The notes under the pieces are model-generated. The model had not been told where the DNA came from and ran no database searches. It worked only from the letters and a program-made list of their open reading frames with translations. The position numbers were made by a program, and so were the translations under genes. From assembly GCA_048499675.1 (NCBI GenBank), contig JASNZL010000008.1, positions 27 to 64,026 of the forward strand: a stretch of 64,000 nucleotides of DNA. Direction: 5' to 3'. Source of the DNA: Candidatus Zambryskiibacteriota bacterium (GTDB taxonomy: Bacteria > Patescibacteriota > Minisyncoccia > Phycocordibacterales > WO2-35-19). Shown one piece after another: positions 1 to 64,000 of the stretch (positions are counted from its first letter, which is position 1; the number at the start of each line of letters is the position of its first letter).

Positions 1-242
1 TATTTGTATGTTTTTGTCAAAGCACCTGTGGCGCTGGTGTTTTTACAAGTGGAGACCCTGTCGGAGAATTGGAACCAGCTAGAGAGCTATTTTCGGGAAC
101 TACGAGTTGATCAGGAACGCTAATTTGGGCGATTTCAGCAATGAATTAGCAACAACACAGATCACGTGATGGATATTAACTAGAGAAAAGAAAAGAGCGC
201 CTGACGGTCGAAACCGTGGGCGCCCACGTAGTCGCTGAATCG

Positions 243-887
243 TTACTTGGTGACAAGCCAAGCTCGCGACCAGATACGATAGATCTGAAAGTAGTTGTTC
301 TCGACCATGAATCCGAAGCACAATTCTTCCTGTGCGAAGTTGCCATCACCGCCGAACAAACCGTTCAGTTTGCTGCCGCCGAAGCCAGTGCCGTACTTCT
401 TACGCTCGTTCTCCATAAAGCCCCACAGTGCGTCGGACATAGAAAGCGTCTGGTTTTTGAACGCAAGGTGTTCGATCTCGGTTATACCATCGAACATGTG
501 TCGAAGGGCGAACTTCGACACAATACGCATCTGTGCTAGATAGCCGTCGCGACCTGGACTCTCCGACTCCTGATAGAACACAGCGTAATCGTACCTTTCG
601 CGCTGATGCCACCGCGGGCGAACACCGGTGATGCTCATGAGAGCATCGAAGTCTGCACGTGGCACACTGTTGCCGAAGTGTAGAAATCCACCAATTTCAT
701 CCTGCGGCGGTGCCGACTTGAACGGATCAATCATTCCTCCCTGATATCCATACACGCCGTTTCCATGCGGCGCGAACTTAGTCAGATCGGCAGGGTTGAC
801 ACCCGTCTTATTGTTTGCAAATAGGGCGGGCGACACACTGAGTGCGCCGTTGACTCCCTCAAAAACTAATTGTACTGGTTTGCTCAC
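243..887 (-). CDS. hypothetical protein in a high-GC (~55-60% by eye) islet at the window edge; no family recognised
   Basis: 214-aa ORF with strongly different base composition from the flanking AT-rich DNA; no conserved motif recognised by eye. Confidence 0.4.
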   Translation of the reverse strand: MSKPVQLVFEGVNGALSVSPALFANNKTGVNPADLTKFAPHGNGVYGYQGGMIDPFKSAPPQDEIGGFLHFGNSVPRADFDALMSITGVRPRWHQRERYDYAVFYQESESPGRDGYLAQMRIVSKFALRHMFDGITEIEHLAFKNQTLSMSDALWGFMENERKKYGTGFGGSKLNGLFGGDGNFAQEELCFGFMVENNYFQIYRIWSRAWLVTK

Positions 888-2137
888 ATCAGCCTCCTAC
901 TTGGTTGATAAACGACAAAGAACTTGTTTAGTACATTACCTTAAAAAAGTATCTTGTCAAATTATAGAGACGGGGGGAATTAACCCAGAATCGTGGATAT
1001 TTTATAACACTTTGTGTTATAAAATATACTCACGTTCTTGGTTGAAGGAATTGGTCACGAGTATTTTGTTTGTCGTCACAAACAAAATCTCTCCTTCTTA
1101 CAGAAGCTGTCCACTCATTGGAATTTTTATTTCACATAGTTCATAAAAATTCTCAATGAGTCTTGCGCTTGGGTCCCACCCCAAGCTCACCCCGCCTCGC
1201 GGTGCTCCCGTCTCCACTTAAAAAACAAAAGCGTTTTGGGTGCTGATGTTTTGATAGGGAATTGGTCACGAGTATTTTGTTTGTCGTCACAAACAAAATC
1301 TCTCGACCCCAGCTCGCCTGTTTTTGTTGCTACAAAAACATGGCTCCGCTTTTCAATTCCCACGCACACCAAACTGTTGGTGTGCTCCCGTCTCCACTTA
1401 AAAAACAAAAGCGCCTGTGGCGCTAATGTTTTTACAAGTGGAGACGGGGGGAATTGAACCCCCGTGCATAAAAGGTTTGGAAATATATCTACATAGTATA
1501 GTTTGTTTTTCCGCATACGCGGATTCGATTCAAATTCTTTAAAACAAACAAAACAAATATGAATCTAACTCTTTATTTTCAAACAAAGGGCAGAGTATTC
1601 CTTTGCTTATAGTCCGAATTTATAACAATTTCTTTCTATAACAGACTTCAAGAGGAAACCGTCCACTTAGGCGAGCTTAAGCTCTAGCGTAAGCGAAGTC
1701 AAAGTCGCTCACCGCAAAATACGGAGAAACAACTTTTGCAAGAGTGTTTTTTGCACTTATGCTTTCTAACCTTTTTAAGAGTTATTAGAGCTCTACTATG
1801 CATATTTTCAAAGGACTTAAATGTCGATGCCTATCATCCCCGCCAAATTTGCCTGCGAGCAGAGCGAGTAGTTGCAAATTTGAGCGCTCCGACCGTAAGC
1901 GTCGGAGCCACCAGCCAAACTTAGCGCGGATTTTAGTTTTTTATTTCTTTATTTTAACCCACTAATTACTAATATTCACCTGCCCGCAATCGCTACGCTT
2001 AAGGCGTTGCAGGCGGGCTAATCTTACTAATCCAAAACTACAAAATTCAAATTTCATCTCATTTTTCTTTCTCCGTATCGTTGCCCGCTTTTATTATTAG
2101 TTATGATTAGCGTACATTAGCGGATTGGTGGGTAACT

Positions 2138-2581
2138 TTATAAACTTTTTAACTCCTTCCTTATCTCCCTCTCCGAATCTCTCTTTTTAATCGTCTCTCT
2201 TTTATCATATTTTTTCTTCCCTCTAACTACAGATATATCGAGTTTAAGCTTTCTACCCTTATTATACACCGAAAGTGGTATTATTGTCAACCCTTTTTGC
2301 TTCTCAAATTCAGCCAATTCTTTTATTTCCTTCTTATTTAGCAACAATTTTCTGTTTCTTTTGGAGTCGTATTCTTTTGGGGTGTTTGCTATCTGATATG
2401 GGGGTATGTCCATATTTATTACAAATGCTTCATTGCCCCTTATAGTAATATGAGCCCCCAAAAGGGAACCTTGTCCTTTTTTTAGCGACTTTACCTCAAA
2501 ACCCAATAACTCAATACCTGCCTCTATTTTTTCTAGAATTTCGTAGTCAAAATATGCTTTTTTATTCTGGATTAATGGCAT
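2138..2581 (-). CDS. smpB: SsrA-binding protein SmpB
   Basis: 147 aa; N-terminal KKAYFDYEILEKIEAGIEL...EVKSLK and basic C-terminal RGKKKYDKRETIKKR tail typical of SmpB. Confidence 0.85.
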   Translation of the reverse strand: MPLIQNKKAYFDYEILEKIEAGIELLGFEVKSLKKGQGSLLGAHITIRGNEAFVINMDIPPYQIANTPKEYDSKRNRKLLLNKKEIKELAEFEKQKGLTIIPLSVYNKGRKLKLDISVVRGKKKYDKRETIKKRDSEREIRKELKSL

Positions 2582-2631
2582 TTTACTCCAAATAAATCAT
2601 AGTAATGATAACATTTTTGTGTTAAAATTGA

Positions 2632-2686
2632 TAAACTTTATGAACTTTATGAACTTTATGAACTTTATAAACTTTATGAACTTTTT
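2632..2686. repeat. 9-bp tandem repeat (TGAACTTTA / TAAACTTTA) x6 in the divergent smpB/ftsH intergenic region
   Basis: directly visible head-to-tail copies ataaacttta tgaacttta tgaacttta tgaacttta taaacttta tgaactttt. Confidence 0.8.
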
Positions 2687-2700
2687 AACTTAACTTATTT

Positions 2701-4614
2701 ATGTCCAAAAATAAAAAAGAAGAAAAGAAGAAAATAACTTTAAAAAAAAGTCCGAATGGTGGATTTAAAAACTCTTTTTTTGGTAACTTTTTGATAAGTG
2801 TTCTTATATTATTTTTCGTAATATCTATTTACTCTTTACTATCAGAAAATAAAACAAAAGAAAAGGTAAGCATCTCAGAAGTGGCTCAATCTGTAAGAGC
2901 GGGTGAAATCAAAGAGATAGCTGTAAGAACAAATAATATTGAAGTGACTTATCTGGACGACACAATCAAAACATCTGTCAAAGAAACCAGTTCGAGCATT
3001 GCAGAAACTCTATCTTTTTATGGAGTAACAGAGGAAGTATTGAATAAAGTAAAAATTGAAGTATCGGAAGGTGGGGGATTTTGGTACTGGGTTCTAAACC
3101 TTTCACCGTTTCTTTTCCCAATCCTCTTTATTGGAGTCTTTTTTTGGTTGATGACACGACAAGTCAAAGGTGCTGGTATGCAAGCATTTTCATTTGGGCA
3201 ATCTAGAGCTCGTATGACAGATCCTCTCGATCAAAAACAGAGAGTAACATTTAAAGATGTAGCGGGTTGCAAAGAAGCAAAAGAAGAGTTGTCAGAAATA
3301 GTAGACTTCCTAAAAAATCCTAAGAAATTTTTTGAAATCGGTGCAAGAATTCCAAAAGGCATTCTTCTTATGGGAGCACCGGGAACAGGAAAAACTCTAC
3401 TTGCAAGAGCTGTCGCGGGCGAGGCTGGTGTAGCATTTTTCTCAATATCAGGCTCTGAGTTTGTTGAAATGTTCGTTGGGGTTGGTGCAAGCAGAGTGCG
3501 CGACCTTTTCCAAATCGCAAAAAAAGCAGCACCTGCAATTATATTTATGGATGAAATAGATGCCGTGGGAAGAATAAGAGGTGGAGGTACTGGAGGAGGA
3601 AACGACGAAAGAGAACAGACTCTAAATCAGATTTTGGTTGAGATGGATGGTTTTGAACCAACAGAAAAAGTTATCGTGATGGCAGCCACAAATAGGCCCG
3701 ACGTTTTAGACCCAGCACTTCTACGACCTGGGCGATTTGATAGGAGAGTAACGATTGATCTTCCTGATCGAAATGACAGAGAAGAGATACTAAAAATCCA
3801 CTCTCGAAGCAAACCTTTTGCAGAGGATGTTGATTTAAAACTTATTGCTGAAAGAACACCGGGATTTTCCGGAGCTGATTTATACTCCTTAATGAACGAG
3901 GGTGCCATACTTGCTGCGAGAGAAAACAGAAATAAAATTTCTCAATTTGACTTAATCCGCTCAATAGAAAAAGTGATGCTGGGGCCCGAAAGAAGAAGTC
4001 ATATACTTTCCAAAAAAGAAAAGGAGATAACGGCTTACCACGAAGCAGGGCACGCGCTGGTTGCCTCTCTATTACCTAATGCAGACCCTGTACACAAAAT
4101 TTCTATAATATCTCGAGGTAGAGCTGCTGGCTATACTTTGAAGCTCCCAATAGAAGACCGAAAACTACAATCAAGAAATGAATTTCTTGATGATATAGCA
4201 ATGTCTTTGGGTGGTTATGTAACGGAAAAGATAGTTTTTGGCGATCTTACCACTGGACCATCAAACGACCTTCAAGTCTCGACAGCAATGGCCCGAGATA
4301 TGGTCACAAAATATGGAATGTCAGAAAATTTGGGACCAATTGCTCTTGAAGGTAGTGGTGGTAAAGCGCTTTTTGGCAGAGGAATAAACGACAAAGAATA
4401 TTCAGAAGAGGTTGGAGCCCTTATAGATAAAGAAGTTTCAAAAATAATGAATGATGCCCACAACAAAGCAGTAAAAATTATTACCGAGCACAAGAACCTA
4501 CTTGATATAATCGCCAAACGACTTATTGAAGTCGAGAACATAGAGCGCGATGAATTTGAACAAATACTAATATCAAACGGAGTGCAACCAAAAAAAGCTG
4601 AACAAGTATCTTAG
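2701..4614 (+). CDS. ftsH: ATP-dependent zinc metalloprotease FtsH
   Basis: 637 aa; N-terminal TM segments, Walker [12 protein letters not shown] region, zinc motif HEAGHAL. Confidence 0.95.
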
Positions 4615-4669
4615 TCTAATATATATTGTGTCTCTATGTAATTTGGGGTAATATTGTGATTACCCAAGA

Positions 4670-4745
4670 GCACGCGTAGCTCAGTTGGTAGAGCGCCGAG
4701 CTTATACCTCGGTGGCCGTAGGTTCGAGTCCTACCGCGTGCACCA
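4670..4745 (+). tRNA. tRNA-Ile, anticodon UAU (reads AUA)
   Basis: cloverleaf by hand: acceptor GCACGCG/CGCGTGC, D-arm GCTCAGTTGGTAGAGC, anticodon stem CCGAG/CTCGG with loop CTTATAC, T-arm GTAGGTTCGAGTCCTAC, encoded CCA. Confidence 0.75.
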
Positions 4746-4791
4746 CTTTGCCGAGTTCACGATGCAACAAGCACCACAATTTTTATAAATA

Positions 4792-4867
4792 GCCGCTGTA
4801 GTTAAATGGATTATAACAGTCCCGTCCTAAGGGATAGTTGAAGGTTCGATTCCTTCCGGTGGCACCA
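4792..4867 (+). tRNA. tRNA-Arg, anticodon CCU
   Basis: acceptor GCCGCTG/CGGTGGC (two G-U pairs), anticodon loop GTCCTAA, T-loop TTCGATT, encoded CCA. Confidence 0.7.
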
Positions 4868-4916
4868 ATTTAAAATTATATTTATAACACCGGCGCGCAT
4901 CCTTTTATGAAATAAA

Positions 4917-5056
4917 GGGGAGCAAGGAATCGAAGCCCGATTGAGATTTTTTAGGAACATGGTGAACTAAAAAATCCAATTGGGATACTGATTCTGCTTG
5001 CCCACTCGAAGCTTTAGCGAAGTTGGGTAAGAATCGATTCCTTCCGGTGGCACCCC
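4917..5056 (+). ncRNA. structured element with a tmRNA-like 5' motif and a copy of the tRNA-Arg 3' end; ssrA-like RNA or att-site remnant, unresolved
   Basis: 5' GGGGAGCAAGGAATCGAAGCCCG matches the tmRNA 5' consensus GGGGnnnnnnGGAUUCGAnnGGG. The 3' AATCGATTCCTTCCGGTGGCACC is 22/24 identical to the tRNA-Arg T-arm/acceptor. An internal long hairpin GATTGAGATTTTTTAG/CTAAAAAATCCAATTGGG is present. It is too short for tmRNA, no tag ORF is seen, and there is no G3-U70 pair. Confidence 0.25.
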
Positions 5057-5216
5057 GTAAAATTCGCTACGTCCCGTAAAAAGCAAAGCTTCACAGGATA
5101 AGCTCATCACGGGGCGAGCCACCTATACAAATCAAAAGCCCCGCACCGTATGGCGCAAGGCTTTTGATTAAGTGGGTCTTTTGACTAAAAGCTAGAAGCT
5201 CTTAGCTAAAAGCTAA

Positions 5217-5489
5217 TTATTTAACAGCGTCTTTCAAAGCTTTTGCTGCTCTGAATTTTGGAACATTCATAGCAGGAACATTTACCGACTCTCCAGTTCT
5301 TGGATTTCTAGCTGTTCTTGCAGCTCTTTTCTTTGTTGAGAAAATTCCAAGTCCTGCAATTGATACTTCTCCGCCTGATTTTAGAGTCTTAACGATAGAT
5401 TCTATCATTATTTCTACTACTTCTTCTGCTTGAACTTTTGTTCCTCCCAATTTTTCATGTACTGCATTTGCTAAATCTGCTTTATTCAT
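5217..5489 (-). CDS. hup: HU/IHF-family DNA-binding protein
   Basis: MNKADLANAV...GGEVSIAGLGIFSTKKRAARTARNPRTGESV is the classic HU fold signature; the start is taken at the internal ATG rather than the ORF-track start. Confidence 0.85.
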   Translation of the reverse strand: MNKADLANAVHEKLGGTKVQAEEVVEIMIESIVKTLKSGGEVSIAGLGIFSTKKRAARTARNPRTGESVNVPAMNVPKFRAAKALKDAVK

Positions 5490-5635
5490 TTTATTTTTTT
5501 TGTTAAAAAAATTTATAATTTCTCGACCCTCCACATTTTTAAACTGATGGTCTCGAGAGCCACCCGTTTTACCTCCGTAATAAGTATATATTTAATAATA
5601 TTTTTCGGCAATATCTTGACTATCTGACTGTGGAT

Positions 5636-5695
5636 ATGTAATGTAAAACAAAAAATTGCAATCTATTTGCAATTTTTTGTTTTACATTATCTAAT
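5636..5695. terminator. long near-perfect palindrome (~23-bp arms) between rplT 3' end and hup; likely bidirectional terminator
   Basis: TAATGTAAAACAAAAAATTGCAA tctat TTGCAATTTTTTGTTTTACATTA. Confidence 0.6.
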
Positions 5696-5706
5696 TGTAG
5701 GTTTAA

Positions 5707-6051
5707 TTATACAGTTTTGGACAGAATTCTTTTGAAAGATTCCTGATTGTCATTTGCTATTTCTGAAAGCATTTTTCTGTTAAGAATAATGTTCTTTTTC
5801 TTTAGTTCACCCATAAACTTGCTGTAGGATAGATTATTTTCCTCTAGCAACGCATTTATTCTTACATTCCAAAGTTTTCTCATGTCTCCCTTTTTGTCTC
5901 TTCTGTGTGCAAAAGCATAGTTACCGGCATGTGAGATTGCCTCATATGCCTGCTTTTCTTTCTTTGATCTTCCAAAACGATATCCTTTGACTTGTTTTAG
6001 GACGTTTTTTCTTGTTTTTAGAGCATTTACTCCTTTCTTTACTCTTGGCAT
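5707..6051 (-). CDS. rplT: 50S ribosomal protein L20
   Basis: MPRVKKGVNALKTRKNVLKQVKGYRFGRSK...AFAHRRDKK typical L20. Confidence 0.95.
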   Translation of the reverse strand: MPRVKKGVNALKTRKNVLKQVKGYRFGRSKKEKQAYEAISHAGNYAFAHRRDKKGDMRKLWNVRINALLEENNLSYSKFMGELKKKNIILNRKMLSEIANDNQESFKRILSKTV

Positions 6052-6091
6052 ATTAAAAATTAAAAATTAAAAAATCAAAATTAAAAATTGA

Positions 6092-6277
6092 TTATAGATT
6101 GTTTAGAAAACGTCCTCGATCTTTATTTTTCATAGTTATAGATCCAGCGCGACGCTTCTTCAATGTTGTATTTGTTCTATTTTTTGCATTAAAGTGGTTT
6201 TGACCAATTTTTCTAGTCACCAATTTACCGTTTTTAGTTACTTTAATACGCTTTGCGAATGATTTGTTCGTTTTCAT
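6092..6277 (-). CDS. rpmI: 50S ribosomal protein L35
   Basis: 61-aa basic protein MKTNKSFAKRIKVTKNGKLVTRK, positioned rpmI-rplT downstream of infC. Confidence 0.85.
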   Translation of the reverse strand: MKTNKSFAKRIKVTKNGKLVTRKIGQNHFNAKNRTNTTLKKRRAGSITMKNKDRGRFLNNL

Positions 6278-6373
6278 TTTAATGGTTATTACCTATGATT
6301 CTAGTTCTAAGAGAATAAAGGAAACAAAGGCTATTCTACACGAATTTGTTTTTATGTCAAATATAAATTGAGA

Positions 6374-6868
6374 TTATTTAGCTTTTTCTATAACAGCTGT
6401 CATTCCCTTTGGGCTCTTTTTTGGCTCTTCTGCAACCTTATATTCTATGGTTACCAACTTCAAAATTCTATCCATTCTTTCTTTTAAGAAGGTTTCGTTC
6501 ATATATTTGGTTCTTCCGGGGAGAAAGAGGTCTATCTTTACTCTATGACCCTCCTTGAGCCATTCTGAAGCTTTTTTGGCTTTAAGATTGAGGTCGTGCT
6601 CTCCTGTGCCCAATTTTACCTGAACTGACTTTACTTCAGTTGTATGAGCTTTTGCTTTAATAGCTTTTTGTTTTTTGCTTTCGGTATAAAGAAACTTTCC
6701 ATAATCTACTATTTTTGCAATAGGGGGATTAGTGTTTGGAGATATAAGTACCAAATCAAGACCAGCTCCTTCTGCTTTTGTCATCGCCTCGTTAAAACTC
6801 ATAACTCCAAAATTTTCTCCTTCTGGACCTATAATCCTCAAGGTCTCCTCTCTAATATTATTGTTTAC
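6374..6868 (-). CDS. infC: translation initiation factor IF-3; true start uncertain, probably a non-ATG codon near NNNIREETLRIIGPEG
   Basis: IREETLRIIGPEGENFGVMSFNEAMTKAEGAGLDLVLISPNTNPPIAKIVDYGKF and the C-domain; gene order infC-rpmI-rplT. Confidence 0.85.
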   Translation of the reverse strand, partial: VNNNIREETLRIIGPEGENFGVMSFNEAMTKAEGAGLDLVLISPNTNPPIAKIVDYGKFLYTESKKQKAIKAKAHTTEVKSVQVKLGTGEHDLNLKAKKASEWLKEGHRVKIDLFLPGRTKYMNETFLKERMDRILKLVTIEYKVAEEPKKSPKGMTAVIEKAK

Positions 6869-7041
6869 TCTGTATTTATACAAAAATTGTAAATTATTTC
6901 TAATAATATGATTATAGCATATTTTAGACAAAAAGTAAGGAGAGATGAAACAAGCGCAAAACACGAAGCGCTAAGCACTAAGCACTAAATTAGAAAGGAT
7001 TTTTAGCTCTAAACCAAGCGTGGTCGGGCGAAATCCTTTTG

Positions 7042-8061
7042 TTAGAAAGGATTTTTAGCCCCTCTAATCTCAAAGTGGAGGTGGGCCCCTGTAACTTTTC
7101 CTGTTTTACCAACAGTACCTATTACTTCACCTTGTTTAACGGTATCACCAGCAGAGACATAGTTTGCATTATTGTGCGAATACAAAGTCTGAGTACCATT
7201 TGAGTGTTTTATAACAATATAATTACCATAACCACCGTTCCAACCACCAGTTCTACTGATTATAACTTCACCATCAGCTGATGCCATTATAGGAGTGCCT
7301 ACCGGAGCAGCAATATCAACCGCATTATATCCATGTATTCCTTGAGATTTTCTGCCCCCAACAATCGGTCTCAAATAATATCCTACATACTCTTTCAAAC
7401 CACTTCCAGAAGAAACCGCCTTGGAACCAGAAGATACAGAAGAAGTAACTATAGGCACAACTTCACCATCAGGAATAATGACAACAGACCCTATTTCTAG
7501 TTTTTGATCACTACTTAGGTTATTGTAAGCAATTATTTCTTCTTTATCGCCTTTGTATTTCTTTGCTAAAGAATCAATCGTGTCTCCTTTTTCTACAGTA
7601 TGTCTAACTCCAGAAATTGGGAGAATGACCAACGTTTCTCCAACCTTTAGAGTATTTGATTTTAAATCATTACCCCATTTAATGGTGTTTACTGTCACAT
7701 TAAACATCTCTGCGATTTGTGACAAAGTATCTCCTTCGTGTACAACATAAACGCTAATCTGGTCACTTGTTGGTTTTGCATTTTGGGAACTTTTTGTTCC
7801 AGAAGGACCAACTTCTGCCACCAAAGCATCTCCTTCAACATTTATAGGCTCCGGCAGACCTTCAGAAAGGGGAGTTGCAACCGCAACCAAGAGTGCCATA
7901 TTTTGAATATTCTTCGCAGGGAGAACATTTTCAGCACTAACGTTTCGAGAAAACATATTGGCAATTGCACCTACCAGACCAGCAGAAACAGATATTGGCA
8001 ATACCAAAGCCAGCATAACTAGGACTGCTTTTTTAAGCGATATTCTATTTTTAGAAACCAC
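7042..8061 (-). CDS. LysM-domain M23 (LytM-like) peptidoglycan endopeptidase
   Basis: signal/TM N-terminus, two LysM-like segments (HEGDTLSQIAEMFNVTVNTIKWGNDL; VEKGDTIDSLAKKYKG...IAYNNL), C-terminal HxxxD/ HLHFEIR M23 motifs. Confidence 0.85.
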   Translation of the reverse strand: MVSKNRISLKKAVLVMLALVLPISVSAGLVGAIANMFSRNVSAENVLPAKNIQNMALLVAVATPLSEGLPEPINVEGDALVAEVGPSGTKSSQNAKPTSDQISVYVVHEGDTLSQIAEMFNVTVNTIKWGNDLKSNTLKVGETLVILPISGVRHTVEKGDTIDSLAKKYKGDKEEIIAYNNLSSDQKLEIGSVVIIPDGEVVPIVTSSVSSGSKAVSSGSGLKEYVGYYLRPIVGGRKSQGIHGYNAVDIAAPVGTPIMASADGEVIISRTGGWNGGYGNYIVIKHSNGTQTLYSHNNANYVSAGDTVKQGEVIGTVGKTGKVTGAHLHFEIRGAKNPF

Positions 8062-8355
8062 GAACCCAACAATTTTCCTTATAAAATAAGAGGTTTTGGG
8101 CAGTGGATCATTCGAGTTTGGTAAAATAGCTTTATGGTTAATTGTAATTCTGGAATTCTGTAATTAATGGCTCAACAAAGCCATTTTTTAGGATATCGGT
8201 AATAATTTCTAACAGGCTTAAGTATACCTGAAACACCCCTTTTTTCAACTTAGCGTGTGAATAAAATAATTTTGTATTTATAAAAAGTTATTGTGTTATT
8301 TTTATATTATTTTAGTAAATTAATGTTTTGAAGAATATTTTGTTAGAATGTTTTA

Positions 8356-10323
8356 ATGACAAAATTATTTGATGAATTAAATGAGGCGCAGAGAAAAGCG
8401 GTAGAGACTACCGAGGGACCACTTCTCGTACTTGCCGGAGCAGGAGCCGGCAAAACCAAAACAGTAACGTTTAGAATTTTAAATTTGATTATCTCGGGGG
8501 TAGCTCCAGAAAACATTTTAGCTGTAACTTTTACAAACAAAGCAGCAAAAGAGATGCGAGAGAGGGTGGAGAAGCTTTTGTCTGAGAATATCGAGACCAA
8601 TAGACCTATTTCTACCTCGGGCACACCATTTGTATCAACTTTCCATGGACTTGGAGCCTTCATAATAAAAGAAAATGCAAAAGAGGCAGGAGTAAAGAAG
8701 CATTTTAGTATCTATGATAGGGGAGATTCAAAAAGAGCAATAAAAGAGTCCTTGGAGAAAACTGGCTACAGCGCCAAAGAATTTGAACCAAATAAGATTC
8801 TCTCTGTTATATCGAGAGAAAAAGGAAACTTTGTGAGTGTATCAGATTATTTAGAGAGCGATAGAGGTGGCTACTTCGGCGATATTGTAGCCAAAGTTTG
8901 GCAAGAATATGAACAAATTTTAAAAAAAGAAAACGCTCTTGATTTTGACGACCTTCTTCTCGTCTCAACAAAACTTCTACAAAATGAGGAGATAAGGAAA
9001 AAATACGAGAACAAATGGAAGTATATACACATAGATGAATACCAAGATACAAACAAAGTGCAATACAAAATGATTGAAGCCATTGTAAGAAATCACAAAA
9101 ATATTTGTGCCGTGGGGGATATAGACCAAAATATATATACATGGAGGCATGCAAGTATAAAAAACATAATGAATTTTGAAAAAGATTTTCCAAACGCAAA
9201 TACAGTTGTGCTAGAAGAAAACTACAGATCAACTCAAACCATACTTGCAGTAGCCAACAAAATAATAGAAAAGAATAAATTTAGAAAAGATAAAGTACTG
9301 GTAACCAGAAACGGAGTAGGGGAAAAGGTTGGTATATTTGAAGCGATGACCGAGAATCACGAAGCCGATTTTATTGTAGAAAAAATAAAAGAACTCCAAA
9401 AAAATGGTGTCGCTCTATCTGAAATAGCCGTGCTATATAGGGCAAACTTCCAATCAAGAGTTCTGGAGGAATCATTTCTATCAAAAAATATGCCATACCA
9501 CGTACTCGGTACAAGATTTTTTGAGAGAAAAGAAATAAAAGATATTATGGCCTTTTTGCGTTATTCATTAAACCCAGAAAGTATTTCTGATTTAAAAAGA
9601 ATAATTAATGTCCCACCGAGAGGAATAGGCAAAACTACTTTACTAAAAATAGTTGAGGGTAAAGAAGAAGGTTTGCCAGCAAATATGAGAGCCAAAATTC
9701 ACAATTTTAGAGAACTTTTAAACAGAATAAAAAACTTTGTCTTACATAATAAACCCTCAAGGAGCATTATTTACATCGCAGAAGAAAGCGGTCTTTTAAA
9801 AGAGCTTGACAAGTCAGAAGAAGAAACTGAAAGAATAGAAAACATAAAAGAACTTTCAGTGCTGGCGGGTAGATACGATAATATGTTTTTAGATAATGAA
9901 TCCGGTTTAAATATTCACGAGGAAGCCATAGAAAAATTGATTGAAGATGTATCTCTTGCATCCGATCAAGATGGAGACAAAGAAAACGTAGACGCAGTAA
10001 GGCTTATGACGGTACACGCCTCAAAAGGTCTTGAGTTTTCTTATGTTTTTGTGACCGGTCTAGAAGAAGGATTATTCCCGCACGAAAAAGACGAGAATCT
10101 GAGTGAAGAAGAATCAGAAGAAGAGCGAAGGCTTTTTTATGTCGCCATAACCCGAGCAAAGAAAAAACTTTTTCTCACATATTCACAAACAAGAACAATT
10201 TTCGGAAATAGGGGAGTAAACATTCCTTCAGAATTTGTTCTAGAAATTCCAGAAGAATATAGCGAGCACGAATTTTTGGACTACACCCCCAAACGCAAAC
10301 CCCTTTTGCACATTGAGTTTTAA
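8356..10323 (+). CDS. pcrA: UvrD/PcrA/Rep-family superfamily 1 DNA helicase
   Basis: Walker A LAGAGAGKTKT, TFHGLGA, DEYQDTN (motif II), VGDIDQNIYTWRHA, late motifs TVHASKGLEF and ITRAKKKL. Confidence 0.9.
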   Translation: MTKLFDELNEAQRKAVETTEGPLLVLAGAGAGKTKTVTFRILNLIISGVAPENILAVTFTNKAAKEMRERVEKLLSENIETNRPISTSGTPFVSTFHGLGAFIIKENAKEAGVKKHFSIYDRGDSKRAIKESLEKTGYSAKEFEPNKILSVISREKGNFVSVSDYLESDRGGYFGDIVAKVWQEYEQILKKENALDFDDLLLVSTKLLQNEEIRKKYENKWKYIHIDEYQDTNKVQYKMIEAIVRNHKNICAVGDIDQNIYTWRHASIKNIMNFEKDFPNANTVVLEENYRSTQTILAVANKIIEKNKFRKDKVLVTRNGVGEKVGIFEAMTENHEADFIVEKIKELQKNGVALSEIAVLYRANFQSRVLEESFLSKNMPYHVLGTRFFERKEIKDIMAFLRYSLNPESISDLKRIINVPPRGIGKTTLLKIVEGKEEGLPANMRAKIHNFRELLNRIKNFVLHNKPSRSIIYIAEESGLLKELDKSEEETERIENIKELSVLAGRYDNMFLDNESGLNIHEEAIEKLIEDVSLASDQDGDKENVDAVRLMTVHASKGLEFSYVFVTGLEEGLFPHEKDENLSEEESEEERRLFYVAITRAKKKLFLTYSQTRTIFGNRGVNIPSEFVLEIPEEYSEHEFLDYTPKRKPLLHIEF

Positions 10324-11939
10324 ATCAAAATTAAAATAATAGAAATTAAAACAAACGAAAAGTAATTTTTGAAAATAGGTTTTTCGACGTATGGTTTTGC
10401 AATTACATATGTGTAATTTAGATAACCAAATATTAAACTAGGAAAAATTAGAACGTAATTATTCACAAAAAACGGAACAAGCAAAAAAGCCAAACTGGAA
10501 AGTATCGCAACAACTCTTGGTCCCCACATATCACCAAAAAGCACGGGTACAGTTTGTATCCCTGCTTTTTTGTCACCTTCTATATCTTTCATATCTCGGA
10601 TATTAGAAGAAAGAAAGAAAATGAGAACAACCCCAACTGCAATTTTTGTAGGAAACACCCCTATTTCTTTTATTGGTGATACCAAATAAAAACCAGCAAG
10701 GACTGCCGACAAACAACATAGTCCTATGAGAAACGAAGAGAAGAAAGGGACAATTTTGAACCTTGTGGGGTTGGCACTATACATATAATAAAGAGCGGTA
10801 AAACAAAGCAAAAAGAAAAAAGGTCCAAAACCCGAAAGATATCCTCCAATCAAAGAAAGTATTAGAAAAATTCTAGAAACTTGTTTTGAGTCAAAACTGG
10901 TCAAAGTTTTTTGCACGAGTGGTCTTTCTTGGTTTGTTACTTCATCAATCAAAACATCCTCCTCGTCGTTTACAAAAACCGCAAACATCCAAGAAAAGTA
11001 AAAAGTTAAAAACAAAATTAAAATAGAAAAAATATCAAACCAACTTAAATATATTTTTGGGAAAATAGAGAAAGCAATAATTACTCCAAGCAGAATCATA
11101 AAAATATAATGTGCCACTCTCTCTCCTCTTGAATTTTTCATTACTGCCAAAAACTTTTCTTTTTGATTTTTATAAAACAAAAATAGAGCTGACAAAACTG
11201 CGATAACAAAAAACATTTTTGCCATCATAAAATTAAAAGCAATGTCGAGAACCGTTATGTCCGAAGAGTATTCTAAATAATGAGGAACATTGTTTAAAAT
11301 GGTGCTCGACTCTATTATTGATTTTTGAATATACAGATTTGGCGAATACTTGTAATTGCCCATTTGCCCAACAAGAGAGACAAAACTTGGAAAAGAAAGT
11401 ACAAAAAATATAATGAAATACAACGCGAGAACTGATAGCAGAGATTTGATAATATTTTTTTCACTCAAATAAGATATGAGTCCTATTGAGAGAAGTATCA
11501 GGAAAACTTCAATCTTTATACCAATTGTTATCCCTTGGCTAAAACTATTACCAAAATATGTAAAAAATGATTTTAATATTCCTATTGGTGTTTCAAAAAC
11601 ATATGCAAGCTTAAACCCCGCTCCCATACTGACAACAAAATCAATTAGTGGAGCAATGAAAATAGAAACAAAAAAGACAGCTACAAACTGGAAGGCGGTT
11701 TTTTTGAATTTTTCAAGAAAAACCTGTACAAATATTACAAAAATCAAAGCAACTGCTACAAAAAAAATGTAGTAGTGCATCATAGTAGAAAAATCAGAAA
11801 CAAAAAGAGGGCCGTTTGTGGGACTTGAAAAAGCTTCAAGAAAAAATCTACCAAATATAATCGCGGAGATTCCACCAAGCCAACTTAAAGGAGTAATTTT
11901 TATACTTTCAAAATAATCTTGTAATTTTTTTATAATCAT
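10320..11939 (-). CDS. polytopic membrane protein with C-terminal UbiA-family prenyltransferase domain fused to an extra N-terminal multi-TM domain
   Basis: Asp-rich motifs NDEEDVLID and DMKDIEGDKKAGIQT in the C-terminal half; >12 predicted TM helices overall. Confidence 0.6.
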   Translation of the reverse strand: MIIKKLQDYFESIKITPLSWLGGISAIIFGRFFLEAFSSPTNGPLFVSDFSTMMHYYIFFVAVALIFVIFVQVFLEKFKKTAFQFVAVFFVSIFIAPLIDFVVSMGAGFKLAYVFETPIGILKSFFTYFGNSFSQGITIGIKIEVFLILLSIGLISYLSEKNIIKSLLSVLALYFIIFFVLSFPSFVSLVGQMGNYKYSPNLYIQKSIIESSTILNNVPHYLEYSSDITVLDIAFNFMMAKMFFVIAVLSALFLFYKNQKEKFLAVMKNSRGERVAHYIFMILLGVIIAFSIFPKIYLSWFDIFSILILFLTFYFSWMFAVFVNDEEDVLIDEVTNQERPLVQKTLTSFDSKQVSRIFLILSLIGGYLSGFGPFFFLLCFTALYYMYSANPTRFKIVPFFSSFLIGLCCLSAVLAGFYLVSPIKEIGVFPTKIAVGVVLIFFLSSNIRDMKDIEGDKKAGIQTVPVLFGDMWGPRVVAILSSLAFLLVPFFVNNYVLIFPSLIFGYLNYTYVIAKPYVEKPIFKNYFSFVLISIILILI

Positions 11940-11981
11940 ATGATTTTGTTTTATGTAAATATTATGGTTACATAATACAAT

Positions 11982-12845
11982 ATGGAAGAAAATATGACAG
12001 CCAAAAAACTAGACCATGCAAGGCACGACTTAAAGCGAAGTTTGGGTCAAAATTTCTTGAAAGACCCAAAAATACTTAAAAAGATTGCCGATTTTGCCAA
12101 AATTGACAAAAAAGACACCATAATTGAAGTCGGTCCGGGAGAAGGGACACTCACAGAATTTTTGCTACAAAGAGCGGGCAAAGTTATAGTGATAGAAAAG
12201 GACGACAGAATGGTAGAATTCTTACACCACAAATTCCAACGCCAAATTTTACTGGGCAAGTTACAAATCATTTCTGGTGATGTTTTGAAAATTGAAAATT
12301 TATTAAAAATTGCAAAATTGAAAATTGAAAATTTTATTTTAATCGGTAACATCCCTTACTATATAACCGGAGCATTGTTTAGAAAAATTTTTGAATTAGA
12401 AAATTTACCAAAATCTTTAACTTTTGTAGTCCAAAAAGAAGTTGCGGACAGAATAATGACGAGGTCTGCACACCAAGGGGGAGGGGGGAGTAAAGAAAGT
12501 ATTTTGAGTATTTCGCTCAAAGTATATGGAACACCAAAATATGGAGGAGTAATCAAAGCTGGAAGTTTCTTCCCAAAACCAAAAGTTGATTCGGCAATTA
12601 TTTCAATTGAGAATATTAGTCGGAAAAATCTAAAAAGAGGAGATGAGGAAAGATTTTTTGAAATTTTAAAAGCTGGATTTGCTCACAAAAGAAAGCTGCT
12701 CATAAAAAACCTTGAAAAAATAAGCACGAAACCAAATTTAGAAAAAGTTTTTGACACATTAAAGATACCAAAAAACACAAGGGCTGAGGACTTGAAAGTA
12801 GAGAATTGGCTTCAAATAGCAAAAAAACTTACATATACGAAGTAA
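11982..12845 (+). CDS. rsmA: 16S rRNA (adenine1518/1519-N6) dimethyltransferase KsgA/RsmA, with a short in-frame low-complexity insertion (KIENLLKIAKLKIENF)
   Basis: LGQNFLKDPKIL, EVGPGEGTLT, IGNIPYYITGALF motifs. Confidence 0.9.
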   Translation: MEENMTAKKLDHARHDLKRSLGQNFLKDPKILKKIADFAKIDKKDTIIEVGPGEGTLTEFLLQRAGKVIVIEKDDRMVEFLHHKFQRQILLGKLQIISGDVLKIENLLKIAKLKIENFILIGNIPYYITGALFRKIFELENLPKSLTFVVQKEVADRIMTRSAHQGGGGSKESILSISLKVYGTPKYGGVIKAGSFFPKPKVDSAIISIENISRKNLKRGDEERFFEILKAGFAHKRKLLIKNLEKISTKPNLEKVFDTLKIPKNTRAEDLKVENWLQIAKKLTYTK

Positions 12846-13010
12846 CGAATTGGTTACGAATAGATACGAACAAGAAACGAGGTACGAAGTAGAATTAATC
12901 TAATTACACTAATTAACCTAATTATTCTAAATAATGACTAATTCTCAGTCCTAAATTTAAAATTGGGCATTGAGATTTATTTAGATTAATTAGAAATTAG
13001 AGTAATTACT

Positions 13011-13100
13011 TGTCCCGCGTAGTTTTAACGAAGTGGGACTTGTCCCGCGTAGTTTTAACGAAGTGGGACTTGTCCCGCGCAACTTCAGTGAAGTGGGAGA
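13011..13100. repeat. 3 x 30-bp perfect/near-perfect tandem repeats, each an internal hairpin (GTCCC...GGGAC), at the head of the secretion-like locus
   Basis: tgtcccgcgtagttttaacgaagtgggact repeated twice exactly, third copy tgtcccgcgcaacttcagtgaagtgggaga; no spacers. Confidence 0.8.
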
Positions 13101-13183
13101 ATAATTATTTTTGCCCACCTGTTCCCAAATCCTCTTTCACACTTTTTCTTTCTTTTAAGCTTAGTCTTGTTATAATTATTGTA

Positions 13184-14038
13184 ATGATGGCACCGAGTAA
13201 TAAAGCAATAAGCATAATTGTGATTACTTCAGCTTTTGTAATATTTGTTATTGTTGGTTTTGGTTTTGAAAAATCTTCTAACCTTGTTGGTAGTGCCGAC
13301 AATTTAATAGCTGGTGAAAAAATATTGCCCCCAACGAATCCAAATTGGCAAGAAGATTTAGATAAATTAAACATCCAGAGCAAAGATTTGAGCGGGGCAG
13401 AAACTATCCCAAATAGAGACACAGTGACCGAAGCTCTCTCTATCACACTCGCGTCAAATATTTTGACACATAAACAAAACAATACCCTCACCGAAAGAAC
13501 CGCCTTAGAACTAATAGACAAAAGCCTTGATTTTGTTGATAGTACAGCACCAAAAACAGATTCATTCAAAGTTACTGATTTAAATGTAGTCCCAAATAAC
13601 GGCCAAATCTCAATCAAACAATATGGCGAAAATCTAGGCCTAATCCTCAAAACAAGTAGGCCAGTAAATGCCAAAAATGAGATGCAAATAGTTGGAGATG
13701 CTATAGAAGCAAACAACCCATCAAGAATGAATGAGCTTGATCCTGTAATAATGAATTACCAAAACCTAACCGAAAAATTAGTAAAAATGCCTGTACCAGA
13801 GCTTTTTGTCAAAGCACACTTAGATATGGTTAATGGTTTAAACCAAATCCCATCTTCTTTAAAAGAAGTAAAAAAGGTTTTTGCTGATCCAATGACTGGT
13901 CTGATGTCACTTGAACTCTACAATGATGGCGTTAGTTTGTTTGCTTCAGCAATAAGCGCAACTGTTGAATTTATCAAGTCAAACAAAGTTATTTATGAAC
14001 AAGGCAGTGGTGGTTACTTCTTGTTGTACGGGATATAA
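13184..14038 (+). CDS. N-terminally membrane-anchored extracytoplasmic protein (first gene of the T4SS-like locus). The ATG start at 13184 is chosen; the ORF-track TTG start at 13010 would read through the tandem repeats.
   Basis: MMAPSNKAISIIVITSAFVIFVIVGFGF hydrophobic anchor followed by hydrophilic domain; no family recognised. Confidence 0.45.
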   Translation: MMAPSNKAISIIVITSAFVIFVIVGFGFEKSSNLVGSADNLIAGEKILPPTNPNWQEDLDKLNIQSKDLSGAETIPNRDTVTEALSITLASNILTHKQNNTLTERTALELIDKSLDFVDSTAPKTDSFKVTDLNVVPNNGQISIKQYGENLGLILKTSRPVNAKNEMQIVGDAIEANNPSRMNELDPVIMNYQNLTEKLVKMPVPELFVKAHLDMVNGLNQIPSSLKEVKKVFADPMTGLMSLELYNDGVSLFASAISATVEFIKSNKVIYEQGSGGYFLLYGI

Positions 14039-14222
14039 TTAAGACACGACACCAATAGTAGAGTAAAAAGTTTATAAAGGTGCAAGTTATAAAGTAACAA
14101 GACACAAAATGAGGCAACGAGATACGAGTTACGATATTAGAAATCACAAAACACAGGAAACAAATTACAAATAAAATACAAAAACTCTCGAATTTAAAGT
14201 TTAAAGGGCTTAAAAAGAAAAA

Positions 14223-15362
14223 ATGAAAAGTTTTAATAAAAAAATAATTTCAATACTTCTTGTTCTAATTTTTGTTTTTTCTCCCGTTTTCGCAAACAAA
14301 GCAGAAGCTCAGTGGGTAACATGGGACCCAGGCAACTTCGTACCAAATTGGGGTAAATTTATAAAAGACTGGGGTCTAGATACTTTAGCGTGGTCAATGG
14401 TAAACCTAGTAATAGAAAGAATGGCGGCCCAAACTGTTAATTGGATAAACAGCGGATTTGATGGTTCCCCAGGATTTATTACAGACACTGGAGGATTTTT
14501 TAGAGAAACAGCAGATGGTGTAGCCGGTCAATACATTTTTGAAAACCCAAACTTAAATTTTCTTTGCGGACCGATTAGTGCGAGAATACGATTATCCTTG
14601 GCTCAAAACTATATACAAGACAACGTGAGATGGCAATGTACTGTTACAGACGTTGTGGGCAATGTAGAAAACTTTATGAACGATTTTAGTCAAGGTGGTT
14701 GGGATGGATTTTTTGAACTAACACAAAGACAACAAAACAATCCTGTGGGTGCTTATATGCAAGCCGAGAACGAACTTTTTTGGAGAATAGCTAACAAACA
14801 AGGAACTTTGGATAAAGAGCTCAATTGGGGTCAGGGGATAATGTCATTCAAAACTTGTGACAGAGAACCTCCAAAAGTGGAGGCGAGTGGTGGTGTTCCA
14901 AACGCAGACGGTTCAATCAATTACATAACAACTCCTGGTGAATGTATAAAAGGGACAGAGAAAATTTCAACCCCCGGCTCAGTAATTCAGAGCAAACTAA
15001 ATGAAAGTTTGGGGATGGGTACAAAGAGACTTGAAGTTGCAGACGAAATAAACGAGATAGTAAGTGCTCTTATGAACCAACTTACTCTTCAAGTTATAGG
15101 TGGAGTAGGAAAAGGTCTTAGAAGTTTGAGTAGTCCAAGTACCGGCTCTTCAAATACCCAGACATTTGCTCAAAGACTGGCTTCAAGCACCGCTTCATCA
15201 ACTACAGACTACTTTGGCAATCAACAAGACACCTCAGCACTTGATACGCCACGACCTGATTTGAACCAATCACCAACAGGAGGAACTTTGGTATATCCAC
15301 CGGCACCGGCACCAGAACCGGAGCCATGCAATCCAAACATTGATCCAAATTGTACACCTTAA
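14223..15362 (+). CDS. secreted Trp-rich protein with signal peptide and Pro/Cys-rich C-terminus
   Basis: MKSFNKKIISILLVLIFVFSPVFANKAEA signal; C-terminus PAPAPEPEPCNPNIDPNCTP. Confidence 0.55.
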   Translation: MKSFNKKIISILLVLIFVFSPVFANKAEAQWVTWDPGNFVPNWGKFIKDWGLDTLAWSMVNLVIERMAAQTVNWINSGFDGSPGFITDTGGFFRETADGVAGQYIFENPNLNFLCGPISARIRLSLAQNYIQDNVRWQCTVTDVVGNVENFMNDFSQGGWDGFFELTQRQQNNPVGAYMQAENELFWRIANKQGTLDKELNWGQGIMSFKTCDREPPKVEASGGVPNADGSINYITTPGECIKGTEKISTPGSVIQSKLNESLGMGTKRLEVADEINEIVSALMNQLTLQVIGGVGKGLRSLSSPSTGSSNTQTFAQRLASSTASSTTDYFGNQQDTSALDTPRPDLNQSPTGGTLVYPPAPAPEPEPCNPNIDPNCTP

Positions 15363-15375
15363 GAATATTCAATAA

Positions 15376-17733
15376 ATGACAAAGAGATTTTTAATACTGG
15401 GAATATTTTTTGTAGTTTTAGCGGGAACAATATTTTCTCCTTTAGTTTCTTATGGGCAAAATACCGATGGAGAATGTACTCCTGCTCAAGTAGCGGCTGG
15501 TGGAATAACTCGTCGACCTGGAGATTTTGTAGATGGACGCTTAACAGTTAGCACTTATTGTCAAGTTGCAGGAAGTGCCCCAGATCAAGGAGTTCTAACT
15601 GAAACAGCGAAACAAGCAATGCAAATAGCTGGAGACGGACTTTTCAAGCCACTTTTTTTACCAATAGGCCACTTCCTACTTGGTGTTTCCTCAATCATTC
15701 TCATAACAACTGGTTGGATTTTTGACGGAATTGTAAGTATGACAATTCTCAATGTTGCAGAATACATTGGTACAGGCAGTGAAATGGGCGGAGCTATATC
15801 AATGGCGTGGGGCACACTCCGAGATGTGGCGAATATGTTTTTTATATTTGTCTTGATATTTGCAGCCCTCAAGTCTATGTTTGATTTGGATTTTGGAAAC
15901 GCAAACAAGACTATAAGAAACGTAATCATTGTTGCTCTTCTAATCAACTTCAGTCTTTTCTTTTCAAAAGTTGTAATAGACGCATCAAACGTTGTCGCTT
16001 TGGGTTTTTATAAAGCTATTTCACAAGCAAATACAGCATCTTTTCAAGCATCTGGACAATTAAACACAGGAATAGGTGGTACTGCAAATTTTGAAGGAAT
16101 ATCTGGCGGATATATGAGACTGCTTGGGCTCCAAACATTTTATGGTGCGAGCATTTTAAACGGTTTAAATGTTCAAAGTGTGATTGTGGTATCCGTAATG
16201 GGCTCTATTTTTATGTTGGTTGCCTCAGTAATATTTTTGATTTCTGGAGTTATGTTTGTCGCCCGTTTTGTCATACTTATTTTCCTTATGATACTCTCGC
16301 CTCTGGCGTTTATTGCCATAGCCATCCCCGGAGGTTCTCAAATATTTGATAAATGGAAAAGCGCCCTCATTGACCAGTCATTTTTTGCTCCTCTATTTTT
16401 TGCTTTGACTTGGGTTTCGTTTAAACTTGGGTCTGCCTTAATAACCAAAATGCCAACAGGAGATACAACTTGGGTTGATATTTTTGTTTCAAATCCAGCG
16501 AAACAAAAAGGAATAGTTGTGATTCTCTTGAATTATGTTTTAGTAATCGGATTTTCAATCGCCGCTCTCGTCTTTGCAAAACAAATGGCGAGCAGAACCG
16601 CCGGATTTACCCAAATCTCCGGTGCTATTGGTTCTGGAGCAGTTGGTGGCGCCGCATTTATTGGTAGACAAACAATCGGACGAGGTGCCAATATGATTTC
16701 TGAAAACAAAAGAGAGGCTTGGTCTAAAACCACTCTTGGTAGAGCTGGTCTCTGGATGGCAGATAAAGGCAGGAGTGCAAGTTTCAACGTGGGAGGTCTT
16801 GCAGACACAAAGCTTGGTAAAATGACTGGTGCAAATAAAATACTAGATCCAAATATAATTGGCAAAACTACTGGTGTAGGTGGATTTGCAAAGGCGACAG
16901 AAGAAAAAGCAAAGAAAAAAGCTGAATATGCTAAGAGGGTATACGGACAAACAAGCGACGAAAATGAAGCTCTAAGAAGAATGGAGTTGGCTTACAAGGG
17001 AGGTTTTGATGAAAACGGCGAGCCAATAAAGGGGCTTGAGAATGAATTGAGTGAGATGAAGAGACAAGAAGAAGAGGTAATAAAAAAATCCAGAAAAGAA
17101 AATGTTGAATTAGCTCAAAAGGCCGAGGAAGAAGCTCAAACAAAGGTTGAAGAAAACAGGAGAGCATTAGAAAAAGCAAAAACATCGATGATGCCGGAGC
17201 AAATAAAAGTAGCAAAAATGAAGCTTGAAGAATCCGAAAGAGATTTAGAATTAAATAAGATAAAACACAAAGAAGCCATACAAAAACAAACTTCTAAAAT
17301 TGAGGATGATGAATTTTCTGAAGAATTAAAGACTTTGGAGAGAGAAGCAAACGAAGCAAAAATAAATATAGAAAAACAAAAAAATCTTGGTAAGGTAAGA
17401 CAACTTGAATACGCAAAAAGATTAGAAAAAACACCTCTCGTTGCAGAAGGATTGGGTGCAGCATCTGGAATATATGGTGGCGCTGCACTTGGTGCATTAT
17501 TTGGACCCTTAGGAATACTTATTGGAGGGGCGGCAGGCGCAGCAACAGGAGCGCATCTTGCTGGAAAATTGGGTAGCGGGGGCGTTGCTTGGGCAGGAAA
17601 TAAGAGTGCTTCGAGGAGTGTCCGCGCCCTTGCCGAAGGAAAAGAAAAAAAAGATAAAAAGAAACTGCAAGAAGATTTGGCTAAAGCGCTTGGAATAGAA
17701 GAGGATAAAAAAGAAGACCAACAACAAAATTAA
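15376..17733 (+). CDS. large polytopic membrane protein, VirB6/TrbL-like candidate, with a long C-terminal coiled-coil/Gly-rich extension
   Basis: signal peptide, >=7 hydrophobic helices in the central ~400 aa, charged coiled-coil tail (KRQEEEVIKKSRKENVELAQKAEEEAQTK) and GxxxG-rich end; architecture rather than motif identity. Confidence 0.45.
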   Translation: MTKRFLILGIFFVVLAGTIFSPLVSYGQNTDGECTPAQVAAGGITRRPGDFVDGRLTVSTYCQVAGSAPDQGVLTETAKQAMQIAGDGLFKPLFLPIGHFLLGVSSIILITTGWIFDGIVSMTILNVAEYIGTGSEMGGAISMAWGTLRDVANMFFIFVLIFAALKSMFDLDFGNANKTIRNVIIVALLINFSLFFSKVVIDASNVVALGFYKAISQANTASFQASGQLNTGIGGTANFEGISGGYMRLLGLQTFYGASILNGLNVQSVIVVSVMGSIFMLVASVIFLISGVMFVARFVILIFLMILSPLAFIAIAIPGGSQIFDKWKSALIDQSFFAPLFFALTWVSFKLGSALITKMPTGDTTWVDIFVSNPAKQKGIVVILLNYVLVIGFSIAALVFAKQMASRTAGFTQISGAIGSGAVGGAAFIGRQTIGRGANMISENKREAWSKTTLGRAGLWMADKGRSASFNVGGLADTKLGKMTGANKILDPNIIGKTTGVGGFAKATEEKAKKKAEYAKRVYGQTSDENEALRRMELAYKGGFDENGEPIKGLENELSEMKRQEEEVIKKSRKENVELAQKAEEEAQTKVEENRRALEKAKTSMMPEQIKVAKMKLEESERDLELNKIKHKEAIQKQTSKIEDDEFSEELKTLEREANEAKINIEKQKNLGKVRQLEYAKRLEKTPLVAEGLGAASGIYGGAALGALFGPLGILIGGAAGAATGAHLAGKLGSGGVAWAGNKSASRSVRALAEGKEKKDKKKLQEDLAKALGIEEDKKEDQQQN

Positions 17734-17743
17734 CCGAAACAAA

Positions 17744-18325
17744 ATGGATAATACAAAAGAATTATTGATACAAAAAATAGAATCTTTACCCAAAGCATAT
17801 AAAAGCTATATTTTGAGTAAGGAATGGGTTAAAAATTTATCTGAAACTTTTTTAGGTTTTACTTTTGATGAATGGCAAATAACTTCTATTGAAAATGAAG
17901 TATTTATTGTACTTGTTGGTTTAGAGCCATACACAAATCTATCAGAAAATATTTCAAAAGAAGCGGAAATTGACATAGAAACAGCAAACAAAATAGCGGT
18001 GGGTATAATAAATAAAATACTTGGACCAATAACAGAAAAATTTAGAAAAGATTTTGGTATCCCCGAAGAAACAAAACAGCCAGAAAAAACAAACCCGATA
18101 GGAAAATCATTTGAAGAAACAATATTAAACCAAGCGAGAGGGATGATGCCTGCCCGCCACGCTTCGCAAAGCGATGCGGGCGGGCCTGCCCGTCCTGCGA
18201 ACGAAGATACGAGTTACGAGATACGAGATGAGGCAAATAAAAAAATAGAGGAAAACAACAAACCAAATGTTCCATTACCTAATTATTCTGGAGGAAACGA
18301 TCCGTATAGAGAACCAATTCAATAA
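17744..18325 (+). CDS. acidic hypothetical protein carrying an in-frame GC-rich hairpin + heptamer-repeat insertion (MPARHASQSDAGGPARPANEDTSYEIRDE)
   Basis: ORF continuity through the insertion at 18149-18228. Confidence 0.5.
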   Translation: MDNTKELLIQKIESLPKAYKSYILSKEWVKNLSETFLGFTFDEWQITSIENEVFIVLVGLEPYTNLSENISKEAEIDIETANKIAVGIINKILGPITEKFRKDFGIPEETKQPEKTNPIGKSFEETILNQARGMMPARHASQSDAGGPARPANEDTSYEIRDEANKKIEENNKPNVPLPNYSGGNDPYREPIQ

Positions 18326-18454
18326 TTACCTAATTCCTAATTGCCCTAATTAATCTAAACAAATCCAAAGGCCTAATTTTAAAATTGGGAATTGTAGATT
18401 AGTCATTATTTAGAATAATTAGTATAATTAGATTAATTAGAATAATTTAACCCT

Positions 18455-18889
18455 ATGCGTTTTCAAATACCACAATTTATTGATGTAGAAGACCAAATAC
18501 TTGGCCCTTTTACTTTAAAACAGTTTATTTACATTGCAGGAGGCGCAAGCGTTGCTTTGATTTTTGTAACCCTACTTGGTGTTTTTTGGGGACTTTTAGT
18601 TTCTTCTCCAATTGTAATTCTCGCTCTAGCTCTGGCTTTTTACAAAATAAACAACAGACCGTTTATAAACACCCTCGAGTCAGCATTTAAATATATGATC
18701 AAAGACAAACTCTATATTTGGCACAAAAAAGAGCCTGAGGAAAAAGAAGCAGACTCTAGTACCGACAAAAAATTTAGCTCGCTTGTTGTGCCCAACTTAT
18801 CCCAAAGTAAACTCAAGGATATGAACTGGGAATTAGATGTGAAGAAGAAGGAAAACGAGTTACGAGATACGAGTAACGAGATACGATAA
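18455..18889 (+). CDS. small two-TM membrane protein, VirB3/PrgI-like candidate; C-terminus encoded by heptamer repeats (ENELRDTSNEIR)
   Basis: MRFQIPQFIDVEDQILGPFTLKQFIYIAGG followed by two hydrophobic helices; lies immediately upstream of the VirB4 gene, as VirB3 does. Confidence 0.5.
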   Translation: MRFQIPQFIDVEDQILGPFTLKQFIYIAGGASVALIFVTLLGVFWGLLVSSPIVILALALAFYKINNRPFINTLESAFKYMIKDKLYIWHKKEPEEKEADSSTDKKFSSLVVPNLSQSKLKDMNWELDVKKKENELRDTSNEIR

Positions 18890-19192
18890 AAAGATTTTGA
18901 AAATTTAAAATTTAATAAGAGTTAAAACTTAAAAGCGTTTTTGTTTATATAAAAAATTTTAACAGTTAACTCTTTTCATTCCTAGGGTTGTTTTAATCTT
19001 TAAATGATTAATTCAAAATAAAGAATGAATATAACTAATAACAAAGGATATAATACGGTGTATTTAAATTTTTTTATTTTATAAGTGGTGCAAATCAAAA
19101 AATAGGATTATAATCATTAATATAGATTTGGTTGTTTATTTTAAAAATTAATTCGTACTTCGTTACTCGTACCTCGTAACTCGTCCATTTTT

Positions 19193-19813
19193 ATGAAGAA
19201 TGCTACACAAAAATTTGTACCAATAGATGATGTCAGAGATGGCATTGTTATTTTGAAAGAAGGTGGAATGAGAGGGGTCCTTATGGCTTCTTCAATAAAC
19301 TTTTCTCTAAAATCAAACGACGAGAGACAAGCAATCCTGATGCAGTTTCAAGATTTTCTCAATTCTTTGGATTTTTCAATTCAAATACTTGTTCAGTCCA
19401 GAAGATTAGATATTAGACCTTATGTTGCACTGCTTGAGGGACGGCACAAAGAACAAACAAACGACCTTATGAAAATTCAGATAGAGCAATACATACAATT
19501 CGTAAAAAGCTTTACCGAGAGCACAAACATAATGACCAAAAACTTTTTTATTGTCATACCTTATGATGGGGCAATTATCTCTTCAAAAAAAGGAGTATTA
19601 TCTGGGTTTGGGAGTCAAAATAAATCAAAAGAATCACAAGAAGAAGATTTTGAAGAGAGGAAAAACCAACTTGAACAAAGAATGGCAGTGGTTGAACAGG
19701 GACTCGTCCGATGTGGAGTTAGAGTCGCAAAACTCGGAACAGACGAAGTGGTAGAATTATTTTATAAGATATTTAATCCAGGGGAGTCAGAGAAACCTAT
19801 TAAAATTTCGTAG
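19193..19813 (+). CDS. VirB4/TrbE/CagE-family ATPase, N-terminal domain only (5' fragment of a split gene)
   Basis: KFVPIDDVRDGIVILKEGGMRGVLMASSINFSLKSNDERQAILMQFQDFLNSLDFSIQILVQSRRLD and ...NFFIVIPYDG match the conserved N-domain of Gram-positive-type VirB4 proteins. Confidence 0.7.
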   Translation: MKNATQKFVPIDDVRDGIVILKEGGMRGVLMASSINFSLKSNDERQAILMQFQDFLNSLDFSIQILVQSRRLDIRPYVALLEGRHKEQTNDLMKIQIEQYIQFVKSFTESTNIMTKNFFIVIPYDGAIISSKKGVLSGFGSQNKSKESQEEDFEERKNQLEQRMAVVEQGLVRCGVRVAKLGTDEVVELFYKIFNPGESEKPIKIS

Positions 19814-19838
19814 AAATTTTAATTGTAAATAAAACAAA

Positions 19839-20258
19839 ATGAGTTACGAGTTACGAGTTACGAGTTACGAAACAAAAGAGAAAATAAACACTTTTCATGA
19901 TTTAAGAGTGTGGAAAGAAGCACATAATCTGGTTATATCAATTTATAAGACAACTAAAAATTTTCCAAAGGATGAGCTTTTTGGGTTAACTAACCAAATA
20001 AGGAGGTCTGCGGTCTCAATAACATCAAATTTAGCTGAAGGGTTTGGTAGAGAAACAATAAAGGATCGGGTACATTTTTATATTATATCCTTAGGATCAT
20101 TAAACGAAATCCAGAATCAGCTTCTCATTTCAAAAGATGTAGGATACCTAAGTTTAGAAAATTGGAGTAAGCTTGAAGAACAGATTATAATTGTAAACAA
20201 GATGCTTAATGGTTTAATAAAAAGATCCAGATCGTACTTCGTTACTCGTACCTCGTAA
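19839..20258 (+). CDS. four-helix-bundle protein of the 23S rRNA intervening-sequence protein family
   Basis: DLRVWKEAHNLVISIYKTTKNFPKDELFGLTNQIRRSAVSITSNLAEGFGR...SLGSLNEIQNQLLISKDVGYL matches the family consensus. Confidence 0.8.
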   Translation: MSYELRVTSYETKEKINTFHDLRVWKEAHNLVISIYKTTKNFPKDELFGLTNQIRRSAVSITSNLAEGFGRETIKDRVHFYIISLGSLNEIQNQLLISKDVGYLSLENWSKLEEQIIIVNKMLNGLIKRSRSYFVTRTS

Positions 20259-20265
20259 CTCGTTC
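19841..20265. mobile_element. inverted-repeat-flanked insertion splitting the VirB4 gene; carries a four-helix-bundle protein gene
   Basis: left arm GAGTTACGAGTTACGAGTTACGAGTTACGAA (19841-19873) and right arm TCGTACTTCGTTACTCGTACCTCGTAACTC (20231-20265) are near-perfect reverse complements; the arms encode the N- and C-termini of the cargo ORF. Confidence 0.55.
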
Positions 20266-20272
20266 TAAATAT

Positions 20273-22078
20273 ATGTTTGATTTTTTTAAGAAAAAAGAAA
20301 AAGAAAGTTTAACGGCTATTTCAATATTGCCGAAATCTATTACTGAAAGCTCGGAGCTAGAACTACAAGATATTTTGGCACCAAGTGCCTTAAAGGTTAA
20401 TGCAAAAGAGTTAAACCTTGGTGAAAAATTAGTTAGAAGTTTTTTTGTTATATCTTATCCTCGTTTTCTTAATGAAGATTGGTTTGCTCCGATTATAAAT
20501 ATGGATAAAATGTTTGATATTTCAATATTTATACATCCATTAGAAACGGCAAAAATATTAAGAAATTTCCAAAAAAAGGTCGCGGAGGTGCAGAGCCAAA
20601 TAAGAATGAGAGAGGAAAAAGGTTTGGTGAGAGACCCAATGCTTGATACGGCATACCAAGACCTAGAAAACCTGCGTGACGAGCTCCAGCAGGCCCAAGA
20701 AAAAATGTTTGAGGTTGGTTTATATATTTCAGTCTATGCAAACAACAGCGAAGAGTTGGACAAAGTTGGATCAGAAATAAAATCCATATTGGAATCAAAA
20801 CTTGTATACGTAAAACCAGCGCTTTTCCAACAAGAACAAGGTTTTGAGAGTATTCTTCCAATTGCAAAAGATGAGCTAAATGTACACTCAAAAATAAATT
20901 CTTCACCACTTTCAAGTATTTTCCCATTTATATCTTTTGACCTAACTTCTGACAAAGGAATACTCTATGGTATCAACAGGCACAATTCTTCTTTGATTTT
21001 GTTTGATAGATTTTCATTAGAAAACTATAACTCTATTACTTTTGCAAAATCTGGTTCTGGTAAATCATATGCCACAAAATTGGAAATAATAAGGACACTA
21101 ATGTTTGACACAGAAGTAATTGTTATTGACCCAGAAAACGAATATGAATATATGGCCGAAGCGATAGGGGGTAGGTATTTTAATATTTCTCTAAACTCCG
21201 ACCACCACATCAACCCATTTGAACTTCCTGTCCCTGGTGAAGACGAGTCCGGCGCTTCAGTTTTGAGAAGTAAGATTATAAATCTAGTGGGATTGTTTAG
21301 AATCATGATGGGCGGTCTTACAGCTGAAGAAGATGCGATTATAGACCGCGCAATCACAGAAACCTATGCCCTCAAAGATATTACTCCGGATTCTGATTTT
21401 GCAAATGTTGAACCCCCACTTCTTTCTGATTTTGAAATGGTATTGAGTGGTATGGAAGGAGGGGAATCATTGGCCCAAAGACTAACCAAGTACACAAAAG
21501 GAACTTGGTCCAACTTTATAAACAGACCTTCAAACATAGACATAAACAAAAAATTTGTCGTCTTTTCTATTAGAGATATGGAGGACGAACTCAAACCCGT
21601 TGCGATGTATATCGTGACCCACTATATCTGGAACGCTATCAGGAGAAATATCAAAAAGAGACTTCTTGTTATTGACGAAGCTTGGTGGATGATGAAATCA
21701 GAAGATACTGCGTCATTTTTGCTTTCGCTTGCAAAAAGAGGTAGGAAATATTACTTGGGACTTGCCACAATCACACAGGATGTTGATGACTTTTTGAAAT
21801 CACCTTACGGAACTCCCATAATTACAAACTCATCAATTCAAGTACTCTTGAAACAGTCACCAACTTCAATAGACAGACTTCAAGAAGTTTTCAATCTAAC
21901 AGACGAAGAAAAATATCTACTTATAGAATCTGGAGTAGGGGAAGGAATATTCTTTGCTGGTCTCAAACACGTAGCTATCAAAATAATTGCTTCTTATACA
22001 GAAGATCAAATAATCACATCTGACCCATCTCAAATTTTGGCTATGAAAAAAGCCAAAAGAGAAGCAGAACTTGAATAA
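20273..22078 (+). CDS. VirB4/TrbE/CagE-family ATPase, central + C-terminal ATPase domains (3' part of the split gene)
   Basis: FFVISYPRFLNEDWF...DISIFIHP (CagE_TrbE_VirB region), Walker A AKSGSGKSY, Walker B LLVIDEAWWMM, RGRKYYLGLATITQDVDD. Confidence 0.85.
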   Translation: MFDFFKKKEKESLTAISILPKSITESSELELQDILAPSALKVNAKELNLGEKLVRSFFVISYPRFLNEDWFAPIINMDKMFDISIFIHPLETAKILRNFQKKVAEVQSQIRMREEKGLVRDPMLDTAYQDLENLRDELQQAQEKMFEVGLYISVYANNSEELDKVGSEIKSILESKLVYVKPALFQQEQGFESILPIAKDELNVHSKINSSPLSSIFPFISFDLTSDKGILYGINRHNSSLILFDRFSLENYNSITFAKSGSGKSYATKLEIIRTLMFDTEVIVIDPENEYEYMAEAIGGRYFNISLNSDHHINPFELPVPGEDESGASVLRSKIINLVGLFRIMMGGLTAEEDAIIDRAITETYALKDITPDSDFANVEPPLLSDFEMVLSGMEGGESLAQRLTKYTKGTWSNFINRPSNIDINKKFVVFSIRDMEDELKPVAMYIVTHYIWNAIRRNIKKRLLVIDEAWWMMKSEDTASFLLSLAKRGRKYYLGLATITQDVDDFLKSPYGTPIITNSSIQVLLKQSPTSIDRLQEVFNLTDEEKYLLIESGVGEGIFFAGLKHVAIKIIASYTEDQIITSDPSQILAMKKAKREAELE

Positions 22079-22353
22079 AGAAGGGGTAGAAGCTCGTAAA
22101 ATTGAAAAAATTATTCTAATTTCTAATTAACCTAATTATCCTAAAAAAATCCTAAATTCTAAATTCTAAATTTGGAAGTTTTAAATTTTGGATTTTGAAT
22201 TTCTGATTTGCTTGCCCTGTAAAAGCTTGCTTTTATTCGAGTTTAGTATTTCGGATTTAGAATTTAGAATTTTATCGTATCTCGTACTTCGTAACTCGTA
22301 CTTCGTTTGCCTTCATATCGTGTTTTATTTTAAACTCTTGATATAATATCCTT

Positions 22354-23361
22354 ATGGATGAAGCTATAGAACAAAATGCTGGCATACAAAGAGAACCTCT
22401 AATAAGGCCTGTTCGTAAGTATCCAAGAGAAAAAGAAGTAAAACATAGAATTAAAATATGGATGGCTTACTGCCTTATTGTTTTTGCTGTAATGATAGAC
22501 TTCGCTGAGTTGGGCACTACTTATATTGGAGTTGTGGTTATTGGTGGGATTTTAAGCAATCTAATTGCAGCTTTTGCCACAACCGTTTTTTGGATTTGGT
22601 TTTTGATACTAGGAGTCCCTTATTCTGCTAATACCAAAAGGTTTGGTGTAATGGTGGTGACTCACGTTGCAGAGTATGTCCCCGTGGCTGATGCTTTGCC
22701 GTTTTGGTTTATGTGGACAATAGGTATGGCGGTTACTATAGGAATGGTGAGGATGGAGGATAAGGGAGAAAAACCAACAATTCTTGGTGGGATATTAGAA
22801 ATATTATCGATAACAGCACCATCTCCAGGTATTTCCATTTTAAAAAAAATTACCAGCTCTCAATTGGTTCTTAATAAAATACATAATGTAAAGTACGCTA
22901 AACAAATTAATAGTATGGATAGATTAGGGAGTGTAGAATCTGGCACAAAAGGTAATTCCAAAACATTAGATTTAAGAAATAAAAATACTCACTCTGGTTA
23001 TTCTCTAAAAAAACGGCCCCCTACGAACCAATCTGCTCAATCGCAACAAAAATTGAATAGATTACAATCTGACATTAGTAGATATCAAGCAGAGATACAA
23101 CAAAAAGAAAGAGAGTTGGCACAAAAAGAACAACACTACAAGGAAAATGAGGACGGTTTTACTCGTGGCCTCGAAATAATTCGTTCAACCAGAGATATTA
23201 ACAAAGAAGAAGAAGCCAGATACTTTAGGGAACATAGTTCAAGAATGACCTCTTTCTACCAAGACATAGACAAACTAAAATCCAGCATAGCAGGACTTAA
23301 AAAACTAATCTCTCAATTACAAAATGAAATATCGATATCCCAATCAAAAACTGTAACTTAA
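22354..23361 (+). CDS. membrane protein (3-4 TM) with long C-terminal coiled coil; unknown function, in T4SS-like locus
   Basis: hydrophobic helices in residues ~45-140, heptad-rich tail. Confidence 0.45.
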   Translation: MDEAIEQNAGIQREPLIRPVRKYPREKEVKHRIKIWMAYCLIVFAVMIDFAELGTTYIGVVVIGGILSNLIAAFATTVFWIWFLILGVPYSANTKRFGVMVVTHVAEYVPVADALPFWFMWTIGMAVTIGMVRMEDKGEKPTILGGILEILSITAPSPGISILKKITSSQLVLNKIHNVKYAKQINSMDRLGSVESGTKGNSKTLDLRNKNTHSGYSLKKRPPTNQSAQSQQKLNRLQSDISRYQAEIQQKERELAQKEQHYKENEDGFTRGLEIIRSTRDINKEEEARYFREHSSRMTSFYQDIDKLKSSIAGLKKLISQLQNEISISQSKTVT

Positions 23362-23509
23362 GACAAATGAAATCTCCTCAAACCAAACCTCAAGCAACAA
23401 ATACAAGCAATGTATTAAATCTAAAAAAGGTTGCCTAAATTGTTTTCTTATCTAATTTCGTTTCCACAAAACCAAAACAAAAAAATAACTACCGTAGTAT
23501 AATTAAACT

Positions 23510-24493
23510 ATGATAAAAAATATCGGAATTATAATAACTTTTTTACTCTTGGTACCTGTCTTTACCTTTGCTCAACAAATAAATATTCCTTTTGCACTGT
23601 CAAACGAGCTTAATGTTGATGTAAACCCAGATTATCCAAGACCAAACGAGAATACAACCATTTCACTATCACTTTATTCTGATGATTTGACTACAGCAAC
23701 CATCTCTTGGTATCAAGACGACGAACTAGTTTTGAGTGGTATAGGCAAGACTATTCACCAATTCACAATGGGCAATGTGGGCGAGGAAACAAAAATACGA
23801 ATAGTGATTAATTTGCTTAACGGAATTAGTTTTTCAAAACAACTAAGCTTTACGCCAGCAAGCGTTGATCTTGTTTGGGAAGCAGAAAGCTATGTACACC
23901 CATTTTACAAAGGCAAGGCGCTACACCCAAGACAAGGATCTATAAAGGTGGTAGCAGTGCCCGAGTTTTATAGAAATGGAAACAAAGTTCCGGCTGAAAA
24001 TTTGGTCTACACATGGACCAATGGTTTAAAGGCAGTCCAAAACCAATCAGGATACGGCAGGAATGTTGTTTTTTTGGACGGTTCTCTTTTTGGTAGAACC
24101 GAGAGAATAGAAGTGATAGTGGTCGACCCTATAAACAATCTGGTTGCTAGTCAAGTAATTAACATAGCACCAACTGCACCGGAGATACTTTTTTACGAAA
24201 ATAATCCCTATTATGGTTACTTATTTGATGTTGCGATTCCAAATCAATTCAAACTTGTTTCAGATGAGGTAGAGATAGTTGCTTCACCTTATTTCTTTAC
24301 AAAGGAAGACGTGCCTTTTTTCAATTACAACTGGCGCATCAACAACAGTTCCGTTCCTTCTATAGCTGACTCAATGAGTGCAATTTTTAGAAGACCAGAA
24401 GAGAGTGGACGTTCACAAGTTTCTTTGGAAATTGCAAATCAAAGCCGATTATTACAACAAGCACAAAAAAGTTTTTCAATAAATTTTGATTAA
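23510..24493 (+). CDS. secreted protein with signal peptide; unknown function
   Basis: MIKNIGIIITFLLLVPVFTFAQQ signal peptide. Confidence 0.5.
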   Translation: MIKNIGIIITFLLLVPVFTFAQQINIPFALSNELNVDVNPDYPRPNENTTISLSLYSDDLTTATISWYQDDELVLSGIGKTIHQFTMGNVGEETKIRIVINLLNGISFSKQLSFTPASVDLVWEAESYVHPFYKGKALHPRQGSIKVVAVPEFYRNGNKVPAENLVYTWTNGLKAVQNQSGYGRNVVFLDGSLFGRTERIEVIVVDPINNLVASQVINIAPTAPEILFYENNPYYGYLFDVAIPNQFKLVSDEVEIVASPYFFTKEDVPFFNYNWRINNSSVPSIADSMSAIFRRPEESGRSQVSLEIANQSRLLQQAQKSFSINFD

Positions 24494-24496
24494 AAT

Positions 24497-25501
24497 ATGA
24501 AAAAAACATTTATTAATACAACCTTTATCATTTTTGCATTTGCACTTCTTTTGTTCTCTCCTTTTTATATAGAGGTTGCACTTGCACAACCAACACCAAC
24601 CCCAACATCTGCCACAACAGCTGAGGATCCTTATACCCTCCTAGCACCAATTCCTTGCGTTGGCGGTAATTGCTCTGGTGATTTGGCAACAAACACAACC
24701 TTACCTCAATACGTAAAAGGCTTTATCCAATTATCAATTGGTATTTCCGCTGTTTTTGCAATAGTTATGATAGTTATCGGCGGGTTCCAATATATGACTT
24801 CAGACGCTCTGCAAGGCAAACAAGATGGTAAAACCAGAATTAAAAACTCAGCAATAGGAATATTACTTATAGCAGCTTCTTTTATAATTTTACAAACAAT
24901 AAATCCAGACTTGCTTGACATAAAACTAAAAATTGATGCGAGTCCGACCGCGCAGAGTGGTACCCAGACAGGAACACTTGTTGCCGGCGGGACTTGCACA
25001 ACCTGTGTACCACTTGATAGTTCTTTATCTTCGGTTCTTAAGCGCGGCCAAGGAACACAAATACTACCAGATACCAACACAAAGCTTGTCGCATTAAACA
25101 ACACTCTGAAAGAAGAAAATATTTCATGGTGGATTTCTGAAGCGTACCCACCAACAGTAAAGCATGCAAATGTTTGTCATTCTGCTGGCACCTGCATTGA
25201 CGCAAATTTCACAAATACTAGTAAGCCTAGGACAAGTGATTTTGAATCTCTAACTGAACCAGAAAGGACTCAGCATGCAAAGAATATAAATAGCTTTATC
25301 GACTCGGCGGAAAGTGCAAACTTAAGAGCAATATATGAGGTACCAACTAGCGCCAGGAGAGATCTTTTAATACAAGCAGGGGTTCCAGCAAATAGAATAA
25401 TTACTGTTATAAAATCAGACGGCGCACCTATAGAGCCACACTTTTCGGTATATAATTGTTCTGCCCACCCAGAAAGCTGTAGAACCTTGCCAAGACCATA
25501 A
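24497..25501 (+). CDS. signal peptide + two closely spaced TM helices (VirB2/TrbC-pilin-like core) followed by a Cys-rich extracellular domain
   Basis: after signal: QYVKGFIQLSIGISAVFAIVMIVIGGFQYM - short polar loop (SDALQGKQDGKTRIKNS) - AIGILLIAASFIILQTI; topology resembles T4SS pilins; the C-terminal 180 aa contain 9 Cys. Confidence 0.4.
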   Translation: MKKTFINTTFIIFAFALLLFSPFYIEVALAQPTPTPTSATTAEDPYTLLAPIPCVGGNCSGDLATNTTLPQYVKGFIQLSIGISAVFAIVMIVIGGFQYMTSDALQGKQDGKTRIKNSAIGILLIAASFIILQTINPDLLDIKLKIDASPTAQSGTQTGTLVAGGTCTTCVPLDSSLSSVLKRGQGTQILPDTNTKLVALNNTLKEENISWWISEAYPPTVKHANVCHSAGTCIDANFTNTSKPRTSDFESLTEPERTQHAKNINSFIDSAESANLRAIYEVPTSARRDLLIQAGVPANRIITVIKSDGAPIEPHFSVYNCSAHPESCRTLPRP

Positions 25502-25506
25502 TAAAC

Positions 25507-26766
25507 ATGAAAAAAATATTACTTATAGTTGGAATAATATTGATAATCGGAATAGTAATATTCTTTATGTTTGGTATGGGAGGATCACAACAAGAAGGGG
25601 AGAGTAGGATTGGTTTTTCTTTACAAGAATTTTTTCCTTTTGGTAGAAGCGGGGATAGTAGCACGACCGCCACCGAAAATACATTCCCAATAAATGAAAA
25701 CGAAAGTTTTGGTGGCTCTGAAACGGACGAAAACAAACCGATACCAAGACTAAGAAAACTTTCTGGGGAACCTGTAGCTGGGTCAATAATGTTTAATGTG
25801 GGGACAACAAGCGTTGTAAGGTTTATAGAAAAAGGCACAGGTAATGTATATGAGGCAAGATCGGATTCAAACAAAATAGAGCGACTAACAAACACAACCA
25901 TTCCAAAAATTATAAGGGCTTTTTGGTTGCCAAATGGCACAGGTTTTTTGGCACAAACTCTAATTCCAAACACAGAAATAATAGAGACAAGTTTTGTTAA
26001 ATTAAACCAAAGAAACGGCGAGGATTCATTAGGTGAAGTCTTGACCCCTTATGTAACATCTATCGCCAAACTACCCACAGGGATAAAAGAAATATCTATC
26101 AGACCAGATGGTGCCAAGATTTTTTATTACATACAAAATAGGAATTATACAAATTGGTATATATCAAATCCTGACGGAACAGGGAGTGAGATGGTTTATG
26201 CTCACAACCTAGCCGAGTGGTTACCTAAATGGATATCTACAAACACTATTATTATGCAGACCAAGAGTAGTTATATTGCTCCATCTTACACATACACATT
26301 TAGTCCACAAACAAAAATATTAAAAAAACAAGGTTTTGGTTATAACGGGCTTTCACTTTTACCAAAACAAGATAATTTGTTTAGTTTAATATCAATCGGT
26401 GGCATCAACACAGATTTGTATTTACTTAACAACAATACCTTTGAAACAAGTGCCTTGGTATCAAGTGCTATAGCAGAAAAATGTGTCTGGTCAAAAACGG
26501 AGGATATGTTTATTTACTGCGCTGTTCCAAACTCACTACCAAACAGCACCTATCCTGATTCTTGGTACAAAGGAATTATAAGGACTGAGGATTCAATTAG
26601 AAAGATAGATTTAAATAACAACATTTTTTACAATGTTATTGATCTAAAGAGGGAATCGGAAGAAGAAATAGATGTTGTTGATGTTTTAATTTCTTCAGAC
26701 GACACCCATCTCATATTCAGGAATAAAACCGATGGATTTTTGTGGATACTTCGAGTAGAAGACTAG
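25507..26766 (+). CDS. N-terminally anchored extracytoplasmic protein, possibly beta-propeller-like; unknown
   Basis: MKKILLIVGIILIIGIVIFFMFG anchor; repetitive beta-rich segments. Confidence 0.45.
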   Translation: MKKILLIVGIILIIGIVIFFMFGMGGSQQEGESRIGFSLQEFFPFGRSGDSSTTATENTFPINENESFGGSETDENKPIPRLRKLSGEPVAGSIMFNVGTTSVVRFIEKGTGNVYEARSDSNKIERLTNTTIPKIIRAFWLPNGTGFLAQTLIPNTEIIETSFVKLNQRNGEDSLGEVLTPYVTSIAKLPTGIKEISIRPDGAKIFYYIQNRNYTNWYISNPDGTGSEMVYAHNLAEWLPKWISTNTIIMQTKSSYIAPSYTYTFSPQTKILKKQGFGYNGLSLLPKQDNLFSLISIGGINTDLYLLNNNTFETSALVSSAIAEKCVWSKTEDMFIYCAVPNSLPNSTYPDSWYKGIIRTEDSIRKIDLNNNIFYNVIDLKRESEEEIDVVDVLISSDDTHLIFRNKTDGFLWILRVED

Positions 26767-26795
26767 GAGCGCCATCTAACAATTATTTGCCTGTT

Positions 26796-27188
26796 CTATA
26801 GCAAAACTAGATTATAGACTAAACTTACTACTAGCAAGACAATTAGTATAATTTTGAATGAGTTTTTTTGTAAAATAGTTTTTTCTTTTTGTTCTCTGTT
26901 TTCTCTTATTTCCAACCCAAACAGTTTTCTATAATAGTGAACCATGCAAGATTTTTCATATTTTGAATCAGGAAAAATCTTTCTTCTTAGATCAAATTCT
27001 ATATTTGTGAGCACACATCTGCCGAAAAGAATTTCCGAAATAAATGTAAAGGTCCACAACACCAAAAAATAAACGAAGAGTTTGGGGAAGAGCCAACTAA
27101 AAACCACAGACAAGACCAGCAAGAAGTGTATTACAAATATAATATCTGCAACAAAGGTATACAAGAATATTTTATTTTTTGTGAGCAT
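26796..27188 (-). CDS. small integral membrane protein, unknown function (start placed at internal ATG to avoid overlap with yidC)
   Basis: four hydrophobic segments. Confidence 0.45.
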   Translation of the reverse strand: MLTKNKIFLYTFVADIIFVIHFLLVLSVVFSWLFPKLFVYFLVLWTFTFISEILFGRCVLTNIEFDLRRKIFPDSKYEKSCMVHYYRKLFGLEIRENREQKEKTILQKNSFKIILIVLLVVSLVYNLVLL

Positions 27189-27195
27189 TCTGGTT

Positions 27196-27927
27196 TTATG
27201 ATACAACAACTTCTTCCTGCTCTTTTAGTTGGTTTTTTATATAGTAATCCTGAGCAGTACCCATTAGATTACTCACAAACCAATATAACGCAACCACACC
27301 AGAAATTTGCCATGATACAAAAAATACAATTATAGGAAGAGTGTATTTCATTTGCTTCATCATAATTTTTGAAAAATCTTCTTTATCTAGAGGTTTTGTA
27401 GATTTTTCTGGAGTATTCATAGATGACAAGTGCATCTGGAAATATGTACTAGCGCTCGCTAAAAGGGCGAGAATGATGCTTTTTTTGGAAACATCAACAA
27501 GACCCAAAAAATTCATAGATACGCTCGCTGGCTCTTTAACAAAAGAGTAGAGCAAGTCGGTATCTATGAGCGGTAGACCTGATTTAAAAAATATATAATA
27601 CAAAGAGTATATAATCGGTATTTGAAGTATAACAACACCAATACTAGAAAACGGATTGATCTTATTTTCTTTATAAAACTCCATTATTTTTATTGCTTGA
27701 ACCTGTTTATCTTTGTATTTTTCTTTTATTTCATTTAGCTCACCACCTTTTTCTCTCATTTTAATCTGAGTTACTATTGATTTTTTCGCTAGGGGATAGA
27801 GAATCATCTTTACAAAAACAGTAAGGAGCACCGCAGCAATCCCCGCATCTACCCAACTAAAATTCAGCATAAATACCAAAATATTATAAAGTGGTGTATA
27901 TATTATTATTTTGAAAAATTCTATCAT
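27196..27927 (-). CDS. yidC: membrane protein insertase YidC/Oxa1 (short form)
   Basis: PLYNILVF...AGIAAVLLTVFVKMILYPLAKKSIVTQIKM and GLPLID...; gene order rpmH-rnpA-yidC. Confidence 0.85.
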   Translation of the reverse strand: MIEFFKIIIYTPLYNILVFMLNFSWVDAGIAAVLLTVFVKMILYPLAKKSIVTQIKMREKGGELNEIKEKYKDKQVQAIKIMEFYKENKINPFSSIGVVILQIPIIYSLYYIFFKSGLPLIDTDLLYSFVKEPASVSMNFLGLVDVSKKSIILALLASASTYFQMHLSSMNTPEKSTKPLDKEDFSKIMMKQMKYTLPIIVFFVSWQISGVVALYWFVSNLMGTAQDYYIKNQLKEQEEVVVS

Positions 27928-28256
27928 TTGATTAGTTTAGCTTTTTTTAGGATATATTCCAAATTACTAAAAACTTCTTCTTTTTTTGTTGGGGTTTTGT
28001 TATAAGAAAAAATAGCCACTACACTCTTGTTTATTTCTGGAATAAATTTTGCTATTTCTGAATAGCCCCATCTTCTGTTTTTGTTCCTAATTACGGCCTT
28101 TTTGGCTATTTTTTTTGAAACAGAAAAACAAAACCTACTATTTGCCTCCTTGCTAGGGACAAATCTTAACAAAAAAAGGTCACTTCTAAATACATTTGCT
28201 CCCTTTTTCAACAAAGGAAACATTTCTATTGGTATTCTTTGTTTTTTATTAAGCAT
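27924..28256 (-). CDS. rnpA: RNase P protein component
   Basis: RFCFSVSKKIAKKAVIRNKNRR motif; follows rpmH. Confidence 0.85.
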   Translation of the reverse strand: MLNKKQRIPIEMFPLLKKGANVFRSDLFLLRFVPSKEANSRFCFSVSKKIAKKAVIRNKNRRWGYSEIAKFIPEINKSVVAIFSYNKTPTKKEEVFSNLEYILKKAKLIK

Positions 28257-28262
28257 TAAAAG

Positions 28263-28397
28263 CTAAACGGATAATTTTTTTCTACCTTTCCTTCTTCTGC
28301 TTTGTAAAACTTTTGTGCCAGAAGTTGACTTACTTCTTTTCAAGAAACCATGCGCTCTTGCTCTCTTTCTTTTTTTGGGTTGATATGTTGTTGACAT
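28263..28397 (-). CDS. rpmH: 50S ribosomal protein L34 (44 aa; missed by the ORF track because it is shorter than the cutoff)
   Basis: minus-strand translation [44 protein letters not shown]. Confidence 0.85.
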
Positions 28398-28479
28398 CTT
28401 GTTTTATTTTAATCTCTTTATTAATTTATTAAATATAGGAATTTGATATTATGGCTACATAGAAAGTAAAAAGTGAATT

Positions 28480-28530
28480 AAAGCGGGATTATCCACAGCT
28501 AATCATCCAAATCCTTACTATTCACAGATT
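28480..28530. promoter_or_regulatory. DnaA boxes upstream of dnaA (perfect TTATCCACA at 28489-28497; 7/9 box cTATTCACA at 28518-28526)
   Basis: consensus match read directly. Confidence 0.6.
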
Positions 28531-28650
28531 ATAAACATATTTAACTATAAAAACAAGTTCCCTAAATTTGAATAAAATATATAATGGCAGACAAGCAAGA
28601 CATGATTTACTCTGAGTTAATATTAGTAAGAATAATATCTATCTAACCAA

Positions 28651-29994
28651 ATGGACACTCAAGAACTTTGGAACAACGTTTTAGCTAAAATAGAATCATC
28701 TGTTTCTAAAGCGAACTTTGCAACTTGGTTTAAAGACACTAAAATATCAGGTTTTGACGACGGTATAGTGTATTTGAGTGTACCAAACACATTTGTTCAA
28801 GAGTGGTTAACAAAAAAATTTCACCAAATAGTCCTTAAATTTCTCAGGGAGTCATCTGATTCTATTCATGGCTTGGAGTATGTAATAAAAGAAGAAGTAA
28901 AAACAAAAAATCAATATATTCCTACAAAAGGATCTTCCCCAACTAGAGAACTACCACTTTCCGAACTATATGTGAACAAGGAAGATAATTTGAATCCAAG
29001 ATACACGTTTGAAACATTTGTTGTTGGACCTTTTAATGAACTCGCGTTTGCAGCAGCTCAAGCTGTAATAAAAAATCCTGGCGTTACATACAACCCATTT
29101 TTTATTTATGGAAATACAGGACACGGCAAAACTCACCTTATACAGGCAATAGGAAATGCAATAAAAACTAATGACCCAACAAAAAAAATATTTTACTTCA
29201 CATCAGAAAAATTTTTAAACGACTATGTAGCGTCTGTACAATCCAACAAAGTTACCCAATTCAAGGAAAAATACAGAAAGTATGATGTTTTGATTATGGA
29301 TGATGTTCAATTCTTGTCTGGTAAAGAAAAAACTCAAGAGGAATTGTTCCATTTGTTCAACATAATGAGAGAGTCTAACAAACACATAGTATTTTCTTGT
29401 GATAAACACCCTAATTTTGTTACAGGACTAGAAGACAGGCTAAAATCAAGGTTTTCTTCTGGGATGGTTTTGGATATTCCTGCACCAGACCACGAATCTC
29501 GGGTGGCAATAATAAAAGCTAAGTGCTCTAGCATAAACCTTTATCTAGGAGACGATATAATTGATTATTTGGCTGACTCCATAAAAGGTAATATTAGGGA
29601 CTTAGAAGGGGTTATAAACCTAATAGTTTGCCAAACAGAGACAAAAAACAGGACACTTACATTAAACGAAATAAAAGATTTGGTTAAAAACAGTATCAAA
29701 CAAAAAAAATTGCTTTCCTATAAAGAAGTAGTAAAAATAATATCTGATTTTTATAAAATAGAAGAAGAGTCAATCTACGAAAAAACCAGAAAGAAGGAGG
29801 TTATAAAACCAAGACAAATAATAATGTATATTTTGCGAGAAGATTTTAGTATTTCTTATCCTTCAATAGGGGAGAAATTGGGAGGAAGAGACCACACAAC
29901 GGTTATCCACTCATGCGAGAAAATAAAAAAAGAAATCAAAGTTGATAATCTTTTAATGAAAGAAATTCAAGAAATCAGAGGTATGATAGGTTAA
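28651..29994 (+). CDS. dnaA: chromosomal replication initiator DnaA
   Basis: Walker A GNTGHGKTHL, Walker B VLIMDDVQFL, C-terminal DNA-binding domain. Confidence 0.95.
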   Translation: MDTQELWNNVLAKIESSVSKANFATWFKDTKISGFDDGIVYLSVPNTFVQEWLTKKFHQIVLKFLRESSDSIHGLEYVIKEEVKTKNQYIPTKGSSPTRELPLSELYVNKEDNLNPRYTFETFVVGPFNELAFAAAQAVIKNPGVTYNPFFIYGNTGHGKTHLIQAIGNAIKTNDPTKKIFYFTSEKFLNDYVASVQSNKVTQFKEKYRKYDVLIMDDVQFLSGKEKTQEELFHLFNIMRESNKHIVFSCDKHPNFVTGLEDRLKSRFSSGMVLDIPAPDHESRVAIIKAKCSSINLYLGDDIIDYLADSIKGNIRDLEGVINLIVCQTETKNRTLTLNEIKDLVKNSIKQKKLLSYKEVVKIISDFYKIEEESIYEKTRKKEVIKPRQIIMYILREDFSISYPSIGEKLGGRDHTTVIHSCEKIKKEIKVDNLLMKEIQEIRGMIG

Positions 29995-29997
29995 TAA

Positions 29998-30198
29998 GTT
30001 GTTAACAGATTGTTTATAAGTTGTATTAATTGTGTTTAGAGTTGGTGTATAAAAAACAATATTTTTATAACAACGAAGATATTCAAGTAGTTATACACAT
30101 AAACAAAAAATACTTATTCAAAAAATCCCTTTATTTAAAACATTTTAAAACTAATCAACTAATCCACATCTTTAATAATCTTTAATTAATTTAAATAT
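29998..30198. promoter_or_regulatory. AT-rich dnaA-dnaN intergenic region with near-consensus DnaA boxes (TTATACACA 30091-30099; TAATCCACA 30160-30168); candidate oriC/DUE
   Basis: box matches 8/9; ~80% AT. Confidence 0.5.
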
Positions 30199-31299
30199 AT
30201 GAAACTAGAATGTAATAAAGAAGTGTTAGATAAAGCAATCCAAAAAACAACCAGACTTGCAGGAAAACATTTAACACTACCAGTGCTTTCTTGTGTATTT
30301 ATAGAAGCATTTGGAGACGGAAGAGTGTTGTTAAAATCTACAAACCTAGATCTTGGTCTTGAATTAGAAATAAAGGCAAAGGTTTTTGAAGCAGGAAATG
30401 TTGCTGTGCCTGCAAATATTTTTTATGGGGTCTTATCTTCGGTTAAAGACGATGTTTTGATTTTGGAAAAGAAAGATAATAATTTAAAAATCGAAACAAA
30501 AAGTAATTCAGCTTTAATAAAATGCATGCAAAGCGAAGACTTTCCAAGTATTCCAAAATTAGAAAAAATAAACCCAATCAAAATAAACTACGAGGATTTG
30601 ATGCTTGGTTTTAAGTCTGTTTGGTATAGTGCATCAAATTCTAGTATAAAACCAGAACTTGGTAGTGTTTATATATACAAAGGAGATAATGGTTTAGTTT
30701 TTGTTTCTACAGATTCGTTTAGATTGGCAGAAAAAACAATAAACACAAAAATTTCTGATGATTTTCCTACAACACTAATACCATACAAAAATGTAGCAGA
30801 AATAATGAAAATATTTGAAGATGGTAACGAGGATATAGAAATTATATTTGAAAAGAACCAAGCCGCTTTTATAAGAAAAAATGTGTATTTAGTATCACGT
30901 CTTATTGATGGTAATTTTCCTGACTACAAACAAATTGTGCCAAAATCCTATGTTTCGAGTGCGACTATTTTAAAAAATGATTTGATTAACGCCATTAAAA
31001 CCTCAAACATATTTTCTGATAATTTAAATCAAACAAAAATAAAAGTTATCAATAAAGAAAAAATCTTAGATATTGAATCAAAGAATAATGATGTGGGGGA
31101 GTATAGAGAGTCAATAAAAGCATCAATAAACGGCGATGATATAGAACTCAATTTCAATAACAGGTATATTACCGAATGTATGCAATCAATACCTTCTGAA
31201 AGCATAACCCTTAGTTTTGGTGGTATAGGCAAACCACTTATGATTACAGGCTCTTCAGATAAAAGTTTTGTTTATATTGTGATGCCGATGAATAGGTAG
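30199..31299 (+). CDS. dnaN: DNA polymerase III beta sliding clamp
   Basis: 366 aa, three-domain length, immediately downstream of dnaA; MKLECNKEVL...LLKSTNLDL pattern. Confidence 0.9.
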   Translation: MKLECNKEVLDKAIQKTTRLAGKHLTLPVLSCVFIEAFGDGRVLLKSTNLDLGLELEIKAKVFEAGNVAVPANIFYGVLSSVKDDVLILEKKDNNLKIETKSNSALIKCMQSEDFPSIPKLEKINPIKINYEDLMLGFKSVWYSASNSSIKPELGSVYIYKGDNGLVFVSTDSFRLAEKTINTKISDDFPTTLIPYKNVAEIMKIFEDGNEDIEIIFEKNQAAFIRKNVYLVSRLIDGNFPDYKQIVPKSYVSSATILKNDLINAIKTSNIFSDNLNQTKIKVINKEKILDIESKNNDVGEYRESIKASINGDDIELNFNNRYITECMQSIPSESITLSFGGIGKPLMITGSSDKSFVYIVMPMNR

Positions 31300-31498
31300 G
31301 GTAGGAAAATATAATTACTCTAATTACTAATTTCTAAACAAATTCTCAAATTCAAAATTTAAAATTTAAAATTAAGACATTTATTAAAAATTAAAAATTT
31401 TAAATTAAAAATTTAATCAGTAATATTTGTGTATATTAGTAATTAACCCTTATTTTAAACTTTAAAACTTGTAACTTTTTAACTTTACAACTAATTAT

Positions 31499-31747
31499 AT
31501 GTTTAATATTTCACAATTTTTTGAAAAGTTTAAAAATATTGAAAAAAGCAGTAGTGAAAAAACTTCTGTTGTTATAAATACAATAAAAAAAATTACCAAA
31601 ATAGAGCTTCAAAAAGAATCTCTAGAGATTAAAGAAGAAACTATAAGATTAAAATGTAGTCCTGTTTTCAAAAATGAAATATTTATGAAAAAGGAACTTA
31701 TTGAGGAGGATTTAAAGAAACAAAAAATTTATCTGAGAATTACTTGA
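31499..31747 (+). CDS. small hypothetical protein downstream of dnaN
   Basis: ORF only. Confidence 0.3.
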   Translation: MFNISQFFEKFKNIEKSSSEKTSVVINTIKKITKIELQKESLEIKEETIRLKCSPVFKNEIFMKKELIEEDLKKQKIYLRIT

Positions 31748-33879
31748 TCTAGAGGCACTGGATTATCAAAATGTAAACCCCTTTCTTGCGCCCAAACTCT
31801 TACAGGGTATTCCCATCTTTCATATTGAGGATCATTATTTGGTTCATCTACAAAATCACCTCTAGGATCATCTTTGTTTAACCAATTTAGTATTGAATGT
31901 ACTCCTCCTGTGACCATATTGCCCTCAAACCTTCCACCTTGCCAAATTCCATGCAAAACAGGTTTATCAGTCATTTCTGTAACTAAAGGATCCTCAAAAT
32001 TACTTACAGGCATTTTTGCAAGAGCTCTATCCATAAAAGCTCTCCACATTGGAGCTACTATAAAACCAGCAACCCTTTTCTCCATTGGGCTATTGTCGTT
32101 ATTTCCAGCCCACGCTCCAACAGCTATGTCTGGAGTATATCCAATTATCCATGCATCCTTGTAATCATTGGTGGTACCTGTTTTTACCGCAACGTCTCTG
32201 GTTGGGAAATTCAAAGCGGAGGATTGACCAAAGGCAGGGGTTCGAGCAACATTATCTGAGAGAATACTAGAAATTTTTAATGCTATTTCCTTTGGTAGTA
32301 CTTGTTTTGTTGTTGAGTTCATTTTTTCAAGAACTTCACCATTTTTATTTTTAATTTCTATTATTGAAACAATATTACTCTTTACTCCTTCATTTGCAAA
32401 AACTCCATAAGCACTAGTAATTTCTAGTGGGGTAACTTCTCCACCTCCAAGCACTAAAGTAAGACCATAGTCACCTCGGTTAGAAAGTGATTCCATACCC
32501 ATATCTCGCGCAAGTCTTATAGATTCGTTTAATCCTGCTAAATAAAGTACTTTTACTGAAGGAATGTTCAAAGATTGAGCCAGAGCGTTTCTCAAGGTTA
32601 CTGGGCCTCTAAAAACATTGTCGTAGTTTTCTGGAGCGTAACAACCGTTACCCATCGTTAAATTGTTTGGTGCGCAAGTTGTGGAGAACTGTGTTTTGAG
32701 GTCAAAAACAACTGTTTCTGGTGTATATCCTTTTATAAATGCTTGAGCATAAACAAACGGTTTGAAAGTAGAACCCGGCTGTCTTTTTGCCGTGGTGACA
32801 TTGAATGCCCCATCTATTTCTTCATCAAAATAATCTCTGGATCCAACCATTGTTATTATTTCTCCAGTCTTTGGGTTTAGGGCGATTATAGAAGCATTTT
32901 CTGCATTAAAATTTTCTTTATTAGACATCGCGTAGTCGTGGGCTATTTTTTCTGCAATATTTTGTAGTTCATAATCAAGGGTGGTAATTATTCTTAAACC
33001 ACCATTGTTTACAGCGTCTTCACCGTATTTTGCTTTAACTTGTTCAAGTACATAAAAAACAAAATGGGGAGCTTTTATGCTGGTGTCAGCTTTTTCATAA
33101 AAAACAACCTCTTCTTTTATGGCTTCGTCGTATTCATTTTGGGTTATAAAATTGTTTCTAAGCATCTCTCTCAGTACCAAATTTTTTCTCTCTTCTAGTT
33201 TTTCTTTGTTTTTACCATAAGGTGAATAGTATGTTGGCGCTTTTGGCAATGCTGCAAGGTACGCCGCTTCTGCCAAAGTAACATCACTTGATTTTTTACC
33301 AAAGAAAGCCTCGCTCGCTTCTTCAATACCGTAAATAACCCCACCATAAGGAATCTCATTTAAATACATAGAAAGAATCTGGTCTTTATCAATCATTTGT
33401 TCTAGTTTGATAGCGATTACCCACTCTTTTATCTTTCTTGATATTGCCTTTTCGCTAGTTAAAATAGAATTTTTTACTACTTGCTGAGTTATGGTAGAGC
33501 CACCCTGACTAAAATTTAATGAAAGAATGTTTACAATAACTGCCCTTAAAAAAGCTTTTGGTTTAACCCCAATATGGCTATAAAATTCCCTGTCCTCTAT
33601 CGCAATTGTTGCATTTTTAATATGTCTAGATATTTCTTCAAGTGGAACCATACTCCTTCTCATATTGCCACCTGTGTCGTATAGCAAAATTTCACCAGTT
33701 CTGTCATATACTTTGGTTGATTCTGTAATACGCCTTTCTCTTATTGACTCAGATGTAGGTACTTTAAATGTACTTACCCAAACCAAAACAAAAGCTCCAA
33801 CTATAAAAAAGGAAGACAAAAGAAGCATAAAAAATGCCTTGAGGAGAGTCCGGTGCTTTTTTACAAAGTGTTTAAACAT
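31729..33879 (-). CDS. class A penicillin-binding protein (glycosyltransferase GT51 + transpeptidase)
   Basis: IAIEDREFYSHIGV, GGSTITQQVVKN, transpeptidase STFKPFVY (SxxK), KTGTTND. Confidence 0.9.
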   Translation of the reverse strand: MFKHFVKKHRTLLKAFFMLLLSSFFIVGAFVLVWVSTFKVPTSESIRERRITESTKVYDRTGEILLYDTGGNMRRSMVPLEEISRHIKNATIAIEDREFYSHIGVKPKAFLRAVIVNILSLNFSQGGSTITQQVVKNSILTSEKAISRKIKEWVIAIKLEQMIDKDQILSMYLNEIPYGGVIYGIEEASEAFFGKKSSDVTLAEAAYLAALPKAPTYYSPYGKNKEKLEERKNLVLREMLRNNFITQNEYDEAIKEEVVFYEKADTSIKAPHFVFYVLEQVKAKYGEDAVNNGGLRIITTLDYELQNIAEKIAHDYAMSNKENFNAENASIIALNPKTGEIITMVGSRDYFDEEIDGAFNVTTAKRQPGSTFKPFVYAQAFIKGYTPETVVFDLKTQFSTTCAPNNLTMGNGCYAPENYDNVFRGPVTLRNALAQSLNIPSVKVLYLAGLNESIRLARDMGMESLSNRGDYGLTLVLGGGEVTPLEITSAYGVFANEGVKSNIVSIIEIKNKNGEVLEKMNSTTKQVLPKEIALKISSILSDNVARTPAFGQSSALNFPTRDVAVKTGTTNDYKDAWIIGYTPDIAVGAWAGNNDNSPMEKRVAGFIVAPMWRAFMDRALAKMPVSNFEDPLVTEMTDKPVLHGIWQGGRFEGNMVTGGVHSILNWLNKDDPRGDFVDEPNNDPQYERWEYPVRVWAQERGLHFDNPVPLDQVILR

Positions 33880-33933
33880 CTTAGGTATAATACATATTAT
33901 GCCAAAAATTCAAAATTATGATAGAGTTTTAGT

Positions 33934-35331
33934 ATGAACAATCAAAAAACAAATATTTTTTCCGATAAGGAAGTTGAAGAATTTTTTGATCCCGATGGTG
34001 TTTTTGCCAATAAAATAAAGGCAAAAAAAGAAGGAAAATATAACAAAGACATAGTAATAAAATTTGGCGTTGACCCAACAAGACCAGATATTCATCTGGG
34101 ACACGCCGTTGTATTTAGGTTTTTGAGAAAAATGCAAGACATTGGTTGCAAGGTAATATTTTTGGTTGGTGATTTTACAGCGAGAATAGGTGACCCAACA
34201 GGTAAAAGCAAAGTTAGACCAGAAATAGAACAAGCTGAAATAGAAAAGAACATGAAAACTTATCTTGAACAAGTTGGCAAAATTCTTAGAACAGACAAGG
34301 AAGTATTTTCTTGGATTAGAAATTCAGATTGGTTTTATGGAGTAGAGGATATTGTTCCCGGAATAGGGGATAAAGTCACAATGAATGTTAAAAAAGCTGG
34401 AATTGCTTTTGATGCCGAAATACCAGCAAACAGTTTTATAGGAAAGGCGGCTCTTTTTGAAAACACAAGAATGCAGTCTTCTGTGCTATCAAGAAAACAA
34501 ATAGTATCAATAACCGTAAGGGGACTTCTTTGGACCTTGAGACACATTACACATCAAAGATTGATAAGTAGAGATATGTTTCAAGATAGACTCAAAAAAG
34601 GAGAGGAATTATATATGCATGAAATGCTTTATCCAGTACTCCAAGGTATAGATTCTTTTGTTTTGGCTCAAATATATGGCTCTTGCGATTTGGAAATTGG
34701 AGGCACTGACCAAACATTTAATATGTTGATTGGTAGAGATATTATGAAAATTAATGAGACTGCTCCTCAAGCGGTGATATCGTGCAAAATACTAAAAGGG
34801 TTGGATGGTAAAGAAAAAATGAGTAAAAGTTTGGATAACTATATCGCTATCAATGAAGAACCAACGGAAATATTTGGAAAAGTTATGTCGATCCCCGATG
34901 AGCTCATAGAAGAATATTATAGTTTATGCACAAATTTAGATGAGCAAGAAATAGATAGCAAAATCCAAGAAATAAAAAATGGTAAAAATCCAAAAGATAT
35001 AAAGGTTAATCTAGCCAAGGAGATTATAAAAGTTTATTATGGCAACAAAGAAGCAGAATCGTCCGCACTCTCTTTTGAAAACGTTTTTTCAAAGGGAAAA
35101 TTTCCAGAAGACTCAAAAATTATTGAAGCCGGAAAGGAGGAAAAAATATGTGATGTTTTGGTTTCAAACAAAATAGTCGCTTCAAAATCAGAATACAGAA
35201 GGTTGGTAGAAGGGGGAGCGGTTACTGATCTTCCAGATTACAAAATAGAAAATACTGACGAACTTATTGGGAACAAAGAAAGAAAATTACGAATAGGTAA
35301 GAAAATATTTGTAGTGGTTAAACCCGTTTAA
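33934..35331 (+). CDS. tyrS: tyrosyl-tRNA synthetase (class I; HIGH-like HLGH, KMSKS, C-terminal S4-like domain)
   Basis: GVDPTRPDIHLGHAVVF...VGDFTARIGDPTGKS, KMSKSLDN, C-terminal SEYRRLVEGGAV. Confidence 0.85.
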   Translation: MNNQKTNIFSDKEVEEFFDPDGVFANKIKAKKEGKYNKDIVIKFGVDPTRPDIHLGHAVVFRFLRKMQDIGCKVIFLVGDFTARIGDPTGKSKVRPEIEQAEIEKNMKTYLEQVGKILRTDKEVFSWIRNSDWFYGVEDIVPGIGDKVTMNVKKAGIAFDAEIPANSFIGKAALFENTRMQSSVLSRKQIVSITVRGLLWTLRHITHQRLISRDMFQDRLKKGEELYMHEMLYPVLQGIDSFVLAQIYGSCDLEIGGTDQTFNMLIGRDIMKINETAPQAVISCKILKGLDGKEKMSKSLDNYIAINEEPTEIFGKVMSIPDELIEEYYSLCTNLDEQEIDSKIQEIKNGKNPKDIKVNLAKEIIKVYYGNKEAESSALSFENVFSKGKFPEDSKIIEAGKEEKICDVLVSNKIVASKSEYRRLVEGGAVTDLPDYKIENTDELIGNKERKLRIGKKIFVVVKPV

Positions 35332-35335
35332 ACAT

Positions 35336-35365
35336 AACAAAAAACGCCCGAGTGGGCGTTTTTTG
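35336..35365 (+). terminator. rho-independent terminator after tyrS
   Basis: AAAAACGCCCGAGTGGGCGTTTTTT. Confidence 0.8.
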
Positions 35366-35368
35366 TTA

Positions 35369-35533
35369 TTACATGTCTACTTCTTCCTCTTCCTCTTCGT
35401 CGTCTTCATCTTCATCACCACCTTCCTCCTCTTCTTCTATATCAGGAGCCACTTCTACATCGTCATCGTCTGCTAAAAGTTTTGGATCGATTTCTGTTGT
35501 TTCTTGATCCAATACATCATCTTCTTCTGGCAT
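35369..35533 (-). CDS. 54-aa highly acidic low-complexity peptide (MPEEDDVLDQ...EEEEEVDM); possibly spurious
   Basis: uninterrupted minus-strand reading frame from ATG to TAA. Confidence 0.25.
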   Translation of the reverse strand: MPEEDDVLDQETTEIDPKLLADDDDVEVAPDIEEEEEGGDEDEDDEEEEEEVDM

Positions 35534-35652
35534 ATTTTAAAAAATTATTTCTAATACCAACTCTTGTTGGATGAGTAATTTGTAACATACCAAAAACTTT
35601 TTGCAATAATACTGGACACTAAAATCTGTGGATAATTATTAGATGTTTTAAA

Positions 35653-36168
35653 TTAGTTAAGAGTCAACCTAATAGCCGAACAAGTAAGAGCTGTTGCTAT
35701 CGCATCATACTCATCATCCAATCTTTTTTTTGGTTCTAATTTTAGTATTTTGTGTATCATTTGAATAATCTGTTTTTTGTCGCTTTTGCCATAACCAGTA
35801 ACAGCAAGCTTTATCTCGTTTGGGTTAAACTCTCTAATCAACAAGTTTCTTCTCGCACCTTCATTTATTATTACTCCACGAGCCTCTGATACTTGCAAGG
35901 CTGTTTTTTGGTTCTTACTAAACAAAAGAGTTTCAATAGCCATTTCCTGAGGTTTAAATTTTTCGATGATATCTTGAATTTTTAAAGAAAGAGAAAGAAG
36001 TCTTTTGCTGTGAGGGAGTTTTGGGTCTGTCTCAAAACATTCAGAATAAATTAATTTATCAGTAGTGTTATTCTTTTCTATTATTGCTATACCGATTCTT
36101 CCATACCCAGGGTCAATACCCAAAATACGGCTTCTAGGCAATAACTGAGAGCTTAGAGTTTTTTTCAT
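35653..36168 (-). CDS. ruvC: Holliday junction resolvase RuvC
   Basis: RILGIDPGYGRIGIAIIE...; catalytic Asp-containing motifs. Confidence 0.9.
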   Translation of the reverse strand: MKKTLSSQLLPRSRILGIDPGYGRIGIAIIEKNNTTDKLIYSECFETDPKLPHSKRLLSLSLKIQDIIEKFKPQEMAIETLLFSKNQKTALQVSEARGVIINEGARRNLLIREFNPNEIKLAVTGYGKSDKKQIIQMIHKILKLEPKKRLDDEYDAIATALTCSAIRLTLN

Positions 36169-36197
36169 TTTTTTATTTTACTTAAAGCTTCAAGCTT

Positions 36198-36731
36198 TTA
36201 TGTTGCATTACAAAAAACTTCTTGAACTTCTTCATTTTCTTCTAATTCTTCTATAAGGGCGTTTAGTTTCTCACCATCTTCGGTGCTTATGTTTACGTAT
36301 GTGTTTGGAATCCAACCCTCTCCTATTTTTTTGGTAAATGCCCACGAAGCAGAACCCGGGGTAGCTAACTCAAAACCATTTTTAGAAAGTATATGTTTTA
36401 TTTCTTGAGCCGCTTTATTTCTGTTTCCTGTTAACGCGTCTATTATTATTGCACAACCACCGGGCCCATAACTTTCGTATGTGATTTGTTCCATTTCTAA
36501 CGAGTCGGTGCCCACGCCTTTTTTTACTGCTCTCTCTATGTTGTCATTGGGAACATTTTCGGATTTAGCTTTTAAAATTGCGTTTCTTAGTCCAGGTGAG
36601 TTTGTATCACCTTTTGCTAGTCTAGATTCTACAGTGATTAGCTTAACCATCTTGCTAAAGATTTTACTTTTTTGTGCATCGGTAACCGCTTTTTTATTTT
36701 TTATTTTTGACCATTTATTATGTCCAGACAT
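36198..36731 (-). CDS. YebC/PmpR-family transcriptional regulator (short)
   Basis: MSGHNKWSKIKNKKAVTDAQKSKIFSKMVKLI. Confidence 0.75.
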   Translation of the reverse strand: MSGHNKWSKIKNKKAVTDAQKSKIFSKMVKLITVESRLAKGDTNSPGLRNAILKAKSENVPNDNIERAVKKGVGTDSLEMEQITYESYGPGGCAIIIDALTGNRNKAAQEIKHILSKNGFELATPGSASWAFTKKIGEGWIPNTYVNISTEDGEKLNALIEELEENEEVQEVFCNAT

Positions 36732-36744
36732 TTTTTTATTTTAA

Positions 36745-37755
36745 TTATAATAATTTGTCTTGGTGTGGGTAATCTATGCCTAAGTGTAGATACCCATGCT
36801 TAGTTAAAATTCGGCCTCTTGGTGTTCTTTCAATAAATCCAATCTGTAAGAGATAGGGTTCGTTAAATTCTTCAATTGTAGACTCTTCCTCTGAGAGAGA
36901 GGCGGCCAAAGTGTTCAGACCAACTGGGCCCCCATTAAATTTTTTTGCTAGTGTTTCAAGAAGGATTCTGTCTGAATAATTAAGTCCCATATTATCAACA
37001 CCCAACAAATCAAAAGCTTCGTTTACCATCCTTTCGCTCAATTCTTCTTTTTTCATTTGGGCGTAATCTCTCACTCTTTTTAGAAGATAATTAGCGGTTC
37101 TTGGTGTAAAACGACTGCTTTTTGAAATTAATTCTATGGCGTTTTTATCTGTCTTTACTCCTAAAATTTTGGAAGACCTTTCAATTATTTTTGCTATTTC
37201 TTCATTTTTGTAAAATTCTAATCGGAATACACCACCAGAAAATCTGCTTCGTAGTGGTGAAGATAACATAGCGAGTCTTGTTGTGGCCCCAATCAAAGTA
37301 AAAGAGGGGAGATCAAGCTGTATTGTACGAGCACTTGGTCCTTTGCCGATTATTATATCGAGTGAACGAGATTCCATCGCGGGGTACAAAACTTCCTCAA
37401 TTGATTTATTTAGTCGGTGTATCTCGTCTATAAAAAGAATATCCCCAGGCGATAGGTTTGTAAGTATAGAAGCAAGGTCACCAACTTTTTCAATTGCTGG
37501 ACCTGAAGTAGAACGCATTTGACTGCTCGTTTCTTTGGCTATTAGATGGGCTAGCGTTGTTTTACCAAGTCCGGGTGGACCATAAAAAAGTATGTGTTCT
37601 GGCGGATGTTCTCTTTCTTTGGCTGCACCAAGTAGAATTTGTAAGTTTTTTTTAATTGTTTCTTGACCAATATACTCTTCCCACCTATTTGGTCTTAGGG
37701 TTTGATCAAGAAAATCATAGTCTTTTTCGGAGTTGTTTATTTGTTTCTTATCCAT
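36745..37755 (-). CDS. ruvB: Holliday junction branch-migration ATPase RuvB
   Basis: Walker A GPPGLGKTTLA, Walker B DILFIDEIHRL, sensor motifs. Confidence 0.95.
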   Translation of the reverse strand: MDKKQINNSEKDYDFLDQTLRPNRWEEYIGQETIKKNLQILLGAAKEREHPPEHILFYGPPGLGKTTLAHLIAKETSSQMRSTSGPAIEKVGDLASILTNLSPGDILFIDEIHRLNKSIEEVLYPAMESRSLDIIIGKGPSARTIQLDLPSFTLIGATTRLAMLSSPLRSRFSGGVFRLEFYKNEEIAKIIERSSKILGVKTDKNAIELISKSSRFTPRTANYLLKRVRDYAQMKKEELSERMVNEAFDLLGVDNMGLNYSDRILLETLAKKFNGGPVGLNTLAASLSEEESTIEEFNEPYLLQIGFIERTPRGRILTKHGYLHLGIDYPHQDKLL

Positions 37756-37881
37756 AACTATATTATGCCCTTTTTAGTATAATATAAAAGGCATTGACAT
37801 ATTTTATGGTATATGCTATACTTAAAAAGTTATTGTATATTGAAATGATAGGATGTATAATATCCTTTTGTAAGAAGTTTG

Positions 37882-38045
37882 GGGCTACAAATCTCTAAGC
37901 GGCGGTTCACTTTAGTGGATTTTGACGTTAAATCAAGGAAACATCGGTACCATTTTGTTAAAGGGTGGATCGCTGATGTTCCCCTCAGAGTAATGTTTTG
38001 CTTTCGGTACAAATATTGAAAGTGCCGCTTAGAGATTTGTGTCCC
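37882..38045. ncRNA. ~165-nt element closed by a 19-bp near-perfect stem, between ruvB and pilB; candidate structured RNA (6S-like?) - strand unknown
   Basis: GGGCTACAAATCTCTAAGCGGC (37882-) pairs with GCCGCTTAGAGATTTGTGTCCC (-38045); inner complementary segments CACTTT/AAAGTG. Confidence 0.3.
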
Positions 38046-38137
38046 TAATTTTGAAAATTTAATATCCTATTTCCATTATTCACAAAAGTTGCGCATCGGC
38101 AATTTTTTTTGTGTATAACCAATAATTTCTTATACAA

Positions 38138-39817
38138 TTATTCTTCTAAGTCAATAACTCTCTCTAATTCATCGAGTGAGGTTATGCCTTTTAGTATTTT
38201 GATTATTCCATCTTGCTTCATATCAAGTAGACCTTGATCTTCTGAAGCTTTTCTTATTTCTCTTTCGCTAGGGTTCTCTTGTACAATAGCTTCAATTTTT
38301 TCATCAGTTAGGATTGCTTCATAAATTCCTGTTCTGCCTTTAAATCCAGTAAAATTACATTTTTCACACCCAACCGGTCCAAAAATATTATCCATAGATG
38401 TTCCCACAAGTTCTTCTTTGTCTTTTATTTTATCTACTATATTTGAAATAATTAATTTTTCTTGTTCAGTGGGGGAATATTTCTTTTTGCAATTTTGACA
38501 CAATGTTCTAATAAGTCTTTGAGCCATCGCAATATTTATTGCCGAAGTAATAACTTTTGGGTTTACTCCTAAATCAATCAATCTTGGAAAAGTGCCCGCA
38601 GCATTGTTAGTATGAAGGGTTGAGAACACCAAGTGGCCCGTCAAAGCAGAATTAACAGCGATTTCTGCTGTTTCGCTATCTCTAATTTCTCCAACCATTA
38701 TTATGTCTGGGTCTTGACGCAGAGCACTACGCAAACCTTCCAAAAATGTATATCCCTTGTCTTCCTCGGTTTGGGTTTGGACGATTCCTTTTAGGTGGTA
38801 TTCAATCGGATTTTCAATGGTAATAATTTTAATGCCCGCGTTGTGTACATGTTTTAGAAAAGCATAAAGAGTGGTTGTCTTACCGCTTCCGGTTGGACCA
38901 GTGTTTAAAATCATCCCGTTTGGTTTTTTTAGTTCATGTATCAAAATACCAAGCAATTTTTTATTTATACCTAAGTTTTCCAATGACACAGAAATTGCAT
39001 CAGGATTTAAAACCCTAAGTACAACTGATTCACCATATCCTCCTGGCAAGAGGGAAGTTCTGATTTCTATTTCTGTTTCCTCTATTTTGATGCTAAACCT
39101 TCCGTCTTGAGCTTTGTTTTTTATATTTAGTTTTAAATTGGAAATAAGTTTTATTCTTGAAAGCAGGAGATTATATATATTGTGGTCCATTTCTAGTATG
39201 TCGTTTAAAACGCCATCCAGACGATACCTGAGTCGTACAGAAGAGTCTTCTGGTTCTATATGGACGTCAGATGCCTTAAGCGAGATTGCTCCAGCTAAGA
39301 TGATTTCCAAAATTCTAGTGATACGGTAGCTCTTTTTTTGAGCTATAACATGTTCGATTGATGTTTTTATATCTTTTGCTGTTTTAACATCTTTTACCAA
39401 GTCTTGTATTTCTTCGTTGGCAATGTCAAGCGCACCTCCTTTTGTTTCCATAGAATACGAGAGATCTTTGTATCTCTCCCAAACTTTTTGAAGACTTTGG
39501 TGTGAGGCCAGAAAAATATTTACTGTGTATCCTTTGTTTTTAAGCTCATCAATCAAAGCCATTGTTTTTGGATTGTTTGGAGAAACAACTGCAAGTGATA
39601 TTTTTTTGTTAAGCAAATTAAATGGCGCTACTTCTGCCATTCTAGCGTCATTTTCGTGAATCATTCTCAATGAATCAATGTTGATTGGGCTGACCGAAAG
39701 ATCTACATAAGAAAGACCGTATTTTTTTGACATCATTTGTGCCAAACCTTCTTCTTCAAGTTCCCTTAATTCTTCCAATTTTCTTTTTTGTTTTCCTTCT
39801 TCAAAATTTATTGTCAT
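38138..39817 (-). CDS. pilB: GspE/PilB-family type IV pilus / type II secretion assembly ATPase
   Basis: Walker A GPTGSGKTTTLYA, Asp box, Walker B, His box, C-terminal CxxC...CxxC. Confidence 0.9.
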   Translation of the reverse strand: MTINFEEGKQKRKLEELRELEEEGLAQMMSKKYGLSYVDLSVSPINIDSLRMIHENDARMAEVAPFNLLNKKISLAVVSPNNPKTMALIDELKNKGYTVNIFLASHQSLQKVWERYKDLSYSMETKGGALDIANEEIQDLVKDVKTAKDIKTSIEHVIAQKKSYRITRILEIILAGAISLKASDVHIEPEDSSVRLRYRLDGVLNDILEMDHNIYNLLLSRIKLISNLKLNIKNKAQDGRFSIKIEETEIEIRTSLLPGGYGESVVLRVLNPDAISVSLENLGINKKLLGILIHELKKPNGMILNTGPTGSGKTTTLYAFLKHVHNAGIKIITIENPIEYHLKGIVQTQTEEDKGYTFLEGLRSALRQDPDIIMVGEIRDSETAEIAVNSALTGHLVFSTLHTNNAAGTFPRLIDLGVNPKVITSAINIAMAQRLIRTLCQNCKKKYSPTEQEKLIISNIVDKIKDKEELVGTSMDNIFGPVGCEKCNFTGFKGRTGIYEAILTDEKIEAIVQENPSEREIRKASEDQGLLDMKQDGIIKILKGITSLDELERVIDLEE

Positions 39818-40261
39818 ATAAATATTATAGCACGCTGTTTGGGATAGAATAAGTTAAAACAACACGAATTAGGGAAACGAGGTACGAGATACGAAGTACA
39901 ATAAAATATTAAATTCTAAATACTAAATCCGAAATATTAAACAAAACTTTAAATTCTAAATTCAAATGTTCAAAACAAAAATTTTATTTTACAATTTAAA
40001 ATTTATAATTCCAGTAACTTGAAAATTAAATTAGTAAGATTGGTCCGCCCGCAACGCCTTAAGTGAAGCAATTGCGGGCAGCAGGTTTCCAAGGACTGTC
40101 CTTGGAAGTGAAAAAACAAATTTTCCAAGGGCTACCCTTGGAAGTGTTTTTAGGATTGTTTTTCAATGTATTTGGTTGGTGTATTGGAACAAAAAAGGCC
40201 TGAAGCCATTGACAAAAGGTTTCAAATTTGCTATAATTAGGGTAGAGAAGGAGAAAGTACA

Positions 40262-40918
40262 ATGAAAAAAGGGTTATTTCTGTCTGTTTTTTTGGCGCTT
40301 GTCCTCTTGGGCGGATGCCGGAAGACCCTCATTGTTCATGTCCCGGTTAGCCCGGGTATGAGCAAGACGGAGGTTGTGAAGGCCGAAAAAGAGGCGACCC
40401 GCCAGGCGGTCGCCGAGAAAAAGATGGAGGAACATGCCTCCAAAGCGGTGAGACAAATTGTCCGCCGTGCCACTCAACAAAACGAGTGGAAGCAAGAGTT
40501 CGCCCTCTCATGTCCCTACGGGGGCTACGAGAGGGTAATCATCCACCCCCACCTAGGAGACCAGTTCACTTATTGGAGGGGTGGGGGAGCCCAAAAAATC
40601 CTCATGCGCAGGGTGGTTATGGTGCATAGGGCGATGAACCCTTACACCAATCTCCCCTGCACCCTCCTCGAGGGTGGCCAGTTGGCGGTGAGCAATATGT
40701 GTCCGGGGGGGAGCATAACACTTGTCTCCTCCATTCCTCCCGTCGTTGGTGGCAGGGCACGGCAGGTAATCTGGACCGCCGAGGCCATGATTGAGGGCAG
40801 GCTCGCTCATAGCGAGTCGTCGCCAGGGATGATCTGGCAGGGGGACATGTGGTGGGAGGTTCAAATGAACCGCCCATCATGGATAATCGAATTCACTCGG
40901 GTGGATAAGGAATTCTGA
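40262..40918 (+). CDS. lipoprotein (lipobox LLGGC) encoded by a high-GC islet; unknown function
   Basis: MKKGLFLSVFLALVLLGGC; GC content visibly much higher than neighbours. Confidence 0.6.
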   Translation: MKKGLFLSVFLALVLLGGCRKTLIVHVPVSPGMSKTEVVKAEKEATRQAVAEKKMEEHASKAVRQIVRRATQQNEWKQEFALSCPYGGYERVIIHPHLGDQFTYWRGGGAQKILMRRVVMVHRAMNPYTNLPCTLLEGGQLAVSNMCPGGSITLVSSIPPVVGGRARQVIWTAEAMIEGRLAHSESSPGMIWQGDMWWEVQMNRPSWIIEFTRVDKEF

Positions 40919-40940
40919 TTCCACGATTCCACCCAAAATC

Positions 40941-40980
40941 AAGGGCGGGGAGCGCAAGCTTCCCGCCCTTTCTACTTTTT
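40941..40980 (+). terminator. rho-independent terminator after the lipoprotein gene
   Basis: AAGGGCGGGgagcgcaagcttCCCGCCCTTtctacTTTTT. Confidence 0.8.
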
Positions 40981-40999
40981 ATGATAGGATAAATGCAAG

Positions 41000-41129
41000 G
41001 TCCCGTAGTAGAAAATGGCATTAAAAGTGTGGTTTGTAAGTATGGATTAAATTGATTATGTTTAAATTACCAACAATAAAAACAAAAATGAGCACCTGCT
41101 TTTAAAGCAATGCCTTTTTTCACTACGGG
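41000..41129. repeat. 130-bp element with 21-bp terminal inverted repeats, copy A, abutting the tsaE start codon
   Basis: GTCCCGTAGTAGAAAATGGCATT ... AATGCCTTTTTTCACTACGGG; second copy at 48931-49059. Confidence 0.75.
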
Positions 41130-41627
41130 ATGCAATATACATCTAAATCAGTCGAAGAGACAGAAGAAATAGCAAAGGATTTTATAAACGATTTTATTTT
41201 ACAGGAGAAAAATAGAGACAAAGCTTTTGTGGTGGGTCTCTATGGCGACTTGGGGGCAGGCAAAACAACTTTTATGAAATGTTTCGCAAAAAATTTGGGT
41301 GTAAAAGAAACTATTCAAAGCCCAACATTTGTCATAATGAAGAAATACGAGTTACGAAGTACGAGTAACGAAGAACGAGAAAAAAAGGAATCTGATTTAT
41401 CGTACCTCGTACCTCGTACTTCGTATGCCTGTTTATATCACATTGATGCTTATAGAATAGAAAAAGACGAGGAAATGTTAAAATTAGGATGGGATGAAAT
41501 AATACACAACCCGAATAATTTAGTTTTTGTAGAATGGCCGGAAATTATAAAAGATATAATGCCACCACATACTAAAATATTTTTTGAACATATAAAAGAA
41601 AACGAGAGGGAAATAAAAATAATTTAA
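41130..41627 (+). CDS. tsaE: tRNA threonylcarbamoyladenosine biosynthesis ATPase TsaE, carrying an in-frame ~80-bp palindromic insertion
   Basis: P-loop GLYGDLGAGKTTF, SPTFVIMKKY, YHIDAYRI. The segment ELRSTSNEEREKKESDLSYLVPRTSYACL is encoded by inverted TACGAG-type arms (41346-41426). Confidence 0.8.
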   Translation: MQYTSKSVEETEEIAKDFINDFILQEKNRDKAFVVGLYGDLGAGKTTFMKCFAKNLGVKETIQSPTFVIMKKYELRSTSNEEREKKESDLSYLVPRTSYACLYHIDAYRIEKDEEMLKLGWDEIIHNPNNLVFVEWPEIIKDIMPPHTKIFFEHIKENEREIKII

Positions 41628-44023
41628 TGAAAGAGAATAAATCAAATAAAAAATTAGTTTTACTTGATGCGCACGCGATTATTCATCGCGCGTACCACGC
41701 CCTGCCAGATTTTGCTACAAGCAAAGGAGAACCAACTGGGGCGTTATATGGTCTTGTGGCAATGATTTTAAAAATAGTTACCGACCTAAAACCAGATTAC
41801 ATAGTTGCTTGTTACGATTTACCAAAACCAACTTACAGACACGAAGTTTATGATGGATATAAATTAGGCAGAGCAAAGACAGATGAAAATTTGGTGATGC
41901 AACTAGAAAAATCAAAACAGATTTGTGAAATTTTAAACATACCAATTTATTCCAAAGAGGGTTTTGAGGCTGATGATATGCTTGGAACAATAGTAGAGAA
42001 ATTGAAAATTCCTGTGGATATAATTATTGCATCTGGTGACATGGATACAATGCAACTTGTAAAAGATGGAACAGGAAAAACTGGAAGTGTTAAGGTCTAT
42101 ACTCTAAAAAAAGGCATAAACGACACCATTCTGTATGATGAGAGTAAGGTAATAGAAAGATTTGGTTTTCACCCAAAATATTTAGCAGATTTCAAAGGGT
42201 TAAGGGGCGACCCGTCGGATAACATCATTGGTATTGTTGGAATTGGAGAAAAGAGTGCAACAGAACTTATAAAGAATTTTGGAACAATTGAAGAAATATA
42301 TAAACAAATCCGAAATCCAAAATCCGAAATCCGAAACAAAATAAAAGAAAGGGTTATAAAATTGTTAGAAGATGGAGAAGAGGAGGCAAAATTTAGCAAA
42401 ATGCTCGCAACAATTAGAAGAGACGCTCCGATAGATTTTGTTTTGCCAGAAACCGAATGGAAAAACGGCGTTGATTTGAATAAGGCAAAAGCGCTTTTTG
42501 CGGAATTGGAATTTAGAAATATGGGCAGTAGGCTTGAAAGTGTTTTGGGTAACGCTTCGGACGAAAGTCGCAAGGACACACAAAAACAAAACGATGATAG
42601 AGATTTGCTTGAGAAATCGCGAAGTGTCGAGGTGGAAGAGGCAAAGGTGGCGCTCTGGGTTCTTGATTCAAACAAAACGGATCCAAGTTTGGAAGATGTT
42701 TTATTTGCAGGTAAATCAGAAAACTTTGATACGGCAAAGAAAAATATCATGGATGAAATAAAAAACAGAGAAAGTGAATTTGTTTTTGAGGAAATAGAGA
42801 AACCGCTAATTCCTATAATAAAGAAAATAGGGGAACACGGAGTTTTGATAGACAAAATTTTCCTAAAAGATTTGGGAAAAAAATATTCAAAAGAGTTAGA
42901 AAAAATAGAGAAGGAAGTCTGGCAAGAAGCAGGCACTGAATTTAATGTTGCTTCACCAAAACAACTAGGAGAGATTCTTTTTGATAAACTCAATCTTTCT
43001 GTTAAAAATCAAAAAAAGACAGCCGGAGGAGCAAAATCGACAAAAGAATCAGAACTAGAAAAAATGAAGGATATGCACCCGATAATTCCACTTGTTTTGG
43101 AATACAGAGAACTTCGCAAACTCTTATCTACCTATATAGACCCAATTCCAAAGATGCTTGATAAAGACGATAGATTGCATGCAAGATTTATACAAGCTGG
43201 CACCACAACGGGCAGAATGTCCTCGGAGAACCCAAATTTACAAAACATACCGATTGGTAGTGATAGAGGGAAAGTAATAAGAAATGCTTTTATCTCACCC
43301 AAAAAAAGAAAACTGGTTGCGATGGACTATTCTCAAATAGAGCTCCGTATATCCGCCTTTCTTTCAAAAGATAAAAAACTAATTGATATTTTTAGAAATG
43401 GTAAAGATGTGCACTCTGCAGTCGCTTCTGAGGTCTTTAGGGTAAATGAATATGAAGTAACAAAAGAGATGAGAAGGCAGGCCAAAGTAATAAATTTTGG
43501 GATTTTATATGGAATGGGAGTTACTGCTCTGCAAGCAAATTTGGGAACAGATAGGAAAACAGCTCAAGAATTTTTGAACGCATATTTTGAGAAATTTGAT
43601 GGTTTAGCAAACTATCTTCATAGGTCAAAACAAGAAGCGAGTGAGCTGGGATACACAAAAACTTTTTTTGGAAGAAGGAGGTATTTTGAGGGTATAAAAT
43701 CAAAAATCCCATTTATCAGAGCAAGTGCCGAAAGGATGGCCATCAACGCTCCTATCCAAGGAACGTCAGCCGATATAATAAAAATTGCAATGAAAAAAAT
43801 TGATGATTATTTGACTCAAAATGAGAGTTCAAAAAAGGCAAATTTGATTATGCAAATTCACGACGAATTAATATATGAGGTAGACGAATCTTTTGTTTCT
43901 GACTTTTCCAAGAATGCCAAAAATATAATGGAAAATACAATAGACAAAAAAGATATATCAGATGTGCCGATAGTTGTGAATGTTTCAGTGGGTGATAATT
44001 GGGGGGAGATGGAAGGATTATAA
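41627..44023 (+). CDS. polA: DNA polymerase I (5'-3' exonuclease + polymerase domains)
   Basis: N-terminal FEN-like LVLLDAHAIIHRAYHAL; polymerase motifs DYSQIELR (A), KVINFGILYGM (B), HDEL (C). Confidence 0.9.
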   Translation: MKENKSNKKLVLLDAHAIIHRAYHALPDFATSKGEPTGALYGLVAMILKIVTDLKPDYIVACYDLPKPTYRHEVYDGYKLGRAKTDENLVMQLEKSKQICEILNIPIYSKEGFEADDMLGTIVEKLKIPVDIIIASGDMDTMQLVKDGTGKTGSVKVYTLKKGINDTILYDESKVIERFGFHPKYLADFKGLRGDPSDNIIGIVGIGEKSATELIKNFGTIEEIYKQIRNPKSEIRNKIKERVIKLLEDGEEEAKFSKMLATIRRDAPIDFVLPETEWKNGVDLNKAKALFAELEFRNMGSRLESVLGNASDESRKDTQKQNDDRDLLEKSRSVEVEEAKVALWVLDSNKTDPSLEDVLFAGKSENFDTAKKNIMDEIKNRESEFVFEEIEKPLIPIIKKIGEHGVLIDKIFLKDLGKKYSKELEKIEKEVWQEAGTEFNVASPKQLGEILFDKLNLSVKNQKKTAGGAKSTKESELEKMKDMHPIIPLVLEYRELRKLLSTYIDPIPKMLDKDDRLHARFIQAGTTTGRMSSENPNLQNIPIGSDRGKVIRNAFISPKKRKLVAMDYSQIELRISAFLSKDKKLIDIFRNGKDVHSAVASEVFRVNEYEVTKEMRRQAKVINFGILYGMGVTALQANLGTDRKTAQEFLNAYFEKFDGLANYLHRSKQEASELGYTKTFFGRRRYFEGIKSKIPFIRASAERMAINAPIQGTSADIIKIAMKKIDDYLTQNESSKKANLIMQIHDELIYEVDESFVSDFSKNAKNIMENTIDKKDISDVPIVVNVSVGDNWGEMEGL

Positions 44024-44238
44024 TTACCTAATTTCTAATTATTCTAATTAATCTAAACAATTACTAATATGGTAAAAAATACAAAATACAGTAAACAAAT
44101 TACATATAAAATACAGGAAGTAGAATAAAACCTAAAACATTTAATTTTGTATTTTATAATTTGTGATTTGTTTATAATTTTAACTTTTGATATTTTTTAG
44201 AAATTATAATAATTAGAGTACTTAGAAAAATTATACTT

Positions 44239-44667
44239 ATGGATTCTTTATTTAAACAATACGAAGGGGTTTTTGATGAAAAAGCTGAAGAACCAAAAAA
44301 GAAAAATGGCGACTTTACTTTTGCCTATAGTCCGTTTGCTCTACAAGATGCAATAGGGGAAAGGAATATAAAAAATATTTGGATTGAATATCAAAAAATA
44401 ATACTTCAAGGTATTGATCCTGAAGAAATAATTTATAAAGTGATTTCAAAAGTTAGGGATATGCTAGCTGTCCAAAAAGGAGCCACCGCAAATGATTTGG
44501 GTATAAAAGATTATCCATACAACAAATCAAAAAAAGATTTGAAGAATTGGAAAGTGGACGAGCTCCTAGATTTTTATGAAAAATTAGTGACCATTTTCCA
44601 CGAATCTAGAATGGGTAAGGACGGCATTGGTCTTGCGCTAGAAAAATTATTTCTATCATTAAGATAA
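44239..44667 (+). CDS. hypothetical protein (142 aa)
   Basis: ORF only. Confidence 0.35.
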   Translation: MDSLFKQYEGVFDEKAEEPKKKNGDFTFAYSPFALQDAIGERNIKNIWIEYQKIILQGIDPEEIIYKVISKVRDMLAVQKGATANDLGIKDYPYNKSKKDLKNWKVDELLDFYEKLVTIFHESRMGKDGIGLALEKLFLSLR

Positions 44668-44700
44668 ATGGCCCACATCGAAGTGTGGACCACAAGAAAC

Positions 44701-45072
44701 CTACCTAATCTTGTCAAAAAAATCAGCTGGTAGTTTGAAGCCGATAAATTTGGATATCTCACCAAACATTATGGGGTCGATAACTGCCTCTTGGGAAATT
44801 ATATCCACGACCGCAAACTTCAAACCTCTTTTTGTAAGAATCCCACCCTTAGCATACTCGCTCAATCTCCAGCTTTCTACGATCGAGGAGACGTCATCAG
44901 AGTAGAAACCATTCGGGGTCACTCTCAAATCAATCCCAGTTTCTATATTCATTTTGGTTACTAAATCATTGTGTTTAGAGGAAATTTCCTCAACCGTTAC
45001 TGGTTTTCCATTAAGCGAAGCCATAACCCAAATCATAAGAGTTACAGCATCACCATTGAATTCATAAGGCAT
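44701..45072 (-). CDS. hypothetical protein (123 aa)
   Basis: ORF only. Confidence 0.35.
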   Translation of the reverse strand: MPYEFNGDAVTLMIWVMASLNGKPVTVEEISSKHNDLVTKMNIETGIDLRVTPNGFYSDDVSSIVESWRLSEYAKGGILTKRGLKFAVVDIISQEAVIDPIMFGEISKFIGFKLPADFFDKIR

Positions 45073-45124
45073 AACACACCTGAAAATTCTTGTTTGAAAT
45101 GCAACTGGCGGTAATATAATTTGT

Positions 45125-46100
45125 ATGGGAAAAACAAGAATTTTCGTCCAGTTGGACGAGCATAAAAGAGACAGGATTGAAGCTCTTTTGACTCAAGGAG
45201 TGGAGAAAAAATTAATAGCTAAAATCATCGGAGTACACAAAAGCACCGTCACAAGAGAGGTACAAAAAAGAAGCAGATTGAATGGAGAATATAGAGCCAG
45301 CTCTGCGGAACACAGCTCAAATTTTGCGGAGCAACTCTAAATATCAAGGCATGAAAATCGAGAGGCATCCGAACTCCGAGGTTCATAATTTCAGAATTAA
45401 AAATATCAATCGATGGCATCGCCGGAAGAATGAGAGAAGAAAAATGGTCAGTCAGAGTTTCGAGATGCTATATACCGATGGCTTCGATCTGTTCACGGAG
45501 TAAGATATTGCAAGTATCTTTGTACCAAAAGATATCGCAAGAAACCGCATACTGATACTCCAAAGAGGCAGATCATCCCAAATATGGTCATATTCACGAT
45601 ATGCCAGGCTAATCCGGGATTTGTGACCGAAGGAGATTATCTCTTTCACCAAAGAAAATATCCAAACGGCGCTGGTATTTGTCGGTTGGAGAGAGAAACC
45701 AAACTAAAGGAATTTGGTTAAAGTTCCCTGACCGATACATACTGCGAGAGTTGGTGAGAAAATTACAATGAAAACATCATTCATGTTATGATTTGACCAA
45801 GGTGGAGAAAACCTCTGAGAGCATGAAAATTCAGCATGAAGACATATTTTTGCATCCTGGCATCTCCGAGGCAGAAACCCTTCATTGAGTCCAGCATCGG
45901 ATTATGTGAAGATATTTTGGCCCAAGGGAACTAATTTGAAAAAAGTATCAAAAGAAGAATTCCAAGAAAAATTGGAAATCTTAAACAACAACAGAAAAAC
46001 GCTTCGTTACCGAAGCGCCAATGAAGCAGCGAGAGAGTGTGGTATCATTCATGGCAATTAGCAACTCCAGTTGCATTTCACCCCAGAATTTACAACCTCC
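45125..46100 (+). pseudogene. IS30-family transposase remnant, frameshifted/degraded, higher GC than surroundings
   Basis: N-terminal HTH QGVEKKLIAKIIGVHKSTVTREVQKRS characteristic of IS30 transposases; downstream reading frame broken into several short ORFs. Confidence 0.5.
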
Positions 46101-46197
46101 TTTCTGGGATATTTATAGCATGATCTAATAACAAATCAAATTAGTAATTTGATTTTATATGGTTTTTATAGTATATTTTGTTGTTGAAGTTATTTAT

Positions 46198-46271
46198 CCG
46201 CCCGTAGCTCAGTCGGTAGAGCAGCTCCCTTTTAAGGAGATGGTCGTAGGTTCGATTCCTACCGGGCGGAC
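46198..46271 (+). tRNA. tRNA-Lys, anticodon UUU
   Basis: acceptor CCGCCCG/CGGGCGG, D-arm GCTCAGTCGGTAGAGC, anticodon loop CTTTTAA, T-arm GTAGGTTCGATTCCTAC. Confidence 0.8.
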
Positions 46272-46272
46272 A

Positions 46273-46540
46273 AGCGTTAAAAAAATCAGAACTGCTTCTG
46301 ATTTTTAGCTTGTCCGAGGCGGAGCGATTTTTTTGTTTTGCGAAGCAAAGGCAAAAACCGCGAGCCGGGTGAGAAGCGAATATTTGGAGCTTCGCAAGAC
46401 CTTTGATAATTTTTATGAGTGTTGCGAGTAAAAATAGAAAAGGTGTACAGGTTCTGTAAGAACCGCGAGATTTTTCCGTCAGGAAAAATACTTGTGACGA
46501 CAAAAGCGTTAAAAAAATCAGAACTACTTCTGATTTTTAA
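46273..46540. repeat. two 36-40-bp direct repeats (terminator-like hairpin AATCAGAACTNCTTCTGATT) bracketing a ~190-bp segment that contains a conserved element shared with 56955-57050
   Basis: AGCGTTAAAAAAATCAGAACTGCTTCTGATTTTTA at 46273 and 46505; inner segment 46369-46464 is ~90% identical (reverse complement) to 56955-57050. Confidence 0.6.
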
Positions 46541-46557
46541 ATTTATACACTTTCTAA

Positions 46558-46962
46558 CTAAAGTGGTAAATCAATTGCAAAAGCGCCAGCTCCGGAGAAG
46601 AGGAGGGATAGTGTGATCGCTAAAATTAAAACATAGAAAACAAAATTTCTTTTTAGAATTGTTGGGTCTTTGTACTCAACGTAAGCTTCGGCAAAAGTAA
46701 GAAGTGCCAAAACAAGAGCGGCTATCTGAGTATAATAACCCAAGAGAAACATAACACCGCCAACAAATTCAATTGCCCCAAAAATTTTTACAGCAATTTT
46801 TGGATTTGGGATGTTTAATGTCGCAAGAGAAACTATCCATCTTTCTTTTTCTCCTTTAAAAGCAAGAAGCCCGAGGTTTACAAATATAAAACCAACAACT
46901 ACTCTTAGTATAAAAGGGGAGAGTAGTCCGTATGTAAGTAATTCTGGGAAAGGATTGAGCAT
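46558..46962 (-). CDS. DoxX-family membrane protein
   Basis: four TM helices; LLSPFILRVVVGFIFVNLGLLAF pattern. Confidence 0.65.
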   Translation of the reverse strand: MLNPFPELLTYGLLSPFILRVVVGFIFVNLGLLAFKGEKERWIVSLATLNIPNPKIAVKIFGAIEFVGGVMFLLGYYTQIAALVLALLTFAEAYVEYKDPTILKRNFVFYVLILAITLSLLFSGAGAFAIDLPL

Positions 46963-47062
46963 ATGATTTAAATTATTCTAATTAACCTAATTTCTAATTA
47001 ATCTAATAGGTACTTGTAAATTGGGATTTTTTTAGAATAATTAGAGTAATTATACACAATAA

Positions 47063-47590
47063 ATGAAAGTTTCAAAAGGAAAAAAGGATGTTGTTGTAAT
47101 TCTGAACAACATAAGGAGTAATGAGAATGTTGGCTCTATATTTAGGACGGCAGACGCTTTTTGTGTTTCAAAAATATATCTATGTGGTTATACACCTGCT
47201 CCGCTGGATAGGTTTGGAAGAGAGAACAAAGGTCTAACTAAAGCATCGCTTGGCGCGGAGAAGATGGTTGTTTGGGAAAAGGTTGAAGATATGAAGGAGT
47301 TGATTAAACAATTAAAAATTGAAGGATATAAAATTGTCGGGATAGAACAAGATACCAATTCGTTAAATATAGAATCTTTTAATTCTAAAATCGTAACTCA
47401 TTACTCGTTACTCGGTTTAATATTTGGCAACGAAGTAGATGGTCTTAATGAAGAGGAACTAAAACTCTGCGACTATATAGTAGAAATACCAATGAGAGGA
47501 AAATTAAAAAGAGATAGGGGAGCAAGTAAAATAAACAAAGAATCCCTAAATGTTGCCGTAACAGCAGGGATAGTATTGTCTAGTATATAA
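47063..47590 (+). CDS. SpoU/TrmH-family RNA 2'-O-methyltransferase, with a short in-frame heptamer-repeat insertion (IVTHYSLL)
   Basis: NVGSIFRTADAFCV, LIFGNEVDGL motifs; insertion at 47390-47415. Confidence 0.75.
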   Translation: MKVSKGKKDVVVILNNIRSNENVGSIFRTADAFCVSKIYLCGYTPAPLDRFGRENKGLTKASLGAEKMVVWEKVEDMKELIKQLKIEGYKIVGIEQDTNSLNIESFNSKIVTHYSLLGLIFGNEVDGLNEEELKLCDYIVEIPMRGKLKRDRGASKINKESLNVAVTAGIVLSSI

Positions 47591-47967
47591 AAGAGATTAA
47601 TTTCTTAGCATAAAATAGAAAGACATAATATTTATTTCGAAAATTTTAAATTTTAAATTCTAAACATAATTTTAAAAATACCAAATTACAGTATCCAAAT
47701 TACAAACAATACACAAATAACAAAATCTAAAATTTAAAGATTTAGGATTTAAGAGTTTGTTTCCCCCTTCGCTAAAGCTTCGGCGGGACAAGTCGGATTT
47801 CGGATTTAGGATTTAGAATTTTAGTTAAGCTTTTATACGATTTGTGAGTAGCTTTATAAACTTTTTACCTTCAAACTTTCTAACTAATATATTCGTGTTA
47901 TTCGTGTGCATTCGCCCGCCTGCAACGTGTATGCGATAGCATTGCGGGCAGGTATATTGGTGTCGCG

Positions 47968-48930
47968 TTAGTATTTTATAGTCGCTACTACGAGCCCATT
48001 TTCGTCATGTAAATTTATGACATCATTTTTGGTTCTCCATAACGTACCAAATCTACCTAGATAAACCCTATAAATATTTCCCGGGAAATCGGTGTCCCCA
48101 AAATGGGTAGCTACGCACATATTGTAGTTAATCTGAGTGGTTAAGTATGTTTTGCATGAAGTTGTAACAGTGTCAGGCAAATCTCTAATGAACTCATTAT
48201 CTATTGTTCTACATCTACCTATTCTTTCAATAATCTTTACACACTCATCGTGTCTATCTGGAATGGATGAAAATAATGGGAGATTTTCGTCTTTCGCACG
48301 TGGGCACTGTAGAGGTAATCTTGGGTAAAAAGTGCGGTTTTCTTCAAAATAACCAGTACACTTGTTTGTTCTAAAAGAGATACCGATTGGAGAAAATCCT
48401 TTGGTTACGATGGCCTTATCTCCTTTTTGCAAAACAATGTCACTTTCTGTTTTTGTATTTGGAAAAGGTAAAAGTGATGCTCTACCAATCATTGCGTAAT
48501 TTCCTGTAACTTCACTCCTAAAATACCAGCCAGTAATATTTATCGTTTCAGTTATTTTGAGATTTGTAGACAATGTTAAATATTCTTTGCTTGGGTCACT
48601 TTGCCTAACCCCAGAAATATTGGACATTCTTATTTTGCCATAATATGGCGACCTCTCTTTGGGTACTACTTGCTTCGATATGTTTCTTTCCAGTTTTTGA
48701 AGATCTCTTTCTATTTTTTTTATCTCGTCTGCAAGTACTTTATTTGAAGTTTCTCCAAGATTTGTTCCGGAACTTGTATTGCTTCGTCCGACAGAGGAAG
48801 ACCCTTCTGTAGAAGCAGTTTTGCCCGAGCTTGTCTGTCTGTCACTCGAGCTATTTTTGATTGGTCCATAAGCAAGACCAACTACGATTATTAAAACTAA
48901 TATTACAAATATAGGTGTTTTGTCTTCCAT
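47968..48930 (-). CDS. N-terminally anchored Ser/Thr-rich and Cys-containing extracytoplasmic protein; unknown
   Basis: MEDKTPIFVILVLIIVVGLAYGP anchor; no family recognised. Confidence 0.45.
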   Translation of the reverse strand: MEDKTPIFVILVLIIVVGLAYGPIKNSSSDRQTSSGKTASTEGSSSVGRSNTSSGTNLGETSNKVLADEIKKIERDLQKLERNISKQVVPKERSPYYGKIRMSNISGVRQSDPSKEYLTLSTNLKITETINITGWYFRSEVTGNYAMIGRASLLPFPNTKTESDIVLQKGDKAIVTKGFSPIGISFRTNKCTGYFEENRTFYPRLPLQCPRAKDENLPLFSSIPDRHDECVKIIERIGRCRTIDNEFIRDLPDTVTTSCKTYLTTQINYNMCVATHFGDTDFPGNIYRVYLGRFGTLWRTKNDVINLHDENGLVVATIKY

Positions 48931-49059
48931 CCCGTAGTGAAAAATGGCATTGCTTTAAAAGCAGGTGCTCATTTTTGTTTTTATTGTTGGTAATTTAAAC
49001 ATAATCAATTTAATCCATACTTACATACTACACTTTTGATGCCATTTTCTACTACGGGA
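48931..49059. repeat. 130-bp TIR element copy B (reverse orientation on + strand), abutting the start codon of the 47968..48930 gene
   Basis: CCCGTAGTGAAAAATGGCATTGC ... GATGCCATTTTCTACTACGGG; ~90% identical to copy A. Confidence 0.75.
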
Positions 49060-49106
49060 CCATCCCGTTAGAAGTATAAAATTATACAATTGAAAATAAA
49101 TTTTCT

Positions 49107-49973
49107 CTAACTATACTTTATTTGGTGTATGGGACAGAAGTGAGAACTACGTCCTTTTATCACCATTCTCTCTATTATACCCGAGCATCCGTTTTTTGGA
49201 CACTCTGCCCCTTTTTTGCCATAAACCTTGTGAAAATTTTGAAAACCACCTTTTTTGCCAAAAGCATTGCGATAATCTGATTTAGAATCGCCTCCATGCT
49301 TAATTGAAAGTTTTAATATTGTTAGCATAGCTTTAAATATTTCTATAAATTTATTTTCTGGAATTTTTTCACTCTTTGACGCGGGGTGTATACTAGTTTG
49401 CCAAAGTATTTCATCTGAATAAATATTACCAATTCCAGCAATGGTGTTTTGGTCAAGTAGACTTGATTTAATTGGCCAATTTTTCTTTCTATGAATCAGC
49501 TCAAAAAGTTTTTTTGAATTTAATTTTGGATGGAAAGGGTCAATACCGAGTTTTCCGAGTGTTTCGTGCAAATGATTTTGATCCGTTTTTGAAATAATGA
49601 CAGAAGCAAATTTTCTCAAATCTGAAAGTAGTAAATAGTGATTATTTGAAAGTGTGAAAATGAGGTGAATATATTTTTCATCAGAGAAATCTTTTTTATA
49701 CATAAGGCACCCTGTCATTTTCATATGCACCACGATTGTATGGTCAGTGCTTAAATTTATTAAAATATTTTTACCTCTTCTTTCTACACTTTTAATTTTT
49801 GAACCCTTAGTAATTTTTCGGAACTTATCAAAATATTTTTTGTTCTTTATGTTTTGTCGATTGTTATATTTTGAACCAATATAAAAATCCGACCAGACAT
49901 CCTTAATTGTCTTGCCAATAACGACACTTTTCAAACCTTCTACGGTTGTATGTACTTCGGGTAATTCAGGCAT
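49107..49973 (-). CDS. mutM: formamidopyrimidine-DNA glycosylase (Fpg/MutM/Nei family)
   Basis: N-terminal MPELPEVHTTV (catalytic Pro2/Glu3), H2TH, C-terminal zinc finger CPKNGC...CPIHQ. Confidence 0.9.
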   Translation of the reverse strand: MPELPEVHTTVEGLKSVVIGKTIKDVWSDFYIGSKYNNRQNIKNKKYFDKFRKITKGSKIKSVERRGKNILINLSTDHTIVVHMKMTGCLMYKKDFSDEKYIHLIFTLSNNHYLLLSDLRKFASVIISKTDQNHLHETLGKLGIDPFHPKLNSKKLFELIHRKKNWPIKSSLLDQNTIAGIGNIYSDEILWQTSIHPASKSEKIPENKFIEIFKAMLTILKLSIKHGGDSKSDYRNAFGKKGGFQNFHKVYGKKGAECPKNGCSGIIERMVIKGRSSHFCPIHQIKYS

Positions 49974-50038
49974 GGAATAGTTTAGAGCTTACAGCTTTTA
50001 GCTTAGAGTGTAAACAAACCAAAAATTTCTCAAAACTT

Positions 50039-51337
50039 TTAGCTATTACCTAAAACCTTCTTTAGTTCTTCACGAGCAACATACGCATCGTCCCAAGGAG
50101 TTTTTTTACCGTTGGCTTCCATAATATAAGGGTCAGTGCCTTTACCTGTAATCAAAACAGCAACTCTGTTTTGGTTATCCCGCGAAGCTCCATTTTTTGG
50201 AGCGAAGCGAAACGCCTTCAGAATCGCGGTCCGAATCGCAGTTCGTCTATCCATTATAATTTCTGTCGGTTTGTTTTTTATACCTTTTTTTATATCATCC
50301 ACGATTTTTACAGGGTCTTCATCATACGGGTCTTCATTGGTTAAAATAATTTGTTCACAATATTTGTCTGCAAGTCGTCCCATCTCAGGTCTTTTCCATG
50401 TGTCTCTACCGCCCCCAGTATTTCCCAAAATACAAATTGTTTTGTGTGTTTTATAGGTTTCGTATACTGCTTTGAGTGAGTCGGGTGTGTGAGCATAATC
50501 AACAACAACATCAAAATTTTGTCCTATATCTACTTTTTCCATTCTGCCTCTTATAAACTGCATATTTTCCAAACCTTTCTTAATTATCTCGTCCTGTATT
50601 CCAAAAAATCTTGCACAAGCTATTGCGCCAAGCATATTTGAAACGTTAAATATTCCTGGGAGTTTGGAATGAATCACAACTTTGCCTATCTGAAAAACAG
50701 AACCTTTTTCATCTGCTTTGACAGCGGTTGCGTCTTTGAGAGAGTAGGGGATTTTGTGGTCTGCAGAAACCTCTAAAAACTTTTCTCCTTCTTTATCGTC
50801 TATGTTTGCAATTATGCAAGTATCCCCTTTGACTTTTTTTGTTAACTCGCGTGCAATATTTAATTTGGCTTCTCTATAATTTTCGTAAGAACCATGAGAT
50901 TCGATGTGTTCCTTTGCAAGATTTGTAAATATAAGAGCGTTTGGGTATATAAATCTGTGCCTGAATTGTTTTGATCCTTCACTTGTCATTTCCATAACAA
51001 CATGAGTACAACCCGCATCTAAACTTCTCTTTAGAAAATTTTGTAAGAAAAATCTCCCCGGCATTGTCATTTTAAAAAGGTTTCTTTCTTCTTTTTCGCC
51101 AATTTTAAAACGAAGTGTGCTTGCGAGAGCGGTTTTGTATCCAGCTTCCTCAAAAATCGCATTTACTATTTCTGTTGTTGTTGTTTTGCCTTTTGTACCG
51201 GTTATACCAATTACAACCATTTTTTTAGAAGGGAAACCAAATTTAATTGCTCCAAGAAGTGCAAGTAAAAAGTGGTAGCTAGGCTGAAAAAAACTAAATA
51301 TCTTTTTTGGTATTATTTTTTTTAAAATGTTAAGCAT
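50039..51337 (-). CDS. Mur ligase family enzyme (MurE-like UDP-MurNAc-tripeptide synthetase)
   Basis: P-loop GITGTKGKTTTTEIV, DYAHTPDSL. Confidence 0.7.
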   Translation of the reverse strand: MLNILKKIIPKKIFSFFQPSYHFLLALLGAIKFGFPSKKMVVIGITGTKGKTTTTEIVNAIFEEAGYKTALASTLRFKIGEKEERNLFKMTMPGRFFLQNFLKRSLDAGCTHVVMEMTSEGSKQFRHRFIYPNALIFTNLAKEHIESHGSYENYREAKLNIARELTKKVKGDTCIIANIDDKEGEKFLEVSADHKIPYSLKDATAVKADEKGSVFQIGKVVIHSKLPGIFNVSNMLGAIACARFFGIQDEIIKKGLENMQFIRGRMEKVDIGQNFDVVVDYAHTPDSLKAVYETYKTHKTICILGNTGGGRDTWKRPEMGRLADKYCEQIILTNEDPYDEDPVKIVDDIKKGIKNKPTEIIMDRRTAIRTAILKAFRFAPKNGASRDNQNRVAVLITGKGTDPYIMEANGKKTPWDDAYVAREELKKVLGNS

Positions 51338-51539
51338 ATTTAAATTTAAAATGTAAATATAAAAATTAAAAATGACAATTTAAAATGGAAAATATTTAAA
51401 CCCTAAATTATACTTTTTTGCTATTTTATATTCTTGCCTGTGACTTTTCATTTTGACTTTTAAATTTATAATTTAATCGTACCTCGTACCTCGCCTTCTC
51501 AATTAGTGTCATTCGTTTTCATTTGTAATTTGTGTCGTG

Positions 51540-52106
51540 TTATTGACCTAAATTTTTTAAAATATATTTTATTTTTTCGTTTGTACCTTCCAAATCTTTT
51601 GGTAATTGTTTGATTGTTTCTTGAATATCTCTTTCACGATAACCTAATGATTTAAGAGCTTCAAATACATCCACATCTTCGCTAGTCCTGCTTTCACCTT
51701 TTCTGGTTGTAATTAGTTTTCCATTCAGTTCCAAAACAATTTTCTCCGCTGTTTTTCTGCCAATACCTGAAATTTTGGTAAGTGATGAGGTGTCGCCAGT
51801 ACCAACCGCCTCTTCAATTGATTTTACTCCTGCAACAGAAAGTATGGCTAAACCAGATTTCGGCCCAACTCCAGAAACAGTAATCAAAAGCTCAAAAATC
51901 CTTAGTTCCTCTTCAGTTTCAAAACCATATAAATCAATTGAATTTTCTCTGACCGCCGTGTGGGTCCAAAAGTTTGCTTCCTCTCCTGTTCTTAATTTTG
52001 CCAAATAAGAAGGTGTGCTATATATAATAAAACCAATATTGCCAGCCTTTACAATAGCTTTTGCACCCTTTAAATCAAAAATTTTACCTGTTATGTGTCC
52101 AAACAT
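51540..52106 (-). CDS. ruvA: Holliday junction DNA helicase RuvA
   Basis: MFGHITGKI..., HhH motifs LLITVSGVGPKSGLAIL, C-terminal domain. Confidence 0.9.
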   Translation of the reverse strand: MFGHITGKIFDLKGAKAIVKAGNIGFIIYSTPSYLAKLRTGEEANFWTHTAVRENSIDLYGFETEEELRIFELLITVSGVGPKSGLAILSVAGVKSIEEAVGTGDTSSLTKISGIGRKTAEKIVLELNGKLITTRKGESRTSEDVDVFEALKSLGYRERDIQETIKQLPKDLEGTNEKIKYILKNLGQ

Positions 52107-52259
52107 AAAAGCTTAGAGCTAAAAGCTTAGAGCTTGAAGCTGTATATAATATAGCAAAACTGAGGTTATTTTCATCTTATTGCTATTTTTTTATATTTAT
52201 GTTAGATTTTACACGTCATTAATTTTAAATTTTGATTTTTTAATTTTGATTTTTATAAC

Positions 52260-52517
52260 ATGCCAATAATCAAATCAGCAAAAAAGGCCCTAAGATCTTC
52301 AAAAAAGAAGAGAATTTTCAATTTGAAAAGAAAAAACGAAATGAACAAGATTGTTAAGGAATACAAAAAGCTTGTAATTTCAAAATCAGAAAAAGAAGCT
52401 AAAGATTTGTTACCAAAACTTCAGAAAGCAATAGATAAAGCCTCAAAGAGGGGAGTAATAAAGAAAAACACAGCATCTCGCAAAAAATCCCGCCTAATGA
52501 AGAAACTTTCAAAATAA
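52260..52517 (+). CDS. rpsT: 30S ribosomal protein S20
   Basis: MPIIKSAKKALRSSKKKRIFNLKRK. Confidence 0.9.
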   Translation: MPIIKSAKKALRSSKKKRIFNLKRKNEMNKIVKEYKKLVISKSEKEAKDLLPKLQKAIDKASKRGVIKKNTASRKKSRLMKKLSK

Positions 52518-52529
52518 TTCAAATCAACA

Positions 52530-52558
52530 AAAAAACAGCAGATGCTGTTTTTTTGTTG
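52530..52558 (+). terminator. rho-independent terminator after rpsT
   Basis: AAAAAACAGCAGATGCTGTTTTTTTG; the identical sequence recurs at 54028-54056. Confidence 0.8.
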
Positions 52559-52655
52559 TCCACATTTCTATAGGATTTATTTTAGTTAATTAAATACAAT
52601 ATAAGCATTAATAATATTATAAATCTAACTATGAATTTTTTTAAAGTATTGATTT

Positions 52656-54005
52656 TTGCAGGTATTGCAACATCAATTTTTTTTTGGTGTGTTTAATACA
52701 TCGTCTGCAAATACGGTTCCGCCCCCATTTATTAGTGGTACAGAAGTTAAGGGCGGGCCAAGTATGACAAGTTATATAGGAGAAGAGCTTATTATAAATG
52801 GTACAAATTTATTTACTTTTTGTTGTAAATATGACACTGGAATTTACATAAATAGCAAAGGTCCATTGTCATTAAACGAAAAAATTATTTCTGAGAATAG
52901 AATATCATTTATTGTACCGAATAATTTAGAAGAAGGTAATTCATTTAGTTTGTACATAACAACAAACTCAGGAATAAGTAATATTGTAAACGTTAAAGTG
53001 ATACCAAAATTAGTAAGTAATCAGCTACCAAAACCTTATATATCAAGCATAGAGCCAAAATCAGCAAAAGTGGGCGAATTAGTAACTGTGCGAGGTTCTA
53101 ATTTGTTTGGCAACTCGGTATATCTAAATGATTATTCTGTAAGTTCTGATCCTGTAAACTATAGTTATGACGCTTCTGGCAACAGTCTTGTTTTTACAGT
53201 TCCTAAAGGTTATGACGTAGGAAGATATAATCTGAAAGTTGAGCAAAGAGTTGTTGGTGGGTTTAGCAACTCACTCCCTTTTGAAATTATTGCACAAACA
53301 ATAAATAAACAGCCCGTCATCTCTAGTGTAGAATCAAAAGTAATTGGTGCTGGTAATGTAGTGTCAGGAGAAAAAGCTTATATTCACGGTTCTGGTCTAT
53401 TGGGGCCTTTAACAATACAACTTGGTACGATTGAACCAAAGTATGTATACACTAGAGGAACATCTGATACTTATGCGGAGTTTGTTGTTCCGTATTATAC
53501 TCAAGGAATAAATCTAGACATAAAGGTTACTAATTCAACCAATCTATCTAGTAGTCCTTACCCAGTAAGAGTGTCTACAACATATAGTTCTGCTGGTACT
53601 ACATCAGTTGCGCCAGTTATGGTTGACGCAAGCAACTCTGATTTGAATCAGGTCATTAAATCACTCTTAGAGCAAATTCAGGCATTACAAGCTCAATTAA
53701 ATGAGAGAAACAAACAGACAACTAACGCAACAAATCAATTTAATAATACAAACATAAATGCATCTTGTTTGATTATTAACCGCGATTTAGCCTACAGAGA
53801 AAAGGATGGGTGGAACACGTCAAATATCACTGGTTTGCAAGATTTTCTTCAATCATCAGGTTACCTAAATTCAGAACCAACTGGTTATTTTGGTCTGATG
53901 ACATTAGACGCAGTTAAGAGATTCCAGAGTGCCCACTCTATAAATTCTACTGGATTAGTTGGTCCAATGACTAGAGCCAAAATACAAGAGTTAAGTTGTA
54001 GATAG
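52656..54005 (+). CDS. surface protein with three IPT/TIG-like repeats, a coiled-coil linker and a C-terminal peptidoglycan-binding domain. The apparent signal peptide lies in another frame upstream (ATG 52631), separated by a T9 tract.
   Basis: repeated segments YISSIEPKSAKVGELVTVRGSNLFG / VISSVESKVIGAGNVVSGEKAYIHGSGLLG; C-terminal DFLQSSGYL...GYFGLMTLDAVKRFQ (PG_binding_1-like). Confidence 0.65.
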   Translation: MQVLQHQFFFGVFNTSSANTVPPPFISGTEVKGGPSMTSYIGEELIINGTNLFTFCCKYDTGIYINSKGPLSLNEKIISENRISFIVPNNLEEGNSFSLYITTNSGISNIVNVKVIPKLVSNQLPKPYISSIEPKSAKVGELVTVRGSNLFGNSVYLNDYSVSSDPVNYSYDASGNSLVFTVPKGYDVGRYNLKVEQRVVGGFSNSLPFEIIAQTINKQPVISSVESKVIGAGNVVSGEKAYIHGSGLLGPLTIQLGTIEPKYVYTRGTSDTYAEFVVPYYTQGINLDIKVTNSTNLSSSPYPVRVSTTYSSAGTTSVAPVMVDASNSDLNQVIKSLLEQIQALQAQLNERNKQTTNATNQFNNTNINASCLIINRDLAYREKDGWNTSNITGLQDFLQSSGYLNSEPTGYFGLMTLDAVKRFQSAHSINSTGLVGPMTRAKIQELSCR

Positions 54006-54027
54006 TTTATTCATTAGATTATCAAAC

Positions 54028-54056
54028 CAAAAAACAGCAGATGCTGTTTTTTTGGT
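54028..54056 (+). terminator. rho-independent terminator (second copy of the rpsT terminator sequence)
   Basis: AAAAAACAGCAGATGCTGTTTTTTTG. Confidence 0.8.
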
Positions 54057-54070
54057 TGTAATTAATTATC

Positions 54071-55822
54071 CTATCGGCCACCACCACCGCCACCACCGCC
54101 ACCCCCTCCGGAAAAACCACCCCCTCCAGAGCCACCAGAGCTTGAACCATAACTCGAGTTTGCATTAACTGTATTTGAGAAACTACTCATCATTGATGCA
54201 AAAGTGACCGTGTTTATCGTTTGATTATGACTTGAGTACCAACTAGGTCTTGAATGGGTAATTTCGTAATAATGCCCAAGTTCTTTGTTCCATTCTTTTT
54301 CTTTGTTGAACAATACAGCATAGGGAAGTACTTTTTCGTATAATTTTATTAGTTTTGCAGTATCTCTTGTGTCTATAACAACTTTTTCTGCACCAGTTGG
54401 ACTTTGTAAAACTCGCATTCTTTCTGTCTCAGCCATACTTATGTAGTGCTTAAATCCTTTGAGATAGCGACGCAACTCCAAACCTTTGTCTGTGAGTGGT
54501 TTAAGATGCTTTGATGCTCCGTATAGAGTAACAGCCATAATCAAAAATACGAAATTTAGTGATAAGGCGCCACACACAACTAAACCCAAAGCCCCGTATT
54601 TTAATTTTTTTGTTTTGGATTCATCCACTCTTCTTAATTCATATCTCAGGACAAGTAATTCATCCAATTTCTTTTTATTATCACTGATTCTTTTTCGAAA
54701 ACTTGTGTTATTGCGCAAAGATTTTAGAGCCAGTCTCTGTCCTGTTTGTGGAATTCCATCAAAAAGATCACTAAGCATCTCTTTTTCTTCTTCAAAGAGA
54801 TTATTTAAATCATTTTTTATTTCTATTTCATATTCGGCTTTCTTCCAAAAAGTTTTCTCTTTTAACTCAATTATCTTAATATAATCGCGCACTGCCAAAT
54901 CCAAAAGAAAAGCTGTAAGAACAGAATGAGCACTATTTAGTAAACTGGCAGATGTTATTACACTGACCCCGTCTGGAGGGAAATATTCAGTAACGATTGT
55001 CCCTAATTCCTTGTTTCTATTATGAGACTTGTAATAGAAGTATAAAGACCAAAAAATGATTAATACTCCAGTCATTTGAGCAGTAAGTTGGATTAAAGGT
55101 GAAGCAAAAATAGCGAGTATTTTTTCTATTAAAGTAGGTTTGTAACCGGCAAAAGTTTCGGGATTGAAACCAACTGCAATAGTTAAATTTTCATACGGTA
55201 AAAGATTGGTTGTGCTTGCGGTCAAACCATGAAAAATGGGCGATAGTGTACAGGTTTCAGTTCCGCCACTTGCTCCACGATAACAAGCTACAGATCCAGT
55301 GAGTGATGGTATTAATGATTCTGCTATGTTTATTTGAACATTTAGATTTTCTATAGGAACCCTCCAACCCGTGCCGTTTGTGTCCCAGTAAAATTCATCT
55401 TGGTTTGTATTAGGAAAATATTTTGTAACATCTCGTAAGGTGTAGGTGATTGTATATGTTTGTGGGCCAAGGAGATATTCATCTGTCCCTGTTTCAATAA
55501 CATAATGGTCGCCTTTTGAATATTCGGCATATATTGGTTCTGGTTGGCCGTTGCGTTCTAGAGATATTAATGAAAAGGAGAGCGAATGCCCATCATATTG
55601 ATCTGGGATTTCCCGCACTAAACCCTTGTTTTGGGGAAAAGTGGGGAAGTCTGCAGTGATACGCTCTACCACTCGTAGAGTAGAGTGTCCTTCATTGTCT
55701 TTATCCAAAAAATACTCAATTTCAAATTGACTGATTGAAAAATTATTTACATCAGCCATCACCAAAGAAGCCTCACTAAATAGAGAGAAGATTAGTAGAC
55801 AAATAATCAAAAATTTTTTCAT
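54071..55822 (-). CDS. DUF2207-like membrane protein with Gly-rich C-terminal tail
   Basis: signal peptide, large extracytoplasmic N-domain, TM cluster, C-terminal SSSGGSGGGGFSGGGGGGGGGGGR. Confidence 0.6.
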   Translation of the reverse strand: MKKFLIICLLIFSLFSEASLVMADVNNFSISQFEIEYFLDKDNEGHSTLRVVERITADFPTFPQNKGLVREIPDQYDGHSLSFSLISLERNGQPEPIYAEYSKGDHYVIETGTDEYLLGPQTYTITYTLRDVTKYFPNTNQDEFYWDTNGTGWRVPIENLNVQINIAESLIPSLTGSVACYRGASGGTETCTLSPIFHGLTASTTNLLPYENLTIAVGFNPETFAGYKPTLIEKILAIFASPLIQLTAQMTGVLIIFWSLYFYYKSHNRNKELGTIVTEYFPPDGVSVITSASLLNSAHSVLTAFLLDLAVRDYIKIIELKEKTFWKKAEYEIEIKNDLNNLFEEEKEMLSDLFDGIPQTGQRLALKSLRNNTSFRKRISDNKKKLDELLVLRYELRRVDESKTKKLKYGALGLVVCGALSLNFVFLIMAVTLYGASKHLKPLTDKGLELRRYLKGFKHYISMAETERMRVLQSPTGAEKVVIDTRDTAKLIKLYEKVLPYAVLFNKEKEWNKELGHYYEITHSRPSWYSSHNQTINTVTFASMMSSFSNTVNANSSYGSSSGGSGGGGFSGGGGGGGGGGGR

Positions 55823-56040
55823 AATTCTATTGTACAGGAACTAAGAAATGAGAGAAAGGTTTGTTGGTGTAATTTACTAAAATTGGTATTAACAAAATCT
55901 TACTATTGAAACATTTTTATAATATTTGGGTGAACAAAAAACTTTTATAAATTAGCATCCTGACAATAAATTCTGTTTCAATATATAAAAAAAGAGGGGG
56001 GGCGAGTTTCAAACACAACGCCCCCGCTCTGGGTGTACTA

Positions 56041-56553
56041 CTATTGAAGCATGAAATCCCTTTTTATGCTCCCCCTGGGAATGAAGAACTCGTACTTTTT
56101 TGTCGGATAGTCCAGACCAACCAGTAGTAAGTTTGGATTCACAAACTGGTAGGTGTAAGTCTTGAGTTCTCCCACCTTTCTTTCTTCATCTTCAAAAACC
56201 GTGACATTACCCTCAATTTCAATTTTCCTCGGCCGATAGCCCAACCCGACCGCTTCATAGAAGAAGTAGTGCTGGGTTGTGTCAATACTGCCGGTACCGA
56301 GGTAGAATTGCCCACTGAGACCATCGCTCCCACGTAGGCTCACTAGCCCTGTTGTTTCGGGTCCAGTCCAGTGTTTGGGCACCGCAAGACCAATGACTGA
56401 CGCGAAGCCGATGCCAAAAAAGAACACAATCGACGCGAAGATCCCAAAGAAAAATGTTGCAGCGCAACGGTCAAGGAAACCGTCTGCCTGTCCGTACATG
56501 TCCTTCCATGCAAAGACGACAAAAATCAAAACAAAAAGAAGTGGCCAAAGCAT
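56041..56553 (-). CDS. membrane protein, unknown; lies at the AT-rich to GC-rich transition
   Basis: two N-terminal TM helices. Confidence 0.45.
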   Translation of the reverse strand: MLWPLLFVLIFVVFAWKDMYGQADGFLDRCAATFFFGIFASIVFFFGIGFASVIGLAVPKHWTGPETTGLVSLRGSDGLSGQFYLGTGSIDTTQHYFFYEAVGLGYRPRKIEIEGNVTVFEDEERKVGELKTYTYQFVNPNLLLVGLDYPTKKYEFFIPRGSIKRDFMLQ

Positions 56554-56811
56554 ACTTTATCTCCTGTTTGGAAAGTTTTATATCGAGTTACGAGCGCTCG
56601 ATATTGGTCCTTAACCATAATAGCATACTACATATTAAAAGTCAATGTTTTATAAAATCATTAAATAGTGTCTTTTGGGCCACTATTTCTTCTTGGCTAA
56701 ATAATTTAGATACTTTTTACTCAGAAGAATCTAACTTATTTGTTATTGAGTCTTGGTATTAATTAATTATTACAACGCCGTGCCTCTCTGCTAGTAAAGC
56801 ACCTTGCTTGC

Positions 56812-57113
56812 TCGAGGGCACAAAATATTTTGTTTTTTGTGCCCTCGGTAGGAGTATTTCCCTCGACTCAAAATTTTTTCAGTCAAAAAATTTCGGTCTG
56901 GGCACCGGCTCATGGAAATTTATTTCTAAAAATTTCACATTCCGCCGTTCGATTTCTTACAGAAACTGTACACCTTTTCTATTTTTATTTCGCAAAACTC
57001 ATAAAAATTATCAAAGGTCTTGCGAAGCTTCAAACATTTGCTTCTCACCTACACGCAAGCAAAGCAGTTTGCTTGCTCGAGAGCACAAAATATTTTGTTT
57101 TTTGTGCCCCACT
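56812..57113. repeat. two 10-13-bp-stem hairpins (CGAGGGCACAAAA..TTTTGTGCCCTCG) bracketing a ~230-bp segment that contains the conserved element 56955-57050
   Basis: hairpins at 56812-56848 and 57077-57113; inner conserved block matches 46369-46464 (reverse complement). Confidence 0.6.
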
Positions 57114-57663
57114 CGGGTCTCGGACGTTGGTATACCAAGCAGTATAAGGGTTTTCGGGAGGATTCCCAAGAGTTGAGATGATGCCTCCGCATAGGGGTCA
57201 GTTTTCACCAAACAGGCGCTTGTGCCTTCAAAAACAGAATGAGACAAATGGGACACTCCTTCACGGGTATTTGGCAGTATCTCAAATGCCAACAAATGCC
57301 AATTTTCTGACACCAAAAAGTGACAAAAGTGACACTCTTTGGACACTTTTTCCGTGTCACTTTTTGCTAAAATCTGATGCGAGACAGAGACAGACGAGAC
57401 ACAGGTTAGAGGTATGCCACGAATGTCTCATCTGGAACCCAAATGGCTAAAAAAAAGGATATTTTACCGCCAATGTTACACCATGTGACACCAAAACAGA
57501 TGTGCATGTGTGTCACTTTTTCGTATTTGGTGGCTTTACAGCCACTTTTCCCGGCACTGCGTCGCTCTTGTGCTAAGTATGAAATTATTGTATTTTACGA
57601 CCTAGAGAGTGACGCCTGTCACAAAACCACAAACAGCACATTCACAAACGAAAGGAGACAGAG

Positions 57664-58809
57664 ATGGAAAAGCTCTTAAATCTTGAAGAACTCAGTAGCC
57701 GTCTCGCGACTGTCGACACGATGATCATGCAGCTCATCATGCGTCGCATGGAGCTCGCTGAGCAGGTTGGAAAATACAAACGCCAAAAGGGCGAGCGGAT
57801 TTTCCGGGCAGATATCGAAGATAGGCGTATCGATGCGATCAGGAAATGGGCTGCGACACACCACCTGAATCCGCATTTCGCCGAATCGGTCTTGTACGCA
57901 CTCATCAACGAGTCATGCAAGCTGCAAATGATCCGACTCCAAGAAGAGTCGCTGGAATCAAGTGAGCCTCAGACCGAAGACCAGTGGTATGAGAAGCTCA
58001 AGCGAAACCTTCTTATCCTCACCGAACGATGGTGCAGTACCTACGACTCAAGCTACGAAAACAGCTACTTCGCGACAAAGGCGTACCTGCGGTACGAGCA
58101 TGAACTGCTCACTCGAGAAATCCAACAATTGACTGATACAGAGCTCATGCTCGACCTTGGGTGCGCGACTGGCAGGATGACGTTCCAATGCCACGATGTG
58201 TTCAGGCGCGTCATGGGGTACGACATCAGCCAGCACATGCGGATGATGGCAAACCAGCTTGCTGAAAGCAAGAACTTACACTCGAAGGTCGCTTTCGAGT
58301 GCACGGACATTGAGGATGGCATCCCAATGCTCGATACTTCCGCATCGTTCGTCGTGATGAACCTTGGCACGGCCAGCGACATTCGGGGCATCGGTAAGGT
58401 GATAGATGAAACGCTTCGGGTGCTCAAGCCCGGAGGTCGATTCTTCTTCTCTTTCTACAATCGAGATGCTCTCGTTTATCGCTGGGAGTTCCTGCCGTGG
58501 GAAGCGGGGTTGGCCGCATCAATCAACATCCACCGCGACTCGCTCGACGTTCACTCGAAAAATGACGACCAGGTGGAGGAAGTCATTCCGGTCTACGCGC
58601 GAGCGTATACGTGGGACGAGGTAATGTCGCTATTCTCCGCTCGAGGAGTGGAGGTGTCGCTCACGACATATCCTACCATCAGCGCCATTCTCCCTCACGA
58701 GTTGTTTACCAAACAGCTCGACGTGCAAGAATCGGTCATCGCGATTGATAATGCGCTTGCTGATACTTCAATGGGTGCCTACATCATTGCGACAGGCGCA
58801 AAGCCTTGA
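57664..58809 (+). CDS. fusion protein: N-terminal AroQ-type chorismate mutase-like domain + C-terminal class I SAM-dependent methyltransferase domain
   Basis: N-terminus LEELSSRLATVDTMIMQLIMRRMELAEQVGKYKRQKGERIFRADIEDRRIDAI fits the AroQ pattern L..LR..ID.ID..L..LL..R..L...IG..K; later LDLGCATGRMT (motif I) and VLKPGGRFFF (post II). Confidence 0.6.
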   Translation: MEKLLNLEELSSRLATVDTMIMQLIMRRMELAEQVGKYKRQKGERIFRADIEDRRIDAIRKWAATHHLNPHFAESVLYALINESCKLQMIRLQEESLESSEPQTEDQWYEKLKRNLLILTERWCSTYDSSYENSYFATKAYLRYEHELLTREIQQLTDTELMLDLGCATGRMTFQCHDVFRRVMGYDISQHMRMMANQLAESKNLHSKVAFECTDIEDGIPMLDTSASFVVMNLGTASDIRGIGKVIDETLRVLKPGGRFFFSFYNRDALVYRWEFLPWEAGLAASINIHRDSLDVHSKNDDQVEEVIPVYARAYTWDEVMSLFSARGVEVSLTTYPTISAILPHELFTKQLDVQESVIAIDNALADTSMGAYIIATGAKP

Positions 58810-58831
58810 TGTCACGTTGGATAACACCTAC

Positions 58832-58862
58832 AACGCGCGAGCTTACCACTCGCGCGTTTTTC
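58832..58862 (+). terminator. rho-independent terminator
   Basis: AACGCGCGAGcttaccaCTCGCGCGTTTTT. Confidence 0.8.
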
Positions 58863-58989
58863 TATCGAATCAATTACATACAATTGACAAAGATAACCCC
58901 ACTGTGATAAATTACAGGTGTTGTTCATTTCAGTATATAAAACCCATATCCGATTCCCTTGAGTAATCAAGGGGTTGGGGTCGGATAGT

Positions 58990-59243
58990 TTTGCGGAGTA
59001 ATTCGCGAAACAGGGTGGTCTCTGCATAAGTGGAGACCCGGCTTCCTCCGTAACCATAGGAAAACCGAAATCGGTCGAAAGACCAGAGCCGGTATAAGTC
59101 CCGAGAGACATCAAGGGAAAAGTAAGGTGGCACCGCGGAAACCCGCCCTTACGATATGAGCAGTTTTGCTTGTATCGTGAGGGCGGTTTTTCATTGGGAA
59201 AAATCGCATAGTTCTTTCACATCAACCAAAGGAGAAATATCTC
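58990..59243 (+). promoter_or_regulatory. ~250-nt structured 5' leader with mutually exclusive antiterminator/terminator helices (riboswitch- or attenuator-like) upstream of the GNAT-like gene
   Basis: terminator ACCCGCCCTTACGATA...TATCGTGAGGGCGGTTTTT (59142-59191) overlaps alternative helix GTAAGG...CCCTTAC (59122-59152); several further local helices (GGTCTC..GAGACC; CCCGGCT..AGCCGG). Confidence 0.4.
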
Positions 59244-59936
59244 ATGAAGCTCTCTGAATACGCAACTAAGAATCAACTTGTCACAAAGGCGGGCGTGTAT
59301 AGCGCCTACCACTTAATGCCTGAGCTACTTTCTAATGAGGTTAAAGACTATCTCTTTAACCTTGTCTATCCAGTTGCTCAAAACGCCTTCGGGCAACAGC
59401 ATTCTGAGGAGTTTGCTCACGATGTCAGAACGCATGTTCTTGACCATTCAAATATTTTGATTGTTCAAGACCATACTGGTGCGGTTATCGCATTTCGAGT
59501 CTGGGATATTCTCCACGGCATCGAAAGAGACATCGTCTATCTTGCTGGTATGTGTGTTACTTATGAATACCAGAAGATCGGTCTAGGAAAGGCGTTGATA
59601 CAGGCTGCAATCGATATTGCGCAAGTATCTCACCCGAATTTGGGCTATGTTGTACTACGTACCCAAAATTGGGCAATGCAGAAGAGTTTGTCTGCTATTG
59701 CTGCAGAATCTGGTGTGTACAAGAAGTTTGGCGACACCAACATTGATGAAGACATGCAAGCCGCCGTTAAGATAGTAGCGGATAAAATCAATGATTCCTG
59801 CATCGTGCCTTCTGAGCTTGTGTCGCGAAAAGTCTATGGCAGTAGCTTATATGGCTCGGCGCATAACTATCAGAACGGCTTCGTTGGGCTAGATGTCTCT
59901 AATGGTGATGCAGCTTACTGCGTTTGGCGACGATGA
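59244..59936 (+). CDS. GNAT-family acetyltransferase-like protein
   Basis: motif A-like YQKIGLGKALIQAAI; beta-strand HTGAVIAFRVWDI. Confidence 0.5.
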   Translation: MKLSEYATKNQLVTKAGVYSAYHLMPELLSNEVKDYLFNLVYPVAQNAFGQQHSEEFAHDVRTHVLDHSNILIVQDHTGAVIAFRVWDILHGIERDIVYLAGMCVTYEYQKIGLGKALIQAAIDIAQVSHPNLGYVVLRTQNWAMQKSLSAIAAESGVYKKFGDTNIDEDMQAAVKIVADKINDSCIVPSELVSRKVYGSSLYGSAHNYQNGFVGLDVSNGDAAYCVWRR

Positions 59937-60013
59937 GTCGATCACAAACTAGAGCCATTCTAAGAAACTCGGGTGGCTCTATTTTTTTACAGGGAAATAT
60001 ATATAATTTTACT

Positions 60014-60823
60014 ATGTTACAGAGCATTAAAAAAATACTTATTGTTGGCAGTACGCATGGACACGAAAGGATAGGTCTTGCTGTTATCGAAGAGTTAAAA
60101 AAACTAAATATACCGAACGATCAACTCCGTTTTGAAATTGGCAACCCGAGAGCTTCAGAGAAAAATATTCCCTTTATCGACTCAGATCTCAATCGCATCT
60201 TTCCTGGTAATCCGAATGGTACATACGAAGAACGGCTGGCATTTGAACTATTACCAAAGATCAGGGATGTTGATTTGGTGATAGACATTCACTCAACCAA
60301 TACCACTGATTTATCTGAAAACTCAATGCTTATCGTCACAAAATATGATACCGTCACCAGAGATATTGTTGGCACTATCAATCCTCCGAAAGTTTTGGTG
60401 ATGAAATATAAAAGTGATAGCGCCCTCATTTCGCAAGCACGAATTGGTGTGGCATTTGAGTATGGGAAAGACACGAGCGAATCCGTATTACAAGCTACCC
60501 TGTTCGACATTGCTGAAGTTTTGATTGCCTGCGGATTCATTTCTAGAAATCCATATACAACCACAAAACATAATGAACGTACTGACGCTTTTGAGGTATA
60601 CGATTCATATAAAAAAGACTTTCTCGGGAAGTTTACACTTGCACCCGAAATAAAAAATTTCCAATTAGTCACACAAGGTTCTTTTTTGGGCGTAACCGAT
60701 TCTGGCGTAGAAGTACTTGCAGATGAAAGTTTTGTCCCGATTCTGTTTGGAGAAAACAGATATACGGAAATATTGGGTTTTAAGGCAAAGAAAATAGCGC
60801 CACCCACGAAGGAATGGCGCTAG
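60014..60823 (+). CDS. succinylglutamate desuccinylase / aspartoacylase (AstE/AspA) family zinc hydrolase (start moved to internal ATG)
   Basis: ILIVGSTHGHERIG...DSDLNRIFPG...DLVIDIHS matches the family zinc-binding/catalytic motifs. Confidence 0.7.
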   Translation: MLQSIKKILIVGSTHGHERIGLAVIEELKKLNIPNDQLRFEIGNPRASEKNIPFIDSDLNRIFPGNPNGTYEERLAFELLPKIRDVDLVIDIHSTNTTDLSENSMLIVTKYDTVTRDIVGTINPPKVLVMKYKSDSALISQARIGVAFEYGKDTSESVLQATLFDIAEVLIACGFISRNPYTTTKHNERTDAFEVYDSYKKDFLGKFTLAPEIKNFQLVTQGSFLGVTDSGVEVLADESFVPILFGENRYTEILGFKAKKIAPPTKEWR

Positions 60824-60836
60824 GTTGTTTGCGTGA

Positions 60837-61799
60837 TCAAGAGACAATTCCCTTGATCGCTTGGAGCGTTTGGTGCTGGCTCTGTGGAAGCACATTGCCA
60901 ATCACGTTGTTGAGGACGGTCACTACGCCTTGCGGCTTGGAACCAATCGGATTCACGATGAGAACCATACCTTTGGCAAAGTGCCTGGTGCTGATGCTAA
61001 ACGCATTAGACCGAAACACACTGCCGACGAGCTTGTGGATACCGTCCGGCGTATACCAGTGAGACAGGAAGAAGCCGCTTCTCCCTTCAGTCTGCCCAAC
61101 AATCTGGAGCGCCGCGATGGACGGTATTGCGCCGGAAGAGATTTCTCGCTGCATTGCGGCAAGCGAGTCTCTCACTGCGATCTTCCTGATCTCCTCGCCC
61201 GAAGTTGAGATTTTGGCGCGGATGCCTGTCGATGTGGGCTCATTCGTTTCCGAAAGTTCTACCCAATCGAACAGGAATTCTTCGCCAAGGACCCTCTCGT
61301 TCCGAAGGTACTCATCGTACCCGCAGAAAGGATATCCGACTTGCGGATCGGCCTTGAAGAAAGCCTCGCAGTTGTAGACCCCGATAATGAGTCGTCTGGG
61401 CTTGCGCTCGATTTCTCTGCAAACGTGAGCGATCTCACCCGAAAGGAACACCATCTCCACACCGTCGTCTATGAACGACTTCAGTATGGAAGACTTGGCT
61501 CGATTGACTTGCTGTGGTGCCAGATCATTGAAGACTACTCGAGGAACGTATCCCCCTGTTCGAGAAAATGTATCCTCGAGAAGCATCTTTGGATCACGAC
61601 TCCCAACAGCGCCGCCGAGAGTGACTATATCCTCGCAATCGACTTCTCGATATGCATCAAGGACAGCGTCCATTTCTCCCTGGTTGTCTGTCGTCATTTC
61701 TTCGTTTTCGTACGTGGCTGCCTGGGCGTCCCAGAAGGCCTTTTGGCCTTCAACGGTAAGAGTTGGCTTGCGCCAACCATCTTCTCCTGACTTACTCAT
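60837..61799 (-). CDS. hypothetical protein, weak resemblance to a SAM-dependent methyltransferase fold
   Basis: IVTLGGAVGS...FNDL pattern only. Confidence 0.3.
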   Translation of the reverse strand: MSKSGEDGWRKPTLTVEGQKAFWDAQAATYENEEMTTDNQGEMDAVLDAYREVDCEDIVTLGGAVGSRDPKMLLEDTFSRTGGYVPRVVFNDLAPQQVNRAKSSILKSFIDDGVEMVFLSGEIAHVCREIERKPRRLIIGVYNCEAFFKADPQVGYPFCGYDEYLRNERVLGEEFLFDWVELSETNEPTSTGIRAKISTSGEEIRKIAVRDSLAAMQREISSGAIPSIAALQIVGQTEGRSGFFLSHWYTPDGIHKLVGSVFRSNAFSISTRHFAKGMVLIVNPIGSKPQGVVTVLNNVIGNVLPQSQHQTLQAIKGIVS

Positions 61800-61823
61800 C
61801 TGAACCTCCTGTGGTTTGAGTGT

Positions 61824-62300
61824 TTACTGATGTGTTTGAGAGATGTCCGCAATCGTTGCTCCGATGGCGTTCACCATTTCTTTAGAGCCGATCGCGATTG
61901 TCTTTCGCGGATCACCTGACCCGCAATAGATCAACTGCCGAGCCAAGAGAGCGTTATCCACGATATGTCGCTGGAAGAAGTCATGGAACGGACTCGCGTC
62001 TCCCGGGTTCAGCCCGATTTCTCGGGTGATTTCTGGGCCAGCAAACTTTACCGTTTTCCTTGATACGCCGAGGATGGCAGCGACTTTTGAGAAGTCGACC
62101 CGATTCATACCCGGTAGAATAGCGGCAATGAGGCCAATATTCTTCTGATCAAGGATCACAGTCTTAGCCATTGCGTCCCTCGGAATGTCCAAAGTTTGAA
62201 CGACATCGTCCATTGTGATCACAGGATCATGCTCCATCACCCTCGGAGAATACCCTGAATCTTTGAGTCTCCGTATGATTTTTTCTGTTGACGTTTCCAT
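61824..62300 (-). CDS. YbaK/ProX-type aminoacyl-tRNA trans-editing deacylase domain protein
   Basis: KTVILD, GLIAAILPGMNRVDFSKVAAILG, GLNPGDASPF match the YbaK/EbsC family. Confidence 0.7.
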   Translation of the reverse strand: METSTEKIIRRLKDSGYSPRVMEHDPVITMDDVVQTLDIPRDAMAKTVILDQKNIGLIAAILPGMNRVDFSKVAAILGVSRKTVKFAGPEITREIGLNPGDASPFHDFFQRHIVDNALLARQLIYCGSGDPRKTIAIGSKEMVNAIGATIADISQTHQ

Positions 62301-62400
62301 AGTGCCTCTTTTGGTTTGTGAAGGTGCGTTTTAAGAAAACCCACAATGGATTCCTCGCCGACGATACCATAGCACAATTTTCCGCTTGACACAAGAGACA
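62301..62400 (-). promoter_or_regulatory. promoter/5' leader of the ybaK-like gene; paralogous copy of the trpS leader
   Basis: ~80% identity over ~100 nt with 63458-63570; candidate -35 TTGTGT / -10 TATGGT and a GAGGAA...TTTCTT dyad. Confidence 0.5.
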
Positions 62401-62464
62401 CTACAAAAGAAAACAGGCATTCGGAACCTTGCGATTTCGAATGCCTGTGAGTAAGTAGCTTGTT

Positions 62465-63457
62465 CTAGTAGAGGACGATACCCATCTTCTCCCGAACAAG
62501 CTCGGTGGTTGCCTTGATTCTGGCGCGAGCCTTTTTGCCGCCTTCGTGAAGCACGTTTTTGACGTAATCGTTTTGGCTGGCGAGCTTGACGCGCTTTTCC
62601 TGAAAGGGCTCCAAGATTTTGGCAATGCCGTCAACCAAAAGATGCTTGCAGGCGGCACAGCCGATTTGCGCCGAGATGCACAGTTTCGCGATCTCTCGAC
62701 TCTCGACCTCGCCTTCCGTCACTAGCTCGTGGACAGGATAGACGGATTGACACCGATTGTACGGATCGCCGGGGTCGGAGACGCGAAGACGTTGCGGATC
62801 AGTAATGCCTTTCTTCAGATAGCGATCGCGAATTTCTTCGATGCCGGCATTGATGTCGATGGCATTGTCCGCTTCCGACTTGCCCATCTTCGCGCCGTCA
62901 AGACCGGGTACCTTGATCATCTGCGCCATCATCTCGGGAACGACGAACGTGTCCCCAAAACGCTTGTTGAAACGATTCGCAAGATTGCGAGCCATCTCAA
63001 CGTTCGGCACCTGATCCTCACCAACTGGCACCAGTGTTGCCTTGGGACCAAGAATGTCGGCTGCCATGAGGACAGGGTACGTCACGAGCCCGAGGTTCAC
63101 GTTGTCCGGATTCTTGCGAACCAGATCCTTGAACGTTGGGACCCGTTCGAGCTCACCGAGTGACTGGATCATCGAAAGATACAGGCACAGTTCAGAGATT
63201 TCCGGTACGCTTGATTGAGCGTAAATGATCGATTGCTCCGGGTCGAGACCCGCGGCAATGTAATCCTTCACGATTTCAATCAAATTGCCCCGAAGCTCTT
63301 CTGGATTCTCGAGCGTCGTCAGTGTATGCCAGTCGGCGATGAAGTAAAGGCAGGTATTGCCTGGTTGCTGGAACTTCACGAAGTTTTGTACCGCTCCGAG
63401 AAAGTTTCCGAAGTGGAGGCGCCCTGTAGCGCGGATTCCTGATAGGACTGTTTCCAT
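62465..63457 (-). CDS. trpS: tryptophanyl-tRNA synthetase (class I). The start is placed at the ATG preceded by AAGGAG; the ORF-track start lies further upstream.
   Basis: GRLHFGNFLGAV (HIGH-type), KMGKS (KMSKS), GEDQVPNVE, overall length 331 aa typical of bacterial TrpRS. Confidence 0.9.
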   Translation of the reverse strand: METVLSGIRATGRLHFGNFLGAVQNFVKFQQPGNTCLYFIADWHTLTTLENPEELRGNLIEIVKDYIAAGLDPEQSIIYAQSSVPEISELCLYLSMIQSLGELERVPTFKDLVRKNPDNVNLGLVTYPVLMAADILGPKATLVPVGEDQVPNVEMARNLANRFNKRFGDTFVVPEMMAQMIKVPGLDGAKMGKSEADNAIDINAGIEEIRDRYLKKGITDPQRLRVSDPGDPYNRCQSVYPVHELVTEGEVESREIAKLCISAQIGCAACKHLLVDGIAKILEPFQEKRVKLASQNDYVKNVLHEGGKKARARIKATTELVREKMGIVLY

Positions 63458-63570
63458 CTTTGTCTCCTTTGGTTTGTGAATGAACTGTTTTGAGAAAGCC
63501 ACCATGGATTTCTCGCCGATGTTACCATAACACGATTTTCCGCTTAATACAAGGGTTTCGTCACGCAACC
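63458..63570 (-). promoter_or_regulatory. promoter/5' leader of trpS (copy 2 of the duplicated leader)
   Basis: candidate -35 TTGTAT, 17-nt spacer, -10 TATGGT; dyad CGAGAAATCCATGGTGGCTTTCTC; SD AAGGAG 8 nt before ATG. Confidence 0.5.
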
Positions 63571-64000
63571 ACACCACTCCGTAGAGTGGTGTGGTGTTTC
63601 GGCGGATAGGACTTCTGCCTCTCCTTGGAGATCGGAGCCTCTCGTCGCGTACGACGTTCCCGCCGGCCGGTTAGCCGGACTTTGCCCAATCATCTCACTC
63701 ATCTCCTGTGGCGTACCGCAGACGGGGTAAGTCAGAGGGCTCGCCGGCCGTCTGTACTTAATGATTAGTATTTAAGATTTGTGTAGTCGAGTTACCAACA
63801 GCTTGCCAACTACCCCTCCTGGACTCCTCGGAGGGGTAGCGTCATCAATGTAGCTGCATGACACACACAACAACAGCGCCGTCTGGGGCTACGGCAAACA
63901 TTGCAAGCTCCGCAAGCGTGAAATATTGTCTCTACGCCAGAAAAAGTACCGAACAGGAGGACAAGCAGGTGCTTTCCATCGACTCCCAGATCAAGGAAAT

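Follow-up and report, generated by a model that had tools for sequence, protein, structure and literature searches.

In the 64,000-nt window analyzed here (the whole stretch of contig DNA from a Candidatus Zambryskiibacteriota bacterium), two very similar sequences with inverted termini lie directly in front of the start codons of two genes, which raises the question of what kind of element they represent and what such an element does at a gene start. First, we found that the positions given for them in a preliminary description (41000-41129, copy A; 48931-49059, copy B) agreed with the sequence, as did the observation that each copy directly abuts an ATG in the same orientation to its gene, with credible genes at both ATGs. 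However, the copies were more alike than the ~90% identity proposed there: the real value was ~97% (4 mismatches in ~133 nt), with an identity of 0.97 for the interiors. A repeat search of the window returned the pair as 146-nt arms with 94% complementarity, and similarity dropped at once outside GGT...ATG.A, giving sharp edges. The termini were indeed inverted, but the repeated unit extended slightly past the ends first assigned and its pairing was imperfect. Only these two copies were present in the window (nhmmer --max). For the terminal 20-mer and the interior 31-mer, 0 matches were expected in shuffled sequences, which excludes chance, and the predicted folding of the copies was 3.6-3.8 sd better than that of shuffled sequence.

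A key feature overlooked previously is that the start codon and the next bases recur on the upstream side of each copy. Around copy A, ATGCAA occurs at 40993-40998 and again at 41130-41135; around copy B, ATGG occurs at 49063-49060 and again at 48930-48927.

Copy A lies on the + strand, downstream of a terminator-like hairpin (40941..40970) that ends the preceding gene (40262-40918), and thus begins a new transcription unit. A -10-like hexamer, TATGAT (40980..40985), is found 7 nt before the upstream ATG and is presumed to be a leaderless promoter of tsaE-polA, because the same TATAAT-N6-8-ATG geometry occurs in the family described below and in many genes of the window. The left target-site duplication (ATGCAA, the tsaE start; 40993..40998), after which an atypical extra GG precedes the T, opens a short upstream ORF of 20 codons (MQGPVVENGIKSVVCKYGLN and a stop; 40993..41055), which crosses the 5' arm CCCGTAGTAGAAAATGGCAT (41002..41021). 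Within the variable interior (41022..41109), CAAAAATGAGC (41083-41093) is a decoy of the 5' arm, and GCTT-TTA-AAGC (41098-41108) forms a small hairpin immediately ahead of the 3' arm ATGCCTTTTTTCACTACGGG (41110..41129), which differs from the family consensus by one uncompensated A-to-T change. The right-hand copy of the duplication is the ATGCAA start of tsaE (41130..41627), the TsaE Pfam match begins at residue 6 of its product, and polA follows with overlapping stop and start.

Copy B is read on the - strand. Its host gene (47968..48930) encodes a 320-aa protein with an N-terminal membrane anchor, for which a Pfam search gave no match, and the ATG of this gene (48930-48928) comes directly after the 3' arm ATGCCATTTTTCACTACGGG (48931..48950). 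Further upstream are the interior (48951..49038, 97% identical to that of copy A), the 5' arm CCCGTAGTAGAAAATGGCAT (49039..49058) and the left duplication ATGG, which repeats the gene start (49060..49063); the upstream ATG opens an ORF of only three codons (ATG GTC CCG TAG). Directly upstream of the duplicated ATG, a relic at 49064..49080 (..CTTCTAACGGG) resembles the family 3' ends (..CACTAACGGG and then ATG), a likeness that suggests a former tandem insertion of an older element, and a promoter-like site, TAGAGA-17-TATAAT, is located at 49081..49109.

Second, the two copies belong to a dispersed family. The terminal 20-mer was identified at at least 116 loci in ~55 MAGs, almost all from Patescibacteria (Paceibacteria/Minisyncoccia), and single MAGs had as many as 8 or more of the loci listed; ~7 of the matches listed were from other phyla and lacked the second arm (~9 were expected by chance). 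The anatomy was nearly universal: start codon plus 2 nt, T, the 20-nt arm CCCGTAGTAGAAAATGGCAT, interior, inverted arm (ATGCCATTTTTCACTA..GGG), and the ATG of the gene plus the same 2 nt. The interior varied from 20 to 150 nt and the whole element, which has no coding capacity, from 61 to 170 bp; short variants (61-68 nt) kept only the arms and had no decoy. At least 5 nt were repeated from the start codon on in 86 of 95 copies, and the dinucleotide after the start was the same on both sides in 85 of 91 (permutation mean 31.8, maximum 47), giving a 5-bp target-site duplication, ATGRA, with a target consensus of ATG-R-A only; both window copies carry a duplication of their own. The upstream start was ATG in 82 of 95 copies and GTG or TTG in 6, and non-ATG copies were also flanked by direct repeats of 5-7 nt (TCAAC in L018, ATAAAAT in L101). 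Element-free orthologues had a single ATGNN behind TATAAT-N6-7 (empty sites), the tandem copies L105 and L076 each had their own ATGAA, and L072 and L089 were 95% identical at unrelated loci of two MAGs. The family was also directional (nhmmer forward scores were 30-50 bits above reverse), with fixed orientation to the gene; 94 full copies adjoined a long ORF, and more than 90% of copies were at gene starts. The earlier suggestion of a MITE-like family is thus upheld by terminal inverted repeats, absence of coding sequence, a 5-bp duplication, more than 110 loci, empty sites and tandem insertions, and we regard the window repeats as members of a family of miniature mobile elements of this kind, non-coding and ending in inverted repeats, which occurs in Patescibacteria (Paceibacteria/Minisyncoccia) and has not been described before. 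No published description of the element was found in the literature, no cognate transposase with matching ends was found, and no larger element bounded by the arms was detected in 0.9 Mb of loci.

The same data bear on whether the pair could be left over from a local duplication, or could mark the two ends of a composite transposon of 7.8 kb with tsaE-polA, tRNA-Lys and an IS30 relic as its cargo. The copies do delimit a 7.8-kb block geometrically, as noted previously, and they are inverted and unusually alike (97%); however, the block does not behave as a functional unit. The edges of the repeat are sharp and more than 100 copies are dispersed elsewhere, so the two do not sit in a segmental duplication. 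Moreover, each duplication matches the gene beside it, and the block itself is not flanked by one; its contents are ordinary core genes (TsaE, PolA, a HolA fragment, tRNA-Lys, DoxX and SpoU), and the inverted repeats of the IS30 relic are unrelated to the arms of the element. Hence, this explanation is already largely refuted and appears extremely improbable. The same applies to its variant in which the element supplies an outward promoter, a role also proposed in the preliminary description: although a weak -10-like AAAAT(GG) lies ~40 nt before the real ATG in ~30% of copies, no -10-like hexamer was present 0-10 nt before it in 90 of 90 copies, and no internal promoter position was conserved.

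Upstream of the element, by contrast, a -10-like hexamer was found 5-9 nt before the upstream start in 55 of 88 copies, compared with 13.5% of random ATGs, and a same-strand ORF ended no more than 10 nt upstream in 23 of 87. Host gene starts had no Shine-Dalgarno (SD) sequence; some were leaderless, with a -10 box 6-8 nt upstream, and the others abutted the stop of the previous gene (translationally coupled). To judge from this arrangement, the promoter is the gene's own and lies upstream of the duplicated ATG. The structured 5' UTR suggested earlier is plausible, as inferred from the position of the element between the -10 box/duplicated ATG and the real ATG and from a predicted stem of 20-22 bp. 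At the level of sequence, these observations demonstrate integration at start codons with ATGRA duplication, in fixed orientation, at SD-less host starts. Integration of this type leaves a complete start codon on either side, which raises the question of how ribosomes still reach the real start.

Third, folding and conservation suggested that the arms matter at each locus. The arm stem was part of the MFE structure in most copies, with 99% of arm positions predicted to be paired, and complementarity of the extension beside the arms was higher within than between elements (p = 2e-12). A decoy of the 5' arm was present only on the 3' side (p = 8.5e-13 vs 0.38), and when the 5' arm was blocked in the fold the last 10 nt before the AUG were mostly unpaired. 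The antisense strand folded as well as the sense strand, so the structure may act in RNA or in DNA. A tandem non-Watson-Crick pair (5' AG opposite 3' TC) was present in both window copies and in 90 of 90 relatives examined, and the imperfect termini are apparently by design. In five orthologous pairs, arms (36 of 36) and ATGNNT (6 of 6) were identical, whereas identity was 0.54-0.89 in the interior and 0.42-0.67 at third codon positions. Because the arms, the upstream ATG and the tandem A.C/G.U mismatch stay fixed and the interior drifts, selection appears to act on each copy. Old, apparently immobile copies had perfect arms with almost no covariation, which is expected neither of a decaying selfish MITE nor of a purely structural RNA and counts against the model favored below; the unchanging arms imply a protein partner that recognizes their sequence, such as a transposase, nuclease or binding protein.

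Such selection on both arms and the upstream ATG, together with the fixed orientation and with alternative pairings typical of RNA switches, could also fit a cis-regulatory leader encoded by the host, serving a global regulon as its operator or RNA switch, with protein-bound arms, spread by duplication or recombination and co-regulating ~20-30 operons per genome. However, the hosts are unrelated housekeeping genes (115 Pfam families in 90 proteins, including SecY, MreB, MurG, FtsA, TopA and LigA) that share no function, presence or absence differs among orthologues, and the target-site duplications, tandems and 95-97% identical copies at unrelated sites mark insertion events. In addition, conservation is lowest in the interior, where a riboswitch would normally have its conserved core. 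We therefore consider a regulon of this type improbable.

With confidence a little above even, we favor a MITE-like element specialized for SD-less start codons that is transcribed as a hairpin leader and neutralizes its own insertion. The gene's own promoter would transcribe the element as the first ~130 nt of the mRNA, and the 20-nt arms would zip into a ~22-bp stem whose base takes in the A and U of the real AUG, setting the two AUGs side by side. Ribosomes, whether entering at the 5' end or coming from the cistron before, would still reach the upstream AUG and translate the short, non-conserved ORF into the 5' arm, melting the stem; the internal decoy would then hold the freed 3' arm, leaving ..CACUACGGG-AUG single-stranded and the real start usable. 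By this melting and capture, the element would cancel the effect of its own insertion, and in compact genomes only insertions that duplicate a start codon would survive. Recognition of ATGRA alone should give common neutral intergenic copies, yet nearly all copies are at gene starts, so extra targeting or strong filtering has to be assumed. Both the use of the real AUG by ribosomes and protein recognition of the arms are inferred. Several observations argue against this scheme: the upstream ORF (family median, 16 codons) has no conserved stop position and is very short in copy B, the upstream ATG is outside the usual frame in ~12% of copies, and the short variants are decoy-less. A comparison of L080 with L043, for its part, argues against co-evolution of the duplicated ATGNN with the second codon of the gene; such co-evolution would mean that the duplication is not passive.

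The hairpin might instead be a processing signal, with RNase III or a dedicated sequence-specific endonuclease cutting the 22-bp stem or its 3' base; this would remove the leader and restore an mRNA with no leader, or almost none, that starts at the real AUG or close to it. In favor of this, the arms are frozen at orthologous sites, the invariant mid-stem mismatch is as expected of a defined nuclease substrate, the interior is dispensable, promoter-proximal and operon-internal hosts would be served alike, leaderless mRNAs are probably translated by this organism (as the -10/ATG geometry indicates), and RNase III, RNase J and PNPase are retained in CPR genomes (PMC12641178). In ~92 of 95 copies the real ATG also follows ..GG with zero spacing, in contrast to an upstream junction that varies by 4-8 nt; however, zero spacing results automatically from a duplication that starts at the ATG and is thus not independent evidence. 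Processing would not require the upstream ATG, which is nevertheless conserved, RNase III usually cuts inside a stem rather than at its base, and an Rfam search matched no ribozyme or other family. We regard processing as unlikely; if true, the element would be intron-like and self-neutralizing, and release of the ~130-nt hairpin might yield a stable small RNA.

The hairpin-leader model preferred here assumes a MITE-like mode of insertion. Alternatively, rather than a classical cut-and-paste MITE, the element might be a REPIN-like doublet of GTAG-tagged REPs that a single-copy transposase of the RAYT type (Y1/HUH) mobilizes as single-stranded DNA and that is kept long-term with its host. It shares with REPs, REPINs and RAYTs as described (PMC3733652, PMC3337134) a GTAG near the outer end and a CTAC at the other (CCC-GTAG-TAG ... 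CA-CTAC-GGG), two conserved inverted units around a poorly conserved spacer, large-hairpin potential and vertical persistence with conserved arms. In addition, the imperfections in its pairing are strictly conserved, resembling in this the hairpins that HUH enzymes recognize. However, REPs are mostly downstream of genes (PMC3733652), each is palindromic, and they are thought to move as single-stranded DNA without target duplication, whereas this element is found at gene 5' ends with a 5-bp direct duplication and a 5' unit that has no local complement (p = 0.38). The polarity variant GA/CT, moreover, does not track the minority gene strand. To our knowledge, Y1 single-strand transposition makes no target duplication, and a REPIN-like origin seems rather doubtful.

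Among known systems, ribosome shunting or hairpin-bridged initiation (CaMV 35S leader, T4 gene 38 split SD) and translational bypassing (T4 gene 60) resemble the proposed leader in that a short ORF or start precedes a stable hairpin by which a distant start is brought near, or in that matching codons flank an untranslated insert. We know of none of these three that is a multi-copy mobile element or duplicates a start codon, and for this element, known here from sequence, the likeness is an analogy alone. Mycobacterial interspersed repetitive units (MIRUs) are directional intercistronic repeats whose small ORFs overlap the start and stop of flanking genes; they are likewise tolerated via translational coupling, but are tandem minisatellite-like units that lack both long inverted arms and a duplicated start codon. 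Correia repeat enclosed elements (CREE) of Neisseria, which duplicate TA, are the best analogue in terms of how the element may work. CREE are ~100-150-bp TIR elements that adjoin and are co-transcribed with genes, their inverted repeats form a hairpin that RNase III can bind or cleave, which alters expression of the adjacent gene, and they can create promoters at their ends and bind IHF (PMC2649163). However, they are not at start codons and occur in both orientations, whereas the present element, from a different phylum, has a 5-bp ATGRA duplication, one orientation and no promoter function that we could find. Rickettsia palindromic elements (PMC10969869) are also palindromic, mobile and tolerated within genes of a reduced genome because insertion is compatible with function; translation runs through them in frame and adds them to the protein, whereas this element contains stop codons and lies between two start-codon copies. 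Finally, prokaryotic MITEs (PMC10969869) share its small size, terminal inverted repeats, target-site duplication, non-coding nature, multiple copies and presence/absence at orthologous sites; the terms 'start codon' and 'leaderless' are absent from this 2024 review. In contrast with MITEs, the element described here has no cognate IS that we found, a fixed orientation to the gene, and arms that stay fixed, even in old orthologous copies, as the interior changes, and it targets the start codon itself (ATGRA), so that the duplication regenerates the start.

The window carried two copies of the element. Copy A (41002-41129, forward strand) abuts the ATG of tsaE, with polA next, and copy B (48931-49058, reverse strand) abuts the ATG of the gene for a 320-aa anchored protein; both ATGs open credible genes, and the shared orientation and direct contact with the ATG claimed in the preliminary description hold for both. 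Alignment with the flanks revealed four mismatches in about 133 nt and a likeness that stopped sharply outside GGT...ATG, and a repeat search of the window returned the pair as inverted arms of 146 nt (94% complementary). Their interiors were 97% identical, compared with an average of 0.69 for pairs within the same MAG, and zero occurrences of the terminal 20-mer and the interior 31-mer are expected in shuffled sequence. For each copy, the long terminal stem predicted exceeded shuffled sequence in stability by 3.6-3.8 sd. An unfiltered profile search found no third copy in the 64-kb window. Copy A lies between two ATGCAA sequences and shows, on its upstream side, an extra GG that is atypical, and the reconstructed empty tsaE site is GGATAAATGCAATATACATC; copy B has ATGG on both sides and is directly preceded, at 49064-49080, by a relic of the 3' end of an older element. 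The only public contig encoding exactly the TsaE of the window (Logan contig SRR21762701_625310, L117; 4 kb) begins 45 nt before tsaE, within the element, which indicates that this repeat breaks short-read assemblies.

The 7.8-kb block that the two copies had been thought to delimit proved to be coincidental: each duplication matches its own gene, and the genes between are core genes. The degenerate IS30-family element inside it (45081-46094) has a frameshifted transposase, of which an N-terminal HTH-like ORF (45125-45340) and a C-terminal ORF encoding '..FWPKGT..' (45885-46061) are left, and its 28-bp inverted repeats (45081-45108 and 46067-46094) are unrelated to the element arms. A peak of cumulative GC skew and a switch in gene orientation, from mostly forward to mostly reverse, were observed at about 47000-48500, which is compatible with a replication terminus or convergence point; the element-bearing genes of copies A and B are convergent and face each other across this switch.

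Several other features of the window were recorded. The segment 56000-64000 had a GC content of 0.44-0.52 versus about 0.34 elsewhere, and Shine-Dalgarno sites of the GGAG type precede its genes, in contrast to the TATAAT-N6-ATG arrangement at most other window genes; the segment has the look of an island of foreign origin or of a chimeric join in the assembly. A 67-nt inverted repeat (90%) lies at 46368-46434, just past tRNA-Lys (46198-46271), and at 56983-57049, on the edge of the GC-rich segment, where a 55-nt direct repeat (56790-56844 and 57055-57109) flanks it; an integrated element could have left these repeats as remnants of its attachment sites. Runs of TACGAG(T/A)-like heptamers, a second repeat family, occur at gene borders (18838-18892, 19153-19199, 19822-19876, 22270-22314, 39860-39914 and 41330-41384), one of them inside tsaE, where it encodes ..YELRSTSNEERE... 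AT-rich intergenic repeats with CTAATTA/TAATTAG were found in both orientations (12893-13015, 18322-18447, 22108-22155, 44020-44067 and 47005-47052), and a hairpin-like, GC-rich 52-nt sequence (CTGCCCGCAATCGC...GCAGGCGGGC) is present at 1980-2031 and, inverted, at 40030-40081 with 88% identity, possibly as a shared terminator or another small repeat. The tmRNA gene (1436-1841, reverse strand), a classical integration hotspot, is accompanied by a perfect 47-nt direct repeat (1047-1093 and 1258-1304) and by a 51-nt direct repeat with 88% identity (1202-1252 and 1382-1432).

To place the pair in a wider context, bacteria and archaea were scanned for CCCGTAGTRRAAAAWGGCAT with one genome per species. 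At least 116 loci matched, and the element is thus a family rather than a local duplication. All but about seven of the listed loci belonged to MAGs labelled Patescibacteria, Paceibacterota, Minisyncoccia, Nomura-, Zambryski-, Wolfebacteria or Saccharibacteria, the last label being probably an error for some of the element-bearing MAGs; among the matches listed, a single MAG carried up to eight or more loci. The approximately seven matches in other phyla consisted of a single arm only and fit the estimate that a pattern with this much information would match about nine times by chance in 596 Gb. A phage origin was also considered and rejected, since the one IMG/VR match was a lone arm within a coding region, consistent with chance. 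Single-arm relics were rare (about 5%). Rfam 15 yielded nothing at the gathering threshold in the window and no credible match in the element at E<=10; a full-text literature search that included the arm sequences returned no prior description, and a 2024 review of prokaryotic MITEs does not mention start codons or leaderless genes (PMC10969869). We conclude that the family is genuine, that it has not been described before, and that its niche is unusual and sharply delimited.

When the matches were aligned in register, a common architecture emerged: a start codon plus about 2 nt, a T, the 5' arm CCCGTAGTAGAAAATGGCAT, a variable interior, the 3' arm ATGCCATTTTTCACTA(N)NGG, and a start codon followed by the same 2 nt that opens a long ORF. 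We refer to the first of these codons as the upstream ATG and to the second as the real ATG. Lengths ranged from 61 to 244 nt, mostly 120-135 nt; no transposase gene was found in the element, whose only ORF is short and non-conserved (median 16 codons). The terminal inverted repeats have arms of 20-22 bp, 99% paired over 90 copies, with invariant ends (CCC-GTAG-TAG.. and ..CA-CTAC-GGG). Short variants of 61-68 nt at three loci outside the window (L018, L075 and L083) retain the arms and little else. Clear compensatory arm changes were confined to two subfamilies: a short one with arms AGATTTTGGCAT / ATGCTAAAATTCAC, in which AAAA/TTTT is swapped to TTTT/AAAA on both arms (L023 4890-4958, L039 2452-2519 and L001 about 2879), and a second one with arms AAAAAGGCAT / ATGCCTTTTT (L018, L075 and L083). 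Some elements are followed by a short related mini-palindrome, ATCCCGTTAGAG..ACGGGAT, whose arms measure 8 nt (L097 5760-5790 on the reverse strand, L112 at about 2960, L057, and 49064-49069 in the window); it may represent a sister family or have arisen by deletion.

The duplicated start codon proved to be part of a direct repeat. Among 95 copies with a long downstream ORF, 86 had a repeat of at least 5 nt starting exactly at the start codon; the duplication was ATGNN+T in 52, the T matched as well in 22, and a few had 6-8 nt, so that about 80% of copies have a duplication of 5 bp and others one of 6-8 bp. The upstream codon was ATG in 82 of the 95, GTG or TTG in 6 and another codon in 7, and a T preceded CCCG in 92. 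The dinucleotide after the start codon was the same on both sides in 85 of 91 copies (permutation mean 31.8, maximum 47), and even where it was other than AA or GA both sides matched in 13 of 15. Moreover, non-ATG copies were flanked by direct repeats of their own, namely TCAAC (L018), ATAAAAT (L101) and GTGAA (L011). The dinucleotide match and these last repeats show that the flanking repeat is a genuine target-site duplication, usually of 5 bp. Reconstructed empty sites revealed no target constraint other than ATG-R-A, with A at +5 in 69 and R at +4 in 67 of 74; for comparison, about 22 of 56 window genes start with ATGRA.

Filled and empty sites were consistent with this view. Homologues of host genes that lack the element in other MAGs have a single ATGNN right behind the -10 box; for instance, the gene at L115 is filled and its homologues at L108:78, L048:978 and L025:7194 are empty, all starting with ATGAT. 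Tandem copies, each with its own ATGAA, were found at L105, L076, L050 and L023, and the copies at L072 and L089, which precede different genes in two MAGs, shared 95% identity over 152 nt. Perfect arms were also present in copies from more distant MAGs that precede murG, ftsA or the gene for the M50 protease. Some of these copies carry distinct duplications (ATGCAA at L088 and ATGGAT at L093 versus ATGAG at L016), which points to independent insertions at one gene. The second codon of the L080 gene has been altered to give ATGAA, and the copy upstream of the element retains the ancestral ATGGA, as in the orthologue at L043; the upstream copy is therefore a passive duplicate that is not updated. 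In 8-kb pieces around the loci (0.9 Mb), no arm pair spanned more than 306 nt, as an autonomous partner with these ends might, and the terminal repeats of the IS30 relic in the window are unlike the arms. It seems well supported that the element is MITE-like and non-autonomous, makes a 5-bp ATGRA duplication, and is specialised for, or filtered to, starts without a Shine-Dalgarno site.

In 94 of 125 matches, the element adjoined the start codon of a long ORF. A -10-like hexamer ended 5-9 nt before the upstream start in 55 of 88 copies, compared with 13.5% of random ATG triplets in the same loci, and 37 of the 88 had hexamers with at least five of six TATAAT matches, compared with 3.3% of random ATGs; the spacing to the upstream start peaked at 6-7 nt. 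The same TATAAT-N6-ATG geometry is found at many ordinary genes of the window, so leaderless mRNAs are evidently in use by these organisms. Insertion directed to transcription starts would fit a duplication of 4-8 nt that always begins at the A of the ATG. However, a same-strand ORF of at least 80 codons ends no more than 10 nt from the upstream ATG in 23 of 87 copies, some overlapping it as ATGA; the element thus also occurs at translationally coupled internal starts, which weakens that idea. The feature common to the hosts is the lack of a Shine-Dalgarno site at the start codon rather than a transcription start. The host genes themselves are functionally unrelated core genes (115 Pfam families in 90 proteins), including those for MurG, FtsA/PilM, an M50 protease, GreA, ScpA, SecY, MreB, FtsW, TopA, LigA, CTP synthase and aminoacyl-tRNA synthetases. 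It had also been proposed that the element supplies a promoter. None of 90 copies has a -10-like hexamer 0-10 nt before the real ATG, on which ground an internal leaderless promoter was rejected, and no promoter at a fixed place was found inside the element, so that this proposal is not supported.

Folding predictions placed an arm-arm stem of 20-21 pairs within the MFE structure of 76 of 90 copies. Inside the arms, the stem is extended by element-specific nucleotides, with -7.9 kcal/mol for a copy's own partner versus -5.3 for mismatched partners (better in 79 of 90, p = 2e-12), and in a 4-bp hairpin that immediately precedes the 3' arm, double changes were seen at each of the four pairs. The element is asymmetric: the 3' part of its interior holds a decoy of the 5' arm (..AAAUGGY..) for which pairing to the distal 3' arm half is predicted at -7.3 kcal/mol, compared with -5.0 in shuffles (p = 8.5e-13); no such local partner was detected for the 5' arm (p = 0.38). 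When the 5' arm was kept single-stranded in the prediction, the distal 3' arm found a local partner and, in most copies, the 10 nt immediately before the AUG were left unpaired. The A and U of the real AUG are possible pairing partners for the T that precedes the 5' arm and the A at +5, and many copies have a loosened 3' stem base (CAGG in 30, ACGGG in 21, CGGG in 18, and others). Profile scores were 30-50 bits higher in the direction of the gene; sense and antisense MFEs were equal, and wobble counts in the arms were ambiguous as to strand.

The pattern of conservation was examined in five element pairs before orthologous genes from different MAGs (73-90% amino-acid identity). Arms (36/36) and the upstream ATGNNT (6/6) were identical, whereas identity was 0.54-0.89 in the interior, 0.53-0.70 in the 30 nt upstream and 0.42-0.67 at third codon positions; each copy thus appears to be under selection. 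The central two positions of the stem were never complementary, with AG opposite TC (A.C plus G.U) in 82 of 90 copies and GA opposite CT (G.U plus A.C) in the other 8; both types coexist in one genome with the orientation of the interior unchanged. The GA/CT type did not differ in a neighbour-orientation proxy, and its use as a lagging-strand mark for recognition of single-stranded DNA was rejected. Since arm positions are almost invariant, they yield no covariation signal, and this near-absence implies some sequence-specific reader of the arms; the 0.9 Mb of loci and the IS30 relic in the window contained no partner protein, a transposase with these ends included.

How the element works can be modelled from these features. 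It is probably transcribed from the gene's own promoter, as no promoter was found at a fixed place inside it or in the 0-10 nt ahead of the real ATG; a structured 5' UTR, as suggested in the preliminary description, is plausible in view of the predicted stem between the two ATGs, for which we infer transcription. The stem would mask the first two bases of the real AUG, and its foot would bring both AUGs together. Ribosomes might still enter at the upstream AUG, read the short ORF and melt the stem, thereby exposing the real start. We favour this ribosome-entry model because of the conserved upstream ATG, the decoy on the 3' side only, the loosened stem base, and the use of both leaderless and coupled sites. 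A conserved leader peptide or coupling distance was rejected, as the upstream ORF stops at varied distances from the real ATG (24-130 nt ahead of it) and about 12% of copies are out of frame; an in-frame translated insertion was dismissed on account of stop codons in the copies examined. The main rival, removal of the leader by a nuclease, would account better for the frozen arms and the invariant mismatch, and RNase III, RNase J and PNPase are kept in CPR genomes (PMC12641178); however, it leaves the conserved upstream ATG unaccounted for, and ribosome entry at that codon is still preferred here. A stronger reading, which we regard as rather unlikely, is that the hairpin is more than tolerated and serves as an obligatory expression device, recognised throughout the clade by a protein dedicated to it. 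Either a nuclease specific for the sequence would excise the element from the mRNA and so recreate a leaderless start in an intron-like manner, or the stem would pass ribosomes from the duplicated AUG to the real one, as in a bacterial form of shunting; this requirement would keep the arms, the tandem A.C/G.U mismatch and the upstream AUG frozen in all copies.

Patescibacterial genomes are tiny and gene-dense, and mobile elements are few in them. Nonetheless, dozens of lineages have this family in front of essential genes (secY, mreB, murG, ftsA, topA, ligA and others). If our reading is true, it would be the first mobile element to have the start codon of genes without a Shine-Dalgarno site as its niche, surviving there by duplication of this codon; we know of no described element with start-codon duplication, restriction to such starts, and conservation of arms, upstream AUG and tandem mismatch in each copy. 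It would offer a natural experiment on start recognition at leaderless and coupled genes, with an AUG 130 nt from the 5' end that is held beside it by a stem, and would point to a protein reading a 20-bp sequence conserved across a class-level clade. The element may also mislead gene callers on start sites in CPR genomes.

Comparison with known classes supported the earlier label 'MITE-like', which is borne out by terminal inverted repeats, 5-bp duplication, dispersed copies and empty sites. Like MITEs, the element is small (<about 500 bp) without a transposase gene, has terminal inverted repeats (20-22-bp arms) and a target-site duplication of characteristic length, and occurs as many dispersed copies with empty sites (filled and empty orthologues, tandems, and 95-97% identical copies at unrelated sites); in contrast, no cognate autonomous IS with the same ends was found in the 0.9 Mb of loci. 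Integron attC sites are imperfect hairpins in cassette arrays beside an integrase and attI, whereas copies of the element are dispersed singly before core genes with their own promoters, no arrays of them were seen, and their size range and conserved mismatches are merely reminiscent of attC. Riboswitch-type leaders have a conserved core, covarying stems and one gene class; the element differs in all three, its interior being the least conserved part (0.55 identity between MAGs) and its stems invariant rather than covarying. A REPIN/RAYT-type system is suggested by the doublet architecture and the end tag (PMC3733652, PMC3337134), GTAG (or CGTC) in REPs and an invariant GTAG...CTAC here, but clashes with the target duplication, the gene-start site and the non-palindromic 5' unit: each REP is a 20-40-bp palindrome, extragenic and mainly downstream of genes, whereas the element lies at gene starts and has a local complement for its 3' arm only. 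Correia elements (CREE) are Neisseria-specific in sequence, with a 26-bp TIR, outward promoters and an IHF site, and the element differs in sequence, phylum and promoters, so the likeness is one of functional analogy only. In kind, the family may be regarded as MITE/REPIN-like repeats that would act as RNA hairpins in the Correia fashion (PMC2649163).

Follow-up and report, generated by a model that had tools for sequence, protein, structure and literature searches.

The tsaE gene and its in-frame hairpin

The DNA analyzed in the present study is a stretch of 64 kb, hereafter referred to as the window. The ORF at 41130..41627 on its plus strand encodes a TsaE protein of 165 aa, which matched Pfam PF02367 (E 2e-30, 105.7 bits, cutoff 26.6) and also exceeded the curated cutoff of NCBIfam TIGR00150 (93 bits, cutoff 60.1). 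The ORF is intact, and the alignment shows no variation in its Walker A, SPTF, and HxDxYR motifs; the match to PF02367 is broken into two stretches by an insert. In the translation, SPTFVIMKKY is followed by the insert peptide ELRSTSNEEREKKESDLSYLVPRTSYACL and then by YHIDAYRI.

At the DNA level, the insert is an imperfect hairpin at 41346-41425 that is read in frame and has tandem heptamer arrays, (TACGARN)5 and (TCGTACY)3-4, as its arms. On the plus strand, the left arm (41346..41380) consists of the five units TACGAGT TACGAAG TACGAGT AACGAAG AACGAGA, the first of which overlaps the native Y-E-L codons TAC GAG TTA. It is followed by an A-rich loop of 19 nt, AAAAAAGGAATCTGATTTA (41381..41399), and by the right arm TCGTACC TCGTACC TCGTACT TCGTA (41400..41425), which is the inverted complement of the left array. 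The loop is common to the window and its orthologue in a relative, L081, and is unlike the loops of the other copies described below. The arms were paired by an inverted-repeat search over 36 nt at 75% complementarity or over 30 nt at 83%, and TRF reported a period of 7/14 at 41342-41379 and 41400-41425. The segment folded at -19.5 kcal/mol as DNA (z -5.0, equaled by 0/200 shuffles) and at -32.4 kcal/mol as RNA (z -5.0), while the fold of the linker alone had a z of -6.3.

The Logan assembly of run SRR21762701, which possibly derives from the same reads as the MAG, is 100% identical to the window over 616 nt including the insert, and a JGI metagenome contig with a TsaE that is 80% identical carries the orthologous insert. 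Since the insert is found in both, it is real and not an assembler artefact; a misassembly is unlikely, and the presence of the hairpin in the reading frame of tsaE is confirmed. An earlier description made from the sequence alone, referred to here as the preliminary description, had claimed an in-frame palindromic element with an A-rich loop between the conserved motifs of TsaE and had proposed a comparison with a second assembly; sequence, coordinates, and loop are all as it described them, and the comparison bears it out with the above proviso on shared reads.

Position of the insert in the protein

The linker between SPTF and HxDxYR is 32 aa in the TsaE of the window and 13 aa in the shortest of 120 homologues, a difference of 19 aa, and query residues ~75-100 stand in for a turn of 3-4 residues in solved TsaEs (5NP9/5MVR, 9ZW5, 6N9A, and 1HTW). 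The figure of ~27 added residues in the preliminary description was thus too high, the addition being 19 aa relative to relatives with 13-aa linkers and about 23-26 aa relative to the solved TsaEs. In an AlphaFold2 model of TsaE (pLDDT 86.6; core >90), the insert, with a pLDDT of 50-73, joins strands 70-74 and 101-106. Because of this strand placement and low pLDDT, the insert is predicted to be a disordered extension at the tip of a beta-hairpin, with the SPTF strand on one side and the Walker-B (HxDxYR) strand on the other. Considering the P-loop topology, this tip would be distal to the ATP site.

Heptamer arrays across the window

The unit of the tsaE insert is not confined to this gene. 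The 13-mer TACGAAGTACGAG was matched, with at most 2 mismatches, at 19 positions of the 64-kb window versus 0.67 expected, and TACGARN arrays occur at approximately nine sites besides tsaE, with clusters of ACGAR/YTCGT at 12837, 18201, 18855, 19152, 19846, 20238, 22281, 39864, 47396, and 51477. Tracts of period 7 numbered 13 versus 0.05 expected, with one tract each for periods 6 and 8, and period 7/14 dominated the TRF output. The left arm of the tsaE insert is 94% identical over 32 nt to the reverse complement of 19153-19184 and of 20232-20263.

The usual layout of the copies, all given here for the plus strand, runs from a gene end through a plus-strand array, a spacer, and an inverted array to the start of the next gene. 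A TACGAG-family array at 18855..18886 provides the C-terminal codons of a PrgI-like ORF and is the left arm of a hairpin with an AT-rich spacer of 270 nt, the right arm of which, an inverted array at 19149..19185, lies directly upstream of a TraC-like ORF. A (GAGTTAC)4 array at 19841..19872 and a TCGTACN/TCGTAAC array at 20232..20264, the latter being one of the above 94% matches to the tsaE insert, form the arms of a hairpin that carries a gene. Solo arrays are found in frame in the ORF 17744..18325 (18205..18229, adjoining an in-frame GC-rich hairpin at 18151-18185), upstream of ORF 22354 (22275..22307, inverted), in the intergenic region upstream of pilB (39864..39896, missing from L081), and in another intergenic region (51477..51493, inverted, TCGTACC x2.4). 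An array of the inverted family at 47391..47414 lies in frame in a SpoU/TrmH-like ORF (47063..47590) and is longer in L081, and a degenerate ACGAA/ACGAG array at 12837..12889 overlaps the 3' end of ksgA.

The copies differ in the number of units, and their loops, which have 19 nt or 270 nt or contain an IVP gene, are unrelated. Since they share the arms alone, i.e., tandem heptamer arrays, there is no conserved full-length element among them, and comparisons of filled with empty sites revealed neither a target-site duplication nor fixed termini. Near the elements in the 64-kb window, we saw neither a transposase nor a reverse transcriptase. With these hallmarks absent, we infer the mobility of the heptamer hairpins from their distribution.

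At several orthologous sites, one close relative has an array that another lacks. At the yebC-ruvC junction (window 36100-36170), the window and L082 have a hairpin of the AAGCTTN type with the ruvC start codon inside its loop; the junction of L081 (2271-2297) has a hairpin of similar length and of the TACGAAG type, and the N-terminus of RuvC is longer by 12 aa. The change of unit at the tsaE and ruvC sites was not gradual, since all seven positions differ at a flank divergence of 10-20%. In polA, an in-frame (AAATCCG)x4.4 array at 42306-42336 corresponds in L081 and L084 to a stretch of equal length with an identity of ~55% versus ~90% for the flanks. The stretch of L084 is homogenized to AAAAGCT/TAGAGCT, a unit that is intergenic in the window at 52106-52141. 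To judge from these sequences, polA and a tsaE gene described below (P0057) look like cases of array turnover in situ, not of insertion.

IVP genes and their inverted arrays

The gene inside the 19841-19872/20232-20264 pair (19839..20258, plus strand) encodes a protein of 139 aa that belongs to the family of the 23S-rRNA-IVS (IVP) or four-helix-bundle proteins (PF05635, E 2e-38; TIGR02436, E 4e-36; domain at aa 21-125). The arms supply the codons of its N- and C-terminal tails, as is often the case in other IVPs. We know of no catalytic activity of IVP proteins.

In a set of 80 metagenomic loci with relatives of this IVP (43-63% identity), an inverted repeat with a score of at least 14 brackets the IVP gene in 50 of 78 loci versus 3 of 350 random placements. 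When IVP genes were compared with other ORFs of the same loci, such a repeat was found for 45/71 and 10/119, respectively (odds ratio 19, p = 7e-16). The arms of IVP genes are nearly always 7-nt periodic, and the unit varies by genome. Nearly all homologues of IVP on plasmids belong to cyanobacteria (Nostoc 12, Calothrix 4, Trichormus 2, and others) or to Riemerella, and inverted heptamer arrays bracket the gene in N. punctiforme, Nostoc ATCC 53789, T. variabilis, Geminocystis, Anabaena sp. 90, and Riemerella; in Pseudanabaena, the arrays on either side of the IVP gene, (AAAAGCT)12 and (AAAAGCC)10, are long and direct and not inverted. The bracketing of IVP genes by inverted heptamer arrays is thus a strong and general association that extends over CPR, cyanobacteria, and Bacteroidota, and a limited literature search returned no paper that had connected PF05635 with heptamer arrays.

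Cognate arrays outside the IVP element itself were present at 7 of 35 loci versus 6.7%, a modest enrichment against an imperfect control in which some units were related. The IVP gene was present in only 1 of 80 tsaE loci, and hence there was no power to correlate IVP with the density of period-7 tracts. In two cyanobacterial CRISPR-cas loci, on plasmids of Pseudanabaena and Anabaena sp. 90 (L175 and L180), an IVP gene lies between cas6 and cas4.

Orthologous junctions of a T4SS-like cluster

A T4SS/conjugation-like cluster at ~13000-26800 comprises genes for a PrgI-like protein, a TraC/TrsD-like protein of 206 aa, and a VirB4 ATPase of the CD1110 type. The cluster is also found in L166-L169 and L171, and in relatives it includes a T4SS pilin, adjoins rnpA-yidC-dnaA-dnaN, and shows 80-100% identity across Paceibacteria.

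Two junctions of this cluster were compared among relatives. Between the TraC-like and VirB4 genes, L168 is empty, the stop codon overlapping the start codon, whereas the window and L166 have TACGAGT arms with the IVP of 139 aa and L167 has GAATCYA arms with an IVP of 125 aa. The PrgI/TraC-like junction is also empty in L168, and it has TACGAG arms with the 270-nt spacer in the window, period-9 arms with a 117-aa IVP in L166, and cargo-free GAAGCTA/GAATCCA arms in L167. Empty, hairpin-only, hairpin-plus-IVP, and different-unit states are accordingly all found at orthologous junctions, with the type of IVP going together with the type of arm. A splitting of a VirB4 gene by the IVP cassette was considered and rejected because the 206-aa TraC/TrsD-like gene is separate in 120/120 homologues; the native arrangement of L168, in which the genes abut, also contradicts it.

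Palindromes at the tsaE site of other genomes

The closest relatives of the window were obtained by exact-protein look-ups, and those among the matches listed are MAGs of Paceibacteria, Zambryskibacteria, or Patescibacteria. Approximately three quarters of the 120 closest TsaE homologues have linkers extended beyond the baseline of 13 aa, and the extensions fall into the unrelated families A-F (ELRSTSNE..LVPRTSY; LKGASKKAQ..; IQNPESR..; TSPPNPLSLTRRGG..GGEV; IVVSSQQS..; AGKPENEKFS..). When 72 tsaE loci of diverse genomes were folded, all linkers of at least 30 aa formed a significant hairpin (z -2.2 to -8.4), whereas those of 13 aa gave no fold signal; the relatives that lack a repeat signature have a linker of 13 aa. 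Eight loci that had been missed by the motif search proved to be intact short-linker genes and not disrupted ones. The relatives with a segment of similar length each carry a hairpin or repeat signature of their own, and the comparison that the preliminary description had named as its refutation thus does not refute it.

In a tree of linker-masked TsaE sequences, the types of insert are scattered and mixed with short forms; within the clade P0001-P0005, the members of which are 71-80% identical, the types are A, A, B, B, and C. The flanks of these relatives are ~85-90% identical at the DNA level and their inserts are unrelated. The arms of types A and C are 7-nt periodic, and those of type B have a period of 14 nt (7+7). 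The hairpin of type B is near-perfect (-31.8 kcal/mol), and type D consists of GC-rich nested hairpins (-57.7 kcal/mol). A nested insertion into the loop was apparent from a comparison of P0014 with P0029, and L081 has an additional mini-hairpin. In unexpanded relatives, Y-E-L is encoded by TAC GAG TTA (native codons TACGAGTTA), which is one heptamer unit, and in P0057 a direct TACGAGT array makes up the linker of 13 aa and adds no length.

The unit of the tsaE insert was set against that of the IVP arms of the same genome. It is TACGAGN at both places in the window and L081/L166, CCAGAAT/GAATCYA in L082/L167 (from one sample, with similar coverage), and GCCAGNN in L053, in which the two agree at 94% over 33 nt, the IVP gene lies ~1 kb downstream of tsaE, and TsaE is only 33% identical to that of the window. 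On the sequences compared, agreement between the tsaE insert and the IVP arms of that genome is shown in three independent lineages. Types B and D had no match to IVP arms and almost no further copies in 34-40 kb of their genomes; therefore, the link to IVP arms is not universal, and the tsaE site takes several kinds of palindrome. Taken together, the sequence comparisons indicate that the tsaE position is a hot spot with a rapid turnover that is reused by several unrelated palindromes, so that the event in the window was not unique.

A gene for a PemK-family toxin lies between tsaE and polA in close relatives (L082, 10489-10884; L084, 683-1075). The window does not have this gene, and the tsaE stop codon overlaps the start codon of polA.

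Origin of the tsaE insert

We consider the tsaE insert a likely cargo-less copy of a hairpin cassette that resembles STRRs and is associated with IVP genes, the copy acting at the DNA level and being translated through. In its fuller form, this cassette would have an IVP (PF05635) gene in the loop and inverted tandem heptamer arrays as arms. The hairpin may have entered tsaE through DNA-level copying (insertion, template switching, or conversion) that was seeded by microhomology with the native TAC GAG TTA codons. The identity of these codons with one unit suggests template switching or conversion seeded in this manner rather than cut-and-paste transposition. The insert, translated through as a disordered extension of ~19 aa, may have persisted because the site is permissive and away from the ATP site. 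The association of IVP genes with their arrays also suggests that the IVP protein may act in trans on its cognate arrays, in a partnership like that of RAYT with REPINs. The preliminary description had favored a mobile palindromic insertion over ordinary divergence, and this is supported by the dispersed repeat family and by presence/absence or replacement at orthologous sites, from which the mobile part of the claim is derived.

A local origin would dispense with any transfer between loci. The array would have grown in place from the Y-E-L codons by 7-nt replication slippage, followed by an intrastrand templated "palindrome correction", and the other arrays would reflect a genome-wide slippage bias. 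The agreement of the native TAC GAG TTA with one heptamer unit, the direct array of P0057 that adds no length, the turnover of units in polA at constant length, and the variation in unit number among copies that have neither element termini nor a target-site duplication would all be expected from such a process. It does not readily account for the recurrence of unit variants at ~10 sites and the 94% match that both arms of the IVP hairpin show over 32 nt, nor for close genomes that have wholly different units at one site, with all seven positions changed, and a unit that follows the IVP arms of the genome in three lineages. We regard a local origin as unlikely on these grounds.

A role for the hairpin as a selected RNA structure in the tsaE-polA mRNA, either as an RNase III processing site, a stabilizer, or an attenuator, as has been proposed for STRR hairpins and the stems of 23S IVSs, appears very improbable. 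The sense strand had the better fold in only 3 of 13 tsaE inserts and the antisense strand in 10 of 13, and the lack of a G.U bias on the sense strand favors a palindrome at the DNA level. Moreover, many close relatives are hairpin-free and have 13-aa linkers only, the tsaE hairpin was not terminator-like in a terminator scan and matched no Rfam family, and cutting within an essential ORF would be costly. The Rfam gathering scan of the window returned only tmRNA and three tRNAs, with nothing at the insert or at 40000-40950. What speaks for an RNA structure is that a hairpin is kept at the tsaE site in many lineages despite sequence changes, that arms of the TACGAG family also lie between co-transcribed genes, and that roles in transcript stability or translational coupling have been proposed in the STRR literature (PMC2670836). 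An ordinary lineage-specific extension of the loop with coincidental palindromy, or an assembly artefact, might be entertained because the TsaE loop is variable in general and the sequences come from metagenome assemblies; however, both are effectively refuted by the fold statistics (z = -5, 0/200 shuffles), the excess of the motif (19 versus 0.67), the identical Logan assembly, albeit perhaps of the same reads, and the orthologous insert in L081.

Relation to known repeats and significance

The STRR (short tandemly repeated repetitive) sequences of cyanobacteria are "usually made up of 7 bp repeats" and their function is unknown (PMC2670836). Heptamer repeats have been described in Beggiatoaceae (TAACTGA), cyanobacteria, and Bacteroidetes (PMC4679880), and a study on such repeats called for a binding partner that has yet to be identified (10.1101/2022.06.06.494920). 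The present arrays resemble STRRs in their exact 7-nt tandem units at many dispersed loci, often as inverted arrays or hairpins between genes, and in a unit that changes between strains while the structure is kept. They differ in that the host is a Paceibacteria-like member of the CPR and not a cyanobacterium, that the tsaE copy lies within an essential ORF and is read in frame, and that they are linked to IVP genes, which was not described in the STRR papers searched.

Rickettsia palindromic elements (RPEs) are palindromic repeats that lie in frame at structurally permissive positions of unrelated housekeeping genes and extend their proteins (PMC10969869, citing Ogata et al. 2000). The tsaE palindrome is likewise in frame in a housekeeping ORF; however, RPEs are ~100-150 bp in length with a conserved consensus and peptide, whereas the tsaE family shares the arms alone and has a genome-specific unit. 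In REP/REPIN-RAYT systems, many short cargo-less palindromes coexist with one or a few copies that flank a protein gene, and the types of repeat and protein co-vary per genome (PMC3116915, PMC3337134). The match of the tsaE-insert repeats to the flanks of the IVP gene of the genome in three lineages, although not in types B and D, is similar to this, whereas the flanked gene encodes a PF05635 four-helix bundle of 120-140 aa instead of a Y1 transposase and the arms are tandem arrays instead of a unique palindrome. Unlike MITEs, the copies of the tsaE family have no defined termini and no target-site duplication.

In the intervening sequences (IVSs) of 23S rRNA, which encode S23p/IVP, an IVP ORF lies in the loop of a long stem of inverted flanks, and the IVS is excised by RNase III. 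The stem of inverted flanks at 19839-20264 similarly encloses an IVP ORF within a host transcription unit, but the host is protein-coding or intergenic and not rRNA, the tsaE copy is ORF-free, and excision by RNase III would destroy the tsaE mRNA. The Avd protein of DGRs works with a reverse transcriptase in the templated replacement of a target that adjoins a hairpin. The IVP of the window matched Avd profiles below cutoff (PF22296, E 7e-5; NF033474, E 2e-5), and a distant homology between the two may serve as a lead; no reverse transcriptase, template repeat, or variable repeat of a DGR was seen in the 64-kb window.

In-frame palindromes in housekeeping genes, for which Rickettsia is the classical case, are herein extended to the CPR and to another kind of repeat, and a limited literature search found no reports of such in-frame inserts in CPR proteins. 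The surface loop of an essential ATPase has been overwritten repeatedly by genome-specific repeats, which is relevant to the annotation, phylogenetics, and protein evolution of reduced genomes. By way of the tsaE insert, STRR-type repeats and the PF05635 family, each a long-standing unknown, were found to be generally associated, which makes IVP a concrete and testable candidate for the partner of heptamer repeats. This association, a by-product of the tsaE case, may matter more than tsaE itself. As a tentative possibility that we do not at present favor, IVP proteins may be the cognate trans-acting partners that bind, maintain, or mobilize tandem-heptamer hairpin cassettes, and the two may jointly constitute a widespread and unrecognized class of elements in Cyanobacteria, Bacteroidota, and CPR that would explain STRRs, account for the IVSs of 23S rRNA, and include cargo-less copies invading and rewriting permissive loops of essential proteins such as TsaE.

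Other repeats and features of the window

A second family of hairpins, which are intergenic and have 9-nt-periodic arms (AATTAATCT/CCTAATTAA facing TTAGAATAA), was found at 12893-13008, 18323-18447, 22109-22144, 44033-44233, and 46971-47052. In L166 and L171, arms of this 9-nt family bracket the different, 117-aa subfamily of IVP. In the ORF 17744..18325, the segment at 18151-18229 consists of the GC-rich in-frame hairpin, which encodes the peptide RHASQSDAGGPAR, and the TACGAG array that follows it; the GC-rich hairpin is present in the window, L166, and L167 and missing from L168 and L171. Similar hairpins, CCTGCCCGCC...GGCGGGCAGG, are present at 40044-40085 and, in L082, upstream of pilB.

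An ORF at 40262-40918 for a lipoprotein-like protein (MKKGLFLSVFLALVLLGGC...) has a GC content of 57-59% in a genome of 37% GC and had no Pfam or Rfam match. It is preceded by twin CCAAGG-N-CCTTGG hairpins (40040-40160) and followed by a strong terminator-like hairpin (40941-40970), and relatives have a gene of ~200 aa at its position. A 9/18-nt tandem array, (AACTTTATG)x5.7, at 2631-2691 lies directly upstream of the ORF 2701..4614, and a perfect 30-nt tandem repeat, ACTTGTCCCGCGTAGTTTTAACGAAGTGGG, is present in 2.4 copies at 13008-13079, at the 5' end of the ORF 13010..14038.

Follow-up and report, generated by a model that had tools for sequence, protein, structure and literature searches.

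A repeat of about 100 nt, found in a 64,000-nt stretch of a contig of a Candidatus Zambryskiibacteriota bacterium (the window), is best explained, at about even confidence, as the core of a family of non-coding elements not described before, modular and rich in hairpins, of the ultra-small CPR/Patescibacteria; the family would act as a structured RNA module in tRNA 3' trailers and also duplicate and move locally. On the same explanation, it occupies the 3' side of tRNA and tmRNA genes and now and then that of other genes with high expression.

Copies of the core in the window

The original prediction described an element of about 100 nt at two loci with about 90% identity. The similarity is real and consists of two matches in inverted orientation, 46368-46434 versus 56983-57049 (67 nt, 90%) and 46429-46462 versus 56954-56987 (34 nt, 97%); a 32-mer and a 34-mer of the core each occur exactly twice in the window, where shuffled sequences lead one to expect none. 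While both copies stand, those at 1091-1196 and 4916-5037 had been overlooked, and with a covariance model at least four copies of the core plus a weak fifth are found:

46363-46466, plus strand: core copy A with helices P1-P4 (model R1, 114.5 bits, E 5e-23), first placed at 46369-46464 in minus orientation
56950-57054, minus strand in the presumed folded sense: core copy B (model R1, 121.4 bits)
1091-1196, plus in the search, within a unit listed as minus: tmRNA-side core (covariance model, 74 bits)
4916-5037, minus in the search, within a unit listed as plus: diverged tRNA-Arg core (32 bits, E 4e-5)
5108-5211, plus strand: possible, heavily decayed fifth core, tentative (covariance model, 13 bits, E 0.58)

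Three of the four confident copies stand directly behind, within 300 nt, the only three tRNA/tmRNA loci of the window (chance probability about 1e-6), and the fourth, at 57 kb, adjoins a decayed tRNA-Lys end. The open reading frames at 46141-46503 and 56808-57176/56830-57147 find no support as genes; the peptide common to both regions is, as had been proposed, shared only through the DNA repeat, and the region changes by compensatory base-pair substitution, not codon-wise.

Fold and strand

The core is predicted to fold into four helices (P1-P4), a model borne out by covariation. RNAalifold yields 26 pairs, 9 of them with double changes; in the model-based alignment of the core 96.5% of the cells are pairing, versus 46-58% with slid partners, and compensatory changes occur in 18 of the 24 core pairs, with none of 500 shuffles reaching any of these measures. 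The copy at the tmRNA locus retains P2 and P4 with sequences that differ throughout yet compensate one another. Read on the strand originally proposed, the core helices contain 13 A·C/C·A versus 2 G·T oppositions, and in the basal helix of the hairpin termed arm A one A·C recurs without exception (9 of 9 units), with three more besides. On the tRNA-sense strand these pairs become G·U, with A-U, G·U and G-C series at single pairs. This wobble asymmetry indicates that the strand predicted to fold is the one running with the upstream tRNA, and not that of the orientation first assigned. Since folded single-stranded DNA, too, tolerates G·T better than any other mismatch, the asymmetry fits RNA and single-stranded DNA alike. 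An exception in orientation is the core in the 23S-5S spacer of locus L018, where the opposite strand is in the rRNA sense.

Modular units and tandem arrays

Alignment of the loci identifies the putative 100-nt element as an optional core block of about 93 nt at a constant position within a larger unit built of modules, which in the presumed RNA sense reads tail, hairpin hpB, CGAGSCRGG, core (if present), hairpin arm A and GTGACC. The boundaries of the block are sharp, as the unit behind tRNA-Lys (unit A) equals the coreless unit of locus L005 plus the core (alignment A6). Arm A and hpB occur as a few 'alleles', and the context of the core varies, as it is nested in arm A, after a tail (L004/L010), after a tRNA fragment or inside a partial tRNA-Glu. 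The units stand in tandem arrays, each of which opens with a long hairpin whose 5' strand is formed by the last 4-16 nt of the tRNA or tmRNA and whose 3' strand is the unit tail; such hairpins taking in the gene 3' end were obtained for 14 of the 18 gene ends folded. The locus at 46 kb is composed as follows:

46198-46271, plus strand: tRNA-Lys(UUU) (ARAGORN, Rfam), the 3' flank of which carries unit A
46268-46315, plus strand: long hairpin at the tRNA-Lys end (sequence, RNAfold)
46308-46503, plus strand in the presumed folded/RNA sense: unit A
46308-46328, plus strand: tail of unit A
46328-46357, plus strand: hairpin hpB of unit A
46358-46368, plus strand: junction CCGCGAGCCGG of unit A
46470-46489, plus strand: hairpin hpA of unit A
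46490-46501, plus strand: 3' end ACTTGTGACGAC of unit A
46504-46539, no strand: D7b, where the terminator hairpin of tRNA-Lys recurs beyond unit A

A promoter-like site, TTGATT-17-TATATT, is located at 46149-46177. The long hairpin takes its 5' strand from the final 4 nt of tRNA-Lys onward (GGACAAGC...), has repeat copy D7a (46272-46307) as its apex and opens unit A with its 3' strand (GCTTGTCC). The flanking repeat predicted for this locus is present, with 36 nt 97% identical between 46272-46307 and 46504-46539; it is an A-run/stem/T-run hairpin which starts one base past tRNA-Lys, and D7b also faces the convergent DoxX gene (46558-46962, minus strand).

At 57 kb, the flanking hairpins originally described are present, but are longer than stated and belong to a 55-nt direct repeat (56790-56844 versus 57055-57109, 91%) with two hairpins per copy:

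56790-56844, minus strand: D1a, consisting of hairpin, tail TCGAGGGCAC and hpB
56845-56861, minus strand: decayed copy of the tRNA-Lys 3' end (TCGGTAGGAGTATTTCC), read from the sequence
56862-57054, minus strand in the presumed folded sense: body of unit B (RNA fold z = -7.2)
57055-57109, minus strand: D1b, opening module of unit B, with hpB (57055-57076), tail TCGAGAGCAC (57077-57086) and hairpin
57104-57125, minus strand: second decayed fragment resembling a tRNA 3' end (GTGCCCCACTCGGGTCTCGGAC), read from the sequence

D1a opens a second unit, which is truncated. The fragment at 56845-56861 was compared with CGGTAGGAATCGAACC, the reverse complement of tRNA-Lys, and in the strain contig L109, 99.3% identical in SpoU-DoxX, the same tRNA-Lys directly adjoins a unit-B-like tail, with D1b being 95% identical to the sequence 3' of that tRNA. 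The fragment at 57104-57125 sits at the border, marked by a jump in G+C, of a high-G+C island which extends from 57.1 kb onward.

The arrays behind tmRNA and tRNA-Arg comprise:

1047-1233, minus strand: with-core unit adjoining the tmRNA gene (core 1091-1196)
1258-1413, minus strand: coreless unit in tandem with the former
1387-1448, minus strand: long hairpin at the tmRNA end, in which the first unit's tail pairs with 11 nt of the tmRNA 3' end
1436-1841, minus strand: tmRNA gene
4868-5054, plus strand: unit behind tRNA-Arg (4792-4867)

The tmRNA array has two exact direct repeats, one of 47 nt (1047-1093/1258-1304) and one of 30 nt (1204-1233/1384-1413); the 30-nt repeat is the tmRNA 3' end plus half of the terminator, copied in inverted orientation. 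The tRNA-Arg core carries a 32-nt insert in the P1 loop, and exact direct copies of 21 nt from the tRNA-Arg 3' end (4846-4866, 5034-5054) bracket its unit, an arrangement also present in L113, a strain 98.9% identical; tentatively, 5108-5211 is a second unit of this array. The flanking direct repeats are the opening modules repeated from unit to unit, made up of a terminator hairpin, in some cases joined by tail and hpB and sometimes by a tRNA 3'-end copy. Such copies, exact or decayed, extend from the T-loop onward, as in L002 (21 nt) and L009 (three copies). L026 and L020 together carry three units where L024 has one.

Distribution and conservation

Homologues of the core are found in MAGs labelled as Parcubacteria, Paceibacterota and Saccharibacteria and in metagenomes, with no match in the Rfam, phage, plasmid and IMG/VR collections, the last searched with an exact 15-nt anchor word. 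The covariance model gave zero matches in about 450 kb of unrelated loci, all of which hold the exact anchor word. A co-oriented tRNA or tmRNA lies 19-563 nt upstream at 11 independent loci, and the core is found behind at least eight tRNA species and tmRNA. At L005, L024 and L026 units occupy spacers between co-oriented tRNA genes, with no sigma-70-like promoter between tRNA-Lys and tRNA-Leu in L024, and a promoter scan detected no sigma-70-like site inside unit A. Units also stand 3' of rplL and in an rRNA spacer.

From genome to genome, identity of the core block is 83-94%. When the window is compared with the genome of L019/L028, the core is 90% and the orthologous tRNA-Lys 77% identical, with PolA at 58.7%, Fpg at 44%, SpoU at 42% and DoxX at 54%. 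A core more conserved than the adjoining tRNA probably has an important role; invariant unpaired bases contacting a conserved partner would explain this conservation.

Proposed mode and alternatives

Transcription, strand and processing of the units are all inferred. By read-through from the tRNA promoter, the units would be transcribed as part of the precursor 3' trailer or inter-tRNA spacer, with the long hairpin as the site of processing or termination that parts tRNA from unit. Once released, the core may persist as a stable RNA module, in which the many unpaired bases that do not vary touch a conserved partner, protein or RNA. Arrays would grow, shrink and swap modules via local duplication and recombination, leading to differences in copy number and arrangement among strains. 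Of the functions originally suggested, a small RNA gene family comes closest, with a conserved covarying structure across CPR bacteria, although the wobble asymmetry points to the opposite strand and the 100-mer is only an optional core. Counter to the structured RNA reading, many of the hairpins that separate tRNA and unit have the look of intrinsic terminators working efficiently in both directions, so that read-through would be limited; a core that may be present or absent, growth by tandem accretion and duplication of tRNA ends are all classically associated with mobile DNA; and, besides the orientation of L018, some copies stand behind protein genes (L014, L022), others within partial tRNA duplications on the upstream side of tRNA-Glu (L007, L023).

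We hold it possible, if doubtful, that the family is instead a selfish non-autonomous repeat, mobile in the form of folded single-stranded DNA or via an RNA intermediate, which targets hairpins behind highly expressed genes; folds and loops would then be the recognition surface for a trans-acting HUH/Y1-type transposase, recombinase or reverse transcriptase, and the direct repeats (21, 30, 36 and 55 nt) insertion footprints, that is, a duplicated target hairpin or tRNA end. Many copies adjoining many different tRNAs, an optional core with sharp boundaries nested in differing contexts, the polymorphism among strains and homing-endonuclease-like ORFs adjoining three loci agree with such a repeat, as does the folded strand being the tRNA coding strand, which would be the lagging-strand template if the genes are co-oriented with replication. 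However, no transposase, recombinase or reverse transcriptase recurs near the copies, the neighbours being housekeeping genes, terminal inverted repeats and a target duplication of fixed length are lacking, with repeat length differing per locus, and the phage, plasmid and IMG/VR searches, the last for the exact 15-nt anchor word, gave no match that could be a vector. Copies that share a genome resemble each other no more closely than those of distant genomes, thus giving no sign of recent bursts, and diverged copies retain their helices through compensation rather than decay. Nor are the copies the ends of a known IS or transposon, as the neighbouring IS30-family element has unrelated terminal repeats.

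That tyrosine- or serine-integrase elements (phage, plasmid or island) repeatedly entered tRNA/tmRNA genes and left the units as attachment arms, with the direct repeats as att cores, is improbable. The original prediction of a miniature integrative element at tRNA-Lys holds insofar as the link to tRNA/tmRNA 3' ends, the classic integration sites, is general and some tRNA 3' ends are duplicated (21 nt at tRNA-Arg, and those of L002 and L009); unit B, moreover, abuts the high-G+C island, which carries a large serine recombinase. Yet serine recombinases leave only about 2-bp cores, no integrase adjoins any unit, and attachment arms do not evolve via compensatory hairpin changes. One and the same core follows the different tRNA species and tmRNA as well as rplL and stands in the rRNA spacer, while the supposed att repeats differ in sequence and in length (21 to 55 nt), are partly devoid of tRNA sequence (D7 begins past the tRNA) and are best read as leading modules of tandem units. 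Still less probable is an independent small RNA gene or promoter/terminator cassette on the strand first proposed, convergent with the tRNA. Every unit does end in a hairpin on that strand, weak -10-like boxes (TATTTT, TAAAAT, GATAAT) were seen by eye after a GGTCAC motif at many unit starts, and L018 has that strand in rRNA sense. The wobble asymmetry and the invariant A·C in arm A speak for the other strand, though, the scan of unit A yields no promoter-like site, and a start past the putative -10 would omit the 5' strand of the covarying arm-A helix. A promoter cassette as such finds no support, as the core has no sigma-70-like site and conservation tracks base pairing.

Comparison with known systems

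Like BOX (boxA-boxB(n)-boxC), ERIC, RUP and Correia elements, the family is short, non-coding, multi-copy and intergenic, and with all of these it shares a few interchangeable modules in variable number, rich in stable hairpins. BOX-type repeats, such as BOX of Streptococcus pneumoniae, are confined to a species or genus. In contrast to BOX, the CPR family shows helix-by-helix covariation, is about 90% conserved across genomes with proteins 42-59% identical, is tied in fixed orientation to tRNA/tmRNA 3' flanks and is without terminal inverted repeats or TA-type target duplication. REP/BIME sequences, with their RAYT (TnpA-REP) transposases, and IS200/IS605-derived palindrome elements resemble it as hairpins of gene 3' flanks which double as terminators; like both, it is clustered in arrays and would act through one folded strand. 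The CPR units are, however, far larger and more complex than the 20-40-nt REP, inspection by eye showed no conserved GTAG-type tetranucleotide at the foot of the hairpins, and no locus examined holds a RAYT/TnpA gene.

The 3'ETS(leuZ) sponge of Escherichia coli, a short, unstructured and lineage-specific segment, parallels the proposed mode, in which a non-tRNA segment of a tRNA operon transcript would be functional, whereas the CPR module is a multi-helix structure of 100-200 nt, which recurs at numerous tRNA loci and is conserved from one CPR lineage to another. Genomic islands and prophages at tRNA/tmRNA genes use the same site and share the tRNA 3'-end direct repeats of some loci; unlike these, the CPR inserts measure only 150-260 bp and have no integrase, their repeats vary per locus in sequence and length, and the conserved part is the folded structure.

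Core copies in the window

The sequence of about 100 nt that the original prediction had placed in two loci is indeed found there as inverted copies, which align over 67 nt at 90% and over 34 nt at 97% identity, and its 32-nt and 34-nt sub-words occur at these two places of the window only, with none expected by chance. As had also been proposed, each copy is bracketed by its own pair of direct repeats. Scanning the window with R1, a covariance model of this repeated core, added two further copies and a doubtful match at 5108-5211.

46198-46271, tRNA-Lys(UUU)
46272-46307 and 46504-46539, direct repeat D7a/D7b, 36 nt with one mismatch, around the 46-kb copy
46363-46466, core copy A, folded strand +
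56790-56844 and 57055-57109, direct repeat D1a/D1b, 55 nt, 91% identical, two hairpins in each, around the 57-kb copy
56950-57054, core copy B, folded strand -
1091-1196, R1 match on the + strand, 74 bits, adjoining the tmRNA gene, folded strand -
4916-5037, R1 match on the - strand, 32 bits, E 4e-5, behind tRNA-Arg, folded strand +

The 10.5 kb between copies A and B encode DoxX, SpoU, Fpg, a Mur ligase, RuvA, S20 and cell-envelope genes; as these are ordinary housekeeping genes, the copy pair does not bound a mobile segment, and a composite transposon bounded by the two inverted cores was rejected. The open reading frames called over the repeats are artefacts which, as had been suspected, share a peptide due to the DNA repeat only. 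Substitutions in the helices are pairwise compensatory, without conservation at the amino-acid level or a match to a protein family, and the frame over the 46-kb repeat crosses tRNA-Lys and hairpins.

Folded structure and strand of the core

On an alignment made with MAFFT only, RNAalifold predicts a small hairpin P1 with the loop YTACA, a long hairpin P2/P3 and a hairpin P4. R1 was built from 17 copies, and in the alignment of its 26 matches that was used for the pair counts, standard pairs fill 96.5% of the cells, compared with 46-58% when the partners are slid, and 18 of 24 pairs show changes on both sides; none of 500 shuffles reaches any of the five measures. As this alignment was fitted to the model, it is biased in favour of the structure, a bias countered by the identical helices of the MAFFT-only alignment and by the most diverged copies, which retain P2 and P4 with entirely different sequences, such as ACTCATTG/CAATGAGT replacing ACCTTT/AAAGGT. 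The best R1 match in about 450 kb of unrelated loci, all of which contain the exact anchor word, has an E-value of 0.8. With compensatory substitutions beyond the controls, the core is predicted to be a structured non-coding RNA. A pseudoknot between the P3 loop (TTCGC) and GCGAA of P4 was rejected, as the variants show no covariation.

On the strand read in the original prediction, the non-Watson-Crick cells of the core helices comprise 13 A·C or C·A versus 2 G·T, the basal helix of arm A, a hairpin preceding the core, has an invariant A·C in all nine units without a core, together with three more. A·C on this strand is G·U on the other, where single pairs run through the series A-U, G·U and G-C, so that the folded molecule has the sense of the upstream tRNA or tmRNA, a wobble asymmetry that is equally compatible with RNA and with single-stranded DNA. 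A gene or promoter on the strand read in the original prediction is a poor fit and can hardly be credited. At L018, a related locus with an rRNA operon, the folded orientation is opposite relative to the operon.

The invariant motifs TACAG and CTGTA, which flank the 3' strand of P1 (for example at 56957-56973), could form an alternative 5-bp hairpin excluding P1, and may represent a conformational switch or a palindrome to which a dimer binds. Invariant as well is TTAC in the P1 loop of the non-folded strand, and two independent loop inserts, of 22 nt in the related genome L019/L028 and of 32 nt in the window copy at 4916-5037, enter at the same point directly after it. TTAC and the inserts following it are only a lead toward a cleavage site of palindromic elements of the REP/BIME or IS200/IS605-derived type; no Y1/HUH transposase (RAYT, TnpA) was found in the window, nor in related loci totalling about 170 kb. 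In the RNA sense, the P1 loop reads C-U-G-U-A-R-G, the pattern of the tRNA-Tyr anticodon loop.

Modular units and tandem arrays

The flanks of the copies show that the 100-mer belongs to a larger modular unit, of which it forms an optional core. In the orientation of the original prediction, a unit opens with GGTCAC or a reverse-complement fragment of a tRNA 3' end and continues with the hairpin arm A (hpA), with P1 and the core ending in CTCACC, with YGSCTCGYGG, with the hairpin hpB, with a tail mimicking the 3' end of a tRNA and with a hairpin. Some units lack the core; their arm A is closed as GGTC...GACC with covarying inner pairs, and unit A (46308-46503) aligns as a coreless unit of L005, with identical hpA and hpB sequences, plus a clean block of about 93 nt. 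Few sequence types of hpA and hpB are found, and these are common to distant genomes. The units, of irregular size (90-260 nt), also stand in tandem, two at the tmRNA locus of the window and three each in the related loci L028 and L026+L020. An extra module, the hairpin GATTTGC...GCAAATC with the loop AAATCAATCGCTTCGCTCTTGA, is present in L018 (10130-10200, in the 23S-5S spacer) and in L007 (1395-1440, in an interrupted tRNA-Glu copy), so that the family has more module types than those analysed.

Position behind stable RNA genes

All three tRNA/tmRNA loci of the window carry the element at most 300 nt from the 3' end of the gene, with a chance probability of about 1e-6, and outside the window a tRNA or tmRNA with the same relative orientation lies 19-563 nt from the element at 11 independent loci. 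The co-oriented genes are those of the Lys, Tyr, Phe, Cys, Asp, Gly, Ile and Arg tRNAs and tmRNA. Exceptions are a unit behind rplJL (L022), a unit behind a protein gene (L014), units within partial tRNA-Glu duplications upstream of tRNA-Glu (L007, L023) and the core in the 23S-5S spacer of L018.

Of 18 gene ends that were folded, 14 join gene and unit in a long hairpin, the 5' strand of which is the last 4-16 nt of the tRNA or tmRNA, or the rplL stop region, with a terminator-like hairpin as apex and the tail of the unit as 3' strand. Such hairpins lie at 46268-46315 and 1387-1448 in the window; the same tRNA/tmRNA-end design is found in L028, L025, L005, L026, L002 and L009, and behind the rplL stop codon in L022. 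Near-perfect over 20-25 bp and recruiting 4-16 nt of the acceptor strand, the predicted tRNA/tmRNA-end hairpin would compete with folding of the acceptor stem and looks like a double-strand-specific processing site.

Each further unit of an array opens with a copy of the hairpin module. D7 is the tRNA-Lys hairpin repeated past unit A, and D1 consists of hairpin, tail and hpB of two successive units, both preceded by decayed tRNA 3' fragments (56845-56861, 57104-57125). The tmRNA locus has exact repeats of 30 nt and 47 nt, the tRNA-Arg unit is closed by a perfect 21-nt direct repeat of the tRNA end, beginning with the T-loop, and L028 shows an analogous pattern with a 70-nt repeat. Each locus thus has repeats of its own length and content, which speaks against either an att core or a target duplication being fixed. 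The D7 hairpin, an A-run, an 11-bp stem and a T-run, falls below the G+C criterion of the terminator scanner, and D1 has a stem without a following T-run; comparable hairpins of L024 pass the scan. Function as intrinsic terminators would account for the hairpins, not for the core. A 30-nt palindromic terminator, AACMAAAAAACAGCAGATGCTGTTTTTTTG, stands at two gene ends of the window (52526-52555 and 54025-54054, 97% identical), and terminator hairpins whose loops are of the GCAG/CTGC type are found repeatedly, both in the genome and within units.

The tmRNA (1436-1841) encodes the tag AKNTLAKVVSPYFAVSDFDFAYARA, with SmpB encoded adjacently (2138-2581); for SmpB of the strain variant of this locus, no protein is on record. 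The tRNA-Ile at 4670-4745 carries the anticodon UAU, which is uncommon among bacteria. In L018, the match to 23S rRNA (6213-9822) extends over 3610 nt compared with a model of 2925 nt and includes two tRNA-like calls (7690-7782, 7826-7903), so that an intervening sequence in this rRNA gene is likely.

Distribution and conservation

A 19-mer scan of one genome per species gave 17 loci, 10 of which contain the whole core and belong without exception to metagenome-assembled genomes labelled Parcubacteria, Paceibacterota or Saccharibacteria (four contigs are from one such genome); the remaining seven are chance matches within unrelated sequence. A gapped-pattern search of metagenomes gave 11 contigs, all with true copies. 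As far as these searches indicate, the element is widespread in, and specific to, CPR-type bacteria. An exact 15-mer scan of IMG/VR found 80 loci, all lacking the remainder of the core, R1 did not match any of the 52 of them scanned, and blastn of unit B (56862-57054) against phage and plasmid collections gave no match; an origin from phages or plasmids was rejected, as none of these collections holds a true copy.

With Rfam 15 at the gathering threshold, only the tmRNA and three tRNAs are recovered from the window, and E-value scans of both loci and six related loci gave chance-level matches only; a known RNA family was rejected, with no Rfam match at any threshold. Readings of the unit as a tRNA-like cloverleaf, tmRNA-like RNA, T-box, group I intron or SRP RNA, judged by eye only, were dropped because a covarying acceptor-type closing helix is lacking and these families are covered by Rfam. 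No description of the element was found in the literature.

The block CTGTA...TCTCA is 83-94% identical in all pairs of copies, with 92.7% between A and B within the genome. Between the window and the L019/L028 genome, nucleotide identity is 90% in the core block and 77% in tRNA-Lys(UUU), and amino acid identity is 58.7% for PolA, 54% for DoxX, 44% for Fpg and 42% for SpoU. Variation of the core is restricted to covarying pairs and two loops, with nearly invariant unpaired linkers; from this confinement, each copy appears to be under purifying selection for one shared sequence-specific function.

Across SpoU-DoxX, the strain contig L109 and the window are 99.3% identical. Past DoxX, L109 has a different segment; its tRNA-Lys, 100% identical, is followed by hairpin, tail and hpB 95% identical to those of unit B. 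Unit B has therefore once followed tRNA-Lys, consistent with the decayed tRNA-Lys fragment beside D1a; an inversion alone between copies A and B would not yield the order seen and was rejected. In the syntenic relative L019/L021+L028, with PolA, holA, units, tRNA-Lys, DoxX, SpoU and Fpg, the block of tRNA and units is inverted relative to the window, L024 has one unit where L026+L020 carries three, and a strain with 98.9% identity shows no change at the tRNA-Arg locus. A clean empty site was not found in the strain contigs L109, L110, L111 and L113, which show the same arrangement or a complex replacement. The independent Logan contigs L109, L110 and L111 end within the core, as for a repeat; in practice, the element breaks such assemblies and generates spurious open reading frames.

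RNA module or selfish repeat

CPR/Patescibacteria represent a large share of bacterial diversity and have tiny genomes without many standard RNA-processing and ribosome-biogenesis factors; to our knowledge, very few lineage-specific RNAs have been described for them. Several copies per genome of about 1 Mb, located behind every tRNA/tmRNA locus of the window and conserved above the adjacent tRNA and far above proteins, are hard to explain as junk. The chances are about even that the units are a structured RNA module from tRNA/tmRNA precursor trailers which also duplicates and recombines locally. In favour of such a module are the sense orientation to the upstream gene, the placing of units between co-oriented tRNA genes where no promoter was detected, the participation of the tRNA end in the long hairpin and the extreme conservation; its transcription, processing and function are what we infer. 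A functional RNA would be a candidate for a component so far missing from the stable-RNA maturation or the translation of these bacteria. The main rival, a selfish repeat that targets, as folded single-stranded DNA or via RNA, hairpins behind highly expressed genes, is possible, if on the unlikely side: it accounts for the optional core, the nesting, the repeats and the polymorphism, but comes without an associated enzyme, terminal inverted repeats, a fixed duplication or signs of recent bursts. Such a repeat would be unusual in aiming at terminator hairpins and in reshuffling tRNA loci.

It is possible, though less likely than not, that the core is a new, widespread RNA class specific to CPR/Patescibacteria and derived from tRNA/tmRNA trailers, or else spreads by a mechanism in which the target hairpin, together with an inverted tRNA-end piece, is copied into the new junction. 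Such RNAs might process themselves, as ribozymes do, or bind protein, with a part in tRNA 3'-end maturation or in translation of these reduced cells; the anticodon-like P1 loop and the sequestration of the acceptor end by the unit tail are in agreement with this. Copying of a target hairpin plus an inverted tRNA-end piece into a new junction is known to us from no described bacterial element. The inverted tRNA-end copy in each tail cannot arrive with a pre-formed element; it would either arise at the junction or be kept by selection for a longer hairpin.

Neither unit nor core ends show consistent terminal inverted repeats of the MITE type, nor was a target-site duplication of fixed length found, the flanking repeats of 21, 30, 36 and 55 nt each being a whole hairpin or tRNA end. 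Directly upstream of the tRNA-Lys promoter lies a decayed IS30-family insertion sequence (45081-46094) with an HTH_38 N-terminus, a frameshifted body, an IS30-type C-terminus (LNNNRKTLRY) and 28-nt terminal inverted repeats containing CCAGTTGCATTTCA, and an intact relative with the same repeat motif is located upstream of tRNA-Ile in L025 (about 800-1800). A link to the units was rejected, as CCAGTTGCATTTCA is absent from them; that the copies are the terminal repeat of a known insertion sequence or transposon, the alternative raised in the original prediction, is not borne out, since the terminal repeats of the window and L025 elements are unrelated to the units. Scars of an integrase are a poor fit and improbable. 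Direct repeats reconstitute the tRNA 3' end at tRNA-Arg (21 nt, exact), L002 and L009; at tRNA-Lys the repeat begins after the tRNA, and the rplL and rRNA-spacer loci have no such repeat. No integrase was found within or next to the units, which are 150-260 bp without open reading frames among housekeeping neighbours, and the only recombinase, a large serine recombinase, is about 6.8 kb off, in an island. TIGR arrays of CPR bacteria have 36-nt units with dual spacers and adjoining Nop-domain proteins (PMC12045711); the architecture here is different, and guide arrays of the TIGR/CRISPR type were rejected for irregular units of 90-260 nt without a Tas or Cas neighbour.

Possible foreign genes in the neighbourhood

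Free-standing ORFs resembling homing endonucleases stand directly beside loci with tRNA and unit, namely in L002 (4985-5614, LAGLIDADG, weak), L024 (11-718, LAGLIDADG_3) and L014 (1688-2428, T5orf172/MUG113). Directly past unit B, the G+C content rises from about 0.33 to 0.46-0.53 in a block (57110-64000, continuing in contig L111) that encodes a chorismate mutase-methyltransferase fusion, a GNAT protein, an AstE/AspA-like gene, a YbaK-type tRNA-editing protein and TrpRS; according to L111, the large serine recombinase starts at about 63.86 kb. A foreign island has probably integrated here, adjacent to a tRNA site that was destroyed. An isolated high-G+C ORF (0.51; 40262-40918; 218 aa) with a lipoprotein-like N-terminus in low-G+C surroundings may be a separately acquired gene.

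What the first reader, a model, noticed from the sequence alone, without database searches (positions are those of the whole stretch)
52631..52700. T9 homopolymer separates an in-phase signal peptide from the body of the IPT/TIG surface protein
ATG at 52631 encodes MNFFKVLIFAGIATSIFF, then reaches a stop. The main 449-aa ORF is in the +1 frame and starts at a TTG. Removing one T from the 9-T run (52677-52685) fuses a plausible signal peptide (…IFFGVFNTSSA) to the protein. This is either a sequencing error or a slipped-strand phase-variation switch on a surface adhesin-like gene.
Basis: seen in the sequence. Interest (0 to 1): 0.55.

Follow-up and report, generated by a model that had tools for sequence, protein, structure and literature searches.

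The report
One-T frameshift in surface-protein gene
One extra T in a run of T's cuts the export signal off a cell-wall-binding surface protein gene in this uncultured groundwater-type bacterium, while three closely related strains have one T fewer and an intact gene, so this is an ordinary, very recent homopolymer frameshift and not a demonstrated genetic switch.

Summary
T9 lies at 52677-52685. ATG 52631 opens a 21-codon ORF (MNFFKVLIFAGIATSIFFWCV*), and the 449-aa ORF (52656-54005) sits in the +1 frame. Deleting one T gives a 457-aa protein with a textbook Sec signal peptide.

That 457-aa protein exists. Three independent public assemblies of 98-99% identical strains carry T8 and the intact gene, and one of them differs from the window across the whole gene only by that T. 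The two T8 haplotypes give dN/dS = 0.10, so the gene is functional.

T9 is not an assembler quirk, because a second assembly from raw reads (SRR21762701), 100% identical to the window, also has T9. Read-level error cannot be excluded.

Nothing marks the tract as an evolved switch. T8 is what normal codon usage gives for Ile-Phe-Phe, and 12 of the 15 other A8/T8 tracts in the window sit inside ORFs, some of them recognisable housekeeping genes.

Best reading: a real, very young slipped-strand +1T allele that switches off (or strongly weakens) a lineage-specific secreted protein with an IPT/TIG domain and a peptidoglycan-binding domain, in a Ca. Zambryskibacteria-like (Patescibacteria) genome. 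Phase variation and consensus error remain minority readings. Only read counts can separate them.

The parts
52525..52558 (.). Hairpin plus T-run after rpsT (S20). It is a terminator-like element that separates rpsT from the target gene, so the target probably has its own promoter.
   Evidence: 15-pair stem; sequence
52618..52623 (+). A -10-like hexamer TATAAA ending 7 nt before ATG 52631. It suggests a leaderless or very short-leader mRNA that begins at or near this ATG (inferred).
   Evidence: the same arrangement occurs in 10 of 50 genes against 6% background; only 12 of 53 ORF starts have an SD-like motif, and there is none before ATG 52631 or TTG 52656.
52631..52696 (+). Truncated reading frame of the signal peptide in the T9 allele: MNFFKVLIFAGIATSIFFWCV, then TAA.
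52677..52685 (+). The T9 homopolymer. In intact alleles it is T8, read as A-TT TTT TTT (Ile16-Phe17-Phe18).
52686..52709 (+). Rest of the signal peptide in the main frame (GVFNTSSA). The predicted signal peptidase I site is SSA|NT, between 52709 and 52710.
   Evidence: translation; -3/-1 rule applied by eye; hydrophobicity
52656..54005 (+). The 449-aa ORF as it stands. TTG 52656 is only the first possible start codon in this frame and gives no signal peptide: MQVLQHQFFFGVF has a maximum 12-residue Kyte-Doolittle (KD) hydropathy of 0.77, against 2.40 for the fused form.
52710..53024 (+). Ig-like repeat 1, with weak matches to TIG (E 0.021) and DUF4469 (E 0.0017).
53025..53309 (+). Ig-like repeat 2, an IPT/TIG domain (PF01833, 36.8 bits, E 4e-9). 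It overlaps most of the SNP-dense patch 52900-53276.
53310..53591 (+). Ig-like repeat 3. It has the same P-x-I-S-S ... G-S-x-L pattern and is predicted all-beta, but has no significant Pfam match.
53637..53744 (+). Long predicted helix (a coiled-coil-like stalk, LLEQIQALQAQLNERNK...).
   Evidence: secondary structure from a low-confidence model
53820..53984 (+). PG_binding_1 peptidoglycan-binding domain (PF01471, 51.5 bits, E 1e-13).

Best explanation
The gene encodes a Sec-exported protein: a signal peptide, three Ig-like repeats (at least one a bona fide IPT/TIG domain), a helical stalk and a C-terminal peptidoglycan-binding domain. The host is a Ca. Zambryskibacteria-like (Patescibacteria/CPR) bacterium. 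The working form has a T8 tract that simply spells Ile-Phe-Phe in the hydrophobic core of the signal peptide. In the strain of this window, replication slippage added one T. Translation from the true ATG therefore stops after 21 codons, and the body of the protein is left without a start site or an export signal. The allele is off, or at best leaky through occasional RNA-polymerase or ribosome slippage on U9. The event is very recent. It is the kind of indel any A/T homopolymer of this length suffers, and it may revert, but the tract shows no sign of having been shaped as a switch. Shown here: the T9/T8 difference, the intact homologues, purifying selection on the gene, and the ordinariness of the tract. 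Inferred: that T9 is real in the cells, that the protein is lost, and that the cause was replication slippage.
For: (1) Three independent assemblies encode the intact 457-aa protein with T8 (SRR27710300, SRR33243635, SRR33243636). (2) L001 differs from the window across the whole 1375-bp gene only by the one T, and across 51540-54181 by that T plus one SNP. The frameshifted allele has therefore accumulated no other change. (3) The two T8 haplotypes differ by 24 synonymous and 9 non-synonymous changes, dN/dS = 0.105, so the gene is under purifying selection. (4) T9 is reproduced in a Logan assembly of SRR21762701 that is 100% identical to the window over 3337 bp. It is also the only indel in 5186 bp against L001, so the assembly is not generally error-prone at homopolymers. 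(5) The fused N-terminus has a basic n-region (K5), a 13-residue hydrophobic core and SSA|N, whereas the TTG-started product has no hydrophobic core. (6) A -10-like box lies 7 nt upstream of ATG 52631, and there is no SD or -10 box before TTG 52656. (7) The tract is ordinary. P(ATT TTT TTT | Ile-Phe-Phe) = 0.24 from this genome's codon usage, and Phe-Phe is encoded as TTTTTT 41 times against 40.3 expected. Twelve of the 15 other A8/T8 tracts lie inside ORFs, including the Mur ligase gene.
Against: No reads were available. The window and L005 probably come from the same read set, so a read-level artefact is not excluded. Only four samples carry the gene, so the polymorphism is known from a single T9 observation. 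For an off allele to become the majority in a natural population, either selection or drift is needed. That is also what a phase-variable surface protein would look like, and reversibility cannot be judged.
Confidence: 0.55

Rival explanations
1. Evolved phase variation. The T tract is a contingency locus whose slipped-strand length changes (T8 on, T9 off) reversibly switch a surface protein, for example to escape phage, a host or a predator that recognises it.
For: There is a T8/T9 difference between strains that are otherwise identical across the gene. The tract sits at codons 16-18, where a shift abolishes the whole product. The off allele is otherwise undecayed, while the gene is under purifying selection. 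The product is a lineage-specific exported protein, the class of gene usually subject to phase variation (established knowledge).
Against: The on-state tract is only 8 nt and is what codon usage predicts. Twelve equal-length A/T tracts lie inside ORFs, some of them ordinary housekeeping genes, in the same 64 kb, so this one does not stand out. Only one off observation exists, with no within-sample heterogeneity data. No full-text paper in the library links phase variation by homopolymers to Patescibacteria.
Confidence: 0.2
2. Sequencing or consensus error. The cells have T8, and the extra T arose in base-calling or assembly.
For: It is the longest homopolymer in the window, the class of site where indel errors concentrate. 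All other strains have T8. The rest of the gene is identical to a T8 allele, which is what an artefact would also give. The two T9 sequences probably share one read set (100% identity).
Against: Two different assemblers give T9, so T9 must be the majority k-mer path in the reads. There is no other indel in 5.2 kb against L001 or in 3.3 kb against L005, although those stretches hold other homopolymers such as T8 at 51316. A scan of 348 homopolymer runs found no other case where a long ORF looks split, though that scan has little discriminating power.
Confidence: 0.2
3. Programmed recoding. T9 is the designed state, and the full-length protein is made by +1 ribosomal frameshifting on U UUU UUU UGG, or by RNA-polymerase slippage on the T9 run.
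For: Runs of 9 A/T are the classical bacterial transcription-slippage motif (PMC5009743). E. coli RNA polymerase restored about 10% of expression by deletion on poly(T8) reporters (PMC6260861). tRNA-Phe can re-pair in the +1 frame on the U run (shown by the sequence).
Against: Recoding sites are conserved among relatives, whereas here the closest relatives encode the protein directly with T8. There is no stop or known hungry codon at the shift site (UGG) and no SD-like stimulator upstream. In transcriptome-wide data, slippage at A/T runs gives mostly insertions, whereas a 1-nt deletion (or a 2-nt insertion) is needed here, and no pseudogene rescue was seen in that study (PMC5574713). Low-level accidental rescue remains plausible, but that is leakiness and not a programme.
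Confidence: 0.03

Closest known systems
Homopolymer-tract frameshift alleles of surface-protein genes (slipped-strand mispairing; the contingency loci of Haemophilus, Neisseria, Campylobacter and Helicobacter)
   Same: A mononucleotide run lies near the 5' end of a gene for an exported protein. A one-base length difference between near-identical strains decides whether the ORF is intact.
   Different: The classical loci have tracts longer than coding needs, occur many per genome in surface or modification genes, and show mixed lengths within one culture. Here the tract is a codon-usage-neutral T8/T9. Equal tracts are common in other ORFs, including housekeeping genes, and within-population variation is untested.
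Poly(A)/poly(T) frameshifts in A+T-rich reduced genomes (Buchnera, Blochmannia), partly rescued by transcriptional slippage
   Same: An A+T-rich (37% GC), reduced-genome bacterium has a frameshift in a 9-nt A/T run of an otherwise intact gene. Partial rescue by polymerase slippage is conceivable.
   Different: Rescue here needs a deletion or a +2 insertion. The reported endosymbiont cases involve longer tracts, and no transcript data exist for this organism.
Bacterial IPT/TIG-repeat cell-surface proteins with a PG_binding_1 anchor
   Same: The architecture is a signal peptide, tandem Ig-like repeats and a C-terminal PF01471 domain. Other Patescibacteria proteins share the C-terminal domain at 43-63% identity.
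   Different: The Ig-like N-terminal 320 residues have no recognisable relative outside this species-level lineage, either in a 5.8-billion-protein search or in scans of GTDB genomes and JGI metagenomes.

Membership tests
Simple-sequence-repeat phase-variable (contingency) locus | A mutable repeat tract lies within the 5' coding region or promoter | tested here: met
   T8/T9 at codons 16-18
Simple-sequence-repeat phase-variable (contingency) locus | Tract length differs between closely related genomes while the ORF is otherwise intact | tested here: met
   T9 in the window and L005; T8 in L001-L004. The gene is otherwise identical to L001.
Simple-sequence-repeat phase-variable (contingency) locus | The tract is longer or more frequent than composition and codon usage predict (a sign of selection for mutability) | tested here: not met
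   P = 0.24 from codon usage; Phe-Phe as TTTTTT 41 observed against 40.3 expected. Fifteen other A8/T8 tracts, 12 of them inside ORFs.
Simple-sequence-repeat phase-variable (contingency) locus | Mixed tract lengths within one population, with high-frequency reversible switching | not testable with these tools
   Needs raw reads or cultures; none are available.
Sec-type signal peptide cleaved by signal peptidase I | A basic n-region, a hydrophobic h-region of about 10-15 residues, and small residues at -3 and -1 | tested here: met
   In the fused form: K5; VLIFAGIATSIFF, with a maximum 12-residue Kyte-Doolittle (KD) hydropathy of 2.40; S-S-A|N. This was judged by rule, not with a trained predictor.
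IPT/TIG domain (PF01833) | A match to the Pfam model above the gathering score | tested here: met
   Repeat 2 alone scores 36.8 bits against 20.9. Repeat 1 scores 15.3 bits (below the cut-off) and repeat 3 has no match. The whole-protein scan did not list TIG.
PG_binding_1 (PF01471) | A match to the Pfam model above the gathering score | tested here: met
   51.5 bits against 23, residues 397-451 of the fused protein
Programmed +1 ribosomal frameshift (prfB type) | The out-of-frame arrangement is conserved in relatives, with a slow or stop codon at the shift site and an upstream SD-like stimulator | tested here: not met
   Relatives are in frame with T8. The A-site codon is UGG, and the upstream sequence GCAACATCAA has no SD.
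Programmed transcriptional slippage (dnaX of Thermus, mxiE of Shigella, IS elements) | An A/T run of at least 9, plus an out-of-frame arrangement conserved among relatives | tested here: not met
   The run of 9 is present, but the arrangement is not conserved.

The most novel reading that the evidence does not exclude
The T8/T9 tract is a working on/off switch for a wall-anchored Ig-like surface protein in a Ca. Zambryskibacteria (CPR/Patescibacteria) population. It would be the first contingency locus described in this radiation of ultrasmall, probably host-attached bacteria, and it would point to this lineage-specific protein as a target of phage or host recognition.
Probability: 0.15. Interest if true: 0.5.

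Novelty: new member of a known kind. Interest (0 to 1): 0.2.

Why it matters
For annotation, the gene should be recorded as a frameshifted 457-aa secreted protein with its true start at 52631, not as a 449-aa TTG-started cytoplasmic protein, which is how the public protein P0001 stands. Biologically, it shows a lineage-specific cell-surface protein of an uncultured CPR bacterium knocked out by a single-base event in one population and kept under purifying selection in others. That gives a small, cheap-to-test hint of strain-level surface variation. If read data showed mixed tract lengths, it would be an entry point to phase variation in Patescibacteria. If they did not, this is a routine homopolymer frameshift.

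Tried and rejected
- Exact DNA-pattern scans for the flanks with any tract length found nothing in GTDB genomes or JGI metagenomes.
- Protein-based locus scans of the same collections also found nothing. The window's genome is not a GTDB species representative.
- No gene encoding exactly P0001, or the window's DUF2207 protein, is on record.
- A paper search for the four SRA run accessions returned nothing, so sample origin and sequencing platform remain unknown.
- A PDB sequence search with P0001 gave no match.
- A single-sequence AlphaFold model was poor (pLDDT 41). It was used only for secondary structure, and no fold search was run.
- A scan of 348 homopolymer runs, asking whether a 1-nt indel would lengthen an ORF, gave only trivial end-of-gene extensions. 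It does not discriminate well, because the target itself gains only 22 codons.
- The 46-aa members of the P0001 cluster are unrelated GC-rich peptides, not T10 products.
- Programmed recoding was considered and rejected, because relatives encode the protein in frame.
- TTG 52656 and ATG 52764 were considered as alternative starts. Neither gives an export signal. ATG 52764 has an SD-like AAGGGCGGG upstream, but it would yield a cytoplasmic fragment lacking part of repeat 1.

Full report
**Observation.**
- Nine T's occupy 52677-52685.
- ATG 52631 reads MNFFKVLIFAGIATSIFFWCV and stops at TAA 52694-52696.
- The 449-aa ORF 52656-54005 is in the +1 frame. It begins at a TTG that is simply the first possible start codon after the previous stop.
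- Removing one T (or adding two) joins the frames into a 457-aa protein beginning MNFFKVLIFAGIATSIFFGVFNTSSA|NTVPPP.
- T9 is the longest homopolymer in the window. With 42 T7 and 7 T8, one T9 is about what the fall-off with length predicts.

**The fused protein is real.**
- A search of 5.8 billion proteins found the 449-aa form (P0001, NCBI, on a contig of 69,120 bp). Beyond it, the search found only proteins sharing the C-terminal peptidoglycan-binding domain.
- The 90% cluster of P0001 contains two 457-aa members. P0029 is identical to the window's T8-fused product. P0027 differs at nine residues.
- Their DNA comes from Logan assemblies of SRR27710300 (L001) and SRR33243635/6 (L002, L003). 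It is 97.7-98.7% identical to the window and carries T8, with flanks invariant over more than 200 bp.
- In L001 the entire 1375-bp gene differs from the window by that one T alone. From ruvA to the contig end (51540-54181) there is only one further SNP.
- The L002/L003 haplotype has 33 substitutions, packed into 52900-53276. They are 24 synonymous and 9 non-synonymous, giving dN/dS = 0.105. The gene is therefore maintained by selection, T8 is its working state, and the T9 allele is too young to have collected any other change.

**Is T9 an artefact?**
- An exact look-up of the neighbouring S20 protein brought in L005, a Logan assembly of SRR21762701. It is 100% identical to the window over 3337 bp and also has T9. 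Its gene was called from the same TTG.
- The window's MAG was probably built from that read set, so this is a second assembler and not a second sample. It does mean that T9 is the dominant path in the reads.
- The T run is the only indel in 5186 bp against L001, and there is no indel in 3337 bp against L005, although those stretches include other homopolymers such as T8 at 51316.
- Across 348 homopolymer runs, no other long ORF in the window looks split. That test is weak.
- Overall I put a read-level or consensus error at about 0.2.

**What the gene is.**
- Pfam gives PG_binding_1 at residues 397-451 (51.5 bits).
- When the three roughly 95-residue repeats are scanned separately, repeat 2 gives a clear IPT/TIG match (36.8 bits against a cut-off of 20.9). 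Repeat 1 gives weak TIG and DUF4469 matches, and repeat 3 gives nothing.
- A single-sequence AlphaFold model was poor (pLDDT 41). It predicts all-beta structure for residues 38-321, a long helix at 328-363 and a helical C-terminus, which fits the domain plan.
- The fused N-terminus has a Lys at position 5, a 13-residue hydrophobic core and S-S-A|N. The TTG-started version has no hydrophobic core.
- Few genes here have Shine-Dalgarno motifs (12 of 53). A -10-like hexamer ending 3-12 nt before the ATG occurs in 10 of 50 genes, against 6% background. The target has TATAAA ending 7 nt before ATG 52631 and nothing comparable before TTG 52656.
- A terminator-like hairpin (52525-52558) separates the gene from rpsT.
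- ATG 52631 is therefore the real start. In the T9 state no exported product can be made by standard decoding.

**Organism and context.**
- The window's RuvA is at least 90% identical to RuvA of a Ca. Zambryskibacteria MAG (OHB14858.1), which places it in Patescibacteria/CPR.
- In those relatives the stretch after rpsT holds other genes (HIT, tRNA_bind, RuvX, PilM). The target and the neighbouring DUF2207 gene are therefore lineage-specific additions.
- No relative of the Ig-like part was found in GTDB genomes or JGI metagenomes.

**Switch or accident?**
- In favour of a switch: the tract sits at the 5' end of a gene for an exported protein, it differs between near-identical strains, and the off allele is otherwise pristine.
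- Against an evolved switch: T8 is what codon usage yields for Ile-Phe-Phe (P = 0.24). Phe-Phe is written TTTTTT exactly as often as expected (41 against 40.3).
- Also against: 12 of the 15 other A8/T8 tracts lie inside ORFs, including the Mur ligase gene, and there is only one T9 observation.
- No paper in the library links homopolymer phase variation to Patescibacteria.
- My reading is therefore a real, recent slipped-strand insertion at an ordinary mutational hot spot (0.55). Evolved phase variation gets 0.2 and artefact 0.2.

**Recoding.**
- Programmed recoding is rejected, because relatives encode the protein in frame, the shift-site A-site codon is UGG, and there is no stimulator upstream.
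- Accidental leakiness is plausible. Runs of nine A or T are the classical bacterial transcription-slippage motif (PMC5009743), and E. coli RNA polymerase restored about 10% of expression by deletion on poly(T8) reporters (PMC6260861).
- Transcriptome-wide data show mostly insertions at such runs and no pseudogene rescue (PMC5574713). A two-base insertion would also restore the frame, adding one Phe.

**Verdict.** The kind of event is well known, and this locus is a new but ordinary example. Interest is 0.2. The decisive test is a count of tract lengths in the raw reads, using the other A8/T8 tracts as controls.

Noticed in passing
window 40990-41135 and 48925-49070: A 146-nt inverted repeat, 94% complementary, with arms 7.8 kb apart. 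Each arm covers the upstream region and first codons of an outward-facing gene (41130..41627 + and 47968..48930 -), and the pair brackets polA and neighbouring genes. It could be a duplicated promoter or 5' region, or the ends of an invertible or mobile segment (also seen as a second BLAST hit).
   Followed up: partly
window 52900-53276: Thirty-three of the 34 differences between the window and the L002/L003 haplotype of the target gene fall in this 380-bp patch, which spans the end of repeat 1 and most of Ig-like repeat 2. That is about 9% divergence against about 0.1% elsewhere in the gene, and the changes are mostly synonymous. It looks like a recombination import. The L005 contig ends inside the patch, at 53096.
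   Followed up: partly
window 48996-54181 vs L001: Divergence is mosaic. The fpg gene is 4.8% different and the Mur ligase gene 1.5%, while ruvA through the target gene are essentially identical. This suggests frequent recombination among co-existing strains.
   Followed up: no
window, gene starts throughout: Only about a quarter of ORF starts have a Shine-Dalgarno-like motif. A TATAAT-like hexamer ends 3-12 nt upstream of the ATG in 10 of 50 genes, against 6% background. This suggests many leaderless mRNAs in this genome.
   Followed up: partly
window 1436-1841 (-); 4670-4742, 4792-4864, 46198-46270 (+): A tmRNA gene (110 bits) and three tRNA genes.
   Followed up: no
window 54071-55822 (-): The neighbouring DUF2207 membrane protein ends in a long Gly run (…SSSGGSGGGGFSGGGGGGGGGGGR), encoded by G/C-rich repeats. 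Like the target gene, it is absent from the syntenic region of related Zambryskibacteria.
   Followed up: no
protein cluster of P0001 (database, not the window): Six of the nine members of the 90% cluster are unrelated-looking 46-aa GC-rich peptides (MPGGFTPPAQ…) found on many contigs. This appears to be a clustering oddity of the collection.
   Followed up: no
L006 (SRR33243636) vs window 50025-52523: A third, more divergent strain (94.9% identity, 12 gap openings, Mur ligase 435 aa instead of 432) co-occurs in the same sample as the L003 haplotype. In both SRR33243635 and SRR33243636 the contigs break in the rpsT-target intergenic region (52523-52581), not at the T tract.
   Followed up: no
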